64,000 bases of DNA from an uncultured Gammaproteobacteria bacterium (GTDB taxonomy: Bacteria > Pseudomonadota > Gammaproteobacteria > Steroidobacterales > Rariloculaceae): positions 1,762 to 65,761 of the forward strand of contig CAZKNH010000005.1 in the NCBI GenBank assembly GCA_964553875.1, read 5' to 3'. Below the pieces are notes generated by a model. That model did no database searches. It was not told the origin of the DNA and saw nothing but the letters and a program-made list of their open reading frames with translations. This document shows, one piece after another, positions 1 to 64,000 of this stretch; the first letter of the stretch is position 1, and the number at the start of each line of letters is the position of its first letter. The position numbers and the translations under genes were made by a program.

Positions 1-587
1 TCCTGGCGCAGGATGAAGAAGCCGCCGTTGATGAAGAAGTCGGAGTCTCTGATCGCCCCGAGCTGCGTGACGTAGCCGTCCGGCCCCATCCGGATCTGAT
101 GGAAGCTGTGCCAGGTCTGGACGGCGGCGAAGCTTGCGATTGCGTCGCTGCGCTCGAATTGCTCGTACATCTCGTCGAGCGGGATATCGGCGAGACCGTC
201 ACTGTAGTTCGCGAGGAACACGGGCTCCGACTCGAGGTAGTGCCGCACGGCCATGAGTCGCTCGCCGATATTGCTGTGCAGGCCCGTGTCGACGAAGGTA
301 ATGCGCCAGCCGTCCAGGTCGCTCGAGTGCAGCTCGACTTTTCGACCGCCCTCGCTCAACGTGAAGTCGTTCGACATCGCCTCGTTGTAGTTCAAAAAGT
401 ACTCGCGGATTGCATCGCCGCGATAGCCGAGGCAGAGGATGAAATCGGTGTGTCCGAAGTGAGCGTAATACCGCATCAGGTGCCACAGGATCGGTCTGTA
501 TCCGATGTTGACCAGTGGCTTCGGTATCGTCTCGGAATGCTCGCGGAGGCGCGTGCCGAGCCCGCCGCAGAATAGTACTACTTTCAT
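1..587 (-). CDS. rfbF: glucose-1-phosphate cytidylyltransferase (N-terminal ~195 aa; 3' end lies beyond left window edge)
   Basis: Minus-strand ORF open to the window edge, so absent from the ORF track. ATG = complement of 585-587. My translation is MKVVLFCGGLGTRLREHSETIPKPLVNIGYRPILWHLMRYYAHFGHTDFILCLGYRG..., with the GGxGTRL nucleotidyltransferase loop and an RfbF/DdhA-like pattern. Confidence 0.85.
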   Translation of the reverse strand, partial: MKVVLFCGGLGTRLREHSETIPKPLVNIGYRPILWHLMRYYAHFGHTDFILCLGYRGDAIREYFLNYNEAMSNDFTLSEGGRKVELHSSDLDGWRITFVDTGLHSNIGERLMAVRHYLESEPVFLANYSDGLADIPLDEMYEQFERSDAIASFAAVQTWHSFHQIRMGPDGYVTQLGAIRDSDFFINGGFFILRQ

Positions 588-653
588 TGCTTGTTATGTC
601 CCCGGAGGCCTCTTCCTTCGAGGTCAGCGCGGCGATTATGTCGGATCGCGTCG

Positions 654-1232
654 TCAGTATTCAGCGAATCCGTCCACAGTTCTCGGATCGAAATCCGGAT
701 AGTGCGCGTCTCGTTCGAGTATCTCTGTCGGCTTTTCAGGCCAGGCGATCCCGAAGGCTGGATCGTCCCATCTCACGCCGCGCGCCAATGACGGGTCGTA
801 GAAGTCCGTCATCATATATAGGACCGCGCAGTTGTCTGTCAACGTCAAGAAACCGTGGGCGCAGCCGGCAGGTATGTACAGCGCTCGCGGCTGATCCTCG
901 GCAAGCTCGACGCCGACGTGGCGAAGGTATGTCGGGGACTTCGGCCGTAGATCGAGGGCGACGTCGAAGATACGCCCCCTGACGCAGGTGACGACCTTGT
1001 CTTCCCTCGACGGCGGGAGCTGAAAGTGCATGCCGCGAAGCGTCCCGCGGCGAGTCGTCACCGACAGGCTCGTCTGAACGATGTCGCCGCGAACGTGAGC
1101 GGCTTCGGCCTCTTGCCGACACCAAAGGCGCCGAAAAGAGCCGCGCGGGTCGGAGTGCGCCAAAGTCTCCACGACGAAGACGCCCTCGACGGCCGTTCGA
1201 TCGAAATGCAACCGTCTCCCCGAATCGCCCAC
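654..1232 (-). CDS. NDP-4-dehydro-6-deoxyhexose 3,5-epimerase (RmlC cupin family)
   Basis: 192-aa ORF. EGVFVVETLAHSDPRGSFRRLW, LRGMHFQ and YIPAGCAHGF match RmlC-type epimerase blocks. Lies immediately upstream of rfbF on the same strand. Confidence 0.8.
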   Translation of the reverse strand: MGDSGRRLHFDRTAVEGVFVVETLAHSDPRGSFRRLWCRQEAEAAHVRGDIVQTSLSVTTRRGTLRGMHFQLPPSREDKVVTCVRGRIFDVALDLRPKSPTYLRHVGVELAEDQPRALYIPAGCAHGFLTLTDNCAVLYMMTDFYDPSLARGVRWDDPAFGIAWPEKPTEILERDAHYPDFDPRTVDGFAEY

Positions 1233-1473
1233 GATTGTTCTTCACCTGGAAGACCGAAGGGAGTGATTCTACAATAGCTCCGGCTCTTGCCGGTCACGGG
1301 ACATGCCCAATCGAATGGCGTTGCATGGGCGGCCGTTCCGAGGCCGCTTCAATTGTGAACGCGGTCATTGGTGACGTGCAGACGCTACTTCAGAATGCCG
1401 GGCTAAACGGCTTCGCCTGACGGCGCTGCCCGGCCACGCCTTATCCGAATAAAAGGAAAGCGATCTGACTGCC

Positions 1474-2751
1474 ATGCCATCCGAGCACCCTGGGATCTCT
1501 AGCCGCTTGCCGGGCACGCCCCCGAAGTGTCGCTTTTGCAGCGCCCCGCTGAGCGAGCGATTCGTGGATCTCGGCATGTCGCCGCTCTGCCAAACGCAGA
1601 TCGCACCCGAGCAGCTGAACCAGATGGAGCGCTTCTACCCGTTGCTCGTCTGGGTTTGCACCGAATGCTTCCTCGTGCAGCTCGAGGAATACGTCAGCCC
1701 GGACGTCGTGTTCGGGTCGGATTACCCTTACTTTTCGTCGTACTCCGACAGCTGGGTCGCTCACGCGAAGCGCTACGTGGAGCACATGCAGAGCGACTTC
1801 GGGATCGGAGCCGGCTCCTTCGTCGTCGAGATCGCGAGCAACGACGGTTATCTTCTCCAGCACTTCATCGATCGGGGCGTTCGCTGCCTCGGCGTGGAGC
1901 CCGCGGCGAGCGTCGCGAATGCGGCGTTGGAGAAGGGAATCCCGACGACCTGCCGCTTCTTCGGCACAGAGACGGCGCGAGACCTCAGGGCGAGCGAAGG
2001 CGCAGCCGATCTCATTCTCGGCAACAACGTGCTTGCCCACGTGCCGAACCTGAACGACTTCGTAGCGGGCGTGAAGGTGCTGCTCGCGGACGATGGAGTG
2101 GTCACGTTCGAGTTCCCGCATCTGATGAAGCTCATCGAGCTCAATCAGTTCGACACCATCTACCACGAGCACTTCTCGTATTTTTCGTTCACGACCGTGC
2201 GCCAGGTCTTCGCCGCGCACGGCCTCAGGATCTTCGACGTGCGCGAGCTGCCGACGCATGGCGGCTCGCTGCGCATCTATGCCTGCCACGACCAATCGGC
2301 CCGTTACGAGAACCACTCGCGCGTCGACGAGCTCGAGCAGCGCGAGATCGCGGCGGGCTACCGGCGTCTCGAGGCCTACAGGGGCTTCGCGGAGAAAGTC
2401 GAGCGGACGAAGCGCAAGCTGCTCGAGTTCCTGATCACGGCCAAGAACGAGGGGAAGAAGATCGTCGGCTACGGCGCTCCGGGCAAAGGCAACACGCTGC
2501 TCAATTACTGCGGAATTCGCACGGACTTCCTCGACTACACCGTCGATCGCAATCCTCACAAGCAAGGGACCTACACGCCGGGAACGCGAATCCCGATCCT
2601 CGATCCGTCGGTGATCTTCGAGACCAAGCCGGATTACGTGCTGATCCTGCCCTGGAATCTGGCGGCGGAGATCACGCAGAAGATGGCGGGGATTCGCGAA
2701 TGGGGCGGCCGATTCGTGGTGCCGATCCCGGAAGTCCGCTTCGTCGACTGA
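1474..2751 (+). CDS. NDP-hexose C-methyltransferase (SAM-dependent, N-terminal Cys-rich zinc ribbon)
   Basis: 425-aa ORF. Has CRFCSAPL...VCTECFLVQL (4-Cys ribbon), a VVEIASNDG SAM-binding glycine-type motif, and a C-terminal GYGAPGKGNTLLNYCG ... DRNPHKQG block typical of TylCIII-like sugar C-methyltransferases. The exact start is uncertain. Confidence 0.75.
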   Translation: MPSEHPGISSRLPGTPPKCRFCSAPLSERFVDLGMSPLCQTQIAPEQLNQMERFYPLLVWVCTECFLVQLEEYVSPDVVFGSDYPYFSSYSDSWVAHAKRYVEHMQSDFGIGAGSFVVEIASNDGYLLQHFIDRGVRCLGVEPAASVANAALEKGIPTTCRFFGTETARDLRASEGAADLILGNNVLAHVPNLNDFVAGVKVLLADDGVVTFEFPHLMKLIELNQFDTIYHEHFSYFSFTTVRQVFAAHGLRIFDVRELPTHGGSLRIYACHDQSARYENHSRVDELEQREIAAGYRRLEAYRGFAEKVERTKRKLLEFLITAKNEGKKIVGYGAPGKGNTLLNYCGIRTDFLDYTVDRNPHKQGTYTPGTRIPILDPSVIFETKPDYVLILPWNLAAEITQKMAGIREWGGRFVVPIPEVRFVD

Positions 2752-2767
2752 AAATCGAGGTTTCAAC

Positions 2768-3838
2768 GTGAGAATTTTGTTGACGGGGATCGAGGGCTAC
2801 ATCGGCTGCCTCCTCGGACCGATGCTCGCCGCCCGCGGGCACGACGTGATCGGGCTCGACACCGGGTACTACCGCGACGGCTGGTTGTACAGCGACGGAG
2901 AGTCGACCGTCCCGTTTCCACCGATCCTGCAAAAGGACCTGCGGCACGTGACCGCCGCCGACCTCGACGGCATCGAGGCCGTGGTGCACCTGGCGGAGCT
3001 CTCGAACGATCCGCTCGGAGAGAACAAGCCGCAGATCACTTTCGACATCAACCATCGTGGCTCGGTGCGGCTCGCGACGCTCGCCAAGGAGGCCGGTGTC
3101 CGGCGCTTCGTCTACACGTCGTCCTGCAGCGTGTACGGCGTCGGCGACGGCGGCATTCTCGACGAGACGTCGAAGGTGAACCCGCAGACGGCCTACGCGG
3201 AGTGCAAGGTGCTCGTCGAGCGCGACGTCGGCAAGCTCGCCGACGAGGGCTTCTGCCCGACCTTTCTGCGCAACGCGACGGCCTACGGCGCCTCGCCGCG
3301 GATGCGGTTCGACATCGTGCTGAACAACCTCTCCGGGCTCGCGTGGACCACGAAGCGCATCGCGATGACCAGCGACGGCACGCCCTGGCGCCCGCTCGTC
3401 CACGTGACGGACATCTGCCGGGCGATCATCGCCGTGCTCGAGGCGCCGGAGGACGACGTCCGCGGTGAGATCTTCAACGTCGGCAGGAACGAAGAGAACT
3501 ACCGCGTGAAGGAAATCGCGGAGATCGTCGCGAGCTGCTTCCCCGGGTGCGAGATCACGTTCGGTGAGAGCGGCGGGGACAATCGTAGCTATCGCGTATC
3601 GTTCGACAAGATTCACGACCGTCTGCCCAGCTTCCGCTGCGAGTGGAGCGCCTTGGACGGCGCTCGCCAGCTACGGGAAGTGTTCGAGACGGTCGAGCTC
3701 GGCCCTGAAACCTTCTCGTTCAGGGCGTTCACGCGGTTGAAGCAGCTGCACTATCTGCAGCGGACAAAACAGATCGACGAGCAATTCTACTGGCTACCCG
3801 GCCGCTCTCTGTCGCACAAGGTCGCCGCTCACCGATGA
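2768..3838 (+). CDS. NAD-dependent sugar epimerase/dehydratase (extended SDR)
   Basis: GTG start preceded by GAGG. Has MRILLTGIEGYIG (Rossmann) and YAECK (YxxxK catalytic pair). Follows the methyltransferase stop by 16 nt. Confidence 0.8.
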   Translation: MRILLTGIEGYIGCLLGPMLAARGHDVIGLDTGYYRDGWLYSDGESTVPFPPILQKDLRHVTAADLDGIEAVVHLAELSNDPLGENKPQITFDINHRGSVRLATLAKEAGVRRFVYTSSCSVYGVGDGGILDETSKVNPQTAYAECKVLVERDVGKLADEGFCPTFLRNATAYGASPRMRFDIVLNNLSGLAWTTKRIAMTSDGTPWRPLVHVTDICRAIIAVLEAPEDDVRGEIFNVGRNEENYRVKEIAEIVASCFPGCEITFGESGGDNRSYRVSFDKIHDRLPSFRCEWSALDGARQLREVFETVELGPETFSFRAFTRLKQLHYLQRTKQIDEQFYWLPGRSLSHKVAAHR

Positions 3839-5163
3839 CGGCCACCCTTGCCGGACGCATACCTCCGGACATAGGAGACCAGCTGCTCGGCCTCGTCAGG
3901 ACGCTGCTGCCGTTCAACCGCAGCATCACGGGCCAAGGCGTCCGCGACACGCTGGCCGCGATCGGTGACGTCGCACCGCTCGAAGTGCATGCCATCCCGA
4001 CCGGAACGCAGGTCTTCGACTGGACGATTCCGAAGGAATGGAACCTCAAGGAAGCCTACATCGAGGACTCGCGCGGCAACCGCATCGTCGACTCGCGGAA
4101 CAGTAATCTGCACGTCGTCGGCTACAGCGTGCCGATCGACGCGCGGATGCCGCTTGCCGAGCTCAAGCGTCACCTGCACACCCTGCCCGACCAGCCGGAC
4201 TGGATCCCGTACAGGACCTCGTACTACAAGGAGACCTGGGGCTTCTGCCTGAGCCACCGCCAGCTCGAAGGCCTTACCGACGGCGAGTACCACGTCAGGA
4301 TCGATGCGTCGCTCGAGCCCGGAGTGCTCAATTACGGCGAGGCGGTCATCCCCGGCCGATCGACCGACGAGTTTCTGCTCTCTGCTCATGTCTGTCATCC
4401 CACGCTCTGCAACGACAACCTGTCCGGCATCGCGATCGCGGCGTGGATTGCCCGGCTGCTCGCGCAGCAGCGGCGGCGGTACACGTATAGAGTCCTATTC
4501 ATTCCCGGCACGATCGGCGCCATCGCCTGGCTCGCCACGCACCGCGAGACCCTCGGCCGCGTGAAGCACGGCCTGGTGCTCGCGCTCCTCGGCCGGTCTG
4601 CTCCGCTGACCTACAAGAAGACTCGAAACGGCACCGCCGAGATCGATGCCGTCGCGGCACACGTGCTGCGCAGGCGGGGCGGGTCTCACGAAATTCTCGA
4701 ATTTTCGCCGTGGGGCTACGACGAGCGGCAGTTCAATTCGCCGGGGATCGCGCTCGACGTCGGCCGGCTGTCGCGAGGCTCCGAGGGCGGCTACCCGGAG
4801 TATCACACGTCCGCCGACAACTTCGATCTCTTGAACGCTGCCGCGCTCGGCGAGTCGTTCGCCGCGCTGTGCGAGATCATCGATGTCGTGGAGCGGAACG
4901 GCCGTTATCGCAACCTGCGGGGCTACGGCGAGCCCCAGCTCGGCAAGTACGGCCTGTACGAGAACCTGGGCGGCGCAAGCTCCGTCACGGCGGCAAGGCT
5001 TGCGCTCTTGTGGGTACTGAACCAGTCGGACGGGTCGCACAGCCTGCTCGACATCGCCGAGCGATCCGGCCTCTTGTTCGACGACATCGTTTTTGCCGCC
5101 GAAAGGCTTCACGCCGCCGGGCTGCTCGAGCCGCTCGACAGCCACCTGCACGAGGAAGCGTGA
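3835..5163 (+). CDS. aminopeptidase-like domain protein of polysaccharide loci (DUF4910 / COG4310-type)
   Basis: 442 aa. ATGA overlap with the upstream stop (3835-3838). HVCHPTLCNDNLSGIA and PEYHTSADNF resemble the M28-like metal-binding blocks of this family. Confidence 0.6.
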   Translation: MTATLAGRIPPDIGDQLLGLVRTLLPFNRSITGQGVRDTLAAIGDVAPLEVHAIPTGTQVFDWTIPKEWNLKEAYIEDSRGNRIVDSRNSNLHVVGYSVPIDARMPLAELKRHLHTLPDQPDWIPYRTSYYKETWGFCLSHRQLEGLTDGEYHVRIDASLEPGVLNYGEAVIPGRSTDEFLLSAHVCHPTLCNDNLSGIAIAAWIARLLAQQRRRYTYRVLFIPGTIGAIAWLATHRETLGRVKHGLVLALLGRSAPLTYKKTRNGTAEIDAVAAHVLRRRGGSHEILEFSPWGYDERQFNSPGIALDVGRLSRGSEGGYPEYHTSADNFDLLNAAALGESFAALCEIIDVVERNGRYRNLRGYGEPQLGKYGLYENLGGASSVTAARLALLWVLNQSDGSHSLLDIAERSGLLFDDIVFAAERLHAAGLLEPLDSHLHEEA

Positions 5164-5825
5164 TGCGCGGCCTGACCCTCGACATCACGGCCCGACCGTT
5201 CGGAACCGTGCTCGTGATCGGCGCTCACAGCGACGACATCGAGATCGGCGCCGGCGGCACCGTGCGGCAACTGATCGAATCGACTCCGGGCCTTCGCATC
5301 CACTGGGTCGTGCTCTCGGCGGCGGGCGCGCGCCGGGACGAGGCGTTGCGGAGCGCCGCGAGCATACTCGGCGACGGGCCGCAACATCGAGTCGAGACGT
5401 TCTCGTTTCGCGACGGGTTCTTCCCGTACGAAGGCACGAGCGTCAAGGAGGCGTTCGAGAAGCTCAAGTCGGGCTGCGATCCCGACGTGATCCTCACGCA
5501 CTACACCGGCGATCTTCACCAGGACCATCGACTGGTCGGGGAGCTCACGTGGAACACGTTCCGCGACCACCTGATTCTCGAGTACGAGATTCCGAAGTAC
5601 GACGGCGGCCTCGGCTCGCCGAGCGTGTACGTGCCGCTGTCGGCCGCCACGATGCGGACCAAAGTCGCAGGGCTGATGGAGCATTTCGGGTCGCAGCGCA
5701 GCAAGAGCTGGTTCACCGAGGATACCTTCTACGGCCTGGCGCGCCTGCGAGGGCTCGAATGTCGCGCGCCGGACGGCTACGCCGAAGCGTTCTACTGCCG
5801 CAAGCTCGTTTGGCGGATCGGGTGA
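5163..5825 (+). CDS. PIG-L (LmbE-like) family deacetylase
   Basis: The internal ATG at 5163 overlaps the upstream TGA (5161-5163); the track ORF 4710..5825 is an artefactual N-terminal extension. VLVIGAHSDDIEIGAGG and HQDH are PIG-L signatures. Confidence 0.8.
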   Translation: MRGLTLDITARPFGTVLVIGAHSDDIEIGAGGTVRQLIESTPGLRIHWVVLSAAGARRDEALRSAASILGDGPQHRVETFSFRDGFFPYEGTSVKEAFEKLKSGCDPDVILTHYTGDLHQDHRLVGELTWNTFRDHLILEYEIPKYDGGLGSPSVYVPLSAATMRTKVAGLMEHFGSQRSKSWFTEDTFYGLARLRGLECRAPDGYAEAFYCRKLVWRIG

Positions 5826-5854
5826 CGGACCCGTCCGAGGACGACCATCAAGCG

Positions 5855-6586
5855 CTAGCGGGAATGCCGTCTCACTAGAGTGAGAGCGAGCCGTTTTCGA
5901 GTGGCCCGAAGCGCTCGCGCCCCCCACAGATAGTTCAAACGCGCCCCCATCGCCTCGACGAAACCAACGCGGCCGGCGACGGAGAAGCCCAGCTGCTCGA
6001 GCGTACGAAGCTGTGCCTCGTTGTCGGGGCGCACGAAACCGACGTGAGTGCGAACGCCTTCCCGTGTGGCAAGGTCGTCCATGACGTGAGCCATGAGCCG
6101 CGGCACGACCGCTCTGGCGCGCTGCTCGGGAACGCAGAACCCGCGCCAATGGTACGCCTCGTCCGGTTCGAGCACATACGTGCGATTCAACACGCCATCG
6201 GCGAACGAGCCACCTACCTTGCTCCACGTGCTGCCGACCACTTTGCCATCCCTTAGCGCCACGTAGCAGAGCCAGCCCTCGGCAAGCTTCTCCAACGAGA
6301 CGGCTTTCGAGATTTGCCACGGGTCCACGGCAGTGAGCTCGTCGAGCTCCTGGTCGTCGGCAGGGGTGATTCGCCGAAACTGCAGATCGCCGAACAGACG
6401 GTCGGCCCGTTGCAATTGCTCGGCGATGCGCGGGTCGAGACGGCCGGAGGTGGATTCGCCGCCGAGCACCATCACGTAGAGGTGGAGGCGCGTCCACCGG
6501 GGCAATGCCCGGGCGCGAATGCGAGCCCACACGCCACCGAATCCCTCGTGCGCCCATACGTCGAGCGCACGCCGCAGGACTGTCAT
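5855..6586 (-). CDS. GNAT-family N-acetyltransferase
   Basis: Start taken at MTVLRRALDVW (complement of 6584-6586) within track ORF 5855..6787. C-terminal block HWRGFCVPEQRARAVVPRLMAHVMDDL...LRTLEQLGF looks like the GNAT acetyl-CoA binding core. Confidence 0.6.
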   Translation of the reverse strand: MTVLRRALDVWAHEGFGGVWARIRARALPRWTRLHLYVMVLGGESTSGRLDPRIAEQLQRADRLFGDLQFRRITPADDQELDELTAVDPWQISKAVSLEKLAEGWLCYVALRDGKVVGSTWSKVGGSFADGVLNRTYVLEPDEAYHWRGFCVPEQRARAVVPRLMAHVMDDLATREGVRTHVGFVRPDNEAQLRTLEQLGFSVAGRVGFVEAMGARLNYLWGARALRATRKRLALTLVRRHSR

Positions 6587-6742
6587 CGGGGAACTCAAGC
6601 GAACGATCCGAGCGTTCGTTTTCTCATCCGTAGATGCCGCGTCGCGCACCACAGCTGAACGGTGCGCGGTTGCGACTTCGCAAAGGAGCGGAGGGTGAAC
6701 CTTCCGAAACACGGCATTGTAGCTGAGCGACGCGGCTCGGAG

Positions 6743-6758
6743 CGTGATAATTCTCACA
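6743..6758. promoter_or_regulatory. CRP/Clp-family-like palindrome CGTGA-N6-TCACA (9/10 to TGTGA-N6-TCACA)
   Basis: Read directly: cgtgataattctcaca. Sits in the 380-nt intergenic region between divergent genes, the GNAT (start 6586) and the secreted repeat protein (ATG 6967). Overlaps a GATAAT -10-like hexamer. Confidence 0.3.
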
Positions 6759-6966
6759 GCCGACGATGCAGGACGGCCCGCACGCACATCGCCTCCTGAG
6801 CCATTTCCCGCAGGCGCGGATCAATGCGACGCGCCGGACGTCCGCGGTGTCGAAAACTTTGACAATGCGGGGACAGAAGCCGCGCAAGTCATTGAAACAA
6901 AAAGGGACTCCAGCTGGCCCGAGAATTGCTTTATTCCGGCATCGGCATCGTGAGGAACACGCTGAC

Positions 6967-8595
6967 ATGGGAAGTTCGCACGCTAAGCAGCACATACTGC
7001 TTCCGACGGTCGCCGCCGGGTTGCTGTTGTTCTTTGCATCTGCCGGCCACGCGCAAACGTCGGGGGCAGGCGCCTCGCAGCTCGTGACGTTGACTTGCAC
7101 CGGCAGCCCCTGCCCCTTCGGCCAGACGGCGGGTGCCGAGGCCATCGTATGGCCCTCGCATGTCGAGCCTCTCGCAACTCGCCTCGGTTATACGGCATCG
7201 GCAGGTCTCTTCCTGCCAGCGAACATCGCGAATGGGGCGGTGTTGACGATCACGAGCGGCGTCGCCAGCGTGTTCGCCGGCCTGCCGAGCTCCGCCTCGC
7301 ACAGGACATTAGCGTCGCTGTCGGCCGGTGACACTTTTGTCGTCTCGGGCCTCGCGCCCGGCGAAGTGCTGAGCGTCCAAAGCCTCATCGTCTTCACATA
7401 TGAATTCGAGCTCCCGGCCCCGGAGGTTCCGGAAGCCCCGATTCCCGCGGCGCAGTCCCAGTGGGTCACTGCGACTTGCACCGGCAACCCGTGCCCGTGG
7501 GGGCCGTCGCTCAGCGGATATGCAATCGCCTGGCCTGACAATGGGCAGCCGACCAACACGCGCCTGGGCTACACCTTCTCTCACGGGGTATACCTGCCGG
7601 CTGACAGGGCGAACGGCGCCACGGTGTGGGTCGAGAGTGGGACCGTCACGCTGTTCGCGGCCTTGCCGAACGCCACGACCCATCGCACCGTGGCGACGAT
7701 CCCGGCAGGAGGCTCCTTCGAGGTCTCGGGCCTTGCCCCCGGCGAAGTCTTGAGCGCACAGAGCCTTGCCCCGTTCACGTACGGCGTCGCCTTGCCGCCC
7801 CCGCCGCCTCCGCCGCCGGCCGGCTCAGGTGCGTCGGAGTACGTCACCCTGACCTGCGCGCTCAGCCCGTGCCCGTGGGGTCCGTCGGTCGCAGGACACC
7901 TCATCGTCTGGCCGAAGGAGGCTCAGCCGCTCAGCCGTCAACACAACTACATCGCATCGAAGAGCGTCTACCTGCCCGCGAGCGTAGCGAACGGCGCGAC
8001 TATCACCATCGACTCCGGCACAGCCACCCTGTACGCGGGCTATCCGAGCTCCTTGTCGCACCGGTCCCTTGCGACCTTGACCGCAGGACATTCTTACGTG
8101 GTTTCCGGCCTGGCGGACGGGGAAGTGCTGAGCGTGCTCAGCCCTTCGGCTTTCGTCTACCGGACCGAGCTGTCGTTGCCACCAGAGCCCGAGACCGGCG
8201 AGCTCATGACGGCAGTGCCTGCTCGATGGGTCTGCGACACGCCAGGCTGCAACAGCCCGGATTGGGTCGGGGCCGCCTTCACGTGGCCGTCGTGGGCCGC
8301 ATACCCGAACAACGGCCGCTCCGGCGACCAGTCGAGGACCGTCTACTCTCCGTCCGGCGGGCTGCTCTATCCCTACATGGGGTCGTGGGCGGACGGCTGC
8401 GAGATCACCGGTGAATCGGGCGCGATCCTGATCATCGAGTGGCAGCGCGGCACGGATGCGTGGCGCCAGACGCTGCTCGGTCCCGGTGACACGCACGTGA
8501 TCAGCCTGTCGTGGCCCGAAGACGGCGCGTTGATCGAGGCTTGGCCGGGCTCCAGCATCTCGGTCAAGAACTGCGAACCTCAGCCTCTTCCGTAA
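6967..8595 (+). CDS. secreted protein with three tandem ~113-aa Cys-motif repeats plus a related C-terminal domain; function unknown
   Basis: ATG at 6967 preceded by GAGGA. Signal-like N-terminus MGSSHAKQHILLPTVAAGLLLFFASAGHAQ. The repeats share TLTC-G-PCPWGP, VWP, LPA--ANGA, SHR-LA-L-AG, VSGLA-GEVLS and F-Y blocks. Confidence 0.7.
   Translation: MGSSHAKQHILLPTVAAGLLLFFASAGHAQTSGAGASQLVTLTCTGSPCPFGQTAGAEAIVWPSHVEPLATRLGYTASAGLFLPANIANGAVLTITSGVASVFAGLPSSASHRTLASLSAGDTFVVSGLAPGEVLSVQSLIVFTYEFELPAPEVPEAPIPAAQSQWVTATCTGNPCPWGPSLSGYAIAWPDNGQPTNTRLGYTFSHGVYLPADRANGATVWVESGTVTLFAALPNATTHRTVATIPAGGSFEVSGLAPGEVLSAQSLAPFTYGVALPPPPPPPPAGSGASEYVTLTCALSPCPWGPSVAGHLIVWPKEAQPLSRQHNYIASKSVYLPASVANGATITIDSGTATLYAGYPSSLSHRSLATLTAGHSYVVSGLADGEVLSVLSPSAFVYRTELSLPPEPETGELMTAVPARWVCDTPGCNSPDWVGAAFTWPSWAAYPNNGRSGDQSRTVYSPSGGLLYPYMGSWADGCEITGESGAILIIEWQRGTDAWRQTLLGPGDTHVISLSWPEDGALIEAWPGSSISVKNCEPQPLP
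7075..8172 (+). repeat. three in-frame coding repeats (7075-7413, 7456-7794, 7834-8172) separated by Pro-rich linkers
   Basis: Protein residues 37-149, 164-276 and 290-402 align by eye with conserved Cys pairs. The linker at 7795-7818 encodes PPPPPPPP. Confidence 0.7.
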
Positions 8596-8608
8596 ACCTC
8601 AAGCCTCG

Positions 8609-8633
8609 GCCGGCCCGCATTTCGCGGGCCGGC
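8609..8633. terminator. GC-rich hairpin between convergent genes (candidate bidirectional terminator)
   Basis: gccggcccgc-atttc-gcgggccggc: perfect 10-bp stem with a 5-nt loop, 14 nt after the stop at 8595 and 48 nt before the convergent stop at 8681. Confidence 0.5.
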
Positions 8634-8680
8634 TCTCAAGGCGGCCCTTCATCGATCGCTCGGATTGGTTCAGCAGCCGC

Positions 8681-10024
8681 TTAGAACCGTTCCGCGCGCT
8701 TCAAGTAGAGCACGGCGTTGTCCGGGAAGGGCGGTGAAAACACTCTCACGCCGTCCGTCACCGTAATCTGGCCCGTCGCGACGACGGACCCGGTGCTCGG
8801 GTTGAACCACTCGTAAGCGTAGGTCCCGCCCGTGACGTCGAGCGTGAACGCCCCCGATTCCGGCTGGTACACCAGATATTCCTGGCCGGGATGGGTCAGG
8901 CAAAATCGCGTAGAGCACACGCTGGAGTCGGCTTGCGGCCGCATCGCGGCCAAGTCCATTCGGACGGCGTAGCTCAGCGTTTGGCCCATGGCCTGCCGGG
9001 CGGACTCCCGGCCGTCGGCGCTCGGGGGAAACCTCACGATGCCGCCGTCCATGAACAGGATGTGCAGCCCGCGCGTGAAGCATTTCCAGACCCAGATTCC
9101 GTCCCCACCCTCGCCCCACAGGTGGTCCGTATCGGCGATCACGACCTTGCGGCCGTCCGGGATCGGAGGGTCCTCCTTGTACCCGCCTTCCTCGTTTGGC
9201 GAGATCCAGTCGGCCGGGCTGTCGAAGAGCGTCTCATTGCTGCCGCCCTCGTATTGAAAAGTCATGCCGACGGGATGCTGCTTCGGCTTCGTGGCCTCAT
9301 ACGTCTTCACGACGTCGACCATGTGATACTGCCACTCGGTGGAGTGCGCGCCCGCCTCGTTTGCGATCTCATACAACACGTTGTCGAGATCGTTGACCGT
9401 GTCGATCACCTTTCGAACGTACGCTTCCTGCACCGCGGTCACCTCCGGATAATCCAGAGTGGTCGCGCTCGTGCCGGGGGCGTCGATGCCGTTGATGTTG
9501 TTGCGTGCGTCGAACGGGAAGCCGTCCGTCGACGGCGATCGGTAGAACTGCAGCCCGTAGCCGTCGAACAGCATGATGGCCACGTAGATGCCCCGATCGC
9601 TCGCGGCCTTCACCCGGGCGCGCAGCCGGTCGAAATAGCTCTGGTCGAACCTCGAAAGGTCGAACTTCGGCATGCCGTCGCTCGCGGGCCCCGGCCCCGT
9701 GCGGAGCCACGGAAAGGGGGCGACGGTGAACGTCCGATCGTCGACGGTGAACCGGGGAAGCTCCCAGGTCCAAAGCCGAAAGAAGTTGTGTCCTCTATCC
9801 TCGAGAAAGTCCAGGTACGCGGCGTAATCGAACGTGACCGGAGAACCGAAAATCGAGCCGTCGCGCAAATTGGCCCAGACATGCGAACCGGTCAGGTAAA
9901 TGGCTCTTCGGCCGTCGTCGGTGAAATAAAGCGGATTGTCGGGATGGACGCGAAGCGGTCCGCCCGCGAGCGTGAGGCCGTTCAGACCAAAACAGATCAG
10001 CACGCCGCAAGCGAGCCGTTTCAT
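8681..10024 (-). CDS. secreted glycoside hydrolase, clan GH-A (GH5-like) TIM barrel
   Basis: Start at MKRLACGVLICFGLNGLTLAG (signal-like; complement of 10022-10024). FFRLWTWE and LYEIANEAG (NE acid/base-type motif) suggest a GH5-like fold. The exact family is not resolvable by eye. Confidence 0.55.
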   Translation of the reverse strand: MKRLACGVLICFGLNGLTLAGGPLRVHPDNPLYFTDDGRRAIYLTGSHVWANLRDGSIFGSPVTFDYAAYLDFLEDRGHNFFRLWTWELPRFTVDDRTFTVAPFPWLRTGPGPASDGMPKFDLSRFDQSYFDRLRARVKAASDRGIYVAIMLFDGYGLQFYRSPSTDGFPFDARNNINGIDAPGTSATTLDYPEVTAVQEAYVRKVIDTVNDLDNVLYEIANEAGAHSTEWQYHMVDVVKTYEATKPKQHPVGMTFQYEGGSNETLFDSPADWISPNEEGGYKEDPPIPDGRKVVIADTDHLWGEGGDGIWVWKCFTRGLHILFMDGGIVRFPPSADGRESARQAMGQTLSYAVRMDLAAMRPQADSSVCSTRFCLTHPGQEYLVYQPESGAFTLDVTGGTYAYEWFNPSTGSVVATGQITVTDGVRVFSPPFPDNAVLYLKRAERF

Positions 10025-10102
10025 TGGTGGTCCCCGGCGGGCGCGGTCAGGCCCGCACACATCCCATTATTGGCATATTTAGCATACCTATCTTATCGCC
10101 AG

Positions 10103-10130
10103 ATCTAACACTAGCGTCGGCGCAAGTCAA
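10103..10130 (-). promoter_or_regulatory. candidate sigma70-type promoter for the hydrolase gene
   Basis: Minus strand reads TTGACT-16 nt-TTAGAT in an AT-rich patch about 78 nt upstream of the ATG at 10024. Confidence 0.25.
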
Positions 10131-11317
10131 TCGGAACCAGTTACCAGCTCTCCGCGCAGACAACGCCGAAACTCTCCCGCGATGCGCTCGACGAGCAGGT
10201 CCCAGTCGTGGGCTTTCGCGCGAGCCTGCCGCGCCAGCACCGCATCGTCCGTGTTCCGCTCCGGCCGTAGCGCGTCGAGGAGCGCGTCCTCCCACTCATC
10301 GACGCCGGAGGCCGTCTCGAGCACGTCGCTGAACGGCCGAACGGCTTCGATCGGCGCCGACACGACGGGCCGTCCCGAGGCCAGGTATTCGTGCATCTTG
10401 AGCGGATAGATGTAGTTCGTGTAGTCGGATACTTCGTAGCACATCATGCAGACGTCGAAGTGCTGGCAGTAACCGGGCAGCTGCTCGACCGGCTTGTTAC
10501 CCAGAAGATGCACATTCGGCAGACGCTGCAGTTGCTCGAGCAGGGGCTTCTTGCCGCCTATGTTGCCGACCGGCCCGACCAGCACGAACGACCACTCGGG
10601 ACGGCGCGTCGCCAGTCCAACCAGCAGCGCCAGATCGAGCTGCACTTTGATCACGCCGACATAGCCCATGCGGGGACGAGGAATGTCCGCAAGGTCTGCG
10701 GGCTCGGGCTGCAGCGTGGAGAACGCGGCGTAGTCCACCCCGTTGGGAATACGAACGCTGTTCTGATTGATGGAACCCTTCTTCTCGAAGAGTTTCTGCG
10801 AATGAATGATTACCAGATCCGCAGCGCGAATCAGCGCGACCTCACGCGGATCGTTCGGGCGATCGACCGACGAGAAGCTGTACTCGTCGTCGATGTGATA
10901 GCAGACGAGATCCGCGTCGACCGCATCGAGCGCCCAATCATACTGTGGGCGCCAGACATACAGCACGATCCTGGTGCATCCGCGCCGCCGCAGTGTCTCG
11001 ACCGCGTCGCGCACGCGCTGCCGCCGCAACCAATTGCCGACGAACCGCGGCCGGTACACTTCGGCCCGCCAGCGGCCGGGACGATACACCGTGAACTGCG
11101 AACGGCGTGTACGAATTTCCTCGACCGACTCACCGGCATGAAAACGTCCCAGCCAGTAGTCTCGCCAGCCGCGGGCCGGCTCGACCCAAACTACGTCGAA
11201 TTGCTGCGCGAGCCGGTGCAGCACGTGGTGGCGTACGGTCCAGACGCCGAGCCACCGGTCGGGGACGAGCGCAACGACGCCAATCGAACTGTCGGTTCGC
11301 GGCTCGGCGGAACTCAC
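10127..11317 (-). CDS. glycosyltransferase, GT-B fold (family 1/4-like)
   Basis: 396 aa. The C-terminal half has GYVGVIKVQLDLALL...FVLVGP...LLGNKP...YPLKMHEYLASGRPVVS (EX7E-like region). Confidence 0.75.
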   Translation of the reverse strand: MSSAEPRTDSSIGVVALVPDRWLGVWTVRHHVLHRLAQQFDVVWVEPARGWRDYWLGRFHAGESVEEIRTRRSQFTVYRPGRWRAEVYRPRFVGNWLRRQRVRDAVETLRRRGCTRIVLYVWRPQYDWALDAVDADLVCYHIDDEYSFSSVDRPNDPREVALIRAADLVIIHSQKLFEKKGSINQNSVRIPNGVDYAAFSTLQPEPADLADIPRPRMGYVGVIKVQLDLALLVGLATRRPEWSFVLVGPVGNIGGKKPLLEQLQRLPNVHLLGNKPVEQLPGYCQHFDVCMMCYEVSDYTNYIYPLKMHEYLASGRPVVSAPIEAVRPFSDVLETASGVDEWEDALLDALRPERNTDDAVLARQARAKAHDWDLLVERIAGEFRRCLRGELVTGSD

Positions 11318-12333
11318 GCGCTGCTATGCTCCACGTCGCGTCCGTCGGCGGACCTCGAAAGCAGTCGCGCCTCCGCGATGCGGCCCACGTACTCGTACGT
11401 CGAAGCCTTGTAGTAGAACCGCCGTTTCTCTTCGAGCGTCACCAACCAGCGCAGTGCATTGCTCGCTGCCGCGCGAAACAGATAGCGCGGAACGCCGAAC
11501 CACCTGACCTGGCCGGGCGGCACCTTGGATTTGCGCATCGACATCCGCCCGAAATGGAAGTACCAATGCAGAAAGTAGGCTTTCGTGGCGCGTTCCGGCT
11601 CGACCGGATGATCCACTAGTGCATCGGGAAAATAGAAGATCCGGCCGCCGTGCTCCCGCACACGTGCACATAACTCGCTGTCTTCACCCACGGTGTGCAC
11701 GTCCCCTCGCGGGCCGAGATCGGTGCGGAACCCTCCGACACGATCGAAAACCTCGCGGCGGAACGCCATGTTCGCGCCGTAGACAGGCTTATCGATCTCC
11801 CGAGCCTCGGAGCCGAAATCGAGGAAAACGACGGCCTGCTTCAGCGCGAACTCGCCCTCGCTCGAGAACCAGGAAGGCGGCTCCTGCTTCCAAAGGGGGC
11901 GAATTCTCCCGCCTGCACCGACGCAGTCGTGCTTCTTGAACCCTTCGATGTAAGCGGCAAGCCACCCCTCGTCGATCAGCACGTCATCGTCGGTGAACGC
12001 GATGATCTCGCCCCTCGCGCGCGCTATGCCGGTGTTCAGCGCGTGTGACTTACCCTGCCTCGACTCGAACACATACTCGAGCGGCAGCCCTCGCGAGCGG
12101 AACCGATCCGCCACGGCATGCGTGTCGTCCTTCGAATTGTTGTCGACGAGTATGAGCTCCCACGTTGCGTCGCTCGGTAAACGCTGGCGGCCGAGCGACT
12201 CGAGCACGACCGCCAAGTGTGCCGCACGGTTGTACGTGCACAGTACGACGCTGATCGTTGGCGTGCCACTCGCGGATGTATCACCGGTCGTGCGGTTTAC
12301 GGATTTCATTGCTGCCATCTCGTTGGCCGACAT
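11314..12333 (-). CDS. glycosyltransferase family 2
   Basis: Start chosen at MSANEM (12333), 10 nt after the upstream stop; alternative ATGs at 12318 and 12309. Has ISVVLCTYNRAAHL...LVDNNSKDDT...IIAFTDDDV (GT2 DxD region). Paralog of 13434..14390. Confidence 0.8.
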   Translation of the reverse strand: MSANEMAAMKSVNRTTGDTSASGTPTISVVLCTYNRAAHLAVVLESLGRQRLPSDATWELILVDNNSKDDTHAVADRFRSRGLPLEYVFESRQGKSHALNTGIARARGEIIAFTDDDVLIDEGWLAAYIEGFKKHDCVGAGGRIRPLWKQEPPSWFSSEGEFALKQAVVFLDFGSEAREIDKPVYGANMAFRREVFDRVGGFRTDLGPRGDVHTVGEDSELCARVREHGGRIFYFPDALVDHPVEPERATKAYFLHWYFHFGRMSMRKSKVPPGQVRWFGVPRYLFRAAASNALRWLVTLEEKRRFYYKASTYEYVGRIAEARLLSRSADGRDVEHSSA

Positions 12334-12343
12334 CGGAAGCGCG

Positions 12344-13390
12344 TCAGGCCGGCTCGGCGCCCGGCAGCAGACCGATGGCCCTGCGCAACCGCCGCAACAC
12401 GGCGGAGCTCGCCCTCGAGGCCAACGAACGCCTCGGCGTGACGACGAACTGCCAGCGCTTACCCCCGACGGGTGCCCACTGCTCCTTGTACTGCTGACCG
12501 CCGCCCATGTCCAAAGCGGCGTATCCCGCCGACGCGGCCCACTGGTGCACCGCGTCGAGCAAGCGAGTGCCGATGCTGTGCTTCTCGTATTCCGGCTCGC
12601 GGTGGTAAGCGATACCGATGACGTGATCGTCATGCACGAGCTGCACGGCGGCACCGACAGCCTTGTCACCGTCGTGCAGCGAGATCGTGAAGTGCCGGCC
12701 GCGAGGCTCCCAGTACCGCGCGATGACCAACCGATCCCGCACGTCCAAGACCTCGTCGAAGCCTTCGGGCGCCCATTTCCGCCCCCAGTTGACGAGCGCC
12801 CACTCCGCTGCGCCGGGCTCGTTCACCGCCACCGTGAAGGAACGGCACCTGCGCCGCGCTTCTTTGATACGCCCCCACAGACGCGTCTCCTTCCAAAACG
12901 CCTCGTAGTCGCCGCGTAGGGACAACCGCCGTGTCTCTATGCACTCGAGCCGCTTGAAGCGGTCGCTCGTGGGAGGTTCGACTGCCTGGCGCCACCAGCT
13001 CACGAACAGCGGCACGTCGAGCGCGGTCAGCGCCGGCACGAGCATTCCGTCGCGAACGGGGAACAGCGAGCCCGGGACGATCCACGTCGTGACCGGAGTC
13101 CAGCGCTGCCCCTCGCGACGCACGCCGACGACCGCCAACGGATCACCGCCGAGCGTCACGAGCGCAGTGCGCTTCTCCACGGGCGCGGGGTTCGTCGCGA
13201 GCTCGCGGTAGAGCTCGTGCGGGCACATCGGCATCTCGGGCAGCGTCGCCAGCGCGGCGTCGAGGTCGTCGTGCCAGGAATCGAACCAATCGACGCGCAG
13301 CCTGCGCCGGTTCAACCAGCGTGACGCGTGACCTGCAATCGGCTGCGGCTCCGTCTCTCTCGTATCGGTCCCCTGCATCCTGCTCCTCAC
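12344..13390 (-). CDS. CelD/BioF2-like GNAT-fold acyltransferase (Acetyltransf_6-type)
   Basis: 348 aa. C-terminus HREPEYEKHSIGTRLLDAVHQWAASAGYAALDMGGGQQYKEQWAP resembles the CelD-like/FemAB-like acetyltransferase block. Confidence 0.55.
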   Translation of the reverse strand: MRSRMQGTDTRETEPQPIAGHASRWLNRRRLRVDWFDSWHDDLDAALATLPEMPMCPHELYRELATNPAPVEKRTALVTLGGDPLAVVGVRREGQRWTPVTTWIVPGSLFPVRDGMLVPALTALDVPLFVSWWRQAVEPPTSDRFKRLECIETRRLSLRGDYEAFWKETRLWGRIKEARRRCRSFTVAVNEPGAAEWALVNWGRKWAPEGFDEVLDVRDRLVIARYWEPRGRHFTISLHDGDKAVGAAVQLVHDDHVIGIAYHREPEYEKHSIGTRLLDAVHQWAASAGYAALDMGGGQQYKEQWAPVGGKRWQFVVTPRRSLASRASSAVLRRLRRAIGLLPGAEPA

Positions 13391-13433
13391 CGCGTTATCG
13401 AGGCTTCATTGCCCAGTGCCACGAAGCGCCTGG

Positions 13434-14390
13434 TCATGAAGCCGACGGGCGTGGCTGCACATGATCAGCGGGCTCTGCGAGCAAGCGCCTCGCCTCGACG
13501 ACTCGGCCGAGCGCCTCGGCCGTCTCGAGCTTGCGCTTGAAGCGCGCGACCGGCGCGAGCGTCACCCACCACTTGAACGCGTTCACGACGAGCGCGCGGA
13601 TCAGATAGAGCGGCACGCCGAACATGCGGCGGCCGTCCCGCGGAATGTTCCCCATCCGCGCAGAGGTGCGCCCGAAGTCGAAATACCACGACAGATAATA
13701 CGATTTCGTCGCGCGCTTTTCCTCGACCGGGTGATCGACGATCGCGTCGGGCACGTAATAGAGCGGCTCACCATGCTTCGCGAGCCGTTGGGAAAACTCG
13801 GTGTCCTCGCCGCGCAGCAACGAGTCGGGCGTCGGGCCGAGATCGGCTCGGAACAGCCCGTACTTCTCGAACGCCTCGCGCCTGAATGCCATGTTGCAGC
13901 CGACCAGCGCGACGCCGGTCAGCGGACGCGGCGTATCTCCGTGCTCGAACTGCATGATCGCCATGCGCAGCCGATTCGGGCCGGTGAGCACGAGCCAGCT
14001 CGGCTGAGGCTGCCGCCACAACGGTCGCACGCGTCCGCCGATACCGGTGCATGGAAGTGTTCGGAAAGCCTTGTCGATCTCGCGGATCCAGTCGGGATGG
14101 ACGTACACGTCGTCGTCCGTGAAAGCAATGATGTCGCCGTGCGCGGCCGCGACGCCGGTGTTCAACGCATGCGACTTGCCCTGACGCCCCTCGAACAGGT
14201 ACCGAACGGAGAACCCGGACTGCTCCGCCGCGAACGCTTCGACGACCTGCCGCGTATCGTCGGAGGAGTTGTTGTCGACGACCAGAAGCTCCCAATCGAT
14301 CTCGCCGTTCGCAGTCTGCGCGGCGAGCGTCGCGAGCGCTTCCCGAAGCATCGCCGAACGATTGTAGGTGCAGAGAATGACGCTGATCAT
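13434..14390 (-). CDS. glycosyltransferase family 2
   Basis: 318 aa. MISVILCTYNRSAML...VVDNNSSDDT...IIAFTDDDV. Collinear with 11314..12333 along its whole length (roughly half of positions identical by eye). Confidence 0.85.
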   Translation of the reverse strand: MISVILCTYNRSAMLREALATLAAQTANGEIDWELLVVDNNSSDDTRQVVEAFAAEQSGFSVRYLFEGRQGKSHALNTGVAAAHGDIIAFTDDDVYVHPDWIREIDKAFRTLPCTGIGGRVRPLWRQPQPSWLVLTGPNRLRMAIMQFEHGDTPRPLTGVALVGCNMAFRREAFEKYGLFRADLGPTPDSLLRGEDTEFSQRLAKHGEPLYYVPDAIVDHPVEEKRATKSYYLSWYFDFGRTSARMGNIPRDGRRMFGVPLYLIRALVVNAFKWWVTLAPVARFKRKLETAEALGRVVEARRLLAEPADHVQPRPSAS

Positions 14391-14568
14391 GGTCGTGATG
14401 CGTTGGCCGCGCGGGGTCCTTGCTGGTTCTTCTTCGCTGGACGGCGGGACCGCCCCTCGTGCGGGGTAGTGTACTTCACGCCGCAGCTCGAAAAGGTAGC
14501 ATGCCGCCCGGGTTGGCGACGCGCTGCGCAGCGGGTCACGAAACGGGGACCACCGGGCGGCGCGTCCC

Positions 14569-15540
14569 CTACCGAGGCGAACGCGTCAACCGCGGCAGCG
14601 CGCGGGCCGCTTTGCCGACCGGGTCGAGCAGGCGCCGCAGGACGTGCCGGCGGAGGACCCAACGATCGATCTCGAGCCCCTGCTGCGCGAGCGCGGCGGT
14701 ATGAAATTCCCAGAACTCGCGCGGTGCGCCTTCAATCTTCGCGCGTGCGAGGAGATCGTAGTAGCGCCACGAAACCGAGCCGATCGTTCGCGCGAGCTCC
14801 GCTTCGTCCAGGTACTCGGGCCCGAACCGGTGCACGGTCAGAAAGTGCATCAGCGTCAGCGGATTGAAACGCGCCATACGCTCCCATAGCGAGCCCGGTT
14901 CTCGCCGGTTGAAGCTCAGCACCTGGAAGACGAAACCGAAGTCCGCTTCCCGTAGGATCTCGAAGCAGACCTCGACGTCCTCGAACGGTGACGTCGGCCG
15001 GTAGAACGCCGGCGCGCGGGCGCGCACGAGATCGGCGCGGAACAGCACCGACGTCGGCGAGCCGAATACCGTGAGGCCCTGCTTGAGCGCCATCCGACAG
15101 ATCTCGCGGCCGTCGTAGACTCCGGTGCCGAACTCGAGCCCCGCTTGGGCGATGTATCGCCCCTCGATCCCGAAAGCCGATACGAGCCCGACGCGGGGAT
15201 TCGCGTCCGCCAGCCGAACCATTTCGGTCAGACAGGACGGAAAGATCCAGTCATCGGCCTGAACGACCTTGCAGTAAGTGCTCTCCACAGAGATCGCCGT
15301 GAGCGCGCTGTTGTAGTTGTCGACCTGGCTCAGATGGGTCGGCTGGCGGAGCAGCCGGATTCTCGGATCGCGCTCCGCGTACTCGGCGGCGATTTCCCCG
15401 CCGCCGTCCGTGCTGCAGTTGTCGACCAGCACGTACTCGAAATCGCGGAAATCCTGCCGCAGCACGCTCTCGATGCACTCGCGCAGGAAGCGCGCCGTGT
15501 TGTAGAACGGCGTCACGACGCTCACTCGCGGCGAGCTCAC
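14569..15540 (-). CDS. glycosyltransferase family 2
   Basis: 323 aa. VSVVTPFYNTARFLRECIESVLRQ...LVDNCSTDG...VVQADDW. Confidence 0.8.
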   Translation of the reverse strand: MSSPRVSVVTPFYNTARFLRECIESVLRQDFRDFEYVLVDNCSTDGGGEIAAEYAERDPRIRLLRQPTHLSQVDNYNSALTAISVESTYCKVVQADDWIFPSCLTEMVRLADANPRVGLVSAFGIEGRYIAQAGLEFGTGVYDGREICRMALKQGLTVFGSPTSVLFRADLVRARAPAFYRPTSPFEDVEVCFEILREADFGFVFQVLSFNRREPGSLWERMARFNPLTLMHFLTVHRFGPEYLDEAELARTIGSVSWRYYDLLARAKIEGAPREFWEFHTAALAQQGLEIDRWVLRRHVLRRLLDPVGKAARALPRLTRSPR

Positions 15541-15571
15541 TGCCGAAGCCTCCGTGATCGGATCGCGAGCG

Positions 15572-16924
15572 TCATTGCGACGCGGCTACGAGATCGTATT
15601 GCGAATCGAGCTCGCGCCTGAAGCCGGCGAGGCGCTCTCGAACCGTCGAACGCTCGATCTCGAGCCGCGACTCGAGCGCGTCGAGGGCGGCGCGAATCTC
15701 CGGCACGTCCGACCGCTCGATGTCGAGGCAGTAACGCTCCTGCCCGAGCTCCCGCATCAGATCAACGACCTTCCGATCGTAGGACAGCGCGACCACTGGC
15801 GTGCCCGCGAGCTGCGACAGCACGACGCCGTGAAGCCGGCTCGCGACGACGATATCGAGGTCCGATGCGGCACGCATGAACTCCTCGACCGTCTCCGACG
15901 GAGGCACGTCCGGCAAGAGTTCGTCGCCCAACCGCGGCTTCACGAGCTCGAGCAGCTCCTGGACGGATCGACGGTCCGGGCCGTCGCTCGCGAGCAAGGA
16001 CACGCGGTAGCCCTTCTCCGCCAGGCCGACCGTCACCTCCGCGAGCCGGTGCAGGTGCGTCTCGTACGCCGCCGCATCCTTTCTCGGCCAGACTCGCGGA
16101 TCGCAGTAGGCCATCGGGCTGATGCCGACCCGCCGCGACGCCGGGCCCTGCTTCGTCGGGCCGCGCGTGAGGCTGAACGCGAGATCGGGCAGCACGGGAT
16201 CGGCGTCTGCGAGCCGGAATCCCACGTCCCGCATGCGCCGCCGCGATCCTTCGTCGCGGTAGGACCGATAATGTGCCCATCGCAACGCCGCACGCGTCAG
16301 CAAGCGGCTCGCGCGCGACTCGAGCGTGCCGAAACCCACGCTCAGAACCACCACTCGCCGCCCCAAGAGCCTCGCGAGCAACGTCCACTTCGCGAGCGCG
16401 TAAGGGTGTCCCCACGGCCCGCCCCAGTAATCATCGAGCTGCCCGCCGCCCGATACGATCAGCGTGTCGACCTGTTTCAGCACCGCGACCGCGCCGCGAA
16501 CGTGGTCGAGCTCGCGACGGATCATGCCGAGCGCGCCGCTCGGCACGAGCGCGCGCGCAACACCCGCTATGCACGAGCGCAGCCGACTGCGGCGCGGCGG
16601 AGGCGAGACAACGTCGACCCTTCCCCGTGCCCCGCTCTGCGCCGCCCGGGCGTCCGGGTCGCGATTCTTCGGCACTATTCCGTAACCCGGTAACGATCGG
16701 GCGCCAATCGGATAAGCCGGGATGCCGTGACGACGCTCCGTGTCGAGCGGGCGAAGCGTGATGCCGACGAAGGTCGCGTGCGGGACACGCCGCCGCAGGT
16801 TCTCGAGCACGGCTTCCTGAATCGCCGCGTCGCCGAGGTTGCCGTGTCCGCACGGGCTCAGCAACGCGAACCGGCAAGCGGCCCGGCTCGTCGGGACGGC
16901 GTCGGCGCGTATGACCCGGCTCAC
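15572..16924 (-). CDS. polysaccharide pyruvyl transferase family protein
   Basis: GTG at 16924 forms a GTGA overlap with the wzt stop (16921-16923); the track ORF to 17119 would overlap wzt. CGHGNLGDAAIQ and VSGGGQLDDYWGGPWGHPYALAKW are typical of CsaB/WcaK-type pyruvyl transferases. Confidence 0.7.
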   Translation of the reverse strand: MSRVIRADAVPTSRAACRFALLSPCGHGNLGDAAIQEAVLENLRRRVPHATFVGITLRPLDTERRHGIPAYPIGARSLPGYGIVPKNRDPDARAAQSGARGRVDVVSPPPRRSRLRSCIAGVARALVPSGALGMIRRELDHVRGAVAVLKQVDTLIVSGGGQLDDYWGGPWGHPYALAKWTLLARLLGRRVVVLSVGFGTLESRASRLLTRAALRWAHYRSYRDEGSRRRMRDVGFRLADADPVLPDLAFSLTRGPTKQGPASRRVGISPMAYCDPRVWPRKDAAAYETHLHRLAEVTVGLAEKGYRVSLLASDGPDRRSVQELLELVKPRLGDELLPDVPPSETVEEFMRAASDLDIVVASRLHGVVLSQLAGTPVVALSYDRKVVDLMRELGQERYCLDIERSDVPEIRAALDALESRLEIERSTVRERLAGFRRELDSQYDLVAASQ

Positions 16925-18132
16925 GACGCGATCAGCTCGTCGCCCACGATCCGGGGTTTGCAGGCGATGATCCCCTTCCAGGCCTCCACCGGTGACCCGA
17001 TGTACAGGGTCGCCGCCGGATCCCAGTAGTCGCAGAACTCTTCCTTGTCGTGCCGATAGGCGGATACGCAAATCTGATACGTGCCGGGCCCCATCGCGAG
17101 ATCGATCTCGTACTCGCACCGGAGCTTGTCACCCGGCTCGAGGTCGTAAGCTCGCCCGAGCCGACGTGTCGACGTATCGAAGATCACGCGGTAATCCTCG
17201 TCCCGGATGTAGAGCGGCAGTGAAAAATCCTTCACCGGCTGGCGCGCCGTGACCTCGATGCGGACACGCACCCGCTCGCCGGTATCGAACCTGATCGATT
17301 CCCCCCGTTCGCCGGTGACGGTGACGTCGTCGATCGTGACGGCGGTGTTCTCGTCCGTCTTGCGCTGATTCCGCACGGCGTCCATGTAACCTTTGATGAC
17401 GCTCGCGGTGGGACCGATCATCAACGTCTTGCCGTGATCGAGCAGCAGCGAGCGCTGGCAGAGCTCCATGACCGCGCGAAGATTGTGCGATACGAACAGC
17501 ACGGTCGTGCCGTTGCGAATGATTTCCATCATTCGATTGAGGCACTTCTGCTGGAAAACGTGATCGCCGACGCTGAGCACCTCGTCCACGATCATCACGT
17601 CGGGATCGACGTGAGCGGCGATCGAAAAGCCGAGGCGCGCATACATTCCCGAGGAGTAGCGCTTCACCGGCGTGTCGATGAAATCCGCGAGGCCCGAGAA
17701 CTCGATGATCGCGTCGAGCTTGGAATCGATTTCCCGACGCCGCATGCCGAGGATCGTGCCGTTCAGGTAGATGTTCTCCCGCCCCGTGAGGTCGGGATGG
17801 AATCCGGCGGAGACCTCGATCAGCGCCGACAGCCGGCCGGACACGGTCATCGAGCCCTTCGTCGGCTTCATGACCCCGCTCAAGATCTTCAGGATCGTGC
17901 TCTTGCCGGCGCCGTTGTGGCCGATGATGCCGAAGGCCTCGCCTTTCTGCACCTCGAAGGACACGTCCTGCAAGGCCCAAAACTCCTGCTTGCCGGTCAG
18001 CTCGCCGCGCGCCAGCGGACGGCGCAGCATGCGGCCGATCATGGCCGGAATCTGGTCCCGCAACGAATCGTGCAGCTCCCCGCGGCGGAACTTCTTGTAA
18101 ACGTGTTCGAGCCTCAGTGCGACGTCTGACAT
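16921..18132 (-). CDS. wzt: polysaccharide ABC exporter ATP-binding protein with extra C-terminal (putative glycan-binding) domain
   Basis: 403 aa. Walker A GHNGAGKST, signature YSSGMYARL, Walker B MIVDEVLSVGD. About 150 aa follow the NBD, as in Wzt proteins with substrate-recognition domains. Confidence 0.85.
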   Translation of the reverse strand: MSDVALRLEHVYKKFRRGELHDSLRDQIPAMIGRMLRRPLARGELTGKQEFWALQDVSFEVQKGEAFGIIGHNGAGKSTILKILSGVMKPTKGSMTVSGRLSALIEVSAGFHPDLTGRENIYLNGTILGMRRREIDSKLDAIIEFSGLADFIDTPVKRYSSGMYARLGFSIAAHVDPDVMIVDEVLSVGDHVFQQKCLNRMMEIIRNGTTVLFVSHNLRAVMELCQRSLLLDHGKTLMIGPTASVIKGYMDAVRNQRKTDENTAVTIDDVTVTGERGESIRFDTGERVRVRIEVTARQPVKDFSLPLYIRDEDYRVIFDTSTRRLGRAYDLEPGDKLRCEYEIDLAMGPGTYQICVSAYRHDKEEFCDYWDPAATLYIGSPVEAWKGIIACKPRIVGDELIAS

Positions 18133-18144
18133 GGAACCTCGAAG

Positions 18145-18930
18145 CTAGATTCTCTCGGCGAAGGCCGGCTCGACGCGCTTGAAGAAGCGAAAGCCGAAAA
18201 ACAGCAAAGCGAGACCTACGGCGGCGCTATAGCCCAGCCAAGGGAGATCCGGCGCTCGCCCCCTTACGATGACGAACTCGACGCTTTCGAGCACCGGAGC
18301 GACCGGATTGAGCAGAATGAACTCGCGTGCGTCCCCGACCATGTCGGTCGTATAGAGCACGGGCGTGAAGAAGATGCCGAAGGTGAGGAACACCTCGACG
18401 ATGTACTTCACGTCCCTGAAGAAGAGACTGGCCGCCGATACGAAGAAGCCGATGCCGAGGCAAAGCGAAACCAGCACGACGAGAAGCACTGGCAGCCACA
18501 GCACCTGCAGCCCGACTTCGAGCCCCGCGAGCGTCAGGGCCACCGTGAGCGCGGCGGACGCGACCATGAAGTCGAACATGTTCGAGATGACCGTCGAGAT
18601 CGGGAATATCTCCCTGGGAAAGTAGATTTTCGTCACCAGGTTCGCATTACCGATCAGGCACGAGGTCGAAAAGCGCACCGTCGAGACGAAGAACGCCCAG
18701 GGCACGGATTTCACTGCCACCGCTGCAATGTCGGTCATCCTGAGCGGCGTATTCGACAGGACCGAGTACCCGTATCGCACGATGACGCCGGCAAGCACGA
18801 TCAGCATGGGCATCAGCAACGCCCACAGGAATCCCATGACCGACTGCTTGTACTTGATCCGGATGTCGCGATACGCGAGCGTCCACAACAATTCCCTGTA
18901 CTGGACGAGATCGGCGAGTGCCTGCCGCAT
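18145..18930 (-). CDS. wzm: ABC-2 type polysaccharide exporter permease
   Basis: 261 aa. YRELLWTLAYRDIRIKYKQSVMGFLWALLMP is the classic ABC-2/Wzm N-terminus, followed by about 6 hydrophobic spans. Confidence 0.8.
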   Translation of the reverse strand: MRQALADLVQYRELLWTLAYRDIRIKYKQSVMGFLWALLMPMLIVLAGVIVRYGYSVLSNTPLRMTDIAAVAVKSVPWAFFVSTVRFSTSCLIGNANLVTKIYFPREIFPISTVISNMFDFMVASAALTVALTLAGLEVGLQVLWLPVLLVVLVSLCLGIGFFVSAASLFFRDVKYIVEVFLTFGIFFTPVLYTTDMVGDAREFILLNPVAPVLESVEFVIVRGRAPDLPWLGYSAAVGLALLFFGFRFFKRVEPAFAERI

Positions 18931-18993
18931 CGATGGATCCTACTCGCCTAGCCGGAAACCGGTCGGGCTAGGACGACGCAAAGCAAATCGGGT

Positions 18994-19015
18994 GCCGCGG
19001 CCGGGAACCCGCGGC
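18994..19015 (-). terminator. weak candidate terminator hairpin downstream of the UDP-xylose synthase gene
   Basis: gccgcgg-ccgggaac-ccgcggc (7-bp stem). On the minus strand it is followed by ACCCGATTTGCTTTG. Confidence 0.3.
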
Positions 19016-19060
19016 TCACATGGGCCGACGGACGAGACGAGACTGGTCGGAACCATGCCG

Positions 19061-20044
19061 TCATGACGCCGTGGACCACGCCTTCTCCGTCTTCCCGGAC
19101 AGCAGGTTGTCGAAGTAGGCGATCGTCGGCGGCAGACCTTCGCGAAGCGGCGTCACGGCTTTCCATCCGAGCTGCGTCTCCGCGAGCGTGGTATCGGGCT
19201 TGCGCTGCCGCGGATCATCCGACGGCAGCGGCCTGCGCACGATCTTCGAGCGTGAGTTCGTGAGCTCCAGCACCAGCTCGGCCAGCTCTGCGATCGTGAA
19301 CTCGGTCCCGTTCCCGAGGTTCACCGGCCCAGTGAACTCGTCCGGGGAATCCATCAGCCGCAAGAAGCCCTCGATCAGATCCGAAACATAGCAGAAAGAT
19401 CGGGTTTGCGAACCGTCGCCGTAGATCGTGATCGGCTCGTTGGTCAGGGCCTGCACGATGAAGTTGGAGACGACCCGTCCATCGTTCGGGTGCATCCTCG
19501 GCCCGTAGGTGTTGAAGATCCGGGCCACCTTGATGCGCAGGCGATGCTGGCGGTGGTAGTCGAAAAACAGTGTTTCCGCGCAACGTTTACCCTCGTCGTA
19601 GCACGAGCGCAGGCCGATCGGGTTCACGTGCCCCCAATACGTCTCCGGCTGCGGGTGCACTTCCGGGTCGCCGTAGACCTCGCTGGTCGACGCCTGAAAG
19701 ATCTTCGCCTTCAAGCGCTTGGCCAGCCCCAGCATGTTGATCGAGCCGTGCACGCTCGTCTTCGTGGTTTGCACGGGATCGTTCTGATAGTGGATCGGCG
19801 ATGCGGGGCACGCGAGATTGAAGATCTCGTCGACTTCGACGTACAGAGGAAACGTGATGTCGTGGCGCATCAGCTCGAACCTCGGATTGTCGAGCAGGTG
19901 CGCGACGTTACGCTTCGTTCCCGTGTAAAAGTTGTCGACGCAAAGCACGTCCCGCCCCATGGCAAGCAACCGCTCGCACAGGTGAGAGCCTAGAAAGCCC
20001 GCGCCACCGGTAACAAGCACCCTGATAACGGTTGGATCCTTCAC
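19061..20044 (-). CDS. UDP-glucuronate decarboxylase (UDP-xylose synthase)
   Basis: [41 protein letters not shown] and [10 protein letters not shown] match the UXS/ArnA-decarboxylase SDR family closely. The start (GTG at 20044) is uncertain; the track ORF to 20479 is an N-terminal over-extension. Confidence 0.85.
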
Positions 20045-20465
20045 GTTCTGGCCGCTCTGATTAGGTTGTTGTGGGCTGTCAGCAGCGCGACGGCCGACAG
20101 CGCGGTCGTTGTACCTGGCTGGCGTCAGATTATGCCAGATGGCGGCTGACGGAATTGTGATACGCATCCCTGCGCGCGCACCTCGACGAACGCGTCTGCA
20201 ATCGGTCGAAGGCTGCTCGGACGGGAGTAAGCTTGCACGGTTCACGTTTCCACGCTCGCCTGCTTCGAGCCTCTCGTTCCGATGATAGAATCGCCGGGCA
20301 AAAACGCGTGCGAGGCATCCCGTTCCCCCTGCATGGCAAGCGCCCGGGTAGCGGTAACGGCCTGAGCACGCGGCCAGGCCCCAGGGGCCGAATGGCAAGC
20401 ACCGGCCTCGCAGCGCATTGCGCCGGCGAGCTGGCGACGCTTCCCTGACAAGAAGAGCCAACAGA

Positions 20466-22403
20466 ATGTGCGGGATCACCGGTATCGTCGATCTTCGCGG
20501 TCAGCGGCCGATCGACGAGCGGACGCTGCGCCGAATGAACGCTGCGTTGACCCACCGAGGACCGGATGGAGACGGATTCCATGTCGAACCCGGTGTCGGC
20601 TTGGGTCACCGCCGGCTTTCGATCATCGATCTGGCCGGCGGCGCACAACCCCTCTACAACGAAGACCGTTCCGTCGTCGTCACCTACAACGGCGAAATCT
20701 ACAACTACCGCGAGCTCGTCACGGAGCTGACTGCGCTCGGCCACCGCTTCAGTACCCACTGCGACACCGAGGTCATAGTCCACGGGTGGGAAGAATGGGG
20801 CGTCCGTTGCCTCGATCGGTTCAACGGCATGTTCGCGTTCGCCTTGTGGGACCGGCGCAACCAGGTGCTGTTCCTCGCACGCGATCGACTCGGCATCAAG
20901 CCGCTTCACTACTCGTTCCTCGCGGACGGCTCGATCGTGTTCGGCTCGGAGCTCAAAGCCGTCACGGCGCATCCCGGCGTCGATCGGAAGCTCGACGCCA
21001 AGGCCATCGAGGAATTCTTCGCCTTCGGCTACTCGGCGGATCCGCGCAGCGTCTACGAGCACGTGAAGAAGCTCGAAGCGGGCACGTACCTGCTGCTCCG
21101 GCGCGGCGAGCTGCCGAAACCCGCCGTCCGCTACTGGGACGTGGCGCTCGATCGCCCGGCCGCCGTGAACGATGTTTCCCCCGATGTGCTCGAGGAGCTT
21201 CGCTCGCGGCTGAAGGCCGCGGTGGGCCGGCAGCTGGTCTCGGACGTTCCGCTCGGAGCGTTCCTCTCCGGCGGCATCGACTCGAGCGCCGTCGTGGCGA
21301 TGATGCGCGAGCTGATCCCCGGATCCATCCTGACGTGCTCGATCGGGTTCCGCGAGCCTCAGTACGACGAATCGAGGCACGCGAACCTCGTCGCGCAGCT
21401 CAAGCGCACGGATCACAAGTCGGAGGTCGTCGAAGCCTCGGATTACACCCTGCTCGATCGGCTGGTCGGCATCTATGACGAACCTTATGCCGACAGCTCC
21501 GCGATCCCGACGTACCGCGTCTGCGAGCTCGCGCGCCGCCATGTCACGGTCGCGCTCTCCGGAGACGGCGGCGACGAAAGCTTCATCGGCTATCGGCGCT
21601 ACAGGCTTTTCTCTGCCGAGGAGCGGCTGCGCGCGCTGCTGCCCGCGCCGTTGCGGCGGGCCGTGTTCGGCCCCCTCGGCGAGATCTATCCGAAGCTCGA
21701 TTGGGCACCGCGAGTCTTTCGAGGCAAGTCGACGTTCCAGGCGCTCGCCCGCGAGTCCCTGGACGCTTACCTGCACGCCGTATCGATCTTCCCGGAGGCG
21801 AACCGCGTAGAGCTCTACTCCGAGCGTTTCCTGTCGGAGCTGCAGGGTTACCGAGCGCGCGAGGTCTTCAAACGGTACCTGCGCGACAAGGAATTCCCGG
21901 ACAGCCTGCGAATGGTTCAGTACCTCGATTTCAAGACCTATCTGCCGTGCGACATCCTGACGAAGGTGGATCGGGCTAGCATGGCCCATAGCCTCGAGGT
22001 CCGCGTACCGCTGCTCGATCACGAGTTCGTGAGCTGGGTCGCCGGACTCGGGACGCGCACGAAGCTGAAAGGCGGCGACGGCAAGCACATACTCAAGCAG
22101 GCCCTACGCCCGGTCCTCCCGGACGACGTGCTGTACCGGCGTAAGATGGGCTTCGCAGTTCCGATCGACGTGTGGTTCCGCGGGCCCCTGCGCCAGCACG
22201 TCGCGGCGACGGTTACCGGACCGCGCCTCAAGGAATGCGGGCTGTTCAAGCCGGAGCAGCTCGATCGCCTCGTCAGCGAGCATCGATCGGGCCGCCGGAA
22301 TCACAAGCCCATTTTGTGGTCGCTGCTGATGTTCGACGGCTTCCTGCAGGCGCAGCAGCAATCGCCGGAGATGCCAGAGCAGTGCGCGGCGGCGAACGCA
22401 TAG
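20466..22403 (+). CDS. asnB: asparagine synthase-family glutamine amidotransferase (XrtA/PEP-CTERM 'amidotransferase 1'-like)
   Basis: [10 protein letters not shown] (Ntn Cys2), [23 protein letters not shown]-loop. 645 aa from the ATG at 20466. Confidence 0.85.
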
Positions 22404-23629
22404 TCAGCGTCTGCCGCTGGCTGCCGTCGCCGGACGATCCGATCGCGGGCTTGTTCGTCCAAAGGCGGCTCGAGGCGCTCGGCAAACTGGCCGACGTCGA
22501 GGTGCTCCAGCCGATACCGTACTTCCCGGGGCTCCGACGCATCCCCGCGTGGGCGACGGCGCGAACGCGCCGCTCGGGCGGGCTCGAGATCCATCATCGG
22601 CCGATGTTCTACATCCCGAAGGTGCTGAAATCCCTCGACGGCTACTGGTTGTACCGCTCGATTCGAGACGCCGTCCGCCGGGCTCACGCGGAGCGGCGGA
22701 TCGACGCGATCGACGCCCACTTCGGCTATCCGGACGGCGTCGGCGCCGGGCGGGCCGCGCGCAGCCTCGGCATCCCCTACTTCATCACGTTCCGCGGCCT
22801 CGAGGCGGACTACGTGGACGATCCACAGATCGCGCCGCAGATCCGAGACGCCGTCACACACGCCGCCGGCTGCGTCTGCGTCGCTCACTTCTTGCGTGAC
22901 GTCGCGCTTCGCTACGGCGCCGAGCCGCGCCGTATCGGCGTGATTCACAACGCGGTCGACCGGGCGCTCTTCAAGCCGGGGGACCGCGCGGAAGCACGCG
23001 CGGCGCTCTCGATCGAGCCCGACTGCAAGCTCGTCGTCTCCGTCGGGAACCTGCTCGCGGTCAAAGGTCACCGGACACTGATCGCTGCATTCGCAGCGGT
23101 CCGCGCACGCATGCCGACCGCTCGCCTCGCGATCATCGGCGGCGCCGCTCACGAGCCCGACCACCCCGCGAAGCTCGCGGAGCAGGTGCGCGCGCTCGGG
23201 CTCGGCGATGCCGTGACCTTCGTCGGCAAGCTTCCGCCGCCCGAGGTCGTGCGGTGGCTTCGTGCCGCGGATGCGTTCGCGCTCGCGTCGCGCCGCGAAG
23301 GTTGCTGCAACGCCGTGCTCGAAGCGCTCGCGACCGGCGTGCCGGTCGTCGCGACGTCGGTCGGCGACAATCCGTACTTCGTCCAGGACGGCGCGAACGG
23401 CCATCTCGTGCCGGTGGATGACGTCGACGCGTTTGCCGCCGCGCTCGAGGCGGCTTTGGCGCGCGAGAGCTGGGACCCCGCCCGCATCTCCGCATCGCTG
23501 CGCGCCGGAGACTGGTCCGAAGTCGCGATACAGGTCTTGGACTTCTTCCGCGAACGCCTTCAGGATCTCGCACTGGACCGGCCGATGGCCGGCACCGGTC
23601 TGCCAGCACATCACGGACATCAGCGATGA
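22382..23629 (+). CDS. glycosyltransferase family 1 (GT-B)
   Basis: A GTG at 22382 overlaps the asnB 3' end. Has SRREGCCNAVLEALATGVPVVATSVGDNPYFV (EX7E block). Confidence 0.75.
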   Translation: MRGGERIVSVCRWLPSPDDPIAGLFVQRRLEALGKLADVEVLQPIPYFPGLRRIPAWATARTRRSGGLEIHHRPMFYIPKVLKSLDGYWLYRSIRDAVRRAHAERRIDAIDAHFGYPDGVGAGRAARSLGIPYFITFRGLEADYVDDPQIAPQIRDAVTHAAGCVCVAHFLRDVALRYGAEPRRIGVIHNAVDRALFKPGDRAEARAALSIEPDCKLVVSVGNLLAVKGHRTLIAAFAAVRARMPTARLAIIGGAAHEPDHPAKLAEQVRALGLGDAVTFVGKLPPPEVVRWLRAADAFALASRREGCCNAVLEALATGVPVVATSVGDNPYFVQDGANGHLVPVDDVDAFAAALEAALARESWDPARISASLRAGDWSEVAIQVLDFFRERLQDLALDRPMAGTGLPAHHGHQR

Positions 23630-24942
23630 AAGTTTGCGTAATCGGTCTCGGCTACGTCGGAGCGGTGACGGCCGCCTGCCTCGCGCGCGACGGACACGAG
23701 GTGTTGGGAATCGATCGCGATCCGGTCAAGCTCGAGCTCCTCTCGAAGGGCCTCGCGCCCGTGATCGAGGACAAGATCGGCGAGATTACGCGGCAAGCGG
23801 CCGACAGCGGCAGACTGAAGGTCGCGAGCTCGGTCGACGGCGCGGCGACCGAGTGCGATCTGATCTTCGTATGCGTCGGTACTCCCTCGCTCAGGAACGG
23901 CGAGCAGGACTTGTCTGCGGTGCGGCGGGTCGCCGAGGAGCTCGGCGTCGCGTTGCGCACGGCGGCGGGCTATCCGGTCATCGTTCTGCGCTCGACGGTC
24001 TACCCCGGCACCACGGAGGACGTCGTATGCCCCATTCTGGAGGAGAACTCCGGGATGCGTGCGGGCGTCGACTTCGGCGTGTGCTTCCAGCCGGAGTTCC
24101 TTCGCGAGGGCTCGTCCGTCGACGATTTTTACAATCCGCCGTTCACGATAGTCGGCAGCGCCACGGCGCGCGCCACCGAGAAGGTCCGGGAGCTGTTCGG
24201 CAAGTTCCCCGCGCCGTTCTTCGAGACCACTTACCGGGTCGCGGAGATGCTGAAGCTCACCTGCAACGTCTTCCATGCGCTCAAGATTTCGTTCGCGAAC
24301 GAGATCGGGCGTCTGAGCCAGAGCCTCGGCGTCGATGCGCGGGACGTCATGCGGCTCGTTTGCCAGGACACGAGCCTCAACATCTCGCCCGCCTATCTGC
24401 GCCCCGGCTTCGCGTTCGGCGGCTCGTGCCTGCCGAAGGACCTGCGCGCGATTCTCCACCTCGCGAGAACCAGCGACGTGCAGTTGCCGATGCTGAGCGC
24501 AGTCGTGCAGACGAACGAGCTGCACATCGACCACGCCGCGCAGATGGTGATGGACGCGGGCTCCCGCAAGGTCGGCATGATCGGCCTGTCGTTCAAGCCC
24601 GGCACGGACGATCTGCGCGAGAGCCCGTTGGTGAGCCTCGCGGAGCGGCTGATCGGCAAGGGCTACGACCTGCGCATCTTCGACCCGGCCGTGAACCTTT
24701 CTCGCCTCATCGGCGCCAACAAGCGCTTCATCGAGGAAACGATTCCGCACATCGAGTCGCTGCTCGTGGCGGACATCGACGCGGTGCTCGAGCACTGCGA
24801 CGTGCTCGTCGTCGGGCAAAAGCACGAACGGTTGCAGGCGCTCCTCGCCCGGCACGGCGAGCGCCTGCGCCGCGTCGTCGATCTCGTCGGGCTGCCCCGC
24901 GAGTCGCTCGGGACGATCGCTATCGTCGGGGCCTGCTGGTGA
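23626..24942 (+). CDS. algD: GDP-mannose 6-dehydrogenase
   Basis: 438 aa. MKVCVIGLGYVGAVTAACLA, PEFLREG, GFAFGGSCLPKDL and a C-terminal ...IVGACW are collinear with what I recall of P. aeruginosa AlgD (which ends ...GICW). ATGA overlap with the upstream gene. Confidence 0.8.
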   Translation: MKVCVIGLGYVGAVTAACLARDGHEVLGIDRDPVKLELLSKGLAPVIEDKIGEITRQAADSGRLKVASSVDGAATECDLIFVCVGTPSLRNGEQDLSAVRRVAEELGVALRTAAGYPVIVLRSTVYPGTTEDVVCPILEENSGMRAGVDFGVCFQPEFLREGSSVDDFYNPPFTIVGSATARATEKVRELFGKFPAPFFETTYRVAEMLKLTCNVFHALKISFANEIGRLSQSLGVDARDVMRLVCQDTSLNISPAYLRPGFAFGGSCLPKDLRAILHLARTSDVQLPMLSAVVQTNELHIDHAAQMVMDAGSRKVGMIGLSFKPGTDDLRESPLVSLAERLIGKGYDLRIFDPAVNLSRLIGANKRFIEETIPHIESLLVADIDAVLEHCDVLVVGQKHERLQALLARHGERLRRVVDLVGLPRESLGTIAIVGACW

Positions 24943-26156
24943 TGACACGGCGGGAGCTTCTGTTCGTCTCCACCCGTTTTCTTTTCCCGGTCGACTCCGG
25001 CGGCAAGATCAGGACCACGCAAATTCTGCGGGGGTTGAAAGGAGGCGCCTTCCGCACGGTGCTCGTATCGCCCGCCACGGAGGAGCTTGCCGAGCGCTAC
25101 CGTCGGAGCCTCGAGGAAGTGTGCGACGAGTTCCATTGGTGGCCGCAGGAGCGACGCGGACGGGCGTTCCACTACACGCGTCTGCGTCATGCGCTCGGCC
25201 GGCTCCCGATCCCGGTACGCACGGACCGGCAGCCGAAAGGCATCGCGCTCGTCGCGCGGCTGCTCGAGCGTAGGCCGGCCGTCGCGGTGTTCGATTTCGC
25301 GCACGCCGCCGTGCTCGCCCCGGAACGATTGCCGTGCCCGTCGGTCGTTTTCACTCACAACGTGGAGGCGGAGATCTTCGAGCGGCATCTGCGCGTCGCA
25401 CGCAACCCGGCGGCAAGGCTCTTTTGGCGGAGCCAGCACGCCAAGATGCGCGCGTTCGAGGCCGACGCCCTCAAGCGGTTCGACGTCGTCGTCGCGGTTG
25501 CGGACCGGGACGCGGAAAGGTTCTCGCGCGAATACGGCGTGCGGAACACGTGCGTAATCCCGACCGGGGTCGATCTCGATTTCTTCGGCTATGCGCCGCC
25601 CGAGAGCTCCCGGGACGTCGTTTTCTGCGGCTCGATGGATTGGCTGGCCAATCAGGAAGCGATCGCCTATTTCATGGACGACGTATGGCCGCTCGTCACG
25701 GCGCGCCTGCCCGATGCGCGCATGACCGTCGTCGGGCGCGCGCCCCCTCGCAGGCTGCTCGCCGAAGCCGCAAGGCGCGGGCTCGACTGGACCTTCACCG
25801 ACTTCGTCGACGACGTCCGCAAGTACGTGCAGGGCGCCGGCGTCAGCGTCTTGCCGCTTCGGGTCGGCGGCGGCACCCGCCTCAAGGTCTACGAGGCAAT
25901 GGCCATGGGGACGCCGCTCGTATCGACGGCGATCGGCGTGGAGGGACTGCCGTTGACGGCCGGAGAGCACTACGTGCTCGCGGACGACGCCGAGCAGATG
26001 GCGCGCGCGGTGACCGACCTGCTCGGCGACGCGGAGCGGCGCCACGCGCTGTCGCGGCGCGCGCGCGATTACGTCGAAAGCAACTTTTCGTATCGCGTCG
26101 CGGCGCAAGTATTCGAGGCCGCTTGCGAGCGGGCGATTGCGCAGCGGACGGCCTGA
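24942..26156 (+). CDS. glycosyltransferase family 1 (PEP-CTERM/EpsH1-associated 'stp1'-like)
   Basis: The ATG at 24942 overlaps the algD-like TGA (24940-24942). Has FLFPVDSGGKIRTTQILRGL at the N-terminus and GGGTRLKVYEAMAMGTPLVST. Confidence 0.75.
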   Translation: MTRRELLFVSTRFLFPVDSGGKIRTTQILRGLKGGAFRTVLVSPATEELAERYRRSLEEVCDEFHWWPQERRGRAFHYTRLRHALGRLPIPVRTDRQPKGIALVARLLERRPAVAVFDFAHAAVLAPERLPCPSVVFTHNVEAEIFERHLRVARNPAARLFWRSQHAKMRAFEADALKRFDVVVAVADRDAERFSREYGVRNTCVIPTGVDLDFFGYAPPESSRDVVFCGSMDWLANQEAIAYFMDDVWPLVTARLPDARMTVVGRAPPRRLLAEAARRGLDWTFTDFVDDVRKYVQGAGVSVLPLRVGGGTRLKVYEAMAMGTPLVSTAIGVEGLPLTAGEHYVLADDAEQMARAVTDLLGDAERRHALSRRARDYVESNFSYRVAAQVFEAACERAIAQRTA

Positions 26157-26157
26157 C

Positions 26158-27309
26158 ATGAGCGCACTCGAGATCGCATTCTGGGTCCTCGCGGCTACCG
26201 TCGTCTACGTGTACGCCGGCTACCCGCTGCTCCTGATCTGCCTGCGTGTGCTGCTCCCGAGGAAGCCGGTCCAGGCAGGCAGCGTGGAGCCGCACGTGAC
26301 GCTCGTGATCTCCGCCTACAACGAGGCAGCGGTCATCGAGAAGAAGCTCAGCAACAGCCTCGACCTCGACTACCCGCGCGATCGGCTCGACGTGCTGGTC
26401 GTGTCCGATGCCTCGGACGACGGCACGGACGAGATCGTCGCCGGATTCGCGGATCGGGGCGTGCGGCTGATCCGGATGCCCGAGCGCGGCGGTAAGACGC
26501 TCGGCTTGAACGAGGCCGTGAAGAACGCGCTCGGCGAGATCGTCGTGTTCTCCGACGCGAACGCGCTCTACCGTCGCGATGCCATCCGCATGCTCGTCCG
26601 CAACTTCGCCGACCCGGCGGTCGGCGCGGTGATCGGCGAGTCGACCTACTCCGCTGCTACCAACGATTCCGAGCAGACCGAGTCGTCGTATTGGCGCTAC
26701 GAGACCGCCATCAAGCGCCTCGAGTCCGACCTCGGCTCCGTGGTCGGCGGCGACGGCGCAATCTACGCGATCCGCAAGAGCTGTTACTGGCCGATGCCCG
26801 CGGATGCACTATCCGATTTCGTGAATCCGCTGCAGATCGTCCAGCAAGGCTACCGTTGCGTGTACGAGCCAGCCGCCGTCTCGGTCGAGGAAGCGGCCGG
26901 CAGCTTCGACAAGGAGTTCCGGCGCAAAGTACGCATCGTCAACCGCGCCTGGAGGGCGATGGTCCGGCTCCGGCATCTGCTGAATCCGTTCCGCTACGGC
27001 CTGTTCTCGCTGCAATTGTTGTCGCACAAGGTGTTGCGCTGGCTCGTCCCGGTATTTCTTCTGGCGCTCTTGGCGGTCAACGTCGCCCTCGCGCGGACGC
27101 AGGCGCTGTACGCTGCGGCGCTCGGGCTGCAGATCGCGTTCTACCTGCTTGCGGCGGTCGGCTACTCGTTGCGGCATTCCGGCCGCATGCCCTTCTTCGT
27201 CTCGATTCCGTTCTACTTTTGCCTCGTCAACGTCGCATCGCTCCGGGGCGTGATCGATGCTTACCGCGGGAGGTCGTATACGATTTGGACGCCCGCGCGG
27301 ACCGACTGA
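26158..27309 (+). CDS. membrane-embedded glycosyltransferase family 2
   Basis: MSALEIAFWVLAATVVYVYAGYPLLLI (TM), VTLVISAYNE, VVSDASDDGTD, FSDAN, and C-terminal TM helices. Confidence 0.8.
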   Translation: MSALEIAFWVLAATVVYVYAGYPLLLICLRVLLPRKPVQAGSVEPHVTLVISAYNEAAVIEKKLSNSLDLDYPRDRLDVLVVSDASDDGTDEIVAGFADRGVRLIRMPERGGKTLGLNEAVKNALGEIVVFSDANALYRRDAIRMLVRNFADPAVGAVIGESTYSAATNDSEQTESSYWRYETAIKRLESDLGSVVGGDGAIYAIRKSCYWPMPADALSDFVNPLQIVQQGYRCVYEPAAVSVEEAAGSFDKEFRRKVRIVNRAWRAMVRLRHLLNPFRYGLFSLQLLSHKVLRWLVPVFLLALLAVNVALARTQALYAAALGLQIAFYLLAAVGYSLRHSGRMPFFVSIPFYFCLVNVASLRGVIDAYRGRSYTIWTPARTD

Positions 27310-27424
27310 GCGCGCCGGGAAGGCCGGGCCGTTCACGGAACGCCCGGCGATCTTGTGCTATGTTCGACGGGTTCCGCAGAACGCGAACCGGGCCACACCC
27401 TCGATGGACCGACGGTAGAGCGCG

Positions 27425-28744
27425 ATGACGCCATATCTGTTTCTGCTCGGCTTTGCCGTGGGGACGGTGCTGACGATCGTCCGCCATCCCGTTTGGGGCC
27501 TCTATACCTACCTTTTCACCTTTTATATGGCGCCGGCCTACACGTGGTGGCGCAACGACGTGCCGGATATCCGGTATCTCGCGATCATCGGCGCGATCAC
27601 GCTGATCGCGACGCTGCGCCTGCCGCCCGATCCCAACCGCCCCAAGTGGCATCAGACGACCATTGCCAAGCTCTACCTCGCTTTCGTCGCCTACTGTTGG
27701 CTGCAGATGCTCTGGGCCGTGGACAAGGATTGGCAGCTCGAAGGCGCCGCCATGTTCACGAAGCACGCCGTGGCCTTCTACCTGTTCTACCGGCTCGCAG
27801 ACTCGCTCGATCGGCTGCTTACGATCGCTCTAATACACGTCATCGGCTGTGCGTGGTTCGGCTATCAGGCGCTCGGCGCCGGATCCGGCCGGCTCGAGCA
27901 GATCGGCGGGGCGGTCGCCGGCGCCAACGAGCTCGGCATGCACCTCGCGACGGGGCTCCTGTTCGGCGGGATCATGCTGTTCGCGGTCCGCGGCGTGCGG
28001 CGGATCTTCACGTTCGGCTGTCTGCCGCTGATCGCGAACTGCCTCGTGCTCACCGTCAGCCGCGGAGCGTTCCTCGGCCTCGTCGTTGGCGGGGCAGCCG
28101 GCTATCTCGCGGTCCCGAAGAACTTGAAGAAGATTTACATCGGCTGCGCGATGCTCGGCGTCGTGCTGTTCGGCATGCTCGCTCACAATGCGCTGATCGA
28201 GCGCTTCACCGCCACGTACGCGGCATTCACGGGCGAAACGGATCTCGACAGCAGCGCGGTCAAGCGCATCGACGTCGCGAAGGCCGGAATCCGCATCGGC
28301 CTGGACTACCCGTTCGGTGCCGGATACCGCGGGACCGGCGTGCTGAGCCCGCAGTACATGGACGAGAGCCTGCTCGGCGTAACGGGCGTGCGCACGGCGC
28401 ACAACAGCTCCGCCGCGCTGTTCGCCGAGCAAGGCTTCATCGGTCTCGGACTGTACTACCTGATGATTCTCTGGGTGCTGCGGACGATGAGGCGAATGCG
28501 GGCGTTGAGCGAGCTCGGGACGCCTCGAGAGTATCAGCTGTGCATGGCGTTTCTCGGCGCGTCGCTGCTCTCGACCTATGCGGCGGGGAACTTCTCCAAC
28601 AACGTCGGCACGGAGACTCAATACTGGTGTCTCGGGCTGCTCGCGGCGGCGTTCGAGCTGCAGAAGGCTCACCTGCGCAGCAAGGTCACCGCGCCGGCCG
28701 AGCAGCAGGTGATGCCTCACACCGGCGTGACGGCTCGAACCTGA
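27425..28744 (+). CDS. O-antigen ligase/polymerase-like (Wzy_C) polytopic membrane protein (exosortase-A-associated O-glycosylation-ligase type)
   Basis: 439 aa with about 10 hydrophobic spans, the LVLTVSRGAFLGLVVG motif and a periplasmic loop bearing AHNSSAALFAEQG. Confidence 0.7.
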   Translation: MTPYLFLLGFAVGTVLTIVRHPVWGLYTYLFTFYMAPAYTWWRNDVPDIRYLAIIGAITLIATLRLPPDPNRPKWHQTTIAKLYLAFVAYCWLQMLWAVDKDWQLEGAAMFTKHAVAFYLFYRLADSLDRLLTIALIHVIGCAWFGYQALGAGSGRLEQIGGAVAGANELGMHLATGLLFGGIMLFAVRGVRRIFTFGCLPLIANCLVLTVSRGAFLGLVVGGAAGYLAVPKNLKKIYIGCAMLGVVLFGMLAHNALIERFTATYAAFTGETDLDSSAVKRIDVAKAGIRIGLDYPFGAGYRGTGVLSPQYMDESLLGVTGVRTAHNSSAALFAEQGFIGLGLYYLMILWVLRTMRRMRALSELGTPREYQLCMAFLGASLLSTYAAGNFSNNVGTETQYWCLGLLAAAFELQKAHLRSKVTAPAEQQVMPHTGVTART

Positions 28745-28775
28745 GGCGTCACGTCCGCCGGTCGGCACCACCCGC

Positions 28776-29579
28776 ATGACGCACCGTCGCTCGCTCCTCT
28801 TGAAGGCCCTGGGTGCCGCGGCGCTCATCGCGTGCGCCGCGCTCGGGCTTGCCGTTTCGAGCTCGGCACCGCGGCCGTTCCACGCCGACTTCGAAGACGT
28901 CGCGCTCGCCGCGTCGGACTGGCAGATCGACGCACATCCGCGCTGCGCGCTCGCTGTCTCGTCCGCGCAAGCGCGAACGGGCGCGTCGTCGCTCAGGATC
29001 GAAGCGCCCAAGGGTCTGCGGTGCGAGGTCGTTCCGCGGATCGTCCGGCCGTATCTGGAAAAGCTCGTTCGCGAGCCGTTCGGCCGCGAGCGCTGGTACC
29101 GGTTCAGCGTGCTGATCGAGACGCGAGGCGATACGGGGGAAAGCCCCGAGGCGCTCACCGACAATACGGTCGTCGCGCAGTGGCACTCCTCACCCGATCC
29201 GCTCCTCTCCCGCGAAAGAGGGCGCGGCCCATCGCTCGCGCTGCGCCTCCACGGCGAGCGGTGGGCCATCACCTACGGCTGGGACACGACCTTCACGTCG
29301 CGCAACCCGAGCAGCGACTGGCACTGGGCCGGCGCGGTCACCCCGGGTCGCTGGACCGACTGGGAGTTCCGCGTGCGCTGGTCGTACGGTGCCGACGGCC
29401 TCACCGAGGTCTGGCGCGACGGCGAGCTCGTCTTCCGCCGCGAAGGTCCGAACACCTACAAGGACCTTCGCGGCGTCTATCTGAAGCTCGGCCTGTATCA
29501 CCCGACCGACGATACCGTCGCGTTTTTCGACCGTGTTTCCCTGACCGATCAGCGCGTCGCGGAGACCGAGCCTAATTGA
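28776..29579 (+). CDS. secreted polysaccharide lyase-like protein (jelly-roll, heparin-lyase-I/glucuronan-lyase superfamily)
   Basis: 267 aa. Tat-like N-terminus THRRSLLLKALGAAAL. VAQWHSSPD...WTDWEFRVRWS...EVWRDGELV...GVYLKLGLYHP follows the pattern of the Polysacc_lyase family. Confidence 0.55.
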   Translation: MTHRRSLLLKALGAAALIACAALGLAVSSSAPRPFHADFEDVALAASDWQIDAHPRCALAVSSAQARTGASSLRIEAPKGLRCEVVPRIVRPYLEKLVREPFGRERWYRFSVLIETRGDTGESPEALTDNTVVAQWHSSPDPLLSRERGRGPSLALRLHGERWAITYGWDTTFTSRNPSSDWHWAGAVTPGRWTDWEFRVRWSYGADGLTEVWRDGELVFRREGPNTYKDLRGVYLKLGLYHPTDDTVAFFDRVSLTDQRVAETEPN

Positions 29580-31041
29580 CCGAGAGCACCGGCGGATTCG
29601 GGGGCGCTAACGCCGGCCCTCCGGTCGAATACTCGTACGCGCCCGCGTCGGGCGTGCCCGAGCGCGGATTTCCGTCACGATCCACGGTGACGCCGGAGAT
29701 CGTCGTGCCCCGGTCTATCAGCGACGAGCCGGCCTTGAGCCTGTAGTCGTGCTGTGCGGCCGCGACGAAGTCGCTCGCGGACGCCACGACATTCGTCGCG
29801 TGCGATGCCTCGGTCGGCTTCGAGCCGACGAACGCGTTGTTGCGCCAGTCCCAGGTCCCCGTGCCGCTGCTCGATCCGGCGTTGTGCAGAATCCGGTTGA
29901 TGCCGTTGCCGAACGTGCTGTTGTAGACCTTCAGATTCTGCACGCCGTCTTCGGCCCGTATCGCCGTGCCGACGTTGTAGATCACGGCGTTCCGGATGGT
30001 CGTGTTCGCGTTGCCGAGCGAGCCGCGCACGCGGAAGGCGATCTCCGAGTCGTACACGGTGACCCGATCGAGAACGGCATTGATCTTCTCCTTCAGGTTG
30101 AAGACCGCCCTGTTGCTGATCTGCGGCACGGCCGTCCAACCGTAAGCCGTCACGTTGACCAGCGTGATGTTCATCCGAATCTCGTTCTCGTAGCCCGACT
30201 GCAGCACCTTCGTGTCGATCGCGTTCTCGCCCGGAGAATCGCCCGCACGCCAGCCGGAGTTGAAGTTCTCCTGGAGCGGCCCCGTCCACAGCACCGAATC
30301 CTCGATCCGAATATTGTTCGAGATGCTCCCGGGCACTCGATTCGGATCGACCTGCAAGGAGTCGCCCGACACGTGATGGATATTCGCCCTGCGGATCGTG
30401 AGCCCGTCGGTATTGCTTACGGCGATGCCGTGCGAGTCGTCCTCGCTGCCGAAGGAGCCGTTCAGGAAGTGATGAATTTCCACGTTCTCGATGAGCAGCC
30501 CGTCCGCCCCGTCGATGTCGATGCCGTCGCGGATACCGTTGCGCACCTCGACGTTGCGAATGATGCTGTTGCGCGAACCGCGAATTCTGATCGCGTCGGA
30601 CGCGCTCTTCTGATGGTCGACCAGCAAATTTTCGACCACGATATAGTCGCCGCGCAGAACGATCTCGAAGAGCACCGGATCGGAACCGGTATCCCATGCA
30701 CCGATCGTGATCGGGCGCCCGCTTGCGCCGCTCCTCTGCACATCGAGCGTGCCGCTGAAACTCTGGCCTCGTCGAAACAGCACCGAGTCGCCTGGACCGA
30801 GCGGCAGCGAGTTCACCTTCGCCACAGAGCGCAGCGCGGCGTTCGTCGCGAGTCCGGAATTCGAATCGTTTCCGCTTGCGCTATCGACGTAGTACACGGC
30901 TGCCGTGGCCGGCGCCTGCCACGCGAACATGACCGCAAGCGAAAGTGCTGCCAGGCGTACGACATTACGAGACGGTCCCCTCACTGTCCCTCTCCACGTC
31001 TCCGATGGTGCTCGGATGGTACGGCCGGGACCGAACGACAT
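29572..31041 (-). CDS. secreted right-handed parallel beta-helix repeat protein (lyase/epimerase/hydrolase class undetermined)
   Basis: 489 aa. YYVDSASGNDSNSG, then repeated N-I/V-x-I/V coils (IIRNVEVRNGIRDGIDIDGADGLLIENVEIHH...TIRRANIHH). Its stop overlaps the convergent lyase stop by 8 nt. Confidence 0.65.
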   Translation of the reverse strand: MSFGPGRTIRAPSETWRGTVRGPSRNVVRLAALSLAVMFAWQAPATAAVYYVDSASGNDSNSGLATNAALRSVAKVNSLPLGPGDSVLFRRGQSFSGTLDVQRSGASGRPITIGAWDTGSDPVLFEIVLRGDYIVVENLLVDHQKSASDAIRIRGSRNSIIRNVEVRNGIRDGIDIDGADGLLIENVEIHHFLNGSFGSEDDSHGIAVSNTDGLTIRRANIHHVSGDSLQVDPNRVPGSISNNIRIEDSVLWTGPLQENFNSGWRAGDSPGENAIDTKVLQSGYENEIRMNITLVNVTAYGWTAVPQISNRAVFNLKEKINAVLDRVTVYDSEIAFRVRGSLGNANTTIRNAVIYNVGTAIRAEDGVQNLKVYNSTFGNGINRILHNAGSSSGTGTWDWRNNAFVGSKPTEASHATNVVASASDFVAAAQHDYRLKAGSSLIDRGTTISGVTVDRDGNPRSGTPDAGAYEYSTGGPALAPPNPPVLSVN

Positions 31042-31124
31042 ACCAAGTGTCGCTGAATCGATACGTGACGACGATCGAGCAATAGAGCCGAGAACGTTAC
31101 TTCCTGCAGCGCGAACGACTCAAT

Positions 31125-31140
31125 CGTGAGCCTGCTCACA
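31125..31140. promoter_or_regulatory. CRP/Clp-family-like palindrome CGTGA-N6-TCACA (9/10)
   Basis: cgtgagcctgctcaca, in the divergent intergenic region between the beta-helix gene (start 31041) and the transglutaminase-like gene (ATG 31342). Confidence 0.25.
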
Positions 31141-31341
31141 TGCGTCGACTTGCGCAATGCCGACCATAGGGAGGGTACAGCGGCGGCGGCCGCAATCGAG
31201 CCGGTACGCGCCCGCGGTGCTCCGCCGCGTGGAGCAAGACATAATCTGCTCCGGGAACCGGACACATTTCGTGGCTGAGGTAGGCTCCACGGTTTATACT
31301 TGCCGCTAGCACCGCGCCCCGGTGCTCGTTCAAGGCAGGAT

Positions 31342-32178
31342 ATGCTCGCGCATCGCTTCACTGCAGTTCTCGCTGCCGCCTCAGCTGCGATAGGAGCGAT
31401 CCTGCTCCTCGTCAACCTGTCGGGCTTTTTCGTGCCCTTGCGCTCGCCGGACGTCGACGGCTATCGAGACTTTGCCGGCGTCGAAACGCTGGAATACGGG
31501 GAAGCGATTCGCCGCCTCGACGAGATCGTCGAACGCAAGCCGTCCGCCGAGGAGCTCGTCTACGAGGCCACCCGCGTCTTCCACGAGGGCATCGCCCACA
31601 TCGCACCCGCGGACGTCGCGAAGAACGGGCTCGAGCACTACCGGATGCGCGTGCCCGCATCGGAAAACTGGATCCTGTTCGCGCTGAGCTACCTGAAGCC
31701 CGACACCTATCGCGACTACGAGTTCTGCGACTATCGGCGTGCGCTCGAGCGCGGCACCGGACGGTGCGGACAGCAGTCGCTCGCGCTCGTGTCGTTTCTT
31801 TCGAAGCTCGGGATCGAAACTGGCTTCGTGGCGCTCGGCGGCCATGCCATCGCGACGGCGAACGTCGGCGACGACAAGTGGTATCTGCTCGACCCCGACT
31901 ACGGCGGCGTGATCCCGTTCGATATCACGGTAGCGGAGCGTGACCCTGAGTCGGTGCTCCCCTACTACTGGAGCCCGGCCGCCCGCGTGAACGGCCTGCA
32001 CAAGGCGTACGAGCCCGAGAATCGAGTACGGTACGGCGGACCGGAGGCGCGCTACGCGCGCGCGTGCCCGATCGAGCAGGCCGCGTACGCGTTGAAGTGG
32101 ACCGTGCCGGCCCTGCTCCTGTTGCCCTTTCCGTTGCTGATCATGTATCGGCGGATCGCAAGCCGTCGCGGGATCTGA
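31342..32178 (+). CDS. membrane-bracketed transglutaminase-like (Cys-His-Asp) protein
   Basis: ATG at 31342 preceded by AGGCAGGA. N-terminal TM AVLAAASAAIGAILLLVNL. GRCGQQSLALVSFLSKLGI ... GGHAIATANV ... WYLLDPDYG fits a C/H/D triad arrangement. C-terminal TM plus basic tail LLLLPFPLLIMYRRIASRRGI. Confidence 0.55.
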   Translation: MLAHRFTAVLAAASAAIGAILLLVNLSGFFVPLRSPDVDGYRDFAGVETLEYGEAIRRLDEIVERKPSAEELVYEATRVFHEGIAHIAPADVAKNGLEHYRMRVPASENWILFALSYLKPDTYRDYEFCDYRRALERGTGRCGQQSLALVSFLSKLGIETGFVALGGHAIATANVGDDKWYLLDPDYGGVIPFDITVAERDPESVLPYYWSPAARVNGLHKAYEPENRVRYGGPEARYARACPIEQAAYALKWTVPALLLLPFPLLIMYRRIASRRGI

Positions 32179-32210
32179 CGGCGGCTCGGCCGAATCCCGG
32201 TGCGCTCGCC

Positions 32211-33170
32211 GTGAAAACCGCTCTCGCAGGTCAACTTCTGACCGCGCTCAGTCCCGCCGGGAAACGGGCGAGGCTGATGATTTTCACGTACCACCGCGTG
32301 CTCGCGCATCCGGACCCGCTGGTCCCGGCCGGCCCGACGCTCGAACGTTTCAAGCGGCAGCTCGGCTGGATCAAGAAGTACTGCACGCCGATCGCACTCT
32401 CGGAGGGCATCGAACGACTCGTCCGAGGAGACTTGCCTCCCCGTGCCGTCGCGGTGACGTTCGACGACGGCTACGAGAACAACCTCACGGTGGCGGCGCC
32501 CGCGCTGCGCGAGCACGGAATTCCTGCGACGCTTTTCGTCGCGGTCGACGCCGTCGAGCGCGGCATCATGTGGAACGATATCCTTCTCGAAGCCGTCCGC
32601 GCCGCTTCCGAATCGATCGACGGGCGCCCTGCAGGTCTCGGCGTCCTCCGCGTCGACGACGGCAACAGGGTGAAGGTCCTGAACGCGTTGACCGCCGCAG
32701 TGAAATACCGGCCCGTGAAGGAGCGACTGGACATCGTTCAGGAGATCTACGCGTCCGTCTCGACGGTGCCCATAGCCCGTCAGATGCTGCTGCCGGAGCA
32801 GCTCAAGGAGCTTCCGGCGTTCGGCTTCGAGATCGGCGCGCACACCGTCAATCATCCGATCCTGCGAATACTCAGCGACTCCGAGGCGCAGCAGGAAATC
32901 GACGACAGCCGCGCCTGGATCGAGGCGGTGACCGGAACGAGGCCCACGCTCTTCGCGTACCCCAACGGTAAACGAGGCGACGACTACGACGCCCGACATC
33001 CGGAAATGCTGCGAGAGCTCGGATTCCGTGCCGCCGTCTCCACGAACTGGGGATGCGCGAGCCGAAAGTCGCCGCTTTTCGAGCTGCCCCGATTCAAACC
33101 ATGGGAGGATACCGATTTCGGGTTCGTGACCCGTATGTGCAAAGTGGTAACGCAGTCGTACCTGCAATGA
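32211..33170 (+). CDS. polysaccharide deacetylase (NodB-homology / CE4) family protein
   Basis: GTG at 32211 (alternative ATG at 32277). Has MIFTYHRV, VTFDDGYENN and GAHTVNHPIL motifs. Confidence 0.75.
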   Translation: MKTALAGQLLTALSPAGKRARLMIFTYHRVLAHPDPLVPAGPTLERFKRQLGWIKKYCTPIALSEGIERLVRGDLPPRAVAVTFDDGYENNLTVAAPALREHGIPATLFVAVDAVERGIMWNDILLEAVRAASESIDGRPAGLGVLRVDDGNRVKVLNALTAAVKYRPVKERLDIVQEIYASVSTVPIARQMLLPEQLKELPAFGFEIGAHTVNHPILRILSDSEAQQEIDDSRAWIEAVTGTRPTLFAYPNGKRGDDYDARHPEMLRELGFRAAVSTNWGCASRKSPLFELPRFKPWEDTDFGFVTRMCKVVTQSYLQ

Positions 33171-33333
33171 GCCGAGGCGCCGCCGTGCGCTCGCCGGCCC
33201 GTTCGCGCGGGCGATACTCTCGAGCTTGCCGACGCATCGGGCAGGCGTGCGGAGTCGTCGAAGGCAGGAAACGGCATGCGGAGACCTCGACCCCGGAGCC
33301 CGGTATGTCACGCAGCGAAGAAGCATCGCGGCG

Positions 33334-33349
33334 TGTGACTCGTTTCACA
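33334..33349. promoter_or_regulatory. perfect CRP/Clp/Vfr-type consensus palindrome TGTGA-N6-TCACA
   Basis: tgtgactcgtttcaca read directly, 154 nt upstream of the ATG at 33503, in a 332-nt intergenic region. Confidence 0.35.
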
Positions 33350-33502
33350 GACACTGAAAGCTCGGGCAAGTCGCGGCCTAGCGACAGAATGACACCGTTC
33401 GAGAAGCGTCACTACACTCGAAAAGGTCGCAGGCTTTTACCCACGCCGGCGCTAAAAATGCGGGAAATATGGTAATCCTCCGGGGCAAATGGGATCGAAC
33501 AG

Positions 33503-34369
33503 ATGACAAAGCTTAAAGCTCTTTGCTACCTCTTCATTGCAGGCATTCTCGGGCCGGCATGCGCAAACGCCGACGATTACTTCAACTGGCTGAAGGCGCG
33601 GTCCGAGACGATTCTCGCTCGCGGCTACCAATCGCAAGCCGAGATCGATGCCGACATCAACGCGTCCAATCCGTCGAACCGGGTCCGACCGCCCGTCTAC
33701 GACTCGACCGTGAAAGGCGCGCGTTGGACGATTCCGGCCGGGCAGGCGAGCGTCGCTATCCAGGACCAGCTGCGCCCGCACTTCGGCACGGTATCGAGCG
33801 GCAACTTGTTGCTGGTGTGGGAAGCGCGGTGGGATTCCGCGTTCGCGGGCAACCTCGGCGGGCTCGAGACGCACAAGGCATTCCAGCTGGCATCCGGCAA
33901 TTCCGGAGACCAGCGTCGCATCGAGATTCGCACGCGATTCAGCCTCGCGCCGAGCAACGCCGTGGCGATGGTCGACGCCCGCGGGTACGTCTGGAATCCG
34001 TCGGGTCAGCCGCTCGCCGGCCAGACGGGCAGCTTCACGATCAGGCCCAACAAGTGGACCCGCTTCTGGGCGTTCCTCGACTTCAACGCGAGAACCTTCT
34101 CGCTGTGGGTCGCGGACGAGGACACGAAGCCGGTGCGGCTCTTCAACAAGCTGCAGTACTCGAACATGAGCGGCGGCCTCGATCACTTCTGGTTCGAGTT
34201 CAACTCGAGCCAGGAGAGGGGCGGCGGCAGCGCGTTGACGGTCTGGGGACGGAATTTCGCCGCGCTGCGCAACGTCTCCGACGTCGAATCGATCGTCAAC
34301 CGGGGCGCCGTCGAGCCGGGCGAGGAAGAGGTGCTGCCGCGTCCGCCGGCCAACCTCTCGGTGCAGTAA
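33503..34369 (+). CDS. secreted hypothetical protein
   Basis: 288 aa. Signal-like MTKLKALCYLFIAGILGPACANA. I recognise no family; beta-rich composition. A terminator-like hairpin follows. Confidence 0.6.
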   Translation: MTKLKALCYLFIAGILGPACANADDYFNWLKARSETILARGYQSQAEIDADINASNPSNRVRPPVYDSTVKGARWTIPAGQASVAIQDQLRPHFGTVSSGNLLLVWEARWDSAFAGNLGGLETHKAFQLASGNSGDQRRIEIRTRFSLAPSNAVAMVDARGYVWNPSGQPLAGQTGSFTIRPNKWTRFWAFLDFNARTFSLWVADEDTKPVRLFNKLQYSNMSGGLDHFWFEFNSSQERGGGSALTVWGRNFAALRNVSDVESIVNRGAVEPGEEEVLPRPPANLSVQ

Positions 34370-34396
34370 GCGCATTCTTCCGCGTTACGTCGTGTT

Positions 34397-34420
34397 CCGG
34401 CCTCGATGATTCGAGGCCGG
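34397..34420 (+). terminator. hairpin terminator candidate
   Basis: ccggcctcga-tgat-tcgaggccgg: perfect 10-bp stem, 28 nt after the stop at 34369. Confidence 0.5.
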
Positions 34421-34712
34421 TCCGGCCCGGGGGGACGACGCCCCGCTCCCGATCGCTCATGGTGGGGGGTGTCGTCACCGGGTCTCGCCGGGAAGCGTCA
34501 TAACCAGTGACCCGGCGCTCACCGCCTTCGCGCACCGTCGCGCGAATCACTCAGATCAGCGCGCTTTGCCGAGACGGCCGCTCCAATAGCGGCTTCGCTC
34601 GGCCTTCGTCTGGAAACGCAGAGGCGCCCGCCGCGGCAGAATGAGACCCGCATCTCCTCCGGAACGGGCGGGTTCTGTATAGTCTCTGCCAGTCTCAACA
34701 CTCCAGCGCGCG

Positions 34713-35492
34713 ATGATCATCAGCCACAAGCACCGCTTCGTCTTCGTGGAGGTGCCGCACACTGCGTCTCATTCGATCGCCGAGCAACTGATCAAGCACT
34801 ATGGCGGTCAACCGATTCTCCGCAAGCATTCGAATATCACGCAGTTCCTCGGCCAGGCGAGCCCGGAGGAGCGCCGCTACTTCAAGTTCGCGACCGTCCG
34901 GAATCCGCTCGACACCGCTACGACCGATTACGCGAAGCTCGCCGGCAACCATCGCGGGCAATTCACGAATCCGGCCATGCTGATCGAGAACGGCGGGCAC
35001 GTGACGAAGGACCATCTGCGCGAGTTCAACTTCATCCGTGACCACAACGCCGATTTCCCGACCTTCTTCAAGAAGTTTCGCAACAAGCTGTACAACAACT
35101 GGTTCCTCATCGGCGATCGACACTATCAGCAGATCATCCGATTCGAGCAGCTGCAGGAAGACTTCTCGAGCGTGCTCGAGAACATCGGGATCGAGCAGGT
35201 CGAGCCGATTCCGCACGTGAATCGCACGGTCGCGAAGCGGAAGCACTACACGGAGTTCTATACGCCGGACACGTACGCGCAGGCGGCACGCTGCTACGGC
35301 CCGTTCATGAAGAAGTGGCGATACGAGTTTCCCGCAGAGTGGGGACCGATCGAAGTGCCGAGGTCGAGCGAGCTCCAGTTCAAGCTGATCGACGGCTGCG
35401 CGCAGGCCCTCGCGAGCCGCTTCACGCTCGATCCGGACAACCCCGCTCTGCACCGGATCAAGAAGTTCGTCGACACGCTCACGCGGGGATAG
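34713..35492 (+). CDS. sulfotransferase (family-2-like)
   Basis: 259 aa. FVFVEVPHTASHSI (5'-PSB-like loop) and FATVRNPLD (3'-PB-like RNP motif). Noticeably lower G+C than its neighbours in the stretches I counted. Confidence 0.65.
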   Translation: MIISHKHRFVFVEVPHTASHSIAEQLIKHYGGQPILRKHSNITQFLGQASPEERRYFKFATVRNPLDTATTDYAKLAGNHRGQFTNPAMLIENGGHVTKDHLREFNFIRDHNADFPTFFKKFRNKLYNNWFLIGDRHYQQIIRFEQLQEDFSSVLENIGIEQVEPIPHVNRTVAKRKHYTEFYTPDTYAQAARCYGPFMKKWRYEFPAEWGPIEVPRSSELQFKLIDGCAQALASRFTLDPDNPALHRIKKFVDTLTRG

Positions 35493-35529
35493 AATCAGAC
35501 ACGGTCGGACGAGCCGCTACGGTCGAACC

Positions 35530-36513
35530 ATGCTCCGAGCCCTTGCAGCGACTTCAGCTCTGTTCCTCGCCTCGCTGGCCGCGCTCGCGACCGTCCTGCT
35601 GCCGGCCACCGACCTGACGCGCTTCCGAAACTCGCTGCTCGCGGAGGTCGGCGAGCCCTCTGACTTCGAGTGGATGCCGGGCGCCTATCCCGCCGACTTC
35701 AAGCTCGAGTCGGTCCCTCCGCCCGATGAGATCCTTGCCGCCGTCGACGCGATCCGCGTGCGCTCGCAGAACGCACAGCAGCTGATGACGGGCTTCGTGG
35801 AGCACCTGCGCTCGAAACCGAAGAGGCGCGGACCGATTCAATCGACGACGCTCCACGCCTATCGGGAAATCATCGAGCAGGGACGCGGCTACTGCGCGGA
35901 CTACACGCAGGTCTTCAACGGCCTCGCGCACACGGCCGGCCTGCCGGTGCGGGAATGGGGGATGTCGTTCGACGGCTTCGGCGGCGACGGCCACGCGTTC
36001 AACGAGGTCTACGACGAATCTCTCGGTCAATGGATATTCGTCGATCCGATGAACGGCTTCTACGTGCGCGACCGCGCGAGCGGCCGGCCGCTCTCGGCCC
36101 TCGAGTTCCGCGAGCGAACGACGCGAGCCGACGGCTTCGAGACGATCACGATCGAGCGTATCGTCGAGAACTTCCTCTTCCCGTCCGACCGGGCCGCGTT
36201 CGATTACTATGCGCGCGGCGCAGACCAGCTTTACCTCTGGTTCGGGAACAACGTCTTCGCCTACGACGCTCATCCGGCGGTTCGCGCGCTGTCGTGGTCG
36301 CGCGCCCTGGAAGGGCTCGCCGCCATCGCGCTCGGCGTCCATCCGGAGATTCGCATCTATCCGACCGAATCGAACGCCGAGATGATCGAGTCGCTGCTCC
36401 GGCTGCCCTACTACGTCTTCGGACTCACGACGCTGACGGCCCTGCTCGGGCTGTTGCTGCTGGTGCAGCTATTCGTCGCCGTACGCCGACGGCGACGCCC
36501 GCTCGCCGCCTGA
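35530..36513 (+). CDS. membrane-bracketed transglutaminase-like (Cys-His-Asp) protein
   Basis: 327 aa. N-terminal TM; GRGYCADYTQVFNGLAHTAGLPVR ... GDGHAFNEVY ... WIFVDPMNG (classic TGase-core order). C-terminal TM plus LFVAVRRRRRPLAA. Confidence 0.6.
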   Translation: MLRALAATSALFLASLAALATVLLPATDLTRFRNSLLAEVGEPSDFEWMPGAYPADFKLESVPPPDEILAAVDAIRVRSQNAQQLMTGFVEHLRSKPKRRGPIQSTTLHAYREIIEQGRGYCADYTQVFNGLAHTAGLPVREWGMSFDGFGGDGHAFNEVYDESLGQWIFVDPMNGFYVRDRASGRPLSALEFRERTTRADGFETITIERIVENFLFPSDRAAFDYYARGADQLYLWFGNNVFAYDAHPAVRALSWSRALEGLAAIALGVHPEIRIYPTESNAEMIESLLRLPYYVFGLTTLTALLGLLLLVQLFVAVRRRRRPLAA

Positions 36514-37776
36514 GCTTGAGTGCGTCGGCCTGCGCGCGGCGTCCGTGACGATCTGCCTGAGCAACGCGGACAACCGTAGCGTCTGCCTGCGCCGGGAGTA
36601 CTGCTCGAGCACGGCCGTCTCGGGCAGACGGTACTCCCCGGAGCGCACGTCGAGCAGAAAGCGCTCGAGGCGCGCGGCGATATCGGCTGCATCGTCGATG
36701 CGCGCCGTGCTGCCGATTCCGATCTCGTTCAGCACGCGCTGCGTCTCGCCGCGTTCGTCGACGAGCGCGAAGATGGGTCTCCGGGCGAACAGGTACTCGT
36801 AGATCTTCGCCGGCACCGCGTGGTTGTACGCGGTCCCCTGGAAGAGCAGCAGGCCGTCGGCCTCGACCATCTCGCGGATGGCCTGCTCGTAGGGGAGGTA
36901 CGCCCCGAGCTCGACCAAGTCCGCCACTCCATGGCGTTCGGCGAGCTCGCCGTATCGCCCCTCGAACGCGCTCGCGCGGAGCACGACTCGGAGCGTCGAT
37001 GCATCGACCTTGCCGCGGTCCTTCAGCATCCTCAACGCTTCGAAGAACGACGCCGGATTGCGCCCCTCGGGCTGCAGCGCGCCGCTGTGGACGAGCGTCA
37101 GTCGAGCTCCGTCGCCGGTCCGGGTCGCGGAGGTATCGGGATAGTTCGCCTCGTCGTAGCCGTTCGGAATGAGCTCCGTTCTCCCGACGAGCTCCGGATA
37201 GCGCTCCTCGTAGTCCTTGCGCGTGTACTCCGACGTGAACACCACGGTGCGCGCGGCCGCGACGGTCTTCCGCTCCACCCAACGTGCCCAGCGAAAGCGC
37301 ATCGGATCCCGCGGATACCCTTCGAGCGTGATCGGGTCGCGCAAGTCCGCGACCCACGGCAGGCCGCTCCAGCGCGCGAGCGTAAACGCGACCAGGTTCG
37401 TCGTCGTGATCGGAAAGGTCGACCAGATGATCTTCGGCCGGTAGCGCCGGATCAGCCGCATGCCGCTGAGCACGGCCGCCGGCCACCAGCTCACCCACGG
37501 ATCCGGCCACGCCAGGCAGCCCGGATAGCGGCCCTTGATCGCGAAATGCCGCCTCGCATCGAGGCCGAAGGCCCGGTGCACCGGCACGTCGGCGGGAATC
37601 TCGCCGAGCTGGCCAGGATGGGACTTCGCATACGCGCGCGGATGAACGGTCAGAACGGCCGGACGCCAGCCGTCCTCGCGCAGGTACCGCACGACTTTCA
37701 GCGCGCGCTGCACGCCGCTGCTGGTCGCGATCGGCGGGAAGTGGAAGGCGACGATCAGGATCGAATCGTTCGTCAT
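36469..37776 (-). CDS. glycosyltransferase family 4-like (GT-B)
   Basis: ATG at 37776 preceded by GAGGA (alternative ATG at 37842). MTNDSILIVAFHFPPIATSSGVQRALKVVRYL. The last 45 nt overlap the convergent gene. Confidence 0.7.
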   Translation of the reverse strand: MTNDSILIVAFHFPPIATSSGVQRALKVVRYLREDGWRPAVLTVHPRAYAKSHPGQLGEIPADVPVHRAFGLDARRHFAIKGRYPGCLAWPDPWVSWWPAAVLSGMRLIRRYRPKIIWSTFPITTTNLVAFTLARWSGLPWVADLRDPITLEGYPRDPMRFRWARWVERKTVAAARTVVFTSEYTRKDYEERYPELVGRTELIPNGYDEANYPDTSATRTGDGARLTLVHSGALQPEGRNPASFFEALRMLKDRGKVDASTLRVVLRASAFEGRYGELAERHGVADLVELGAYLPYEQAIREMVEADGLLLFQGTAYNHAVPAKIYEYLFARRPIFALVDERGETQRVLNEIGIGSTARIDDAADIAARLERFLLDVRSGEYRLPETAVLEQYSRRRQTLRLSALLRQIVTDAARRPTHSSSGGERASPSAYGDE

Positions 37777-37822
37777 TGCGCCAAGGTCCTCGGCCGTCGC
37801 CCGAGCTTCCGATGCCGGCTCG

Positions 37823-38932
37823 TCAACCGTACGCATCGGCATCCGAGTCGCCGTGGGTCAGGAACCAGCTCTCCGGGCGCAGGAGCTCCGGGAACTGCTC
37901 GCCTTCGCCGCCCGCCGCGAGCAGGAAGTGAAAGCGCGGCTCGCGCCGCGCGAAACCGAGACGCTCGAGCACGTCCGTCAACGCCGGGCTCCATGTGTGA
38001 CACGTGACGGTCTGAGCGCCGTGCCGCTGCAAGCTCGTCACCGCGGCGTCGACCAGCATCGAGACGTAGTCCGGGCGATCGAGCGGCACCACGAGATCCA
38101 CGAGAAAGCCGCGTCGATAGGGATACACGTCGGTCGGCTCGCGGAGCATCGTCACGACGACGCCGACCAGCTCCCCGCGGTCTCGCATCTCGATCCGCAT
38201 GAACGCCGCGAACGGCCGGTCGACGTACTTCCAGTTCAGGTACGACGCATCGCGAACGACGGCGCACGCGCACGTGGCCGCCATCCGCTTCCACAACGCA
38301 TCGTGCTCGGCCGTGAATCGATCGACGCTCGCGAACGTCACGTCCTGCGACGGCACGTGCCGTCCGCGCCTGCGGCGCAGCCCGTGCAGGAGCGCGAGGC
38401 CCGCGGCCGCCGCCTCCGCGGCACCGGCGGGCAACTTGTGTCGCAGATTCATCCGGTAGCCGCTGACGAACACGTGATGCGCAAGCGAGCAGACCTGGCG
38501 CCAGCCGAGCGCGAACTGCAGCTCGCGCATCTGCGCGGTCTGACCGAGCGACAGGTTGAGCGGCAGATCCTCGAGCGCCTTCTTGATCAGCATCGGGCCG
38601 ATCGGCGAGCCGCGCACTGCCTGGCCCGCCATCGTCTCGACGAACCAGCCGGTCACGAGCTCCTTGCCGCTCACGTGCAACCGCACCGGGAGCGCGCCCT
38701 GGTGCGCGACGACCTCGCCCTTTCTCAGATACAGCCAGACGAGCGGCGCGATTCCGAGCCGCTCGGCCGACGCGACGAACATCCAGCGCCACCTGCCTGG
38801 AATGGTCTGCGGCAATCGGTCCGGGTATTCCTTGCGCTGGAACTCGAACACCGCCTCCTCGAGCTCCGCTCGGTAGCCGAAGATTCCGCGGGCTTCGCCG
38901 AGCGGCGCTCGGCTGGACGGCTGCTCGTTCAC
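37823..38932 (-). CDS. GNAT-like acyltransferase (two-lobed)
   Basis: GTG at 38932, 26 nt after the upstream stop. C-terminal lobe GELVGVVVTMLRE...GFLVDLVVP...LVDAAVTSLQRHGAQTV...LERLGF has GNAT character. The call is by pattern only. Confidence 0.45.
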   Translation of the reverse strand: MNEQPSSRAPLGEARGIFGYRAELEEAVFEFQRKEYPDRLPQTIPGRWRWMFVASAERLGIAPLVWLYLRKGEVVAHQGALPVRLHVSGKELVTGWFVETMAGQAVRGSPIGPMLIKKALEDLPLNLSLGQTAQMRELQFALGWRQVCSLAHHVFVSGYRMNLRHKLPAGAAEAAAAGLALLHGLRRRRGRHVPSQDVTFASVDRFTAEHDALWKRMAATCACAVVRDASYLNWKYVDRPFAAFMRIEMRDRGELVGVVVTMLREPTDVYPYRRGFLVDLVVPLDRPDYVSMLVDAAVTSLQRHGAQTVTCHTWSPALTDVLERLGFARREPRFHFLLAAGGEGEQFPELLRPESWFLTHGDSDADAYG

Positions 38933-38958
38933 GGGTGCGCCTCGAGCATCGGTCGCAG

Positions 38959-39705
38959 TCAAAAGCGTAGACCGCCGTCGAGCTCGAGCACTCGGCCGGC
39001 AAAGTAGTCGTTCTCGCAGATGAACCGCACGCCGGCCACGAGCTCTTCGGGAGTCGCGAACCGGCCGACGGTGGAGCCGCTCCGGATCCGCTCGCGAAAG
39101 AGCGGCGGGATCTTGCTCGTCATGCCGGTCTCGGCGAATCCGTAGGCGATCGCGGCCACCCTGATGCCGTACACCGCGAGCTCCTGCGACCACGTCACCG
39201 TCAGCGCATCGATCGCTGCTTTGGACGCGGCATACGCGCTCTGGCCGGCGTTCCCGGCGCGGACCACCGACGAGGTGTTGATGATGACGCCTTTGTGCCG
39301 GGTCTCGAGCCAGCGCGCGGCCACCTCGCGCGCAACCAGGAACGTTCCGGTCAGGTTGCTCGCGAGCGTCGCCGACCAGTCCTCGATCGAATGCTTCTTC
39401 ACGCGCTTGCCGAGCCGCGAAACCAGGGTCTGATCGCGCAGCACGGCCGCGTTGTTCAGCACGATATCGATCGTCCCCGCATCCGCGAACACCTCGGCGA
39501 CGGCCGCCTCGACTTGCGCGGGATCGCTCACGTCGCAGCGGAGGAAGCGCGCGCCGGGCACGGCGGCTCGAGCCGTCTCGAGCGCCTGCTCGTCATTGTC
39601 GAGGCCCCAGACACGGGTGCCGCAGGCGGAGAACTGCGTCACGCAGGCGAGCCCGACTCCGGACGCCGCCCCGGTCACGAGCATGCCTGCCTGCGCGAGC
39701 TTCAT
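38959..39705 (-). CDS. SDR oxidoreductase, 3-oxoacyl-ACP reductase (FabG)-like
   Basis: 248 aa. TGAASGVGLA, NNAA, SSV...YAASKAA catalytic pattern. Confidence 0.85.
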   Translation of the reverse strand: MKLAQAGMLVTGAASGVGLACVTQFSACGTRVWGLDNDEQALETARAAVPGARFLRCDVSDPAQVEAAVAEVFADAGTIDIVLNNAAVLRDQTLVSRLGKRVKKHSIEDWSATLASNLTGTFLVAREVAARWLETRHKGVIINTSSVVRAGNAGQSAYAASKAAIDALTVTWSQELAVYGIRVAAIAYGFAETGMTSKIPPLFRERIRSGSTVGRFATPEELVAGVRFICENDYFAGRVLELDGGLRF

Positions 39706-39947
39706 TGAGCGGCAGCCCCGGCCTTCTCGAGCAGCGCGACGATATCCGCGATCGACTCGACCTCGATCGCGTCCTCGACCGGTATGTGCGTGCCGAAATG
39801 CTGCTGGATCGCCGACATCAGCGCCACGTGGCCCAGCGAGTCCCAGCCGTTGATGTCGCCCGGGCCCGTGTCATCCGTGAGCTGGCTCTCGCTGCATTGG
39901 AACAGGTTCGCCATGAGTGACTTCAGTTGCTTTCCGATATCTGACAT
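39702..39947 (-). CDS. acyl carrier protein
   Basis: 81 aa at the 3' end of track ORF 39702..40721. MSDIGKQLKSLMANLF...INGWDSLGHVALMSAIQQHFG carries a DSL-type phosphopantetheine Ser motif. ATGA overlap with the SDR start. Confidence 0.8.
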   Translation of the reverse strand: MSDIGKQLKSLMANLFQCSESQLTDDTGPGDINGWDSLGHVALMSAIQQHFGTHIPVEDAIEVESIADIVALLEKAGAAAQ

Positions 39948-39973
39948 CTGTTGGATCCATCGGTGAACGGGAA

Positions 39974-41242
39974 CTAGTCGCCTGGATCGGTGCGAACCAC
40001 CGACCGCGTGAGCCTCGACACGAGGCCCACGCCGTCCCAGGGATTCTCGAAGTGGTTGCCCTCGCCCGGCGCCGGGAAGCGGCACACGCCGAGATGCGCC
40101 GCGTGCTCGGTGAACTGCTCCGCGTCCGCAGGCCCGAGCCGCGTGACCACCGTTTGCACGTTGCGCGGGATATGCGGATAGACGTCCTCGACGCGCTCGA
40201 ACGGGATGACCTGAACGAAGCGATTCGCGCAGTCGAGCGTCGTGCTCGGGGCGTCGGCGGCGACCACGGTCCAGTCGGTGCGCGCGTCGTGGAACACGTC
40301 GCAACCGTCGAGCAACGCCCGCGCCCGGTCGAGCACGATTCGGTAGGTCTCGCCGAAGTCGAGCGCGTGGCGCGGGTAGGTCTTGCTCTGCTGGGCGAAG
40401 GCGGCGTTGAAAGCTTCGAGGAAAGCGGTGAAGCCGGCCGATCCGCGTGCGCCTTTCACGAAAATGTGCTGCGGCGAGCTGCAGGCGAGCTGATCGAACA
40501 CGGCGACGTCGGTCGCGAGCCGCCGGATGCCGCCCGCGTCGATGAATGCCGGATCGACGACGGCGAGGCTGAAGCGCGGACCGAAGATGACGTCCTCGCA
40601 GTGCCAGCCGGCCGGCAGGTCGCGGATCGCGTCGACGGCCTCCCGGCCGCCCCACGCGATGCGGACATCGGCCGCCCGGCTCATCGCCTCGTGGGCCTCG
40701 CGGTTGTGCCGATCGAACCACACCACCTGCGTCTCGTCGGCCATCCTCGCTCCGGCCTCGGAAACTCCATGCAGCGCATCGAGCAGCGGCGACAGCACGT
40801 CACCCTGCCGGGCGCTCAGTCTGATGAAATTGCGGTTGCCGAGCACGGCGGACATCGCCCACGAGAACACTGCAAGCAGCGGAACATTGCCCGCGACCCA
40901 GTGGCAGACGAGCCCCTTCGGCACCGTGCGAAGGCTCTTGCGCGCGTTGATCCGGACGAACCCCGACAACGAGTCGACGTCTTTCAGCTCGCGCGCGATC
41001 TGCCCGAGCAGGAAGTCGCTGTCGAGGAACGAGGCCAGGAAGGCGAGCCCCTCGCGGGGCAGCTTGTCCCGCAGCCCGGATCCCGGCGCGAGGATCATTC
41101 TCGACAGCTCGCCGAGCGCGCTCAATCGGCCGCGAAAATCGACGGGCCCTGCTCCGCCGTGCGCCGAAAGCTTCGCGAGCGAGTCCTCGATGCTTCGGGC
41201 CGCCGACGGCGCCGGATACGCGAACTCAACGGCGGACGACAT
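39974..41242 (-). CDS. LuxC-family acyl-CoA/acyl-protein reductase
   Basis: 422 aa. VCHWVAGNVPLLAVFSW, IAWGGREAV and FDQLACSSPQHIFV are arranged as in LuxC-type reductases. Confidence 0.75.
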   Translation of the reverse strand: MSSAVEFAYPAPSAARSIEDSLAKLSAHGGAGPVDFRGRLSALGELSRMILAPGSGLRDKLPREGLAFLASFLDSDFLLGQIARELKDVDSLSGFVRINARKSLRTVPKGLVCHWVAGNVPLLAVFSWAMSAVLGNRNFIRLSARQGDVLSPLLDALHGVSEAGARMADETQVVWFDRHNREAHEAMSRAADVRIAWGGREAVDAIRDLPAGWHCEDVIFGPRFSLAVVDPAFIDAGGIRRLATDVAVFDQLACSSPQHIFVKGARGSAGFTAFLEAFNAAFAQQSKTYPRHALDFGETYRIVLDRARALLDGCDVFHDARTDWTVVAADAPSTTLDCANRFVQVIPFERVEDVYPHIPRNVQTVVTRLGPADAEQFTEHAAHLGVCRFPAPGEGNHFENPWDGVGLVSRLTRSVVRTDPGD

Positions 41243-42326
41243 CGCTGCAACCCCTGAGCTCCGATTTCGGCGCGCGGCCCTGAAAGACGAACGCCGTCCC
41301 TCTGCGGCCGCATGGGCAGCCGTCCACCCGCTCGATCCGGCCGATGTCCTCCGTCAGCACGCTGTGATTTGGGCTCGCGAGCGGCAATGTGCTGATCAGC
41401 TGAATCAGGCCCGGCTCCCCGGGCTCGGCCGTATCGAGCGTGTCGGCGCGCCGGATCAGCACTTCCGCCCAGTACGGCACGTGCTTCACGCCCTCCGGGC
41501 AATCGGGATAGGCAAGCCCCACCTGCTCCACCATCCCGTAGAAGTCGATCACCCTGTCCGGCGGCAGCCCCCACACGCCGGCGACGGTGCGGTTGAACGT
41601 GCTCTTGTCGACGGCGAGGTCTTGAAGCCTTTTCCATCCGCCGCTGTGCAGGAGCACGGAGCCCGGATGTGCGGGCGCCGGCGCGAAGTCGGCGAGCGCA
41701 ACGTGCGCCTGGTAGAGGATATAGGTGAAGCCGTACGCGATGAACGGCCGTCCCGCGATCTTGTCGAGCGCGGCCGCGAGCGCGTTCCGATCGAGCTCGA
41801 GCCTGTCCGCGGTCTGGCGCATCACGAAGTGGAACTCGGTCGCAAGATGTGCAACCGCGAGAATCGCGGCGCCGCGGGCGCTGAAGCCGTTGCTGCCCCG
41901 GACGGTCGCCTCGGTGTCGAACACGAGATAGGGCCGCCGCTCCTCGCCGATGAAGTCGCTCAGAATCGCGTTCGCGCTGCGCGCCTGCCGACGGCGGCTC
42001 TCCTTGTCGACGAAAATCTTCGATGCGTTGGCCGAGGTCGTCGCGGAGGATTGCACGACGGACACGTCGTCGTTGCGCGACCGAAGCTCGTACTCCTTGA
42101 ACAGCGACACCGGCAGAAACGGATAGCGCTCGATGAACGGGGTGCCGGCCGGCGCGGTCCTTTCCGCGTCTTCGACGAGCGCTGCATAACCCTCGCAGCG
42201 CTGCCGGTGATACTCGCGCAAGGCCGTGAGCCGCTCCTCGAGGAAGCGAGCTTTGTCCTCCGCGCTCATGGCGTACGGCCGCACGCCCGGCACGAAGGGA
42301 TCGAGATTCATCGCCGTCGCCTGCAT
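41226..42326 (-). CDS. LuxE-family acyl-protein synthetase
   Basis: 366 aa. FLPVSLFKEYELRS, VQSSATTS, LLHSGGWKRL and FYGMVEQ are typical of LuxE-like adenylating enzymes. 17-nt overlap with the luxC-like start. Confidence 0.75.
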   Translation of the reverse strand: MQATAMNLDPFVPGVRPYAMSAEDKARFLEERLTALREYHRQRCEGYAALVEDAERTAPAGTPFIERYPFLPVSLFKEYELRSRNDDVSVVQSSATTSANASKIFVDKESRRRQARSANAILSDFIGEERRPYLVFDTEATVRGSNGFSARGAAILAVAHLATEFHFVMRQTADRLELDRNALAAALDKIAGRPFIAYGFTYILYQAHVALADFAPAPAHPGSVLLHSGGWKRLQDLAVDKSTFNRTVAGVWGLPPDRVIDFYGMVEQVGLAYPDCPEGVKHVPYWAEVLIRRADTLDTAEPGEPGLIQLISTLPLASPNHSVLTEDIGRIERVDGCPCGRRGTAFVFQGRAPKSELRGCSDVVRR

Positions 42327-42330
42327 CTCT

Positions 42331-43755
42331 TCACACTATCTCTCGAATCACGCGCTCCGGATCGTTCGGCGACAGCAGCGCGCGCTGCAGCTTGCCGTTT
42401 GCCGTGAGCGGAAAGCTCCGCACCTCGAAGTAGCGGACCGGCACTTTCACCGGTGCGAGCCGCGCGCGCAGGAACTCCGTCAGCGTCTGACGATCGACCG
42501 GACGTCGAAGCTCGACGTACGCGGCCGGTATCTGCCCCCGCTGCGGGTCGTCGAGACCGCCGACCGCGCTCGCGATCACGTCCTCGTGCTCGGCCAGCGC
42601 GCGCTCGACCTCGAGCGGCGACACCTTCTCCCCTCCGACCTTCAGCATCTCGTCGCGGCGGCCGAGGAGATAGATATAGCCGCCGCTGATGCGCGCGATG
42701 TCTCCGGACAAGACCGAGCCGTCGGGGAGGAACGCACGACGCGTGCTCTCCGGATCGTTCAGGTAGCCCTTGACGATACTCGGCCCCCGGATCGCGAGAA
42801 TGCCTTCCTCGCCCTCGCCCTTCACGGAGAAATCCCGCTCGTCGACGACGAACACCTCGAGCCCTTCGATCGGCGTGCCGCAGGTCGGCTCGGCGAAGCG
42901 CGGGTCGTCGTCGCGAATGTAGGAAATGCGCGGTGTGGCCTCCGTCATTCCATAGTTGTCGAAGAATCGGGCGTTCGGAAAGATCTCTTTCACCGTAGGC
43001 AGAAGCTGCCTGTCCATCGCAGCGCCGGCCGAGCATAGCACCCGCACCGACGGCATCGACAGCGGCGTGAGCCGATGCAACGTGCACAGGGAATGATAGG
43101 TCGACGGGACGCCGCAGAACGTCAGCAGGCCCTCCGCTTCCACGGCTCTCGCGAGCTTGATCGGGTTGCGGAAATTGTCGAACAGCCGCACCGTGCCGCC
43201 GACGTAGAACATGTAGAGCACCTGCGTGAGCAGCGCGTAGCTGTAATGCAACGGCAAGACGACCGCGGCGCTCGGATTCGCGGCGTAGTCGAGGTAACCC
43301 GTGATCGCCCTCGCCGAATGCGTCAGATTCTCCGCGGACATCGGCACGCCTTTCGGGGTGCCGCTCGTGCCTGATGTGAAGATGACGAGCTCGGGCAGCG
43401 CCGGGTCGCGCTCCGGCAACCGGCCTTCCCCCTCCTCCGTTTGCGCGTCGAGATCCAGTCGGACGCTGTCGCCGCAGCGCCGCGCGATCTCCTGCACGAC
43501 GCGTTCGGGCGCCTGCGCATCGATCGGGACGGGCACGTTGCCGCTGATCGACGCGGCGAGCAACGTGCGCACGAAGCGAACGCTTCTCTCGGCCGGAATT
43601 AGCAGGAAGCGGCCGGCGCCGTGCACACGCCGCAGCGCACGCGCCTGGGCGAGCGAGCGTGCGAGAAGCTCGCCGTACGTGAGCCGCTCGCCGTCGTCGG
43701 CGATGGCCGGTGCCGAGGGCCTCGCACGCTCGACCCAGGAGGCGAAAAGGCTCAT
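42331..43755 (-). CDS. AMP-dependent synthetase/ligase (adenylate-forming)
   Basis: Real start MSLFASWVERA at 43755; the track ORF to 44838 is an artefact. Has FTSGTSGTPKG, NYGMTE, GDIA and GKLQR motifs. Confidence 0.85.
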   Translation of the reverse strand: MSLFASWVERARPSAPAIADDGERLTYGELLARSLAQARALRRVHGAGRFLLIPAERSVRFVRTLLAASISGNVPVPIDAQAPERVVQEIARRCGDSVRLDLDAQTEEGEGRLPERDPALPELVIFTSGTSGTPKGVPMSAENLTHSARAITGYLDYAANPSAAVVLPLHYSYALLTQVLYMFYVGGTVRLFDNFRNPIKLARAVEAEGLLTFCGVPSTYHSLCTLHRLTPLSMPSVRVLCSAGAAMDRQLLPTVKEIFPNARFFDNYGMTEATPRISYIRDDDPRFAEPTCGTPIEGLEVFVVDERDFSVKGEGEEGILAIRGPSIVKGYLNDPESTRRAFLPDGSVLSGDIARISGGYIYLLGRRDEMLKVGGEKVSPLEVERALAEHEDVIASAVGGLDDPQRGQIPAAYVELRRPVDRQTLTEFLRARLAPVKVPVRYFEVRSFPLTANGKLQRALLSPNDPERVIREIV

Positions 43756-44891
43756 CCCTGCGCTACCCTGGCGGCCACGGTATCCACGAAGGCGAGCAGG
43801 TCCTCCTCCGACGCGCGCCGCGGGTTCGATCGGATGGCGACGTCGGCCGCCATTCGAGTCGCGATCTCCCGGCGGTAGCCCGCGTCCGAGGCGAGGCGAG
43901 CTGCCACGGGGTGAGTCGCGACCGATTCGAGTGCCTGGTCGACGATCGGCCGAATGCGCTCGACCAGAGCGTCCACGCCGTCGAGCTGCAACCGCTCGAG
44001 CAACGTCTGCATCTGCGGAGTGGTTGCGTTGAACTCGAGCCCGGTGACGAGCGCACAGCCGTTCGCGAGACCGTGCCCCATTCCGTCCACGCCCACCGCA
44101 TGCGCGAAGGCGTGAACGATCCCGACGGAGCAGTTCGCCGCGGCGACGCCGCCGAGAAACCCGGCCTCCATCAGTCGATCGTTCCGGCTTGCGCTGGGCG
44201 GCAGCGGGTACGCGTCGATCACGGCGCTCAGCGCGGCCGCGGCGGTCTCCTTCGCGAGGCGCAGCGGCACGATCGACAGATACGCCTCGAGCGAATGGCT
44301 GAGCGCGTCGCACAGAAACTGCGCGAGCGCCCGCGGAGCGACGCTCTCGAGGAATCGACCGTCGAGCACCACCCTGTCGGCGAGGAAGGCGCGGGTCACG
44401 ACCGCTCGCTTCGATCCCGCCGCGGACTGGTAAACAGCGACGTCGGCGGCCTCTGCGCCCGTTCCGCACGTCGTCGGCACGAGGCAGAGGTGCGGCCGGG
44501 ATTGCGCCGCGAGCGCCTGATCGACGACGCCGGTCGAGAGGTCGAGCACGCCTGCAGCGTGCGCCCATGCAAGGCGAGCCCAGTCGAGCACCGAGCCGCC
44601 GCCGACCGCGACGATGCGCCCCGCCGGCCTGCCGCGCAGCAACTCCGCGCCAAGACGGATCGCGGCCTCGGTCGGCTCGCCGTCCGGTTTCGCGACGTGA
44701 TTCGCCGGCGTCAGCGAAACGTCGCGGCGCGAGAGCGCTTCGCCGAGCAGGTCGAGAACGGGCCGGCTGCCGCTCGTCAAGAAAACGGTCGATTCGTCGA
44801 CATGATCCGCGAGCGAGCGGAGCGATCCGCTGCCGCATACGACGGCGGGCGCGTGACGGAACTCGGGGTAGCTGAGCTTCAGTTTCGCCAT
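43752..44891 (-). CDS. iron-containing (group III) alcohol dehydrogenase family protein
   Basis: Start MAKLKLSYPEF at 44891. Has AVGGGSVLDWAR, VPTTCGTGAE and HAFAHAVG. ATGA overlap with the ligase start. Confidence 0.75.
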   Translation of the reverse strand: MAKLKLSYPEFRHAPAVVCGSGSLRSLADHVDESTVFLTSGSRPVLDLLGEALSRRDVSLTPANHVAKPDGEPTEAAIRLGAELLRGRPAGRIVAVGGGSVLDWARLAWAHAAGVLDLSTGVVDQALAAQSRPHLCLVPTTCGTGAEAADVAVYQSAAGSKRAVVTRAFLADRVVLDGRFLESVAPRALAQFLCDALSHSLEAYLSIVPLRLAKETAAAALSAVIDAYPLPPSASRNDRLMEAGFLGGVAAANCSVGIVHAFAHAVGVDGMGHGLANGCALVTGLEFNATTPQMQTLLERLQLDGVDALVERIRPIVDQALESVATHPVAARLASDAGYRREIATRMAADVAIRSNPRRASEEDLLAFVDTVAARVAQG

Positions 44892-45257
44892 AGGGGCGTC
44901 ATCGTACCAAGCGAGCCGTCCGCGGAGCGTGACGGCGTCTAATGATCGCGAGCCGCAACGCGCCGGCAAAGCCCCGAAGGGCCCGACGGCTCTCCGCCGA
45001 CCGTTCTCGCGGTGCTCGCGGCCGCAGCTGCCGTCCCCGGCATACCGCGGCGGGCCCCGAGGCGGCAAGCGCGGTCTGCACCGATCAGTGGACGGCGGAG
45101 GCCGGGAATCGCATTCGCTCCGTCCTTGTTATGATTCGATGCCGCGGAGGTCGAGCCGGTCATCGCGACTCGCGAAACCGAGGTGTGAGTCACGCTCGAC
45201 CGCCCCACTCGACTCTACGATACGCACGTCGTCGCCCCGCCCACCGCCGGAAGCCGC

Positions 45258-46349
45258 ATGGTCAGCGCTCCAACCAAGACGTCTACGCCGGCTGATCGAG
45301 CCCGAACCGCCTCGCGGCCGGTATTCATCGTAGGCTGTCCGCGCTCGGGCACGACCTGGCTCTATCACATTCTTCTCTCGGCGGGCCGATTCGCGATATA
45401 TCGTTCCGAGACGAACATTTATAACTCATTTGCGCCGGCTTACGGGGACTTTGCGAACGTTCGGACGCGGGCCGCATTCCTGCGCAAGTGGCTCCGCAGC
45501 GAATACTTTCTGAGATCCGGCCTCGACGCCGACGCGTTCCATTCGAAGGCGATGGAGCGCGGCACGGGGCCCGGTGCGATGCTGCGGCTCTTGATGGAAG
45601 AGATCTGCGCATATCAGCACGCGGAGCGCTGGGCCGAGTGCACGCCCGAGCACGCGCTCTCGCTCGCCCGGATCAAACGCGACTTCCCCGAGGCGCTCTT
45701 CATCCACATCGTGCGCGACGGTCGGGATGTCGCGTTGTCGTTGGCGAAGCAACGGTTCATTCGGCCGCTGCCATGGCACTCGGACCAAGGCGAGCTCGCC
45801 GCCGCGGCGTACTGGACCTGGATCGTGGCGGCGGCGACGCGTCAGGCTGAGGCCTTTCCGAGCGATGTGCTCGTGCTCAAGTACGAAGACCTGGTGACGG
45901 ACTACGTGGGCGCGCTCGAGATCGTCTCGGCGTTCATCGGCCAACGCATCGACGTCGCGAAGGTGGCCGATGCGGGGATCGGCAGCGTCGCACGACCGAA
46001 CACGTCGTTCGCCGCGCAGAACGGCGCGGCGGCGCCGCAGACGGTCGGCCGATGGCGGACGGAGCTCTCCCCCGAGCGATTGGGCGCGCTCGAGGCCGTG
46101 GTCGGCCCAATGCTCGATCGCTTCGGCTATTCGCGCGGCGCGCCGGCGGCGTCGGCGCCGGCCGCACGGCTCAATGCCGCGCTGTACAAGGCACGTTTCG
46201 GCGCGATGTGGCGCTTGAGGACATCCACGCCGCTCGGGCGTTTCGGTGACGACCGTCTGAGCCGCCTGACGGTGAAAGACGCCGTCGACGATCCCACGCT
46301 CCGCCCGGCGGCGCACCTCGCTGCGATCCGGCGCATCATCGAAGGCTGA
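45258..46349 (+). CDS. sulfotransferase (PAPS-dependent, PRSGTT type)
   Basis: 363 aa. FIVGCPRSGTTWL (5'-PSB) and IHIVRDGRDVALS (3'-PB). Confidence 0.7.
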   Translation: MVSAPTKTSTPADRARTASRPVFIVGCPRSGTTWLYHILLSAGRFAIYRSETNIYNSFAPAYGDFANVRTRAAFLRKWLRSEYFLRSGLDADAFHSKAMERGTGPGAMLRLLMEEICAYQHAERWAECTPEHALSLARIKRDFPEALFIHIVRDGRDVALSLAKQRFIRPLPWHSDQGELAAAAYWTWIVAAATRQAEAFPSDVLVLKYEDLVTDYVGALEIVSAFIGQRIDVAKVADAGIGSVARPNTSFAAQNGAAAPQTVGRWRTELSPERLGALEAVVGPMLDRFGYSRGAPAASAPAARLNAALYKARFGAMWRLRTSTPLGRFGDDRLSRLTVKDAVDDPTLRPAAHLAAIRRIIEG

Positions 46350-46368
46350 GCGCGGGTCTTCGAGGCCG

Positions 46369-47535
46369 TCAGTCCGTGGACGACAGCGCTCCGACGGGCT
46401 GACGCCGACACACCGCCCGCTCGTACAGCGCCCGATACTGGTCGATCATCGCCTCGACGGAAAAGCGCCCGACCGCCGCGGCGCGCGCGGCGGCACCGTG
46501 CCGCGCCCTCCGCACGTCGTCGCTCGCGTACGCGACGACGGCATCCGCCAAGGCCTCGCTGTCGCCCGGCGGCACGAGCGTGCCCGTCTCGCCCGGCGTG
46601 ATCAGCTCGGGATTGCCGCCCGTCGCGGTCGCGATCACCGGCAGGCCCGACGCCATCGCCTCGAGTACGGTGTTCGAGATCCCTTCGCGCAGCGAGCCGA
46701 GCACGAAGACGTCCATGCATCGCAGAAGCTCCGCGACGTCATCGCGGCTTCCCGGCAGCCACGCGTCGTCGGCGGCTCCTGCCGCGCGCAGCCGCTCGAG
46801 CGCGGCGTCGCGCAGCTCGCCGTCGCCGATCATCAGCAACCGCAACGGCCGCCGGGCGCCTTGCAGCCTCTCGCGCGCACGGATGAACGCCTCGACCAGA
46901 TTCAACGGATCCTTGATCGCCGCGAAGCGCGTGACGCTGCCGACGACGAGCGCCCCTTCGGGGAACACCGCTTCCGGGAGCCGGCGCCGCTCGCCGAGTC
47001 CGGCGGGGCGAAAACGCGCGGTGTCGACGCCGTTGCAGATTCGCGTGACGTTGTTCGCACGAATGCCCACGGTCTCGATGAGCCATCGTCTGAGATGCTC
47101 CGAGACCGTCACGAATTCGTGCACGAACGGCGCGAACGCGCGCCGGGCGATCCGGTACCTCGCTTTCGTGCCGTCCGGGTCGGCGACGTCCCAGCCGTGC
47201 TCCCCGTGTATGCGCACCGGCACGCCCGCGAGCGCGGCAACGACGGCGCAGTCGAGCGTGCCGAAGTTGCGCGTATGCACCGCGCTTGGGCGCAGGGTCC
47301 GGAGCAGCCGGAAGAGCCGCGCGTACGCGCCGAGATCGCGCCCCGGGCGCTTGCCGATCGCGTGAACGGCGATGTCGGGATGCAGACGCTCGCGAAACCG
47401 GGTCGCTTCCGTCAGCGCGATCACGGCGTGCCGGAATGCGCCCTGCCCGTGGAGCCCGTTCACGACGTTGACCACACCGTTCTCGAGGCCGCCGTAGTCG
47501 AGACGGAAAACGATGTGCGCGATCAACGGTGTCAT
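46369..47535 (-). CDS. glycosyltransferase family 1 (PEP-CTERM/EpsH1-associated 'stp2'-like)
   Basis: Real start MTPLIAHIVFRLDYGGLENGVVNVVNGL at 47535 (ATGA overlap with the asnB stop). Has SLREGISNTVLEAMASGLPVIATATGGNPELI. Track ORF 46369..49467 is an out-of-frame over-extension. Confidence 0.8.
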   Translation of the reverse strand: MTPLIAHIVFRLDYGGLENGVVNVVNGLHGQGAFRHAVIALTEATRFRERLHPDIAVHAIGKRPGRDLGAYARLFRLLRTLRPSAVHTRNFGTLDCAVVAALAGVPVRIHGEHGWDVADPDGTKARYRIARRAFAPFVHEFVTVSEHLRRWLIETVGIRANNVTRICNGVDTARFRPAGLGERRRLPEAVFPEGALVVGSVTRFAAIKDPLNLVEAFIRARERLQGARRPLRLLMIGDGELRDAALERLRAAGAADDAWLPGSRDDVAELLRCMDVFVLGSLREGISNTVLEAMASGLPVIATATGGNPELITPGETGTLVPPGDSEALADAVVAYASDDVRRARHGAAARAAAVGRFSVEAMIDQYRALYERAVCRRQPVGALSSTD

Positions 47536-49469
47536 GCCGCCAGGCTGCTCTCCGCGAGCTCCGCCGCGACGTCCTCGTGGCTCGCGCCGTCGAGGTGCAA
47601 CCGGCTCCAAATCTCGAGATTCAGCAGCACGAGAAGCAGGTCGGAATAGTCCTCGCGGCTCGCGTCGTGCGCATTGCAGATCGTCTCGACGACGCCCGGA
47701 TCGAGCAGCCCCCGCGCCGCGACGACGCGCGGATCGAGAAGCTTGCGCCGCAGCGGCACGAGCTCCTGCCGGAACCATGCACCCACCGGCGCACCGAAGC
47801 CGCGCTTCCGTCTTTCGAGCACCGGCCGCGGCAACACGTCGCGGAGCGCGTCCTTCAGGATCGCCTTCAGGCGCCCGTTGGGGGCCTTGATCTCGGCCGG
47901 GATGCTCGCCACGAGCTCGACCAGACGATGATCCAGGAACGGCACGCGGCATTCGATCGAGCACGCCATCGTCATCTTGTCCGTCATGAGGAGCAGATCC
48001 TCCGAGAGCTGCGTGCGCCAGTCGACGCGCAGCAATCTCAGAAGCTCGTCCGTGCTCGTCTCCTCGCCGACGACCGCATCGAAGCCGTCGGTCGGAGGAC
48101 CGTTCCGTGCGCGCTGCAGCGCCGCGAGCACCGCCTCGTCCGCGAGCGCGATGTACAGCTTGTACTGCTGCCGCCAGTCGAGGCCGTTCGCGCGGATGAA
48201 GCGCTTCGCGTAACGCCCGAGATCCATGAGCCGGTTCTGCCGGCCGCTCGGCAGCGCTCGCGCAAGGAGCGGCAGCACGCGCCGTCGGAGCCACGACGGA
48301 ATCCGCTCGTAATAGCGGCCGTAATGCGGGCCGAGGTAGCGGTTGTAGCCCGCGAAGAGCTCGTCGCCCCCTACGCCCGACAGTATGACTTTCACCGACT
48401 CGGCCGCGAGCTCCGAGACGAGGTATGTCGTCATGATGGCGCTGTCGGAGATCGGCTCCTCGAGATGCCACAAGAGCTTCGGCAAGAGGCGGGCGACGTC
48501 GGGCTGCACCGCGATCTCCCGATGCCGGCTGCCGAGCTGGTCGGCGACGAGCCGCGCGAAAGGCAGCTCGTTGTAATAGTCGGCGACCGCGCTGCCGCGG
48601 TAGCCGATGCTGTAGGTATTCAGCGCGCCGTCCGAGTGGCGTGCCATCAGGCTCACGACCGCGCTCGAGTCGATGCCGCCGCTCAGGAACGCGCCGAGCG
48701 GGACGTCGCTCACGAGATGCGATGCGACCGCCCGATCGAGCTCCGCCGCGACCCGCTCCGTCCACTCCTCGCTCGATCGCGAGCGATCGACGTCGCGCGG
48801 CGGTTCCCAGTAGCGAAAGACGCGGAGGCTGCCCCCTTCGCTCACGAGCATCGTGCCCGGCGGCAGCTTCGACACTCCGGCGAACAGCGTGCGGGGCGCG
48901 ACCGCGTAACCAAGCGCGAGATAATCCGACAGCGCCTCCGTGTCGACGGCGGCGCTGAAGCCGCTCAATGCCCGGAAAGCCTTCACCTCCGAGCTGAACG
49001 CGAAGCCGGACGCATACCGCCAGTAGTACACTGGCTTGATGCCGAGCCTGTCTCTCGCGAGGAGAAGCTTGCGGCGCGTCGAGTCCCAGAGCGCAAACCC
49101 GAACATCCCTTCGAGCCGCGTCACGAAATCCTCGCCGTGCTCCTCGTACAGATGGACCAGCACCTCCGTGTCGCTGCGCGTCGCGAACCTGTGGCCCTGC
49201 GCCTCGAGCGAGCGTCTGAGCTCGCGGAAGTTGTAGATCTCGCCGTTCATGACGACCCAGACCGAGCCGTCTTCGTTGCCGATCGGCTGATGCCCGCCTT
49301 CGAGGTCGATGATCGACAGCCTGCGCATGCCGATCACGACGTCGCCGCAATCCCTGACGCCGTCGTCGTCCGGCCCGCGGTGCCGGATCAAGTCCGCCAT
49401 GCGCCGCACGTCGTCCGGGCCGTACCGCCTGACGTCGCCGAGCTGCACCGTTCCAACGATCCCGCACAT
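47532..49469 (-). CDS. asnB: asparagine synthase (glutamine-hydrolysing) family amidotransferase
   Basis: 645 aa. [27 protein letters not shown]. Confidence 0.85.
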   Translation of the reverse strand: MCGIVGTVQLGDVRRYGPDDVRRMADLIRHRGPDDDGVRDCGDVVIGMRRLSIIDLEGGHQPIGNEDGSVWVVMNGEIYNFRELRRSLEAQGHRFATRSDTEVLVHLYEEHGEDFVTRLEGMFGFALWDSTRRKLLLARDRLGIKPVYYWRYASGFAFSSEVKAFRALSGFSAAVDTEALSDYLALGYAVAPRTLFAGVSKLPPGTMLVSEGGSLRVFRYWEPPRDVDRSRSSEEWTERVAAELDRAVASHLVSDVPLGAFLSGGIDSSAVVSLMARHSDGALNTYSIGYRGSAVADYYNELPFARLVADQLGSRHREIAVQPDVARLLPKLLWHLEEPISDSAIMTTYLVSELAAESVKVILSGVGGDELFAGYNRYLGPHYGRYYERIPSWLRRRVLPLLARALPSGRQNRLMDLGRYAKRFIRANGLDWRQQYKLYIALADEAVLAALQRARNGPPTDGFDAVVGEETSTDELLRLLRVDWRTQLSEDLLLMTDKMTMACSIECRVPFLDHRLVELVASIPAEIKAPNGRLKAILKDALRDVLPRPVLERRKRGFGAPVGAWFRQELVPLRRKLLDPRVVAARGLLDPGVVETICNAHDASREDYSDLLLVLLNLEIWSRLHLDGASHEDVAAELAESSLAA

Positions 49470-49486
49470 CCTGGCTATTCAGCCCA

Positions 49487-50581
49487 TCACGGCAGATTCT
49501 TCACGAGGTGCGGACCGAGCAGGTTCGCGATCGGCAGCGGCAGGCGCTGCCACGCCGCGACGGCGAGACGATACTTCGGATTCGCCGGCGTGAGCATCGG
49601 CATCGGCTCGCCATCGCGAAGCACGTAGTACCAGCGCAGCTGCCGCGGGCGCGCGCCCCACTGCTCCTTGAATCGATAGGTGCCCGAGTCTTTCGACGAG
49701 CGGCCGAAGTCGAACGTGCGGCAGCCGCGTGCGATGGCGCCGCGCAATGCGGTCCAGTAGAGAAGCATGTTCACGCCAAAGCGATTCGCCTCGCGCACCG
49801 ACGATGCCCACGGAATCTCGAGCGTCGTGCCATGGGCGAGCAGCAGCCCGGCGGCGACGGGCTTGTCACGAAGGTACACGACGACGAGCCACGTCTCCGC
49901 CGCGAACGTCGATGCGATCGCCGCGAAAAAGCGCTTCGAGTATACCGGCGTGCCGAGATCGCGCATGTTGCGCGAGAACACGGCGTAGAAATCGTCGAGC
50001 AGCTCGGCGCCCCCTTCGCGCACGCGGCAGCCCTCTTTCTCGGGCCTGCGGATCTGGGCTCGGAGCTTCGGCTTGAAGGCCTTCCAGAGCGCGTCTTCGC
50101 TGTCCGGAAGGTCGAGCAGCATCGTCACCTTGTCGTCGCGGCTCGGCAACCCGAGCTCGGGCTCCTCGCGCTGCCGCAGCTCCACGTGCGCGCTGCCGCA
50201 CGCCGCGGCGAGGCGACCTGCTTCCGCGACGAGCGACTCTCTCGCCTCGTCGCTCTCCGCGAGCACGCCGCCGTAGTTGAAGTACGGCATCGAGACGAGA
50301 AAGTCGCCGAACAGCCTGCTTCGCAACCGCACGAGCGGAAGGACGCCGCGGACGTCCCCCGAGGCGTCTTTGGCCATGAGGTAATGCGTCTCGTGGCCGA
50401 AAACGTCTCGAATGAGCGAGCGCCAGCGATAATCGTGGTAGAGCTCGGCCCCATGGTTGCGGCGCAGGAAGCCCGTCCACTCCGCGGCATCGGCCTCGTC
50501 CGCCGCGTGAATCACCGTCGGCAGCGAGCCGCCGGTCGTAGAACGGAGGGCCGGGCCGCCGGCCCGTGCGGCCTCGCTCAT
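49487..50581 (-). CDS. FemAB-family protein (PEP-CTERM system-associated type)
   Basis: Start MSEAARAGG at 50581 (ATGA overlap with the deacetylase stop). Has LVSMPYFNYGGVL, ...EIPWASS...NMLLYW..., FDFGRSSKDSGTYRFKEQWGA. Confidence 0.75.
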   Translation of the reverse strand: MSEAARAGGPALRSTTGGSLPTVIHAADEADAAEWTGFLRRNHGAELYHDYRWRSLIRDVFGHETHYLMAKDASGDVRGVLPLVRLRSRLFGDFLVSMPYFNYGGVLAESDEARESLVAEAGRLAAACGSAHVELRQREEPELGLPSRDDKVTMLLDLPDSEDALWKAFKPKLRAQIRRPEKEGCRVREGGAELLDDFYAVFSRNMRDLGTPVYSKRFFAAIASTFAAETWLVVVYLRDKPVAAGLLLAHGTTLEIPWASSVREANRFGVNMLLYWTALRGAIARGCRTFDFGRSSKDSGTYRFKEQWGARPRQLRWYYVLRDGEPMPMLTPANPKYRLAVAAWQRLPLPIANLLGPHLVKNLP

Positions 50582-51537
50582 GGTTCGACGCCGGTGCCGC
50601 CCGCGCAGAAGACGCGGTCCAACCTGTCCCAGGCGAGCTTGCGCAGCAACACCCGAAGCCGCCCTTCGAACTTGCGCAGATTGAGGTAATGGCGGATCCG
50701 CGCACGCGAGTCGGCGCCCGGCACCCGCGGCTGCTCCGGATCGAGCTCCCACGGATGGAAGTAGAAAACGACCGGCCGCTCGTACACTCGTCGCGCCCGT
50801 GCGAGCAGCCGGAGTGAGAGCCACAGCGGGAGCAGCCGGAAGTAGCCGCCGCCCGCGGCGGGGAGGTTGCGCCCCGCGAACGGGGCCGTGGTTGCCGGTA
50901 TCTCGAGCAGTCCCGCGGGCTCTACATAGAACGGCTCCGTCGGCCCCGACGGCACACCGTAATGGTCATGAGCGATCGGATAGAGGCTCGAGCTGTAGTC
51001 GTAGCCGGCCTCGCTCAGGATGCGATGCGCCCACGGCGTGCGCTCGTCGATCGACCAGCTCGCCGCACGATAACCGCGGACCGCGACCCCGGACACGTCC
51101 TCGAGCAGCTTCTTCGTCGCGGCGACGTCCTCGCGAAACGCCTCCGGCGTCTGAGTCCAGACGCGGATGTGCTGCATCCCGTGGCTCGCGATCTCGTGGC
51201 CCTCGTCGGCGATACGCCGCACGACGCTCGGAAAGTGCTTTGCGACCCACCCCAACGTGAAGAAGGTTCCACGCACTCCGGCATCGGAAAAGAGCTGCAG
51301 GATGCGATCGACGTTGCGCGGCAAGCGGCACTCGAGCTCGGACCAGCGCGATCTCGGCACGAGATGCTCGAACGCCGAGACCTGGAAGTAATCTTCGACG
51401 TCGCAAGTCATCGCGTTGGGCAGCGGTACGCCGGCCGGCGGCGTCCACTTCCTGACGCCCGCGTGAAACGGCGATTCCGCACGATCCCCTGCGGAACGCC
51501 CGTACGGCGCGGCAAGCGGCGTGCGTGCGCTCATCAT
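50578..51537 (-). CDS. XrtA/PEP-CTERM-system-type polysaccharide deacetylase
   Basis: NAMTCDVEDYFQVSAFE, TFFTLGWVA, HEIASHG, and GGGYFRLLP at the C-terminus. ATGA overlap with the upstream stop. Confidence 0.85.
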   Translation of the reverse strand: MMSARTPLAAPYGRSAGDRAESPFHAGVRKWTPPAGVPLPNAMTCDVEDYFQVSAFEHLVPRSRWSELECRLPRNVDRILQLFSDAGVRGTFFTLGWVAKHFPSVVRRIADEGHEIASHGMQHIRVWTQTPEAFREDVAATKKLLEDVSGVAVRGYRAASWSIDERTPWAHRILSEAGYDYSSSLYPIAHDHYGVPSGPTEPFYVEPAGLLEIPATTAPFAGRNLPAAGGGYFRLLPLWLSLRLLARARRVYERPVVFYFHPWELDPEQPRVPGADSRARIRHYLNLRKFEGRLRVLLRKLAWDRLDRVFCAGGTGVEP

Positions 51538-52847
51538 CTGCGCGACGGCACGTACACCAGCGTGACCCTGAGGGTCCGCTCGTCGAACGAGCCGAAGCCG
51601 TCTCTTTTCGTCAGCTGCCCGTCGAACTCGAGGTCGAGCACGCGCCCGATGCCCCGGCTGTAGCGCAGCCGCACCACCGTGTCCGTGTTGGCGTCCGGCT
51701 CGTTCGAGAACTGACGCCGCTCGCGGTGTACGCCGATGCTGGCCATGCTCACCCGCGTGAGTCGTCGCATCGCTTCCACACCGATCCGGCGGCCGTCGCT
51801 ATCCAGCGAGTCCTCGCCCTCGATATCGTCGTCCAGCACCCTGAGCTGCACGCGGATGTCCGTTCGGTCCAAAGACAAGCTCCAGTCGACGGATGCCTCG
51901 CGGCGGTCGTTCGGATTGGCACTGAGGCTGACGTCGATGGGTGCAGCGGTCGGTTCGTCGAGGCTTTCCCCGAGCAACGTACCCGCGTCGGTATACTCGC
52001 GGCGTGTCTGCAAGACGAGGTTCATCCGCCCGGCAATCGAACGGCTCCACATGAACCGGAACGTCGGTCGATCGAGCGATGTCGAGCCGAGCGTCACGCG
52101 GTTCGTGCCGGCCGTCGCGACGGCGTTGCCCCGTGCGAGCGCACGCTGATAGGAGAGTCGCACGCCGTCGATGTCGTACGTCTCGTCGGTCGTCCGATAC
52201 TCCGCCTCCGTCGTTCGTGCGTTCAGGCTCAGCGTCGTCAGCGGACGAACTCGCCTGCTGATGCCGAGCGTATACGTGATCGCGTCACTATCGAGAAACT
52301 CGGACTTTTCGTACCTGCGTGCGCTCCACGTGCTACCGACGTTGAGCGACGTGCGCTCGCCGAGCGGCAAGTCGATCTCGGGCCCCGTCTCGAAAACGTT
52401 GATTCGCTCGCGGTTCTCCGGGGTTTCCGGACCGATCGGGTTCGTTCGGCCGTGCAGGTAGTTATCCCGGAACGTCCAGGTCATTCGCTGTGGGACCAGC
52501 ACCGTCCGGAGCGATCCGCCAAGGGAGCCGACCTGCTCGTCCGGCAGCTCGTCGTCCCCGTATTTGCGGTACTCGAGGTCGCCGACGAGTCTGCCTTGCA
52601 CGCGCTCGCGATTCCGAAACAGATTGAACAGGACCCCGAGGCTGTCGTAGTAGCCGCGTGTGCTATCGGTCGTCCGCGACACGTTGCTGGACTCGGTGTG
52701 CGCGAGCCAGAGTGCTACGGCTTCGCCCGACGTGGCGGAGCGAACGCCCGCGCCTGGACCGCCCCGGTACTGCGCGTGTGCCTGGCTCGTTGCGAGGCAC
52801 AACACCGCCATCGCCAACACCGAGCGCGGAGCTGAGATGCTCGTCAT
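51534..52847 (-). CDS. outer-membrane beta-barrel protein (PEP-CTERM-system-associated uncharacterised OM protein type)
   Basis: 437 aa. Signal MTSISAPRSVLAMAVLCLATSQAHA, alternating beta-strand pattern, and an aromatic-rich terminal strand LRVTLVYV. Confidence 0.6.
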   Translation of the reverse strand: MTSISAPRSVLAMAVLCLATSQAHAQYRGGPGAGVRSATSGEAVALWLAHTESSNVSRTTDSTRGYYDSLGVLFNLFRNRERVQGRLVGDLEYRKYGDDELPDEQVGSLGGSLRTVLVPQRMTWTFRDNYLHGRTNPIGPETPENRERINVFETGPEIDLPLGERTSLNVGSTWSARRYEKSEFLDSDAITYTLGISRRVRPLTTLSLNARTTEAEYRTTDETYDIDGVRLSYQRALARGNAVATAGTNRVTLGSTSLDRPTFRFMWSRSIAGRMNLVLQTRREYTDAGTLLGESLDEPTAAPIDVSLSANPNDRREASVDWSLSLDRTDIRVQLRVLDDDIEGEDSLDSDGRRIGVEAMRRLTRVSMASIGVHRERRQFSNEPDANTDTVVRLRYSRGIGRVLDLEFDGQLTKRDGFGSFDERTLRVTLVYVPSRR

Positions 52848-52856
52848 TCGGGCGCC

Positions 52857-53711
52857 CTACGTTTGGTAGCCGTAATAGTCGCCGTAGCTGGCCAAGCCGT
52901 CGCGCGCCGATACCTGATTCAGCAGCAGGTTGATCGATTTGGACGGATCGAGGAGATCTCGCGCAGCCAGCACCGCGCGTTGCGGCGTCTTGTTCGCGTG
53001 CACGACCATCAGGATCTGACCGACGTGCCCTCCGAGGACCTGCGCTTCCGGGCGCAGCAGCAGCGGCGGCGAGTCGAAAACGATCATCCGCCGCGGATCG
53101 GCGCTGCTGATCTCCGCGATGAGGTTCTCCATCTTGCTGCTCGCGAGCAGCTCCGCGGCCCGCTCGTCGTGAGCGCCGGCAGGCAGGATCGCGAACCCCT
53201 GCAGGTTCGTCGGCATCACCAGAGACTCGAACGAAGCCGAGCGGTCACGCAGCAGATCCATGAGCCCCGGTTGATGGCTCGCGCCGAAGAGCCGCGTCAC
53301 ATGCGGCTTGTTGCAATCGCCGTCGACGAGAATGACGCTCCAGTCCTGCTCGCGTGCGATGCTGAGGCAGAGATTCACGGCAGTGAACGTCTTGCCCTCA
53401 CCCGGCAACGCCGACGCGACCATCAGCACGTTGCCCCGAGGCACGAGCTCGCCCGAGCTCGCGTTCTTCAGCAACGGGCGCTTGATCGCCCGGTACTGGT
53501 CGGCCAGCACTCGCTCGTGGCGGTCAGAAGCAAGCAACCCCTGCGCGCGCAGCGCCGCGAAATCGATCTCGACTCGGTTGCCGCCATATGCGTGACCGGC
53601 GACCGGAGAATCATGCACCCTCGCGATCGCCCGCGGCGGCCTGCCCTGCGCCTCGACGGCGTTTGCCTTTCTCGCCTGCAGCTTGGCAAGCGCTTCTTCG
53701 ATTCTGCCCAT
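52857..53711 (-). CDS. polysaccharide co-polymerase tyrosine autokinase (BY-kinase, EpsG-like)
   Basis: Walker A ALPGEGKTF, A' ILVDGD, B MIVFDSPP, and a C-terminal Tyr cluster YGDYYGYQT. Confidence 0.8.
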   Translation of the reverse strand: MGRIEEALAKLQARKANAVEAQGRPPRAIARVHDSPVAGHAYGGNRVEIDFAALRAQGLLASDRHERVLADQYRAIKRPLLKNASSGELVPRGNVLMVASALPGEGKTFTAVNLCLSIAREQDWSVILVDGDCNKPHVTRLFGASHQPGLMDLLRDRSASFESLVMPTNLQGFAILPAGAHDERAAELLASSKMENLIAEISSADPRRMIVFDSPPLLLRPEAQVLGGHVGQILMVVHANKTPQRAVLAARDLLDPSKSINLLLNQVSARDGLASYGDYYGYQT

Positions 53712-55346
53712 TTATGCGAGCCCCACGACGGCGAACAGACCGGGTCCTCGCACTTCGATGAGCACGGCGCCGAAGAACAACGCAACCAGGCCGATCAACG
53801 ACGTGCCGAACGCGATGACCTCGACGGCGCGACGGGCTCTTTGCTTGTGCGGAGCGACGTGGCTCACGGAACCGAGCACCGGCAGACCCACGACCTGCCG
53901 TAATACCGTCGTATTCGGAAAGACCGGATTCAACTGTGCGAGCAGCCAGCAGAGTGCCGCGCAAGCGCCCAGCGACGCGGCGAACACGCCGGCGAGCATC
54001 ACGAACCGGTTCGGGGCAACCGGTTCGAAGGCGGCATTGGGGGGATCGAGCAGCCTGAACTCGATCTCTTCCTCGTGGAAGGCCTTTGTCGACAGCTCCT
54101 GCGTCTCACGGCTCTGAACCAGGCTGCGATACTGATCGTAGATCACGCTGTAGTCGCGGTTCAGACGCGCCAGCTCTGCCTCGACGTCGGGCACCTCGTC
54201 GATCGCGGCCTGGAGCAGCTGAACCTTCTGGCGCCGAGCCTCGACGTCGGCCCGCCGCGCCGCAAGCTCGGCCTCCGTTTCGTTCAACGAAATGCGCAAT
54301 GCTTGGTAGACGGGATTGGTGTCGAGCGAAGACAGCTCCTGGTCCGTATTGGCGATCCCCATCGCCCGCAGCTGCTCGGCCCGCTGCTCCTCGAGCCGCT
54401 CCAACGTCTCGCGCACGTTGACGACGTCGGGATGCCGATCGGTGTACTGCAGCAACAGCGCATCGAGCTGCGCACGATAGTCGCGGATCCGCGCGTCCAG
54501 GCTGTTCGGAGGAGGCTCTCCGCGGCCGAGGCCGGACGGCATCACGGGCGTCTCGCTCTGAAGCTGGCTCAGCAGCTGATCACGCCGCGACTCCACCAGC
54601 TGCAAGGCCTTCTCGGCCTCCTCGAGCGCCTCCCTCTCGGCACGGAGGTTCTCGAAATAGCCTCCTTGCGTGCCCGGGAGCCGATGCGCGTGGCGTTTCT
54701 TGAAGTCCGCAAGCGCCTGCTCCGCCTGCTGAAGACGCTGCTCGTACTCGGCGATCCGCTCCTCGAGGAAGCGGCTCGCCGTGTCGGTGCTCTGCTGCTG
54801 CATGCTCGCGGTGCTTTGGACGAGCGAATCGAGCAGCGTCCTCACGACTCCGATGGCCGTCTCTCGATCCGGGTGACGGTAACCGATGCTGTACGCCGAG
54901 GGGTTGTTACGGTCCCGGTTCGATAGCCAAATGCTTTCCCGCAGCCGCGCCAGGACTCTCTCGAGTTGCTCCGGCGTCGTCGCTTCTGCGGTCAAACCGT
55001 TGACGCTCGCCACGTACTCGAGATGCTCCCGACTCAAGAGCGACTGACGAACGTAGTTGAGCTGCGCGGCGAGATCGACCGGCACGACGATCTGATTGCG
55101 AAGAAGCGGCCGGAGCACGGAGGACGCATCGATGTAGAAACGTGCGTGCGCTTCGTAAATGTTCGGCTGCGAAGCGACGAACACCCATCCGGCCGCGAAG
55201 CACGCCCAGGCGACGGCGACGCCCCACCAACGGAACCGCCACGCGCTGCGCAGCTCGTTGACGATGCGCGAGACTAAGTCAAGGATGGTTTGCTTCGCGA
55301 GCTCGCCCCGGGAACGATCGAGCAGGGTGTCCACGGGTACCTCCAC
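53712..55346 (-). CDS. polysaccharide chain-length determinant (PCP, EpsF-like)
   Basis: 544 aa. N-terminal TM WWGVAVAWACFAAGWVFVA, a long coiled-coil periplasmic region, and C-terminal TMs. Abuts the kinase gene with no gap. Confidence 0.8.
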   Translation of the reverse strand: MEVPVDTLLDRSRGELAKQTILDLVSRIVNELRSAWRFRWWGVAVAWACFAAGWVFVASQPNIYEAHARFYIDASSVLRPLLRNQIVVPVDLAAQLNYVRQSLLSREHLEYVASVNGLTAEATTPEQLERVLARLRESIWLSNRDRNNPSAYSIGYRHPDRETAIGVVRTLLDSLVQSTASMQQQSTDTASRFLEERIAEYEQRLQQAEQALADFKKRHAHRLPGTQGGYFENLRAEREALEEAEKALQLVESRRDQLLSQLQSETPVMPSGLGRGEPPPNSLDARIRDYRAQLDALLLQYTDRHPDVVNVRETLERLEEQRAEQLRAMGIANTDQELSSLDTNPVYQALRISLNETEAELAARRADVEARRQKVQLLQAAIDEVPDVEAELARLNRDYSVIYDQYRSLVQSRETQELSTKAFHEEEIEFRLLDPPNAAFEPVAPNRFVMLAGVFAASLGACAALCWLLAQLNPVFPNTTVLRQVVGLPVLGSVSHVAPHKQRARRAVEVIAFGTSLIGLVALFFGAVLIEVRGPGLFAVVGLA

Positions 55347-55356
55347 CGGTTGGCAT

Positions 55357-55986
55357 CTAGAACACGGCCTCGGGAATGATCAGCACGTCGCCGGGCTGCA
55401 TGAGAATGTTCTCGTCGATGTCGCCGCGCTTCACCAGATCGTCGAGCCGCACGCGAATCTGGCGAGTCTCGCCGTTGACCGTGCGCACGACCCGGGCTCT
55501 GTTGCCCGCCGCGAACTCGGTGAGCCCCCCCGCCTCGATCACGACGTCGAGCAGCGTCATCCGGTCGCGGTAGGGAATCGAGCGAGGCTGCACCGCCTGG
55601 CCAAGCACCCGGATTTGAGCACCGAAGCTGCCGACGAAATTCTGAACAATGACGTTGACCTGCGGGGAGCGGATGTATTCGGCGAGCCGGGCCTCGATCT
55701 CGCGCGCGATCTGCGACGGCGTCTTGTTGACTACCACCAGATCTTCGACGAGCGGCGTCGAGATCCGGCCATCGGGCCGGACGGGCACCGTCATCGACAA
55801 TTCGGGCTGTCGCCAGACGAAGATCTGCAGCGTATCGCCGGCACCGACGAGATACTCGCCCGTCTCGAATGCAGTCGCGGTCGACGGTCGTTCGATACCG
55901 GTCGGATTCCCTGAACATCCGGCGACGAGGATTGCGGGCCCCAACCACAGGATGAGACTCTTCCAGGAGGTCGTGAGGACTGACAT
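55357..55986 (-). CDS. outer-membrane polysaccharide export lipoprotein (OPX/Wza-like, EpsE-like)
   Basis: ATG at 55986 after GGGAGA. Lipobox ILVAGC. YLVGAGDTLQIFVW (PES motif) plus an SLBB-like region. Confidence 0.85.
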   Translation of the reverse strand: MSVLTTSWKSLILWLGPAILVAGCSGNPTGIERPSTATAFETGEYLVGAGDTLQIFVWRQPELSMTVPVRPDGRISTPLVEDLVVVNKTPSQIAREIEARLAEYIRSPQVNVIVQNFVGSFGAQIRVLGQAVQPRSIPYRDRMTLLDVVIEAGGLTEFAAGNRARVVRTVNGETRQIRVRLDDLVKRGDIDENILMQPGDVLIIPEAVF

Positions 55987-56023
55987 AAGTCTCCCGTATC
56001 GCAGCAAGCTTCTTCTTCTGCAG

Positions 56024-56062
56024 GGCTTCGCCACGCGCCTTTTAACGGCTTCGCCACGCGCC
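56024..56062. repeat. perfect 16-bp direct repeat GGCTTCGCCACGCGCC x2 (period 23 bp); candidate regulator-binding site
   Basis: Copies at 56024-56039 and 56047-56062, in the 223-nt gap between the prsK stop and the exporter ATG. A partial inverted copy (ccggcgtggcg) lies near 56080-56090. Confidence 0.3.
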
Positions 56063-56209
56063 GTTTTGGTTCACGCATTCCGGCGTGGCGGTCGGCCCTG
56101 CTCTACATAACCTGCGCGCAGATCAGCTCTACGCCGCCTACGTCATTGTCTGGGCACGGCACGCGCCTTGGCAGCTGACGCGTCACATTTTCGGCCTAGC
56201 GCCCGGGAA

Positions 56210-58282
56210 TCACAAGCAGCCCGCGGTCTCGCGCCGCGGGCTGCTTAGCGAGGCTTCGTCCTCGCCACGGGCGATAGGCAATCGCACGCAGAACTTGGTC
56301 CCGACGCCGGGCTCGCTGAACACTTCGACGTCGCCCCCGGCCGCTCGCACCGTGTCGCGAACCTGGTAGGCGCCGATTCCCATGCCCCGGTTACCTTTCG
56401 TGGTATCGAACGGCCGGAAGAGACGGTTGCGGATGAAGTACTGATCCATACCCTTGCCGGTATCCTCGACGCTCACGACCAGCTCGCCGTCGACGAGCTC
56501 GAGATCGATGACGATGCGGCCGTCGGCGGAAGTCGCATCCTGGGCGTTCCGCACCAGGTGGGTCAGGATGTTGAAGAGCTTCTCCCGGTCCATGCATACC
56601 CAGATCGGCGGGCCTCCGACCTTGATCTCCGGAACGGGCTCGCGGTCGGCGCAGTGGGAGCGAACCTCCATCAGAATCTTCGATACGTCGGCCCGGCCGC
56701 TGCTGACCTCACTGCCGACGCGGCTACTCAGCTGCTCGAGCACCCGCTTCATCCTCTCGACACCGGACTTCACCGTCTCGATCGCGTCATCGATGAACTC
56801 CGGCCGGTGACGGAACCTCTGTGCGTTCGCGATGACCAGCTCCTGCTGCGCGACGACGTTCTTCAGGTCGTGCATGAGAAACATCGACAACTTGTTCATC
56901 GCCTCGAACTGCCGCGTCTCGGCGAGCCGCTCCTGGGCCAGAGCCTGTGCGAGCACGACGGCGACCTGACGCCCGGCAGTTTTGAGCAGATCATGGTCCT
57001 CGAAGTTCAATGATTGCAGTGCCCGGGGCTTTTCGATCACCGCGAAGCCCTGCAGGTACCCCTGGCAGTCGAGCGGGACGATGATGGAACCGGCCGGCAA
57101 GAGCCCATTCTGCGGCGGGCCAAAGGCCGTCTGGTAAAGATCCGGATCGAGGGCGTACTGCTCGCTGTCGATGACCCAACCGGTCGAAGCGAGGAACGAC
57201 ACGATCGGGTGCTCGCGGCCGAAACGCGTTTCGCGCGACAGACGGCGATCGAGCGTGGCCATGCATTCGTAGCGGTGCGGCTCGCAGGCGAGCCACAGCT
57301 CGCCCTGCTGGCTACCGACGATTCGGGCGAGGCCTTCGAGCGCGTTCTTCGTGAGCTCCGGCAGGTCGCCGCTGCGGCCGAGGATCTGGGTCAAGCGCAG
57401 CCATTCGTAGCGGTAATCGTACTTGTTCCTGTAGAAGTGCTTGACCAGGAAGACCCGGGCACGCATCCGGATCTCGGTGGAGAAGAGGCCCCACGCCAGT
57501 ATCGCAAACGCCGCAACCAGGAACGCGAGCTCGAAAGCCAGGCTCCACTCCCCGCCGAACGCGCGGATCAGCGAGACGACGACCCCCATGACGAACAGGT
57601 AGACGGCGACACCGAGCAGGCTCGCCGTGTAGAACACGACGTGGCGGGAGACGTAGAGGTGCTGCTTCCACTCGGGCTGCCGCTTCACCGCGAGCAGGAT
57701 CGGCGGCACGAGCGCTGCGTTCACGAGGCCGCGCACCTCCCACGGCACGAGCACCAGCTCTTTGAGGAACGCCGCCTGCGAATAGACGAACAAATCGACG
57801 ACGAAAATGCCGGCCACGGCGAGGCAGAGCAGCTGCAGCGACCGACGACTGTCCCGCGGCGCGTTGCGATAGACCTGCTCGACCCCCAGGAATCCGATCA
57901 ACGCCATCACGACGAGCATCGGATAGACCGTCTCGCTCATACCCGGCAGCCAGGCGGCCGCGATCGTCGCGAGCACGATCCAGCCGCCGGCGCAGGCCGA
58001 GAGCCCGAGCAGCCAGTACTTCGACGGCGAAGAGAGCCAGGACAGGACGTACAGCGTCCATAAGAAAGTATGGGCGGCATCGAGCCCGCCGATGGCGCGG
58101 GGCGAGGGCCCCACGGCGAGCTGCAAGACGACGAGGGCCGCCGCCCACAAGGCCGACAGCGACACGACGATGGTGATCAGCGAGGCCCTCCGGCTGCCGG
58201 GCTGGCTCACCGCCAGCACGGCCGCCGCCGCTCCCAAGGCGAGCGCCGCGATCCCGTAGCTTGCTACTCCGAACCAGAGCAT
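56210..58282 (-). CDS. prsK: PEP-CTERM-system-type sensor histidine kinase
   Basis: 690 aa. About 300-aa polytopic N-terminal domain, a central GAF-like region, H-box FLMHDLKN, and HATPase GMGIGAYQVRD...GVGTKF. Confidence 0.8.
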   Translation of the reverse strand: MLWFGVASYGIAALALGAAAAVLAVSQPGSRRASLITIVVSLSALWAAALVVLQLAVGPSPRAIGGLDAAHTFLWTLYVLSWLSSPSKYWLLGLSACAGGWIVLATIAAAWLPGMSETVYPMLVVMALIGFLGVEQVYRNAPRDSRRSLQLLCLAVAGIFVVDLFVYSQAAFLKELVLVPWEVRGLVNAALVPPILLAVKRQPEWKQHLYVSRHVVFYTASLLGVAVYLFVMGVVVSLIRAFGGEWSLAFELAFLVAAFAILAWGLFSTEIRMRARVFLVKHFYRNKYDYRYEWLRLTQILGRSGDLPELTKNALEGLARIVGSQQGELWLACEPHRYECMATLDRRLSRETRFGREHPIVSFLASTGWVIDSEQYALDPDLYQTAFGPPQNGLLPAGSIIVPLDCQGYLQGFAVIEKPRALQSLNFEDHDLLKTAGRQVAVVLAQALAQERLAETRQFEAMNKLSMFLMHDLKNVVAQQELVIANAQRFRHRPEFIDDAIETVKSGVERMKRVLEQLSSRVGSEVSSGRADVSKILMEVRSHCADREPVPEIKVGGPPIWVCMDREKLFNILTHLVRNAQDATSADGRIVIDLELVDGELVVSVEDTGKGMDQYFIRNRLFRPFDTTKGNRGMGIGAYQVRDTVRAAGGDVEVFSEPGVGTKFCVRLPIARGEDEASLSSPRRETAGCL

Positions 58283-58343
58283 CGAACGCCCCCCCGAGTA
58301 CCCCCCAGAGGCAGTCTAGCGTAGGGACCGCCGGCGACGGCGA

Positions 58344-59729
58344 TTACCGGGCGCCCTTCCCCCAAAGCACGACCTCGGCCGTCTGCAGCAGCACGATCAG
58401 GTCGAAAATCACGCTCTTGTGCTTGATGTAGTAGAGATCGTATTGGAGCTTCTCCATCGCATCCTGCTCGGACGAGCCGTACGGATAGCACAGCTGCGCC
58501 CAGCCGGTGATTCCGGGCTTCACGGCGTGGCGCTCGTGGTAGTAAGGAATCGTCTGCGACAGTCGCTCGACGAACTCGGGGCGTTCGGGCCTCGGTCCGA
58601 CCAAAGCCATGTCGCCGCGAAACACGTTGAAGAGCTGCGGCAGCTCGTCCAGGCGAAGCTTGCGTATCACCGCGCCCACGCGCGTGATGCGGTCGTCGCG
58701 CGAGCCGGCCCACCGAGGCTTACCGTCCGCCTCGGCGTCCTTGATCATGCTGCGGAACTTGTAAAGCGTGAATATCTTGCCGCGATAGCCCACGCGGCGC
58801 TGACGATAGAACACCGGGGCCCCATCCTCGAGCAGGATGGCGAGCGCGCAGACGCACATTACCGGCGCCGCCAGTATCAGCAAGGCCGTCGCGGCGACGA
58901 GGTCGAGCACGCGCGAGCCGAACTGCGACCGCACGCTCGCCTCGAAGCCCTCCGCGAAGATCAGCCAGGAAGGATGCACGAGGTCGACCTTGACCTTGCC
59001 CGTCTCTCGCTCGAGAAAGGACAGCAGGTCGATCACGGCGATGCCTGCGAACTTGCACTCGAGCAGATCGCGGATCGGAAAACCGCGCCGGCGGTCGTCG
59101 ACCGCAACCACGATCTCGTCGATATTCTGCGCCTTCGCGTAGGCCGCAAGAGACCCTTCGAGCTTCGTCACGCGCTCGTCGTCGATGACCCTGTCGTCGC
59201 CCTCGGCCGGTATGAAGGCGCGGATGTTGAATCCGCGGCGATCGCTTCTTCGGCGCAGCTTCAACAGGCTCGCCGCTCGCGTGCCCGCGCCGTAGACGAG
59301 CACCTCGCGCCGGAAGACGGCGTTGTCGACCCACCGCCAGCAGAGCGTCCGCGTCGCCGCGAGGAGCCCGAGGCTGAACGCGAAGCTCCACCCCCAGAGC
59401 GCGCCGGAAATGCCTACCGAAAAGAAGAAATCGACCAGCGCGAGGAACACCGCGGCAAGCAACAGGCCCACGAGGATGCGGGCGAGCACGCCCTCTATGC
59501 GCAACCTTTGTTTTGCCTGGTACAGGCCGACGGAAGTCACGCCCACGACGACCGCCAGGCTGAAGACGACCGCTGCAAATACGAGCGTTCCCATCGGAAG
59601 GGCGACGTCCTCGGTGGCGTTCATCAGGATCAGGAACGCCGATGCCGCGAACGCAAGCCCTGCGGCCCCGAACTCGACCGCGGCGAGCAATACGATCGGC
59701 GGGTGAATGTGATGGCCGAACACCTTCAT
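58344..59729 (-). CDS. undecaprenyl-phosphate sugar phosphotransferase (priming enzyme, PEP-CTERM EpsB-type)
   Basis: Start MKVFGHHIHPPIVLL at 59729. N-terminal TMs. C-terminal FYRQRRVGYRGKIFTLYKFRSM...DELPQLFNVFRGDMALVGPRPE. Confidence 0.85.
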   Translation of the reverse strand: MKVFGHHIHPPIVLLAAVEFGAAGLAFAASAFLILMNATEDVALPMGTLVFAAVVFSLAVVVGVTSVGLYQAKQRLRIEGVLARILVGLLLAAVFLALVDFFFSVGISGALWGWSFAFSLGLLAATRTLCWRWVDNAVFRREVLVYGAGTRAASLLKLRRRSDRRGFNIRAFIPAEGDDRVIDDERVTKLEGSLAAYAKAQNIDEIVVAVDDRRRGFPIRDLLECKFAGIAVIDLLSFLERETGKVKVDLVHPSWLIFAEGFEASVRSQFGSRVLDLVAATALLILAAPVMCVCALAILLEDGAPVFYRQRRVGYRGKIFTLYKFRSMIKDAEADGKPRWAGSRDDRITRVGAVIRKLRLDELPQLFNVFRGDMALVGPRPERPEFVERLSQTIPYYHERHAVKPGITGWAQLCYPYGSSEQDAMEKLQYDLYYIKHKSVIFDLIVLLQTAEVVLWGKGAR

Positions 59730-60284
59730 GGGTCGTACCCGGACCGCAGGAACCCGCAACGCTTATGCCGACGGACGCAGAGGCGAGCGCTCGAGCGCGA
59801 TCCGTCGTTCAACAAAGTGAATGTCCACCCCAAGCGAGAGCCCCATGCGGCGCTCCCTGCGGGCGACGTCGCCGACTTCCCCATCGCTCCCCGGCGCGGC
59901 AAGGGGCTCGGCTCGGTGATCGCAATATAGCGGATCGTCCCCCGCTTCAGAAGCTTCGAACCGTGACGCTGCGCTCATGTCGCGCACGGCACATCGCTGC
60001 TCGGGCCCGTGAGACGGCCACGCACGGCGAGATCCACGTCAGCAGCACCAACCACCCTACCCGAATCCCTTCCCGGCGCCGGAAAGCACCGATGGGAAGA
60101 AAGGCTACTCCAAGTAGCCGTTCGAGGATGGGAGACGCGACACAAACCCGAAAGCGTCCGTGAAGCGGCGGCGGCGCGGTGCCGCCGATGCCGATGCCCC
60201 TCCACATCGGCAGTGCGGACTGGCCGGTCAGAAGCTCACCCGAGAAGTCCCCTCGGCAACCCGGTCACGGCTAAAGCGAGGACG

Positions 60285-61640
60285 CTACTTCACGAGTGCC
60301 GCATCGCGCGACACCGATTCCCCCCGCCCGATAGCGTAGTAACGAATCTGCCGGTCCCTCATCATCTTCGGATCGTACAGATTGCGTCCGTCGAAGATGA
60401 CCGGCTCTCGCAGCAAGCTCTTGATTGTGTCGAAGTTCGGGCTTCGGAACTCGCGCCATTCGGTCACGATCGCGAGCGCATCCGAGTCCTCGAGGGCCTC
60501 CTCCGCGCTCGAGCACAGCACGAGGTCGCTCCGGTCACCGTAGATCCGGCGGGTCTCGGACGACGCGACGGGATCGTAAGCCTTCACGCGCGCGCCGGCT
60601 TCCCAGAGGGCCTCCATGAGCACACGGCTCGACGCCTCGCGCATATCGTCGGTGTTCGGCTTGAAAGCCAGCCCCCAAAGCGCGATGCATTTCCCGGCGA
60701 GATCCCCGCGGTAGTAGGCGTTGATCTTCTGGAACAAGACCTGCTTCTGGCGCTGATTGACGTGATCGACGGCGCTCAGGATGTCGGTGTTGCAGCCGAC
60801 GCTCGCGGCGGAAGCGATCAGGGCCCTCACATCCTTCGGAAAGCACGATCCGCCGTAACCGCAGCCGGGATAAATGAACTCGTAGCCGATGCGCGGATCG
60901 GAACCGATGCCGCGGCGCACATGCTCGATGTCCGCTCCAAGGAGCTCCGCCATGTTCGCAAGCTCGTTCATGAAGCTGATCTTCGTCGCGAGCATCGCAT
61001 TCGCCGCATACTTCGTGAGCTCGGCCGAGCGAATATCCATCACGAGCATGCGGTCGTGATTGCGATTGAACGGCTCGTAGAGGCTGCGGAGCAGCTCGGC
61101 CGTGCGCGGGTTGTCGGTGCCTACGATGATGCGATCGGGCCGCATGAAGTCTTCGACCGCGGCGCCTTCCTTCAAGAATTCGGGATTGGAGACGACATCG
61201 AACTCGACGGACACGCCGCGCCGATCGAGCACGGATTGCACCTCCGCCTTGACCTTGTCCGCGGTGCCGACTGGGACGGTGGACTTGGTCACCACGACTC
61301 GGTAGTCCTGGAGGTGCTCGCCGATCGACCTCGCGACCGCGAGCACGGATTTGAGGTCGGCGGAGCCGTCGCCGTCGGCCGGCGTGCCGACCGCGATGAA
61401 CTGGAACACGCCGTGCTCGACACCGGCGGCAGGATCGGTCGTGAAGCTGAGCCGGCCTGCCTGACGGGCTCTGTTGATCACGTCGTCGAGCCCCGGCTCG
61501 TAGATCGGGATTTCGCCCCGATTCAATCTCTCGACCTTCGCCTCGTCGATGTCGACGCAGACCACGTGGTTGCCCACGTCTGCGAAGCACGCGCCGGTGA
61601 CCAGACCAACGTAGCCAGAACCGAAAACCGTAACTCGCAT
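60285..61640 (-). CDS. ugd: UDP-glucose 6-dehydrogenase
   Basis: Start [20 protein letters not shown] at 61640. Has [31 protein letters not shown]. Confidence 0.9.
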
Positions 61641-61811
61641 CACTAATGTCCGTTCATGGAAGCCTGGGGCTAGGCTACTACACAACTTCTCGCTAATCAG
61701 GGATACCAAGCACCCACGAGATCCGAACGTGGGAGATCGATAACCCGTGCAGGCCGCGCCCGCCAGGGGGTTGCAGGATGACGGCCGCGCCCGGAGAATA
61801 GGCCCCGAGTC

Positions 61812-61886
61812 GGGCGATTAGCTCAGCGGGAGAGCGCTCCCTTCACACGGGAGAGGTCGCTGGTTCAATCCCAGCATCGCCCACCA
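61812..61886 (+). tRNA. tRNA-Val (anticodon CAC), CCA encoded
   Basis: Folded by hand: acceptor gggcgat/atcgccc, D arm gctc-agcggga-gagc, anticodon arm ctccc-ttCACac-gggag, variable aggtc, T arm gctgg-ttcaatc-ccagc, discriminator A, CCA at 61884-61886. Confidence 0.9.
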
Positions 61887-61928
61887 CCCGCTCACCATAG
61901 TGCACACGGCGCCTCTCGGCGCATCTCA

Positions 61929-62627
61929 TCACTGAATCGACTTGATCGCTTCGTTCGAATACTCACTCTCGAGTCCGTTCGAATCAAGCGCGGTCACCGC
62001 GAAATACCAGGTCGCAGGCGTCAGGTTGTCCACGACGTAGCTCGCGACGTTCTTCCCGACTTCCCGCGAATGGGAGTAGCTTCGCGAGGCTTTCCCCCAG
62101 TAGATCCGAAACCCGGCCAGATCGACCGAAGAGCCATCCGTCTTCTGTGTCGGGGGAATCCAGGTCAAGGTCGCCACTCCGCTCGCCGTGTACACGACGT
62201 TGATCGCGAACGGCGGCAGGCTCGTATGCGCCGCGCCGTCGGTGACGCCGATCCGAATTCCCATGTAAGCGCCTGCATCCTGCTCGCCCGGCACGCCGCT
62301 GATCCGGCCCGTCTGCCGGTCGAACGACGCCCAGGCCGGCAAGTTCTCTATAGTGAAGGTGAGCACGTCTCCGTCAGGGTCCGCGGCCGTCGGCGTGAAA
62401 TCCAGCGAATCGCCGACGAGGACCTGAGACGGCGGATTCCCGCTGATCGTCGGCGGCGAGTTCGTCGTGCCGGAAGGCGGCGGCTGAGACGATGCGGCCT
62501 GGCTTCCGCCTCCATCGTCCCCGCCGCACGCGCAGAGGCCCGCACTCACGACGAGCAGCGCGATCGACCTGCGCAAGCTCGGCGCGTCGACTCCCTTCCA
62601 ACGAATTCCTGGCAACCCCGCTGTCAT
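61929..62627 (-). CDS. lipoprotein with Ig-like (cadherin/He_PIG-type) and fibronectin-III-like domains
   Basis: 232 aa. LLVVSAGLCACGG (lipobox-like), DPDGDVLTF (Ig-like repeat), TLTWIPP...FRIYWG...YFAVTALD (FN3 pattern). Confidence 0.6.
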   Translation of the reverse strand: MTAGLPGIRWKGVDAPSLRRSIALLVVSAGLCACGGDDGGGSQAASSQPPPSGTTNSPPTISGNPPSQVLVGDSLDFTPTAADPDGDVLTFTIENLPAWASFDRQTGRISGVPGEQDAGAYMGIRIGVTDGAAHTSLPPFAINVVYTASGVATLTWIPPTQKTDGSSVDLAGFRIYWGKASRSYSHSREVGKNVASYVVDNLTPATWYFAVTALDSNGLESEYSNEAIKSIQ

Positions 62628-62787
62628 AGGCCATCCCCGTAGACCGGTAGCTTTGCGTGTTCGCCTTTCGGTCGAACTTGCCCTTTTCAGGTCAACGATT
62701 TGAAGCTGGTATCGATACCGCGACCGTGCTATTCCTCCCTAGCAACCATTCGGCACCCTCGCACAGCGGACTCGCCGTGCGGCACAC

Positions 62788-63459
62788 CTAACCCCGTTGC
62801 ACCTCCGCGAGCTCCTGCACGAGCCGTGCCCAACCGTCGGCCTGCTCCTGCGCGTACTCGAACCACTCCGTGCCGCCAGTCGTCAGCGCACGCTTGCGGA
62901 CGCGCTCACGATCCTTCTCGGCCCGCAGCCGCGCGCGGGCAACCGGCGTGAGCTGTGACGGCAAGAGGTGATCGTAAGGTTTGCCGGCGAGGTAGAGATC
63001 GATGACCGCTTCGAAGATGGCCTTGCTGAGACCGTACTGCTCGGCGATTCCGAGCAGGCGGCGCTGCAGGTCGGGATCATCGCCGAAGCGCGCCACCGGT
63101 TTGTGCACGAGCACCGGCAGAACCTCGGAACGTTCCGAGAATCGTACGTTGCGAGCGATGTATGCGTAGTCCTCCCACGTGCGGGCGGACTTGCCGAACA
63201 GGCGGCTCGCGGTCGCGTAAACTCCGTCTCCGTACTTGTGGTCTCCGAACGCAAGCCAATCCGCAACTACCCACTCCCAGGCATAGTCCATCTGCTGCAG
63301 AAGCTTGCCGAACTCGTACCACGTTCGCTGGTCGACCCAGTCTTCGATCTCGACGCCGACAGCATGCAACGTGAACCCCCGAAGAATCGGTCTGTTACGC
63401 GCTGGGCGGCCCTGGGCTGACCCGTGAATGACGGTAAGGCTGCCTTGGTCGACGCGCAT
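62788..63459 (-). CDS. hypothetical protein
   Basis: 223-aa ORF with coding-like composition and an AT-rich upstream region. I recognise no family. Confidence 0.5.
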   Translation of the reverse strand: MRVDQGSLTVIHGSAQGRPARNRPILRGFTLHAVGVEIEDWVDQRTWYEFGKLLQQMDYAWEWVVADWLAFGDHKYGDGVYATASRLFGKSARTWEDYAYIARNVRFSERSEVLPVLVHKPVARFGDDPDLQRRLLGIAEQYGLSKAIFEAVIDLYLAGKPYDHLLPSQLTPVARARLRAEKDRERVRKRALTTGGTEWFEYAQEQADGWARLVQELAEVQRG

Positions 63460-63632
63460 TATACCGCTCCCTATTGGGATGCTTCCACGTTGTTAATGTC
63501 TTAAACCACGATGCGATCAAGGGAAATTGTAGCGGGCGTATCCGCCGCGCGTGGGGAACCAGTTCACGAGTGGGCCCGGGAAACGGGCCCAGGCAGCGCG
63601 AGGCGCAGGGCAGAACATGGAGGGACCGTGCG

Positions 63633-64000
63633 CTACAAGCGTGAGGACCCGGTTCTCTTCAATGCCTCGACGACTCGCTTGACGTCCTGCGCCGCCTCGC
63701 GACGCATCACCAGAACGGCATCGGCCGTATCGACGACGACGCATCCGTCGACTCCCACCAGCGCGACGAGCCGATCGCTCGAAGAGACGTAGCAGTCGCG
63801 GCAGCCCTCCGCGATCACTTCACCTCGGAGGACATTGCCCTGGGCGTCCTTGTCGAGGATGTCGTGCAGCGCGAGCCACGATCCGATGTCGCTCCAGCCG
63901 GCATCGAGCGGCACCACGGCGGCAGACTCCGTCTTCTCCATGACGGCGTAGTCGATGGAATCCGACGGAGACGTCAGAAACGCCCGCCCGAGACGCGTGA
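63633..64000 (-). CDS. manC: mannose-1-phosphate guanylyltransferase (C-terminal part; 5' end beyond right window edge); ends before any cupin/PMI domain
   Basis: The minus-strand frame stays open to the window edge. My translation is ...TRLGRAFLTSPSDSIDYAVMEKTESAAVVPLDAGWSDIGSW...VKRVVEALKRTGSSRL*. SIDYAVMEK and WSDIGSW are ManC/XanB/AlgA blocks. Confidence 0.75.
   Translation of the reverse strand, partial: TRLGRAFLTSPSDSIDYAVMEKTESAAVVPLDAGWSDIGSWLALHDILDKDAQGNVLRGEVIAEGCRDCYVSSSDRLVALVGVDGCVVVDTADAVLVMRREAAQDVKRVVEALKRTGSSRL

Follow-up and report, generated by a model that had tools for sequence, protein, structure and literature searches.

The closest described relatives of the genes analysed here are the predicted tetronate genes of Vibrio cholerae O1, VC0248-VC0252 (wbeK-O / rfbK-O), which include the 471-aa ligase WbeL (PMC3441752) and RfbN, a protein carrying a LuxE domain (PMC4772473). 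Their product is an N-linked 2,4-dihydroxybutanoyl (tetronate) group on perosamine (PMC3441752; PMC4772473, citing Morona et al. 1995, Gene 166:19), and the pathway was assigned by homology and by the phenotype of wbeL (PMC3441752). A set of acyl carrier protein (ACP), FabG, ligase, LuxE and LuxC genes has also been reported, without biochemistry, in the flagellin glycosylation islands of Aeromonas group II and Enterobacteriaceae (PMC7874193, PMC4875605). Simpler relatives of the present cassette are thus known, and the core set of the eight-gene operon that an initial annotation of this DNA had considered a candidate for an undescribed system was already on record in the flagellin islands.

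ORFs were re-checked in the window (the whole 64-kb stretch of DNA that was analysed), and eight intact, co-directional ORFs were found on the minus strand at 36469-44891 (Table 1). The tight packing described in the initial annotation was reproduced exactly, with ATGA overlaps between the Fe-ADH and ligase genes and between the ACP and SDR genes (43752-43755 and 39702-39705), a 17-nt overlap of luxE and luxC (41226-41242), and gaps of 4, 26, 26 and 46 nt in the remainder of the run. The run was flanked by a convergent gene at 35530-36513 (+) and a divergent gene at 45258-46349 (+). The divergent intergenic region was the sole sizeable non-coding gap flanking the run and is presumed, from its position, to hold the operon promoter; a sigma-70 consensus scan found no site, and terminator-like sites occurred at chance level only.

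Table 1. Genes of the run and the adjoining intergenic region, with positions in the window.
Feature	Position	Strand	Remarks
Fe-ADH, group III iron alcohol dehydrogenase	43752-44891	-	379 aa, first gene of cassette
Stand-alone adenylate-forming ligase	42331-43755	-	474 aa
LuxE-type acyl-protein synthetase	41226-42326	-	366 aa
LuxC-type acyl-thioester reductase	39974-41242	-	422 aa
ACP, acyl carrier protein	39702-39947	-	81 aa, phosphopantetheine site GWDSLGH
FabG-like classical SDR	38959-39705	-	248 aa
GNL, tandem-GNAT protein	37823-38932	-	369 aa, GTG start
GT4-type glycosyltransferase	36469-37776	-	435 aa, last gene of run
Divergent intergenic region, shared with sulfotransferase gene	44892-45257	.	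366 bp, presumed operon promoter region

Pfam and NCBIfam profile searches were performed on the eight proteins. The domain assignments of the initial annotation were all correct: seven were significant at the profile level, including LuxE, LuxC and PP-binding, and the eighth, the two-lobed GNAT (GNL), had no match in either collection, its tandem GNAT fold being shown by an AlphaFold2 model and Foldseek. The Fe-ADH protein matched Pfam Fe-ADH (4.9e-23) and ADH_Fe_C (8.5e-13), scored far under the cut-off of all NCBIfam equivalogs, and kept its GGGS motif and metal ligands D195, H199, H264 and H273 in 22/22 orthologues. LuxE (Pfam LuxE, 1.7e-50) had more than 2757 homologues at E ≤ 1e-10 and a sole solved relative, the LuxE of the LuxC-LuxE complex (7xc6_E), to whose KGCS its C-terminal RGCS was aligned; R358-G359-C360-S361-D362 showed no variation among 43 homologues. 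LuxC (Pfam LuxC, 1.1e-64) carried DQLACSSPQ in alignment with DQQACFSTQ of 7xc6_A, and its C254 was invariant (22/22 orthologues). Given NCBIfam equivalog scores of 47.5 for LuxE (cut-off 550) and 90.6 for LuxC (cut-off 750), neither is an orthologue of the lux enzymes. Their 17-nt gene overlap recurred in loci L001, L002 and L087, and fits a stoichiometric complex.

The ligase (Pfam AMP-binding, 1.9e-57) had the LgrA adenylation domains as its best solved relatives (3.2e-56), with CoA ligases behind (5e-41), and was no closer to oxalate- and malonyl-CoA ligases (~1e-39) than to many other ligases. Motifs A3, A5, A7 and A8 and the A10 Lys were conserved among its orthologues. Where NRPS A-domains have the Asp that binds the alpha-amino group, this ligase has Ser/Ala (PLHYSYALL), and its predicted substrate is therefore an acid and not an amino acid. 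The ACP (Pfam PP-binding, 1.9e-7) had copies of 54-96% identity at the same position in related loci, and no gene of the window was recognised as coding for a phosphopantetheinyl transferase. The SDR (Pfam adh_short, 9.6e-42; KR, 5.7e-11) matched best the NCBIfam 3-ketoacyl-ACP reductase PRK08217 at 245.7 bits, under the cut-off of 298, and its TGxxxGxG, S145, Y158 and K162 were invariant among orthologues. The Fe-ADH and the SDR could be redundant or act elsewhere, a point against the function proposed below.

GNL matched no PDB chain at the sequence level, and a profile comparison showed no similarity between it and the FemAB-type protein of the window. Its AlphaFold2 model (pLDDT 95.4, pTM 0.92) was predicted to hold two GNAT lobes in one chain, and the best Foldseek matches were N-myristoyltransferases (E ~3e-14, TM ~0.53), characterised tandem-GNAT neighbours that are N-acyltransferases; Eis-like GNATs (2ozg/2hv2) gave TM 0.59-0.60. 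Eis, MshD and FemX are further tandem-GNAT N-acyltransferases. The likeness to N-myristoyltransferase, a long-acyl-chain enzyme, counts against a small acyl group. The GNL family comprised 402 representatives at E ≤ 1e-30, many of which were C-terminal domains of 600-3280 aa proteins, including type I PKSs in which the family is fused directly behind ACPs. In one of these (P0246; 47% identity to GNL over 352 aa) the order was MaoC-SDR-KS-AT-KR-ACPs-GNL, and the PKS order KR-ACP-GNL mirrors ACP-SDR-GNL of the cassette. These fusions argue for a carrier protein as the source of the acyl group that GNL transfers, which backs the earlier idea of the GNAT as the transfer step, and we propose that GNL is an acyl-ACP-dependent N-acyltransferase.

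The conserved unit comprised seven genes, in the order Fe-ADH, ligase, LuxE, LuxC, ACP, SDR and GNL, and this order recurred in ~20 species-level uncultured MAGs of Gammaproteobacteria, Acidobacteriota and Planctomycetota, far beyond chance for three phyla. Among 21 compared loci of this kind (type A; GC 55-69%), Fe-ADH, ligase, LuxE and LuxC were present in 21/21, the SDR in 20/21 and GNL in 18/21, with identical gene order in 17; L006 and L021 carried the other six genes with no GNL nearby. LuxE identity was 56-92% within type A and only 36-46% to type B, a module with the order (SDR)-ACP-ligase-LuxE-LuxC found in Clostridium, Acidobacteriaceae, Campylobacterales, Alteromonadales and archaea. 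Type B modules adjoin nonulosonic-acid genes (also PMC7874193), such as NeuB in Bowmanella, and have no Fe-ADH, which means that the trio proposed below to convert a carboxylate to an alcohol is not universal. The order ACP-ligase-FeADH-LuxE-LuxC was also found in distant relatives (L042, L029). The GT4 gene (Pfam Glyco_trans_4_4, 1.4e-12, with the N-terminal domain alone recognised) adjoined the cassette in just the two closest relatives, L003/L004 (same organism) and L005 (88%). In L007, L010 and L011 a 56% orthologue was located upstream at a distance of ~7 kb, and none was found beside the cassette in the remaining loci. Thus, of the eight-gene unit put forward in the initial annotation, the first seven genes are conserved and the GT4 is a lineage-specific neighbour outside the cassette.

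At least nine XrtA/PEP-CTERM NCBIfam models scored above cut-off in the window, confirming the proposed exopolysaccharide (EPS) setting. Among relatives the cassette lay mostly inside exosortase-type (XrtA/PEP-CTERM) EPS loci, and in other phyla an exosortase gene or AsnB/FemAB-type genes adjoined it. Three deacetylase-type genes were present in the window, and in 11/21 loci the gene immediately upstream of the cassette was weakly CE4-like, both of which favour an amine acceptor. Beside the cassette in the window there was neither an aminotransferase gene nor any obvious gene of an amino-sugar pathway; this, together with the missing phosphopantetheinyl transferase, the loci with no GNL (L006/L021) and the type B modules with no Fe-ADH, counts against the function that we propose.

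On balance, though by a modest degree of confidence, we favour the view that the cassette is a self-contained, carrier-protein-dependent acyl-decoration unit of an XrtA/PEP-CTERM-type EPS locus. The seven genes, judged from their sequences, probably serve to assemble a small, hydroxylated acyl group on the carrier protein and to attach it to the exopolysaccharide. LuxE would adenylate a carboxylate and then acylate its own C-terminal cysteine, LuxC would take over the thioester and reduce it with NAD(P)H to the aldehyde, and Fe-ADH would reduce the aldehyde to a primary alcohol, so that together they would convert one -COOH to -CH2OH. The ligase would act on a second carboxylate of that molecule, activating it and tethering it to the ACP. 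The presence of two enzymes that activate carboxylates independently is accounted for most simply if the substrate is a dicarboxylic acid, such as oxaloacetate, malate or a different C4-C6 di-acid. The SDR, always encoded beside the ACP, would reduce a keto group of the tethered chain to give a hydroxy- or dihydroxy-acyl-ACP, e.g. with a dihydroxybutanoyl group, and GNL would move the acyl group to a free amino group on a sugar precursor or on a de-N-acetylated sugar of the polysaccharide; the GT4 would be a local neighbour only. The carrier-protein logic of the initial annotation stands, and substrate, product and acceptor, like the order of the steps, are inferred.

Lipidation seems an unlikely function, although reduction of C14 fatty acid is the only known role of LuxC/LuxE (7xc6), N-myristoyltransferases head the Foldseek matches and the flagellin-island authors guessed at a 'liposugar' (PMC7874193, PMC4875605). 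Much as in bioluminescence, LuxE and LuxC would then act on a long-chain fatty acid, and the cassette would yield its aldehyde, its alcohol or an acyl-ACP; GNL would attach a long acyl chain by which the polysaccharide, or a (PEP-CTERM) protein through its amino terminus, is anchored in the membrane. However, the equivalog scores set both enzymes apart from the lux orthologues, no LuxD-type thioesterase was matched by the window genes searched, nor was there a fatty acid synthase gene, and a plain fatty acid would leave the second carboxylate activator, Fe-ADH and SDR without a role. Moreover, the one product known for any relative is a C4 dihydroxy acid (PMC3441752, PMC4772473), and the N-myristoyltransferase likeness is at fold level only (9-14% identity), with a better fit to Eis-like proteins.

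Slightly less probable still is a partnership with the classic exosortase-A acyl module, in which the acyl group from the cassette would go not directly to a sugar but to an amine that the neighbouring ligase/PLP-decarboxylase/hydrolase module produces, giving a composite small substituent or a separate metabolite. In L088, the cassette directly continues a co-directional run of genes for a ligase, an Orn/DAP-type decarboxylase, an Acetyltransf_6 protein, an ACP and two hydrolases, and in L001 (same contig as L009), L008 and L012 a second ligase directly follows GNL, with a decarboxylase next in at least L001. By contrast, the window and the Acidobacteriota/Planctomycetota loci L002 and L087 carry the cassette with no decarboxylase or hydrolase within 10 kb, which indicates that it works without that module. 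The initial annotation was right that the module is absent from the window; as a direct neighbour in relatives, it is not an alternative to the cassette.

LuxC-family enzymes can reduce acyl thioesters directly, as in the lux system, and GNL homologues have occasional weak acetyltransferase matches (PF13527, PF00583), yet it is improbable that LuxC frees the acyl group as an aldehyde (which Fe-ADH might reduce) for N-alkylation or acetal formation on a polymer, or as a diffusible small molecule unrelated to polysaccharide, with GNL an ordinary acetyl-CoA-dependent acetyltransferase, since LuxE or the ligase would be left without a role, GNL sits behind PKS ACPs at the extreme C-terminus, a position of chain off-loading, and the cassette lies in EPS loci of three phyla.

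Compared to the Lux complex of Photobacterium phosphoreum (LuxC-LuxE, PDB 7xc6), the window pair belongs to the same two families and keeps both acyl-carrying cysteines, but falls far under the equivalog cut-offs and is set among an ACP, ligase, Fe-ADH, SDR and acyltransferase; no window gene searched matched a luciferase or LuxD-type family. The exosortase-A module (TIGR03098 ligase, PLP decarboxylase, two hydrolases and ACP) likewise combines an ACP with a ligase in XrtA loci, and adjoins the cassette in L088 and L001, whereas the window ligase scored 186 against a TIGR03098 cut-off of 592 and the cassette has LuxE, LuxC, Fe-ADH, SDR and GNL in place of the decarboxylase and hydrolases. GNL shares a predicted two-lobed fold with tandem-GNAT N-acyltransferases (N-myristoyltransferase, Eis-like) but only 8-14% identity, and its donor would be acyl-ACP rather than acyl-CoA or aminoacyl-tRNA. 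The flagellin-island modules have the same five families, contiguous in a glycan-tailoring locus; they differ in the LuxE identity noted above and in gene order (ligase-LuxE-LuxC-ACP-SDR here), and the window adds Fe-ADH and GNL and concerns exopolysaccharide, not flagellin or nonulosonic acid. The analogy to V. cholerae O1 drawn in the initial annotation holds, with the LuxE domain of RfbN and the VC0248-VC0252 set with WbeL. Morona and colleagues (1995) reportedly described RfbK as an ACP and RfbM as an Fe-ADH. Compared by description, not sequence, both loci have a carrier protein, a ligase of ~470 aa (471 vs 474 here), an Fe-ADH, LuxE/LuxC-type domains and an acyltransferase inside a surface-glycan locus. 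In the window, however, LuxE and LuxC have a gene each, with translational coupling between the two, a FabG-like SDR is added, the part of the transferase falls to a 369-aa tandem GNAT whose family has no model, and the genes stand in another order in an XrtA-type EPS locus instead of a perosamine O-antigen locus.

Gene calls in the window were made from a GC3-based map, ORF listings and direct inspection of gene junctions. All eight ORFs of the minus-strand run were intact, and the tight packing described in the initial annotation was borne out, with start and stop codons sharing ATGA at 43752-43755 and at 39702-39705, genes overlapping by 17 nt at 41226-41242, and the other junctions spaced by 4, 26, 26 and 46 nt. 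Its domain calls also held for seven of the eight proteins, which matched Pfam models in a profile search (e.g. LuxE 1.7e-50, LuxC 1.1e-64). Every NCBIfam match of the run's proteins scored far under the equivalog cut-off, so the NCBI curated models give no specific name to these proteins. A scan with the sigma-70 consensus returned no promoter-like site, and terminator-like sites occurred at chance level. The transglutaminase-core gene at the convergent border overlaps the 3' end of the GT4 gene by 45 nt, has predicted hydrophobic ends and is kept in the closest relatives (loci L003-L005).

Location of the gene run, its borders and related features. Positions refer to the window unless a relative's locus (L-number) is named; paired scores are NCBIfam score/cut-off.
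Feature	Position	Strand	Length or remark
Fe-ADH	43752-44891	-	379 aa
Ligase	42331-43755	-	474 aa
LuxE	41226-42326	-	366 aa
LuxC	39974-41242	-	422 aa
ACP	39702-39947	-	81 aa
SDR	38959-39705	-	248 aa
GNL (GNAT-like)	37823-38932	-	369 aa
GT4	36469-37776	-	435 aa
Transglutaminase-core protein	35530-36513	+	convergent border of run, facing GT4
Sulfotransferase	45258-46349	+	divergent border of run; Sulfotransfer_3 1.5e-26
Second sulfotransferase	34713-35492	+	Sulfotransfer_2 5.5e-7
Asparagine-synthase-type amidotransferase 1	20466-22403	+	over XrtA amidotransferase cut-off, 972/817
Asparagine-synthase-type amidotransferase 2	47532-49469	-	under XrtA amidotransferase cut-off, 529/817
~340-aa protein	L014 6394-7464; L019 6170-7282; L007 3405-4445; 8 more loci		motif DTEEEFNW...HLHPW

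The feature is real and strongly conserved. At E ≤ 1e-10, LuxE matched more than 2757 relatives, and identity was at least 54% throughout the best 120. Contig gene tables showed the same seven-gene order, from Fe-ADH to a ~370-aa protein without Pfam match, in a 3.57-Mb gammaproteobacterial MAG, and the order recurred in a Vicinamibacterales (Acidobacteriota) MAG, 4 kb from an Exosortase_EpsH gene, as well as in a Pirellulales MAG and another gammaproteobacterial MAG. We then scanned one genome per GTDB species with the LuxE alignment, took the best 80 loci, and scored them by tblastn with the window proteins and by all-against-all ORF clustering, which split them cleanly into two types. Type A, with a window-like cassette, comprised 23 of the best 80 loci (LuxE 56–92% identical), every one a MAG, from Gammaproteobacteria including Woeseiaceae, Acidobacteriota, Pirellulales and Planctomycetaceae. 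Among the 21 type A loci analysed, Fe-ADH, ligase, LuxE and LuxC were present in all 21, SDR in 20 and GNL in 18; GNL was not found near the cassette in L006 and L021. Gene order was identical in 17 type A loci; one further locus had an asparagine-synthase gene inserted, one was rearranged and three were truncated at contig ends. Type B loci were more distant (LuxE 36–46% identical), followed the order (SDR)-ACP-ligase-LuxE-LuxC, and occurred in Clostridium, Acidobacteriaceae, Syntrophobacteraceae, Campylobacterales, Alteromonadales and archaea; five of them (L028, L029, L033, L042 and L063) carried an Fe-ADH between ligase or ACP and LuxE. A search of a plasmid collection with LuxE returned only generically annotated type B modules, e.g. 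in Ponticoccus.

Across phyla, LuxE and LuxC again overlapped by 17 nt, and the Fe-ADH/ligase and ACP/SDR pairs by 4 nt each, which fits translational coupling; the Photobacterium phosphoreum structure 7xc6 shows LuxC and LuxE in a complex. The GT4 gene adjoined the cassette only in L003 and L004 (the same organism) and in the closest MAG, L005 (88%), while a GT4 orthologue (56%) lay ~7 kb away in L007, L010 and L011. Thus, of the eight-gene unit originally proposed, seven genes keep their order across phyla and form the conserved unit, and GT4 lies outside it.

Catalytic residues were retained throughout the cassette. The C-terminal RGCS of LuxE aligned with KGCS of P. phosphoreum LuxE (7xc6_E), with C360 invariant and RGCS unchanged throughout 43 homologues, and the LuxC motif DQLACSSPQ aligned with DQQACFSTQ of P. 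phosphoreum LuxC (7xc6_A), with C254 present in 22 of 22 orthologues. In the lux enzymes, these are the cysteines that become acylated. The Fe-ADH metal ligands D195, H199, H264 and H273 were invariant among type A orthologues, as was the Ser-Tyr-Lys of the SDR, and the core adenylation motifs of the ligase were conserved. The best solved relatives of the ligase were LgrA adenylation domains (3.2e-56), with CoA ligases behind them, which suggests that it is a carrier-protein loader. Despite this best PDB match, a role as an amino-acid adenylation domain was rejected because Ser/Ala stands where NRPS domains have their Asp for alpha-amino binding; the predicted substrate is therefore a carboxylic acid and not an alpha-amino acid.

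GNL, the 369-aa product of the last cassette gene, had no Pfam or NCBIfam match, few of its homologues had even weak matches to PF13527 or PF00583, and a profile of 110 homologues found no match among PDB sequences at E ≤ 1. An AlphaFold2 model built on the alignment of these homologues (pLDDT 95.4, pTM 0.92) was matched by Foldseek, at probability 1.00, to N-myristoyltransferases (E ~3e-14, TM ~0.53) and to the Eis-like structures 2ozg and 2hv2 (TM 0.59–0.60). The model and these matches place two GNAT lobes in one chain, as had been read from the sequence. GNL showed no detectable paralogy to the window's XrtA FemAB protein (hhalign probability 0.2%). An exhaustive profile search gave 402 cluster representatives of the family at E ≤ 1e-30 and 5028 at E ≤ 1e-10.

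In ~30 of the best 70 matches, GNL was the extreme C-terminal domain of a protein of 600–3280 aa, and Pfam identified these large proteins as type I polyketide synthases (PKSs), such as P0246 (MaoC-SDR-KS-AT-KR-ACPs-GNL) and P0247 (KS-AT-KR-ACPs-GNL). The PKS-fused domain was 47% identical to the window GNL over 352 residues, equalling stand-alone orthologues of other phyla. Its position after the last ACP of the synthase is that of chain off-loading domains, which leads us to infer a phosphopantetheinyl carrier as the acyl donor of GNL. Two proteins, P0232 and P0193, carried KR-ACP-GNL within one reading frame; this mirrors the cassette order ACP-SDR-GNL and suggests a hydroxyacyl donor set by the ketoreductase. 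The P0193 locus also encoded a PPTase, a GT4, a UDP-glucose dehydrogenase and a Pel9A-like protein, and so looks like another EPS locus. PKS-fused GNL was also seen in P0244 and in L085 (1873-11359), and at least one fusion lay in an EPS-like locus that encodes its own PPTase. The PKS-terminal GNL may be an undescribed chain off-loading domain; a literature search for PKSs with a GNAT off-loading domain found nothing relevant.

The EPS setting proposed for the run was confirmed, and is of the XrtA/PEP-CTERM type: XrtA-system NCBIfam models scoring over cut-off in the window (score/cut-off) included stp2 (467/409), FemAB (398/260), XrtA polysaccharide deacetylase (394/276), chain-length determinant (407/279), export protein (234/180), PrsK (596/300), XrtA amidotransferase (972/817) and the EpsB_2 priming transferase (553/393). 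The tyrosine-kinase model scored just under its cut-off and, despite the many XrtA markers, no exosortase gene was recognised within the window. Many further glycosyltransferases, two sulfotransferases, a polysaccharide lyase, a Wzy_C protein, and PIG-L and CE4 deacetylases are also encoded. Sulfation of the EPS is possible, and the hydroxyl newly formed on the acyl group would be a conceivable target. A sulfotransferase gene directly followed GNL in two other gammaproteobacterial MAGs (L088 14616-15548; L020 from ~14435), and AsnB-type genes lay beside or within the cassette in other phyla (L002, L007, L014 and L022). Wzm/Wzt-type ABC exporter genes with a CsaB-like pyruvyl transferase (15572-18930, minus strand) accompany the Wzy/Wzc-type XrtA genes, and two polysaccharide export routes may thus lie side by side. 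A separate co-directional block (1474-5825, plus strand) encodes a Methyltransf_14 sugar C-methyltransferase, an epimerase/dehydratase, a DUF4910/DUF2172 aminopeptidase-like protein and a PIG-L de-N-acetylase. ORFs with good coding statistics and no Pfam or NCBIfam match were found at 51534-52847 (-), 6967-8595 (+), 33503-34369 (+), 31342-32178 (+) and 62788-63459 (-).

A gene for a conserved ~340-aa protein occurred near the cassette in 11 of the 21 type A loci, in 6 of them immediately upstream of Fe-ADH and in the same orientation; no homologue was found in the window. Its assignment as a deacetylase was not accepted, as all signals were sub-threshold (Pfam E 0.006; PDB 3rxz 7.6e-4; no NCBIfam match).

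LuxE and LuxC of the lux system together act as a carboxylic acid reductase that converts an acid to an aldehyde with ATP and NADPH. In the cassette, the pair would convert one carboxylate to an aldehyde, which Fe-ADH would reduce to an alcohol (CH2OH). The ligase constitutes a second, independent carboxylate activator beside an ACP, for which a dicarboxylic substrate is the simplest explanation: one end would be reduced to CH2OH and the other tethered to ACP. The SDR would then reduce a keto group of the tethered chain, and GNL would pass the acyl group on to an amine. To our knowledge, the tandem GNATs characterised so far (NMT, Eis, MshD and FemX) all acylate amines. The three deacetylase-type genes of the window and the weak CE4-deacetylase signals of the ~340-aa neighbours hint at, and do not prove, a de-N-acetylated sugar as the putative acceptor. 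One possible route would tether oxaloacetate via C4 and proceed through malyl-ACP to 3,4-dihydroxybutanoyl-ACP. We consider the general mechanism somewhat favoured on present evidence, and any specific substrate far less probable. The carrier-protein acyl-tailoring logic of the initial annotation was largely right.

A broader reading is offered tentatively and is more doubtful than the general mechanism. The cassette might be an uncharacterised, horizontally spread pathway that converts a di-acid of central metabolism to an ACP-bound dihydroxy-acyl group and N-acylates exosortase-type EPS in uncultured Gammaproteobacteria, Acidobacteriota and Planctomycetota. GNL might in turn found a new family of ACP-dependent tandem-GNAT acyltransferases that also off-load type I PKS chains, coupling polyketide or acyl chains covalently to polysaccharide, and the recurrent neighbouring sulfotransferase may sulfate the new primary alcohol.

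The claim that the system is undescribed stood in part. The five-family core had been noticed before, and a simpler relative is genetically tied to a solved substituent. Three points are new: a fixed variant of seven genes, in which Fe-ADH, SDR and GNL are additions; the link of this variant to exosortase-type EPS loci across three phyla; and the identification of GNL as a tandem-GNAT family that is unmodelled and also forms the end of PKSs. Exosortase-type EPS hold together the flocs, granules and biofilms of environmental bacteria. A cassette fixed across phyla predicts a specific non-sugar substituent and gives chemists a concrete target. The same reasoning gives testable functions to three systems: the LuxE/LuxC modules of flagellin glycosylation islands; the tetronate genes of V. 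cholerae O1, whose product is part of a vaccine antigen; and the tandem-GNAT family ending many PKSs, which may off-load acyl chains onto amines by a new route.

Compared to the lux reductase, the cassette has both the LuxE and LuxC folds and both key cysteines, but the NCBIfam equivalog scores were 47.5 vs 550 for LuxE and 90.6 vs 750 for LuxC, and no luciferase or LuxD-type family was matched among the window genes searched. The acyl module usual in exosortase-A loci was absent from the window, as had been claimed: no decarboxylase or hydrolase was found among the genes searched, and the ligase scored 186.4 against a cut-off of 592.35 for the exosortase-A ligase model TIGR03098. This module and the LuxE cassette co-occur rather than replace each other. 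At L088 (401-14629), the exosortase-A module (530-aa ligase, Orn/DAP-type decarboxylase, Acetyltransf_6, ACP and two hydrolases) runs co-directionally into the cassette, and at L001 (6221-17402) the exosortase-A ligase and decarboxylase come after GNL. No literature linking exosortase or PEP-CTERM loci with LuxE/LuxC was found in searchable papers.

The window shares the contiguous ACP, FabG, ligase, LuxE and LuxC families with the module of the Aeromonas flagellin island, for which a 'liposugar' was suggested (PMC7874193), and the same families occur in Enterobacterial islands (PMC4875605). The island order is ACP-FabG-ligase-LuxE-LuxC, whereas that of the window is ligase-LuxE-LuxC-ACP-SDR, and no NeuB or flagellin gene was found among the window genes searched. 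In contrast, in Bowmanella denitrificans (L080 4371-16709) a type B module (small GNAT, ACP, SDR, ligase, LuxE and LuxC) has NeuB on one side and, on the other, phosphonate genes (PEP mutase, TPP decarboxylase, Fe-ADH and LicD). The Fe-ADH there was rejected as a module member because it belongs to the phosphonate set with its PEP mutase and decarboxylase. Flagellin of Aeromonas AH-3, whose glycosylation island carries a related module, bears a 376.14-Da pseudaminic acid derivative and an unexplained 102-Da moiety (PMC7874193). The computed masses of a dihydroxybutanoyl substituent (102.032 Da) and of Pse(Ac)(dihydroxybutanoyl) (376.148 Da) match these values, a numerical coincidence worth testing and not evidence.

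For the V. cholerae O1 tetronate genes (rfbK-O, also wbeK-O), Morona and colleagues reportedly assigned RfbK as an ACP, RfbM as an Fe-ADH and RfbO as an acetyltransferase in 1995. No open paper describing the tetronate pathway was found, and it was reached through indirect citations only. VC0248-VC0252 are the predicted genes for tetronate (2,4-dihydroxybutanoate), WbeL is a 471-aa protein with an ATP-binding domain that is needed for O antigen (PMC3441752), and RfbN has a LuxE domain (PMC4772473, citing Morona et al. 1995). Unlike the V. cholerae locus, that of the window is of the XrtA EPS type, with no perosamine-synthesis family among the genes searched. By the V. cholerae composition given in PMC3441752 and PMC4772473, and reportedly by Morona et al. 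(1995), both loci group an ACP, an adenylating ligase, an Fe-ADH, a LuxE/LuxC-type reductase and an acyltransferase in a glycan locus; in the window, these five functions lie side by side. Conversion of malate to 2,4-dihydroxybutanoate is a COOH to CH2OH reduction on a di-acid, as would be carried out by the cassette under the proposed mechanism.
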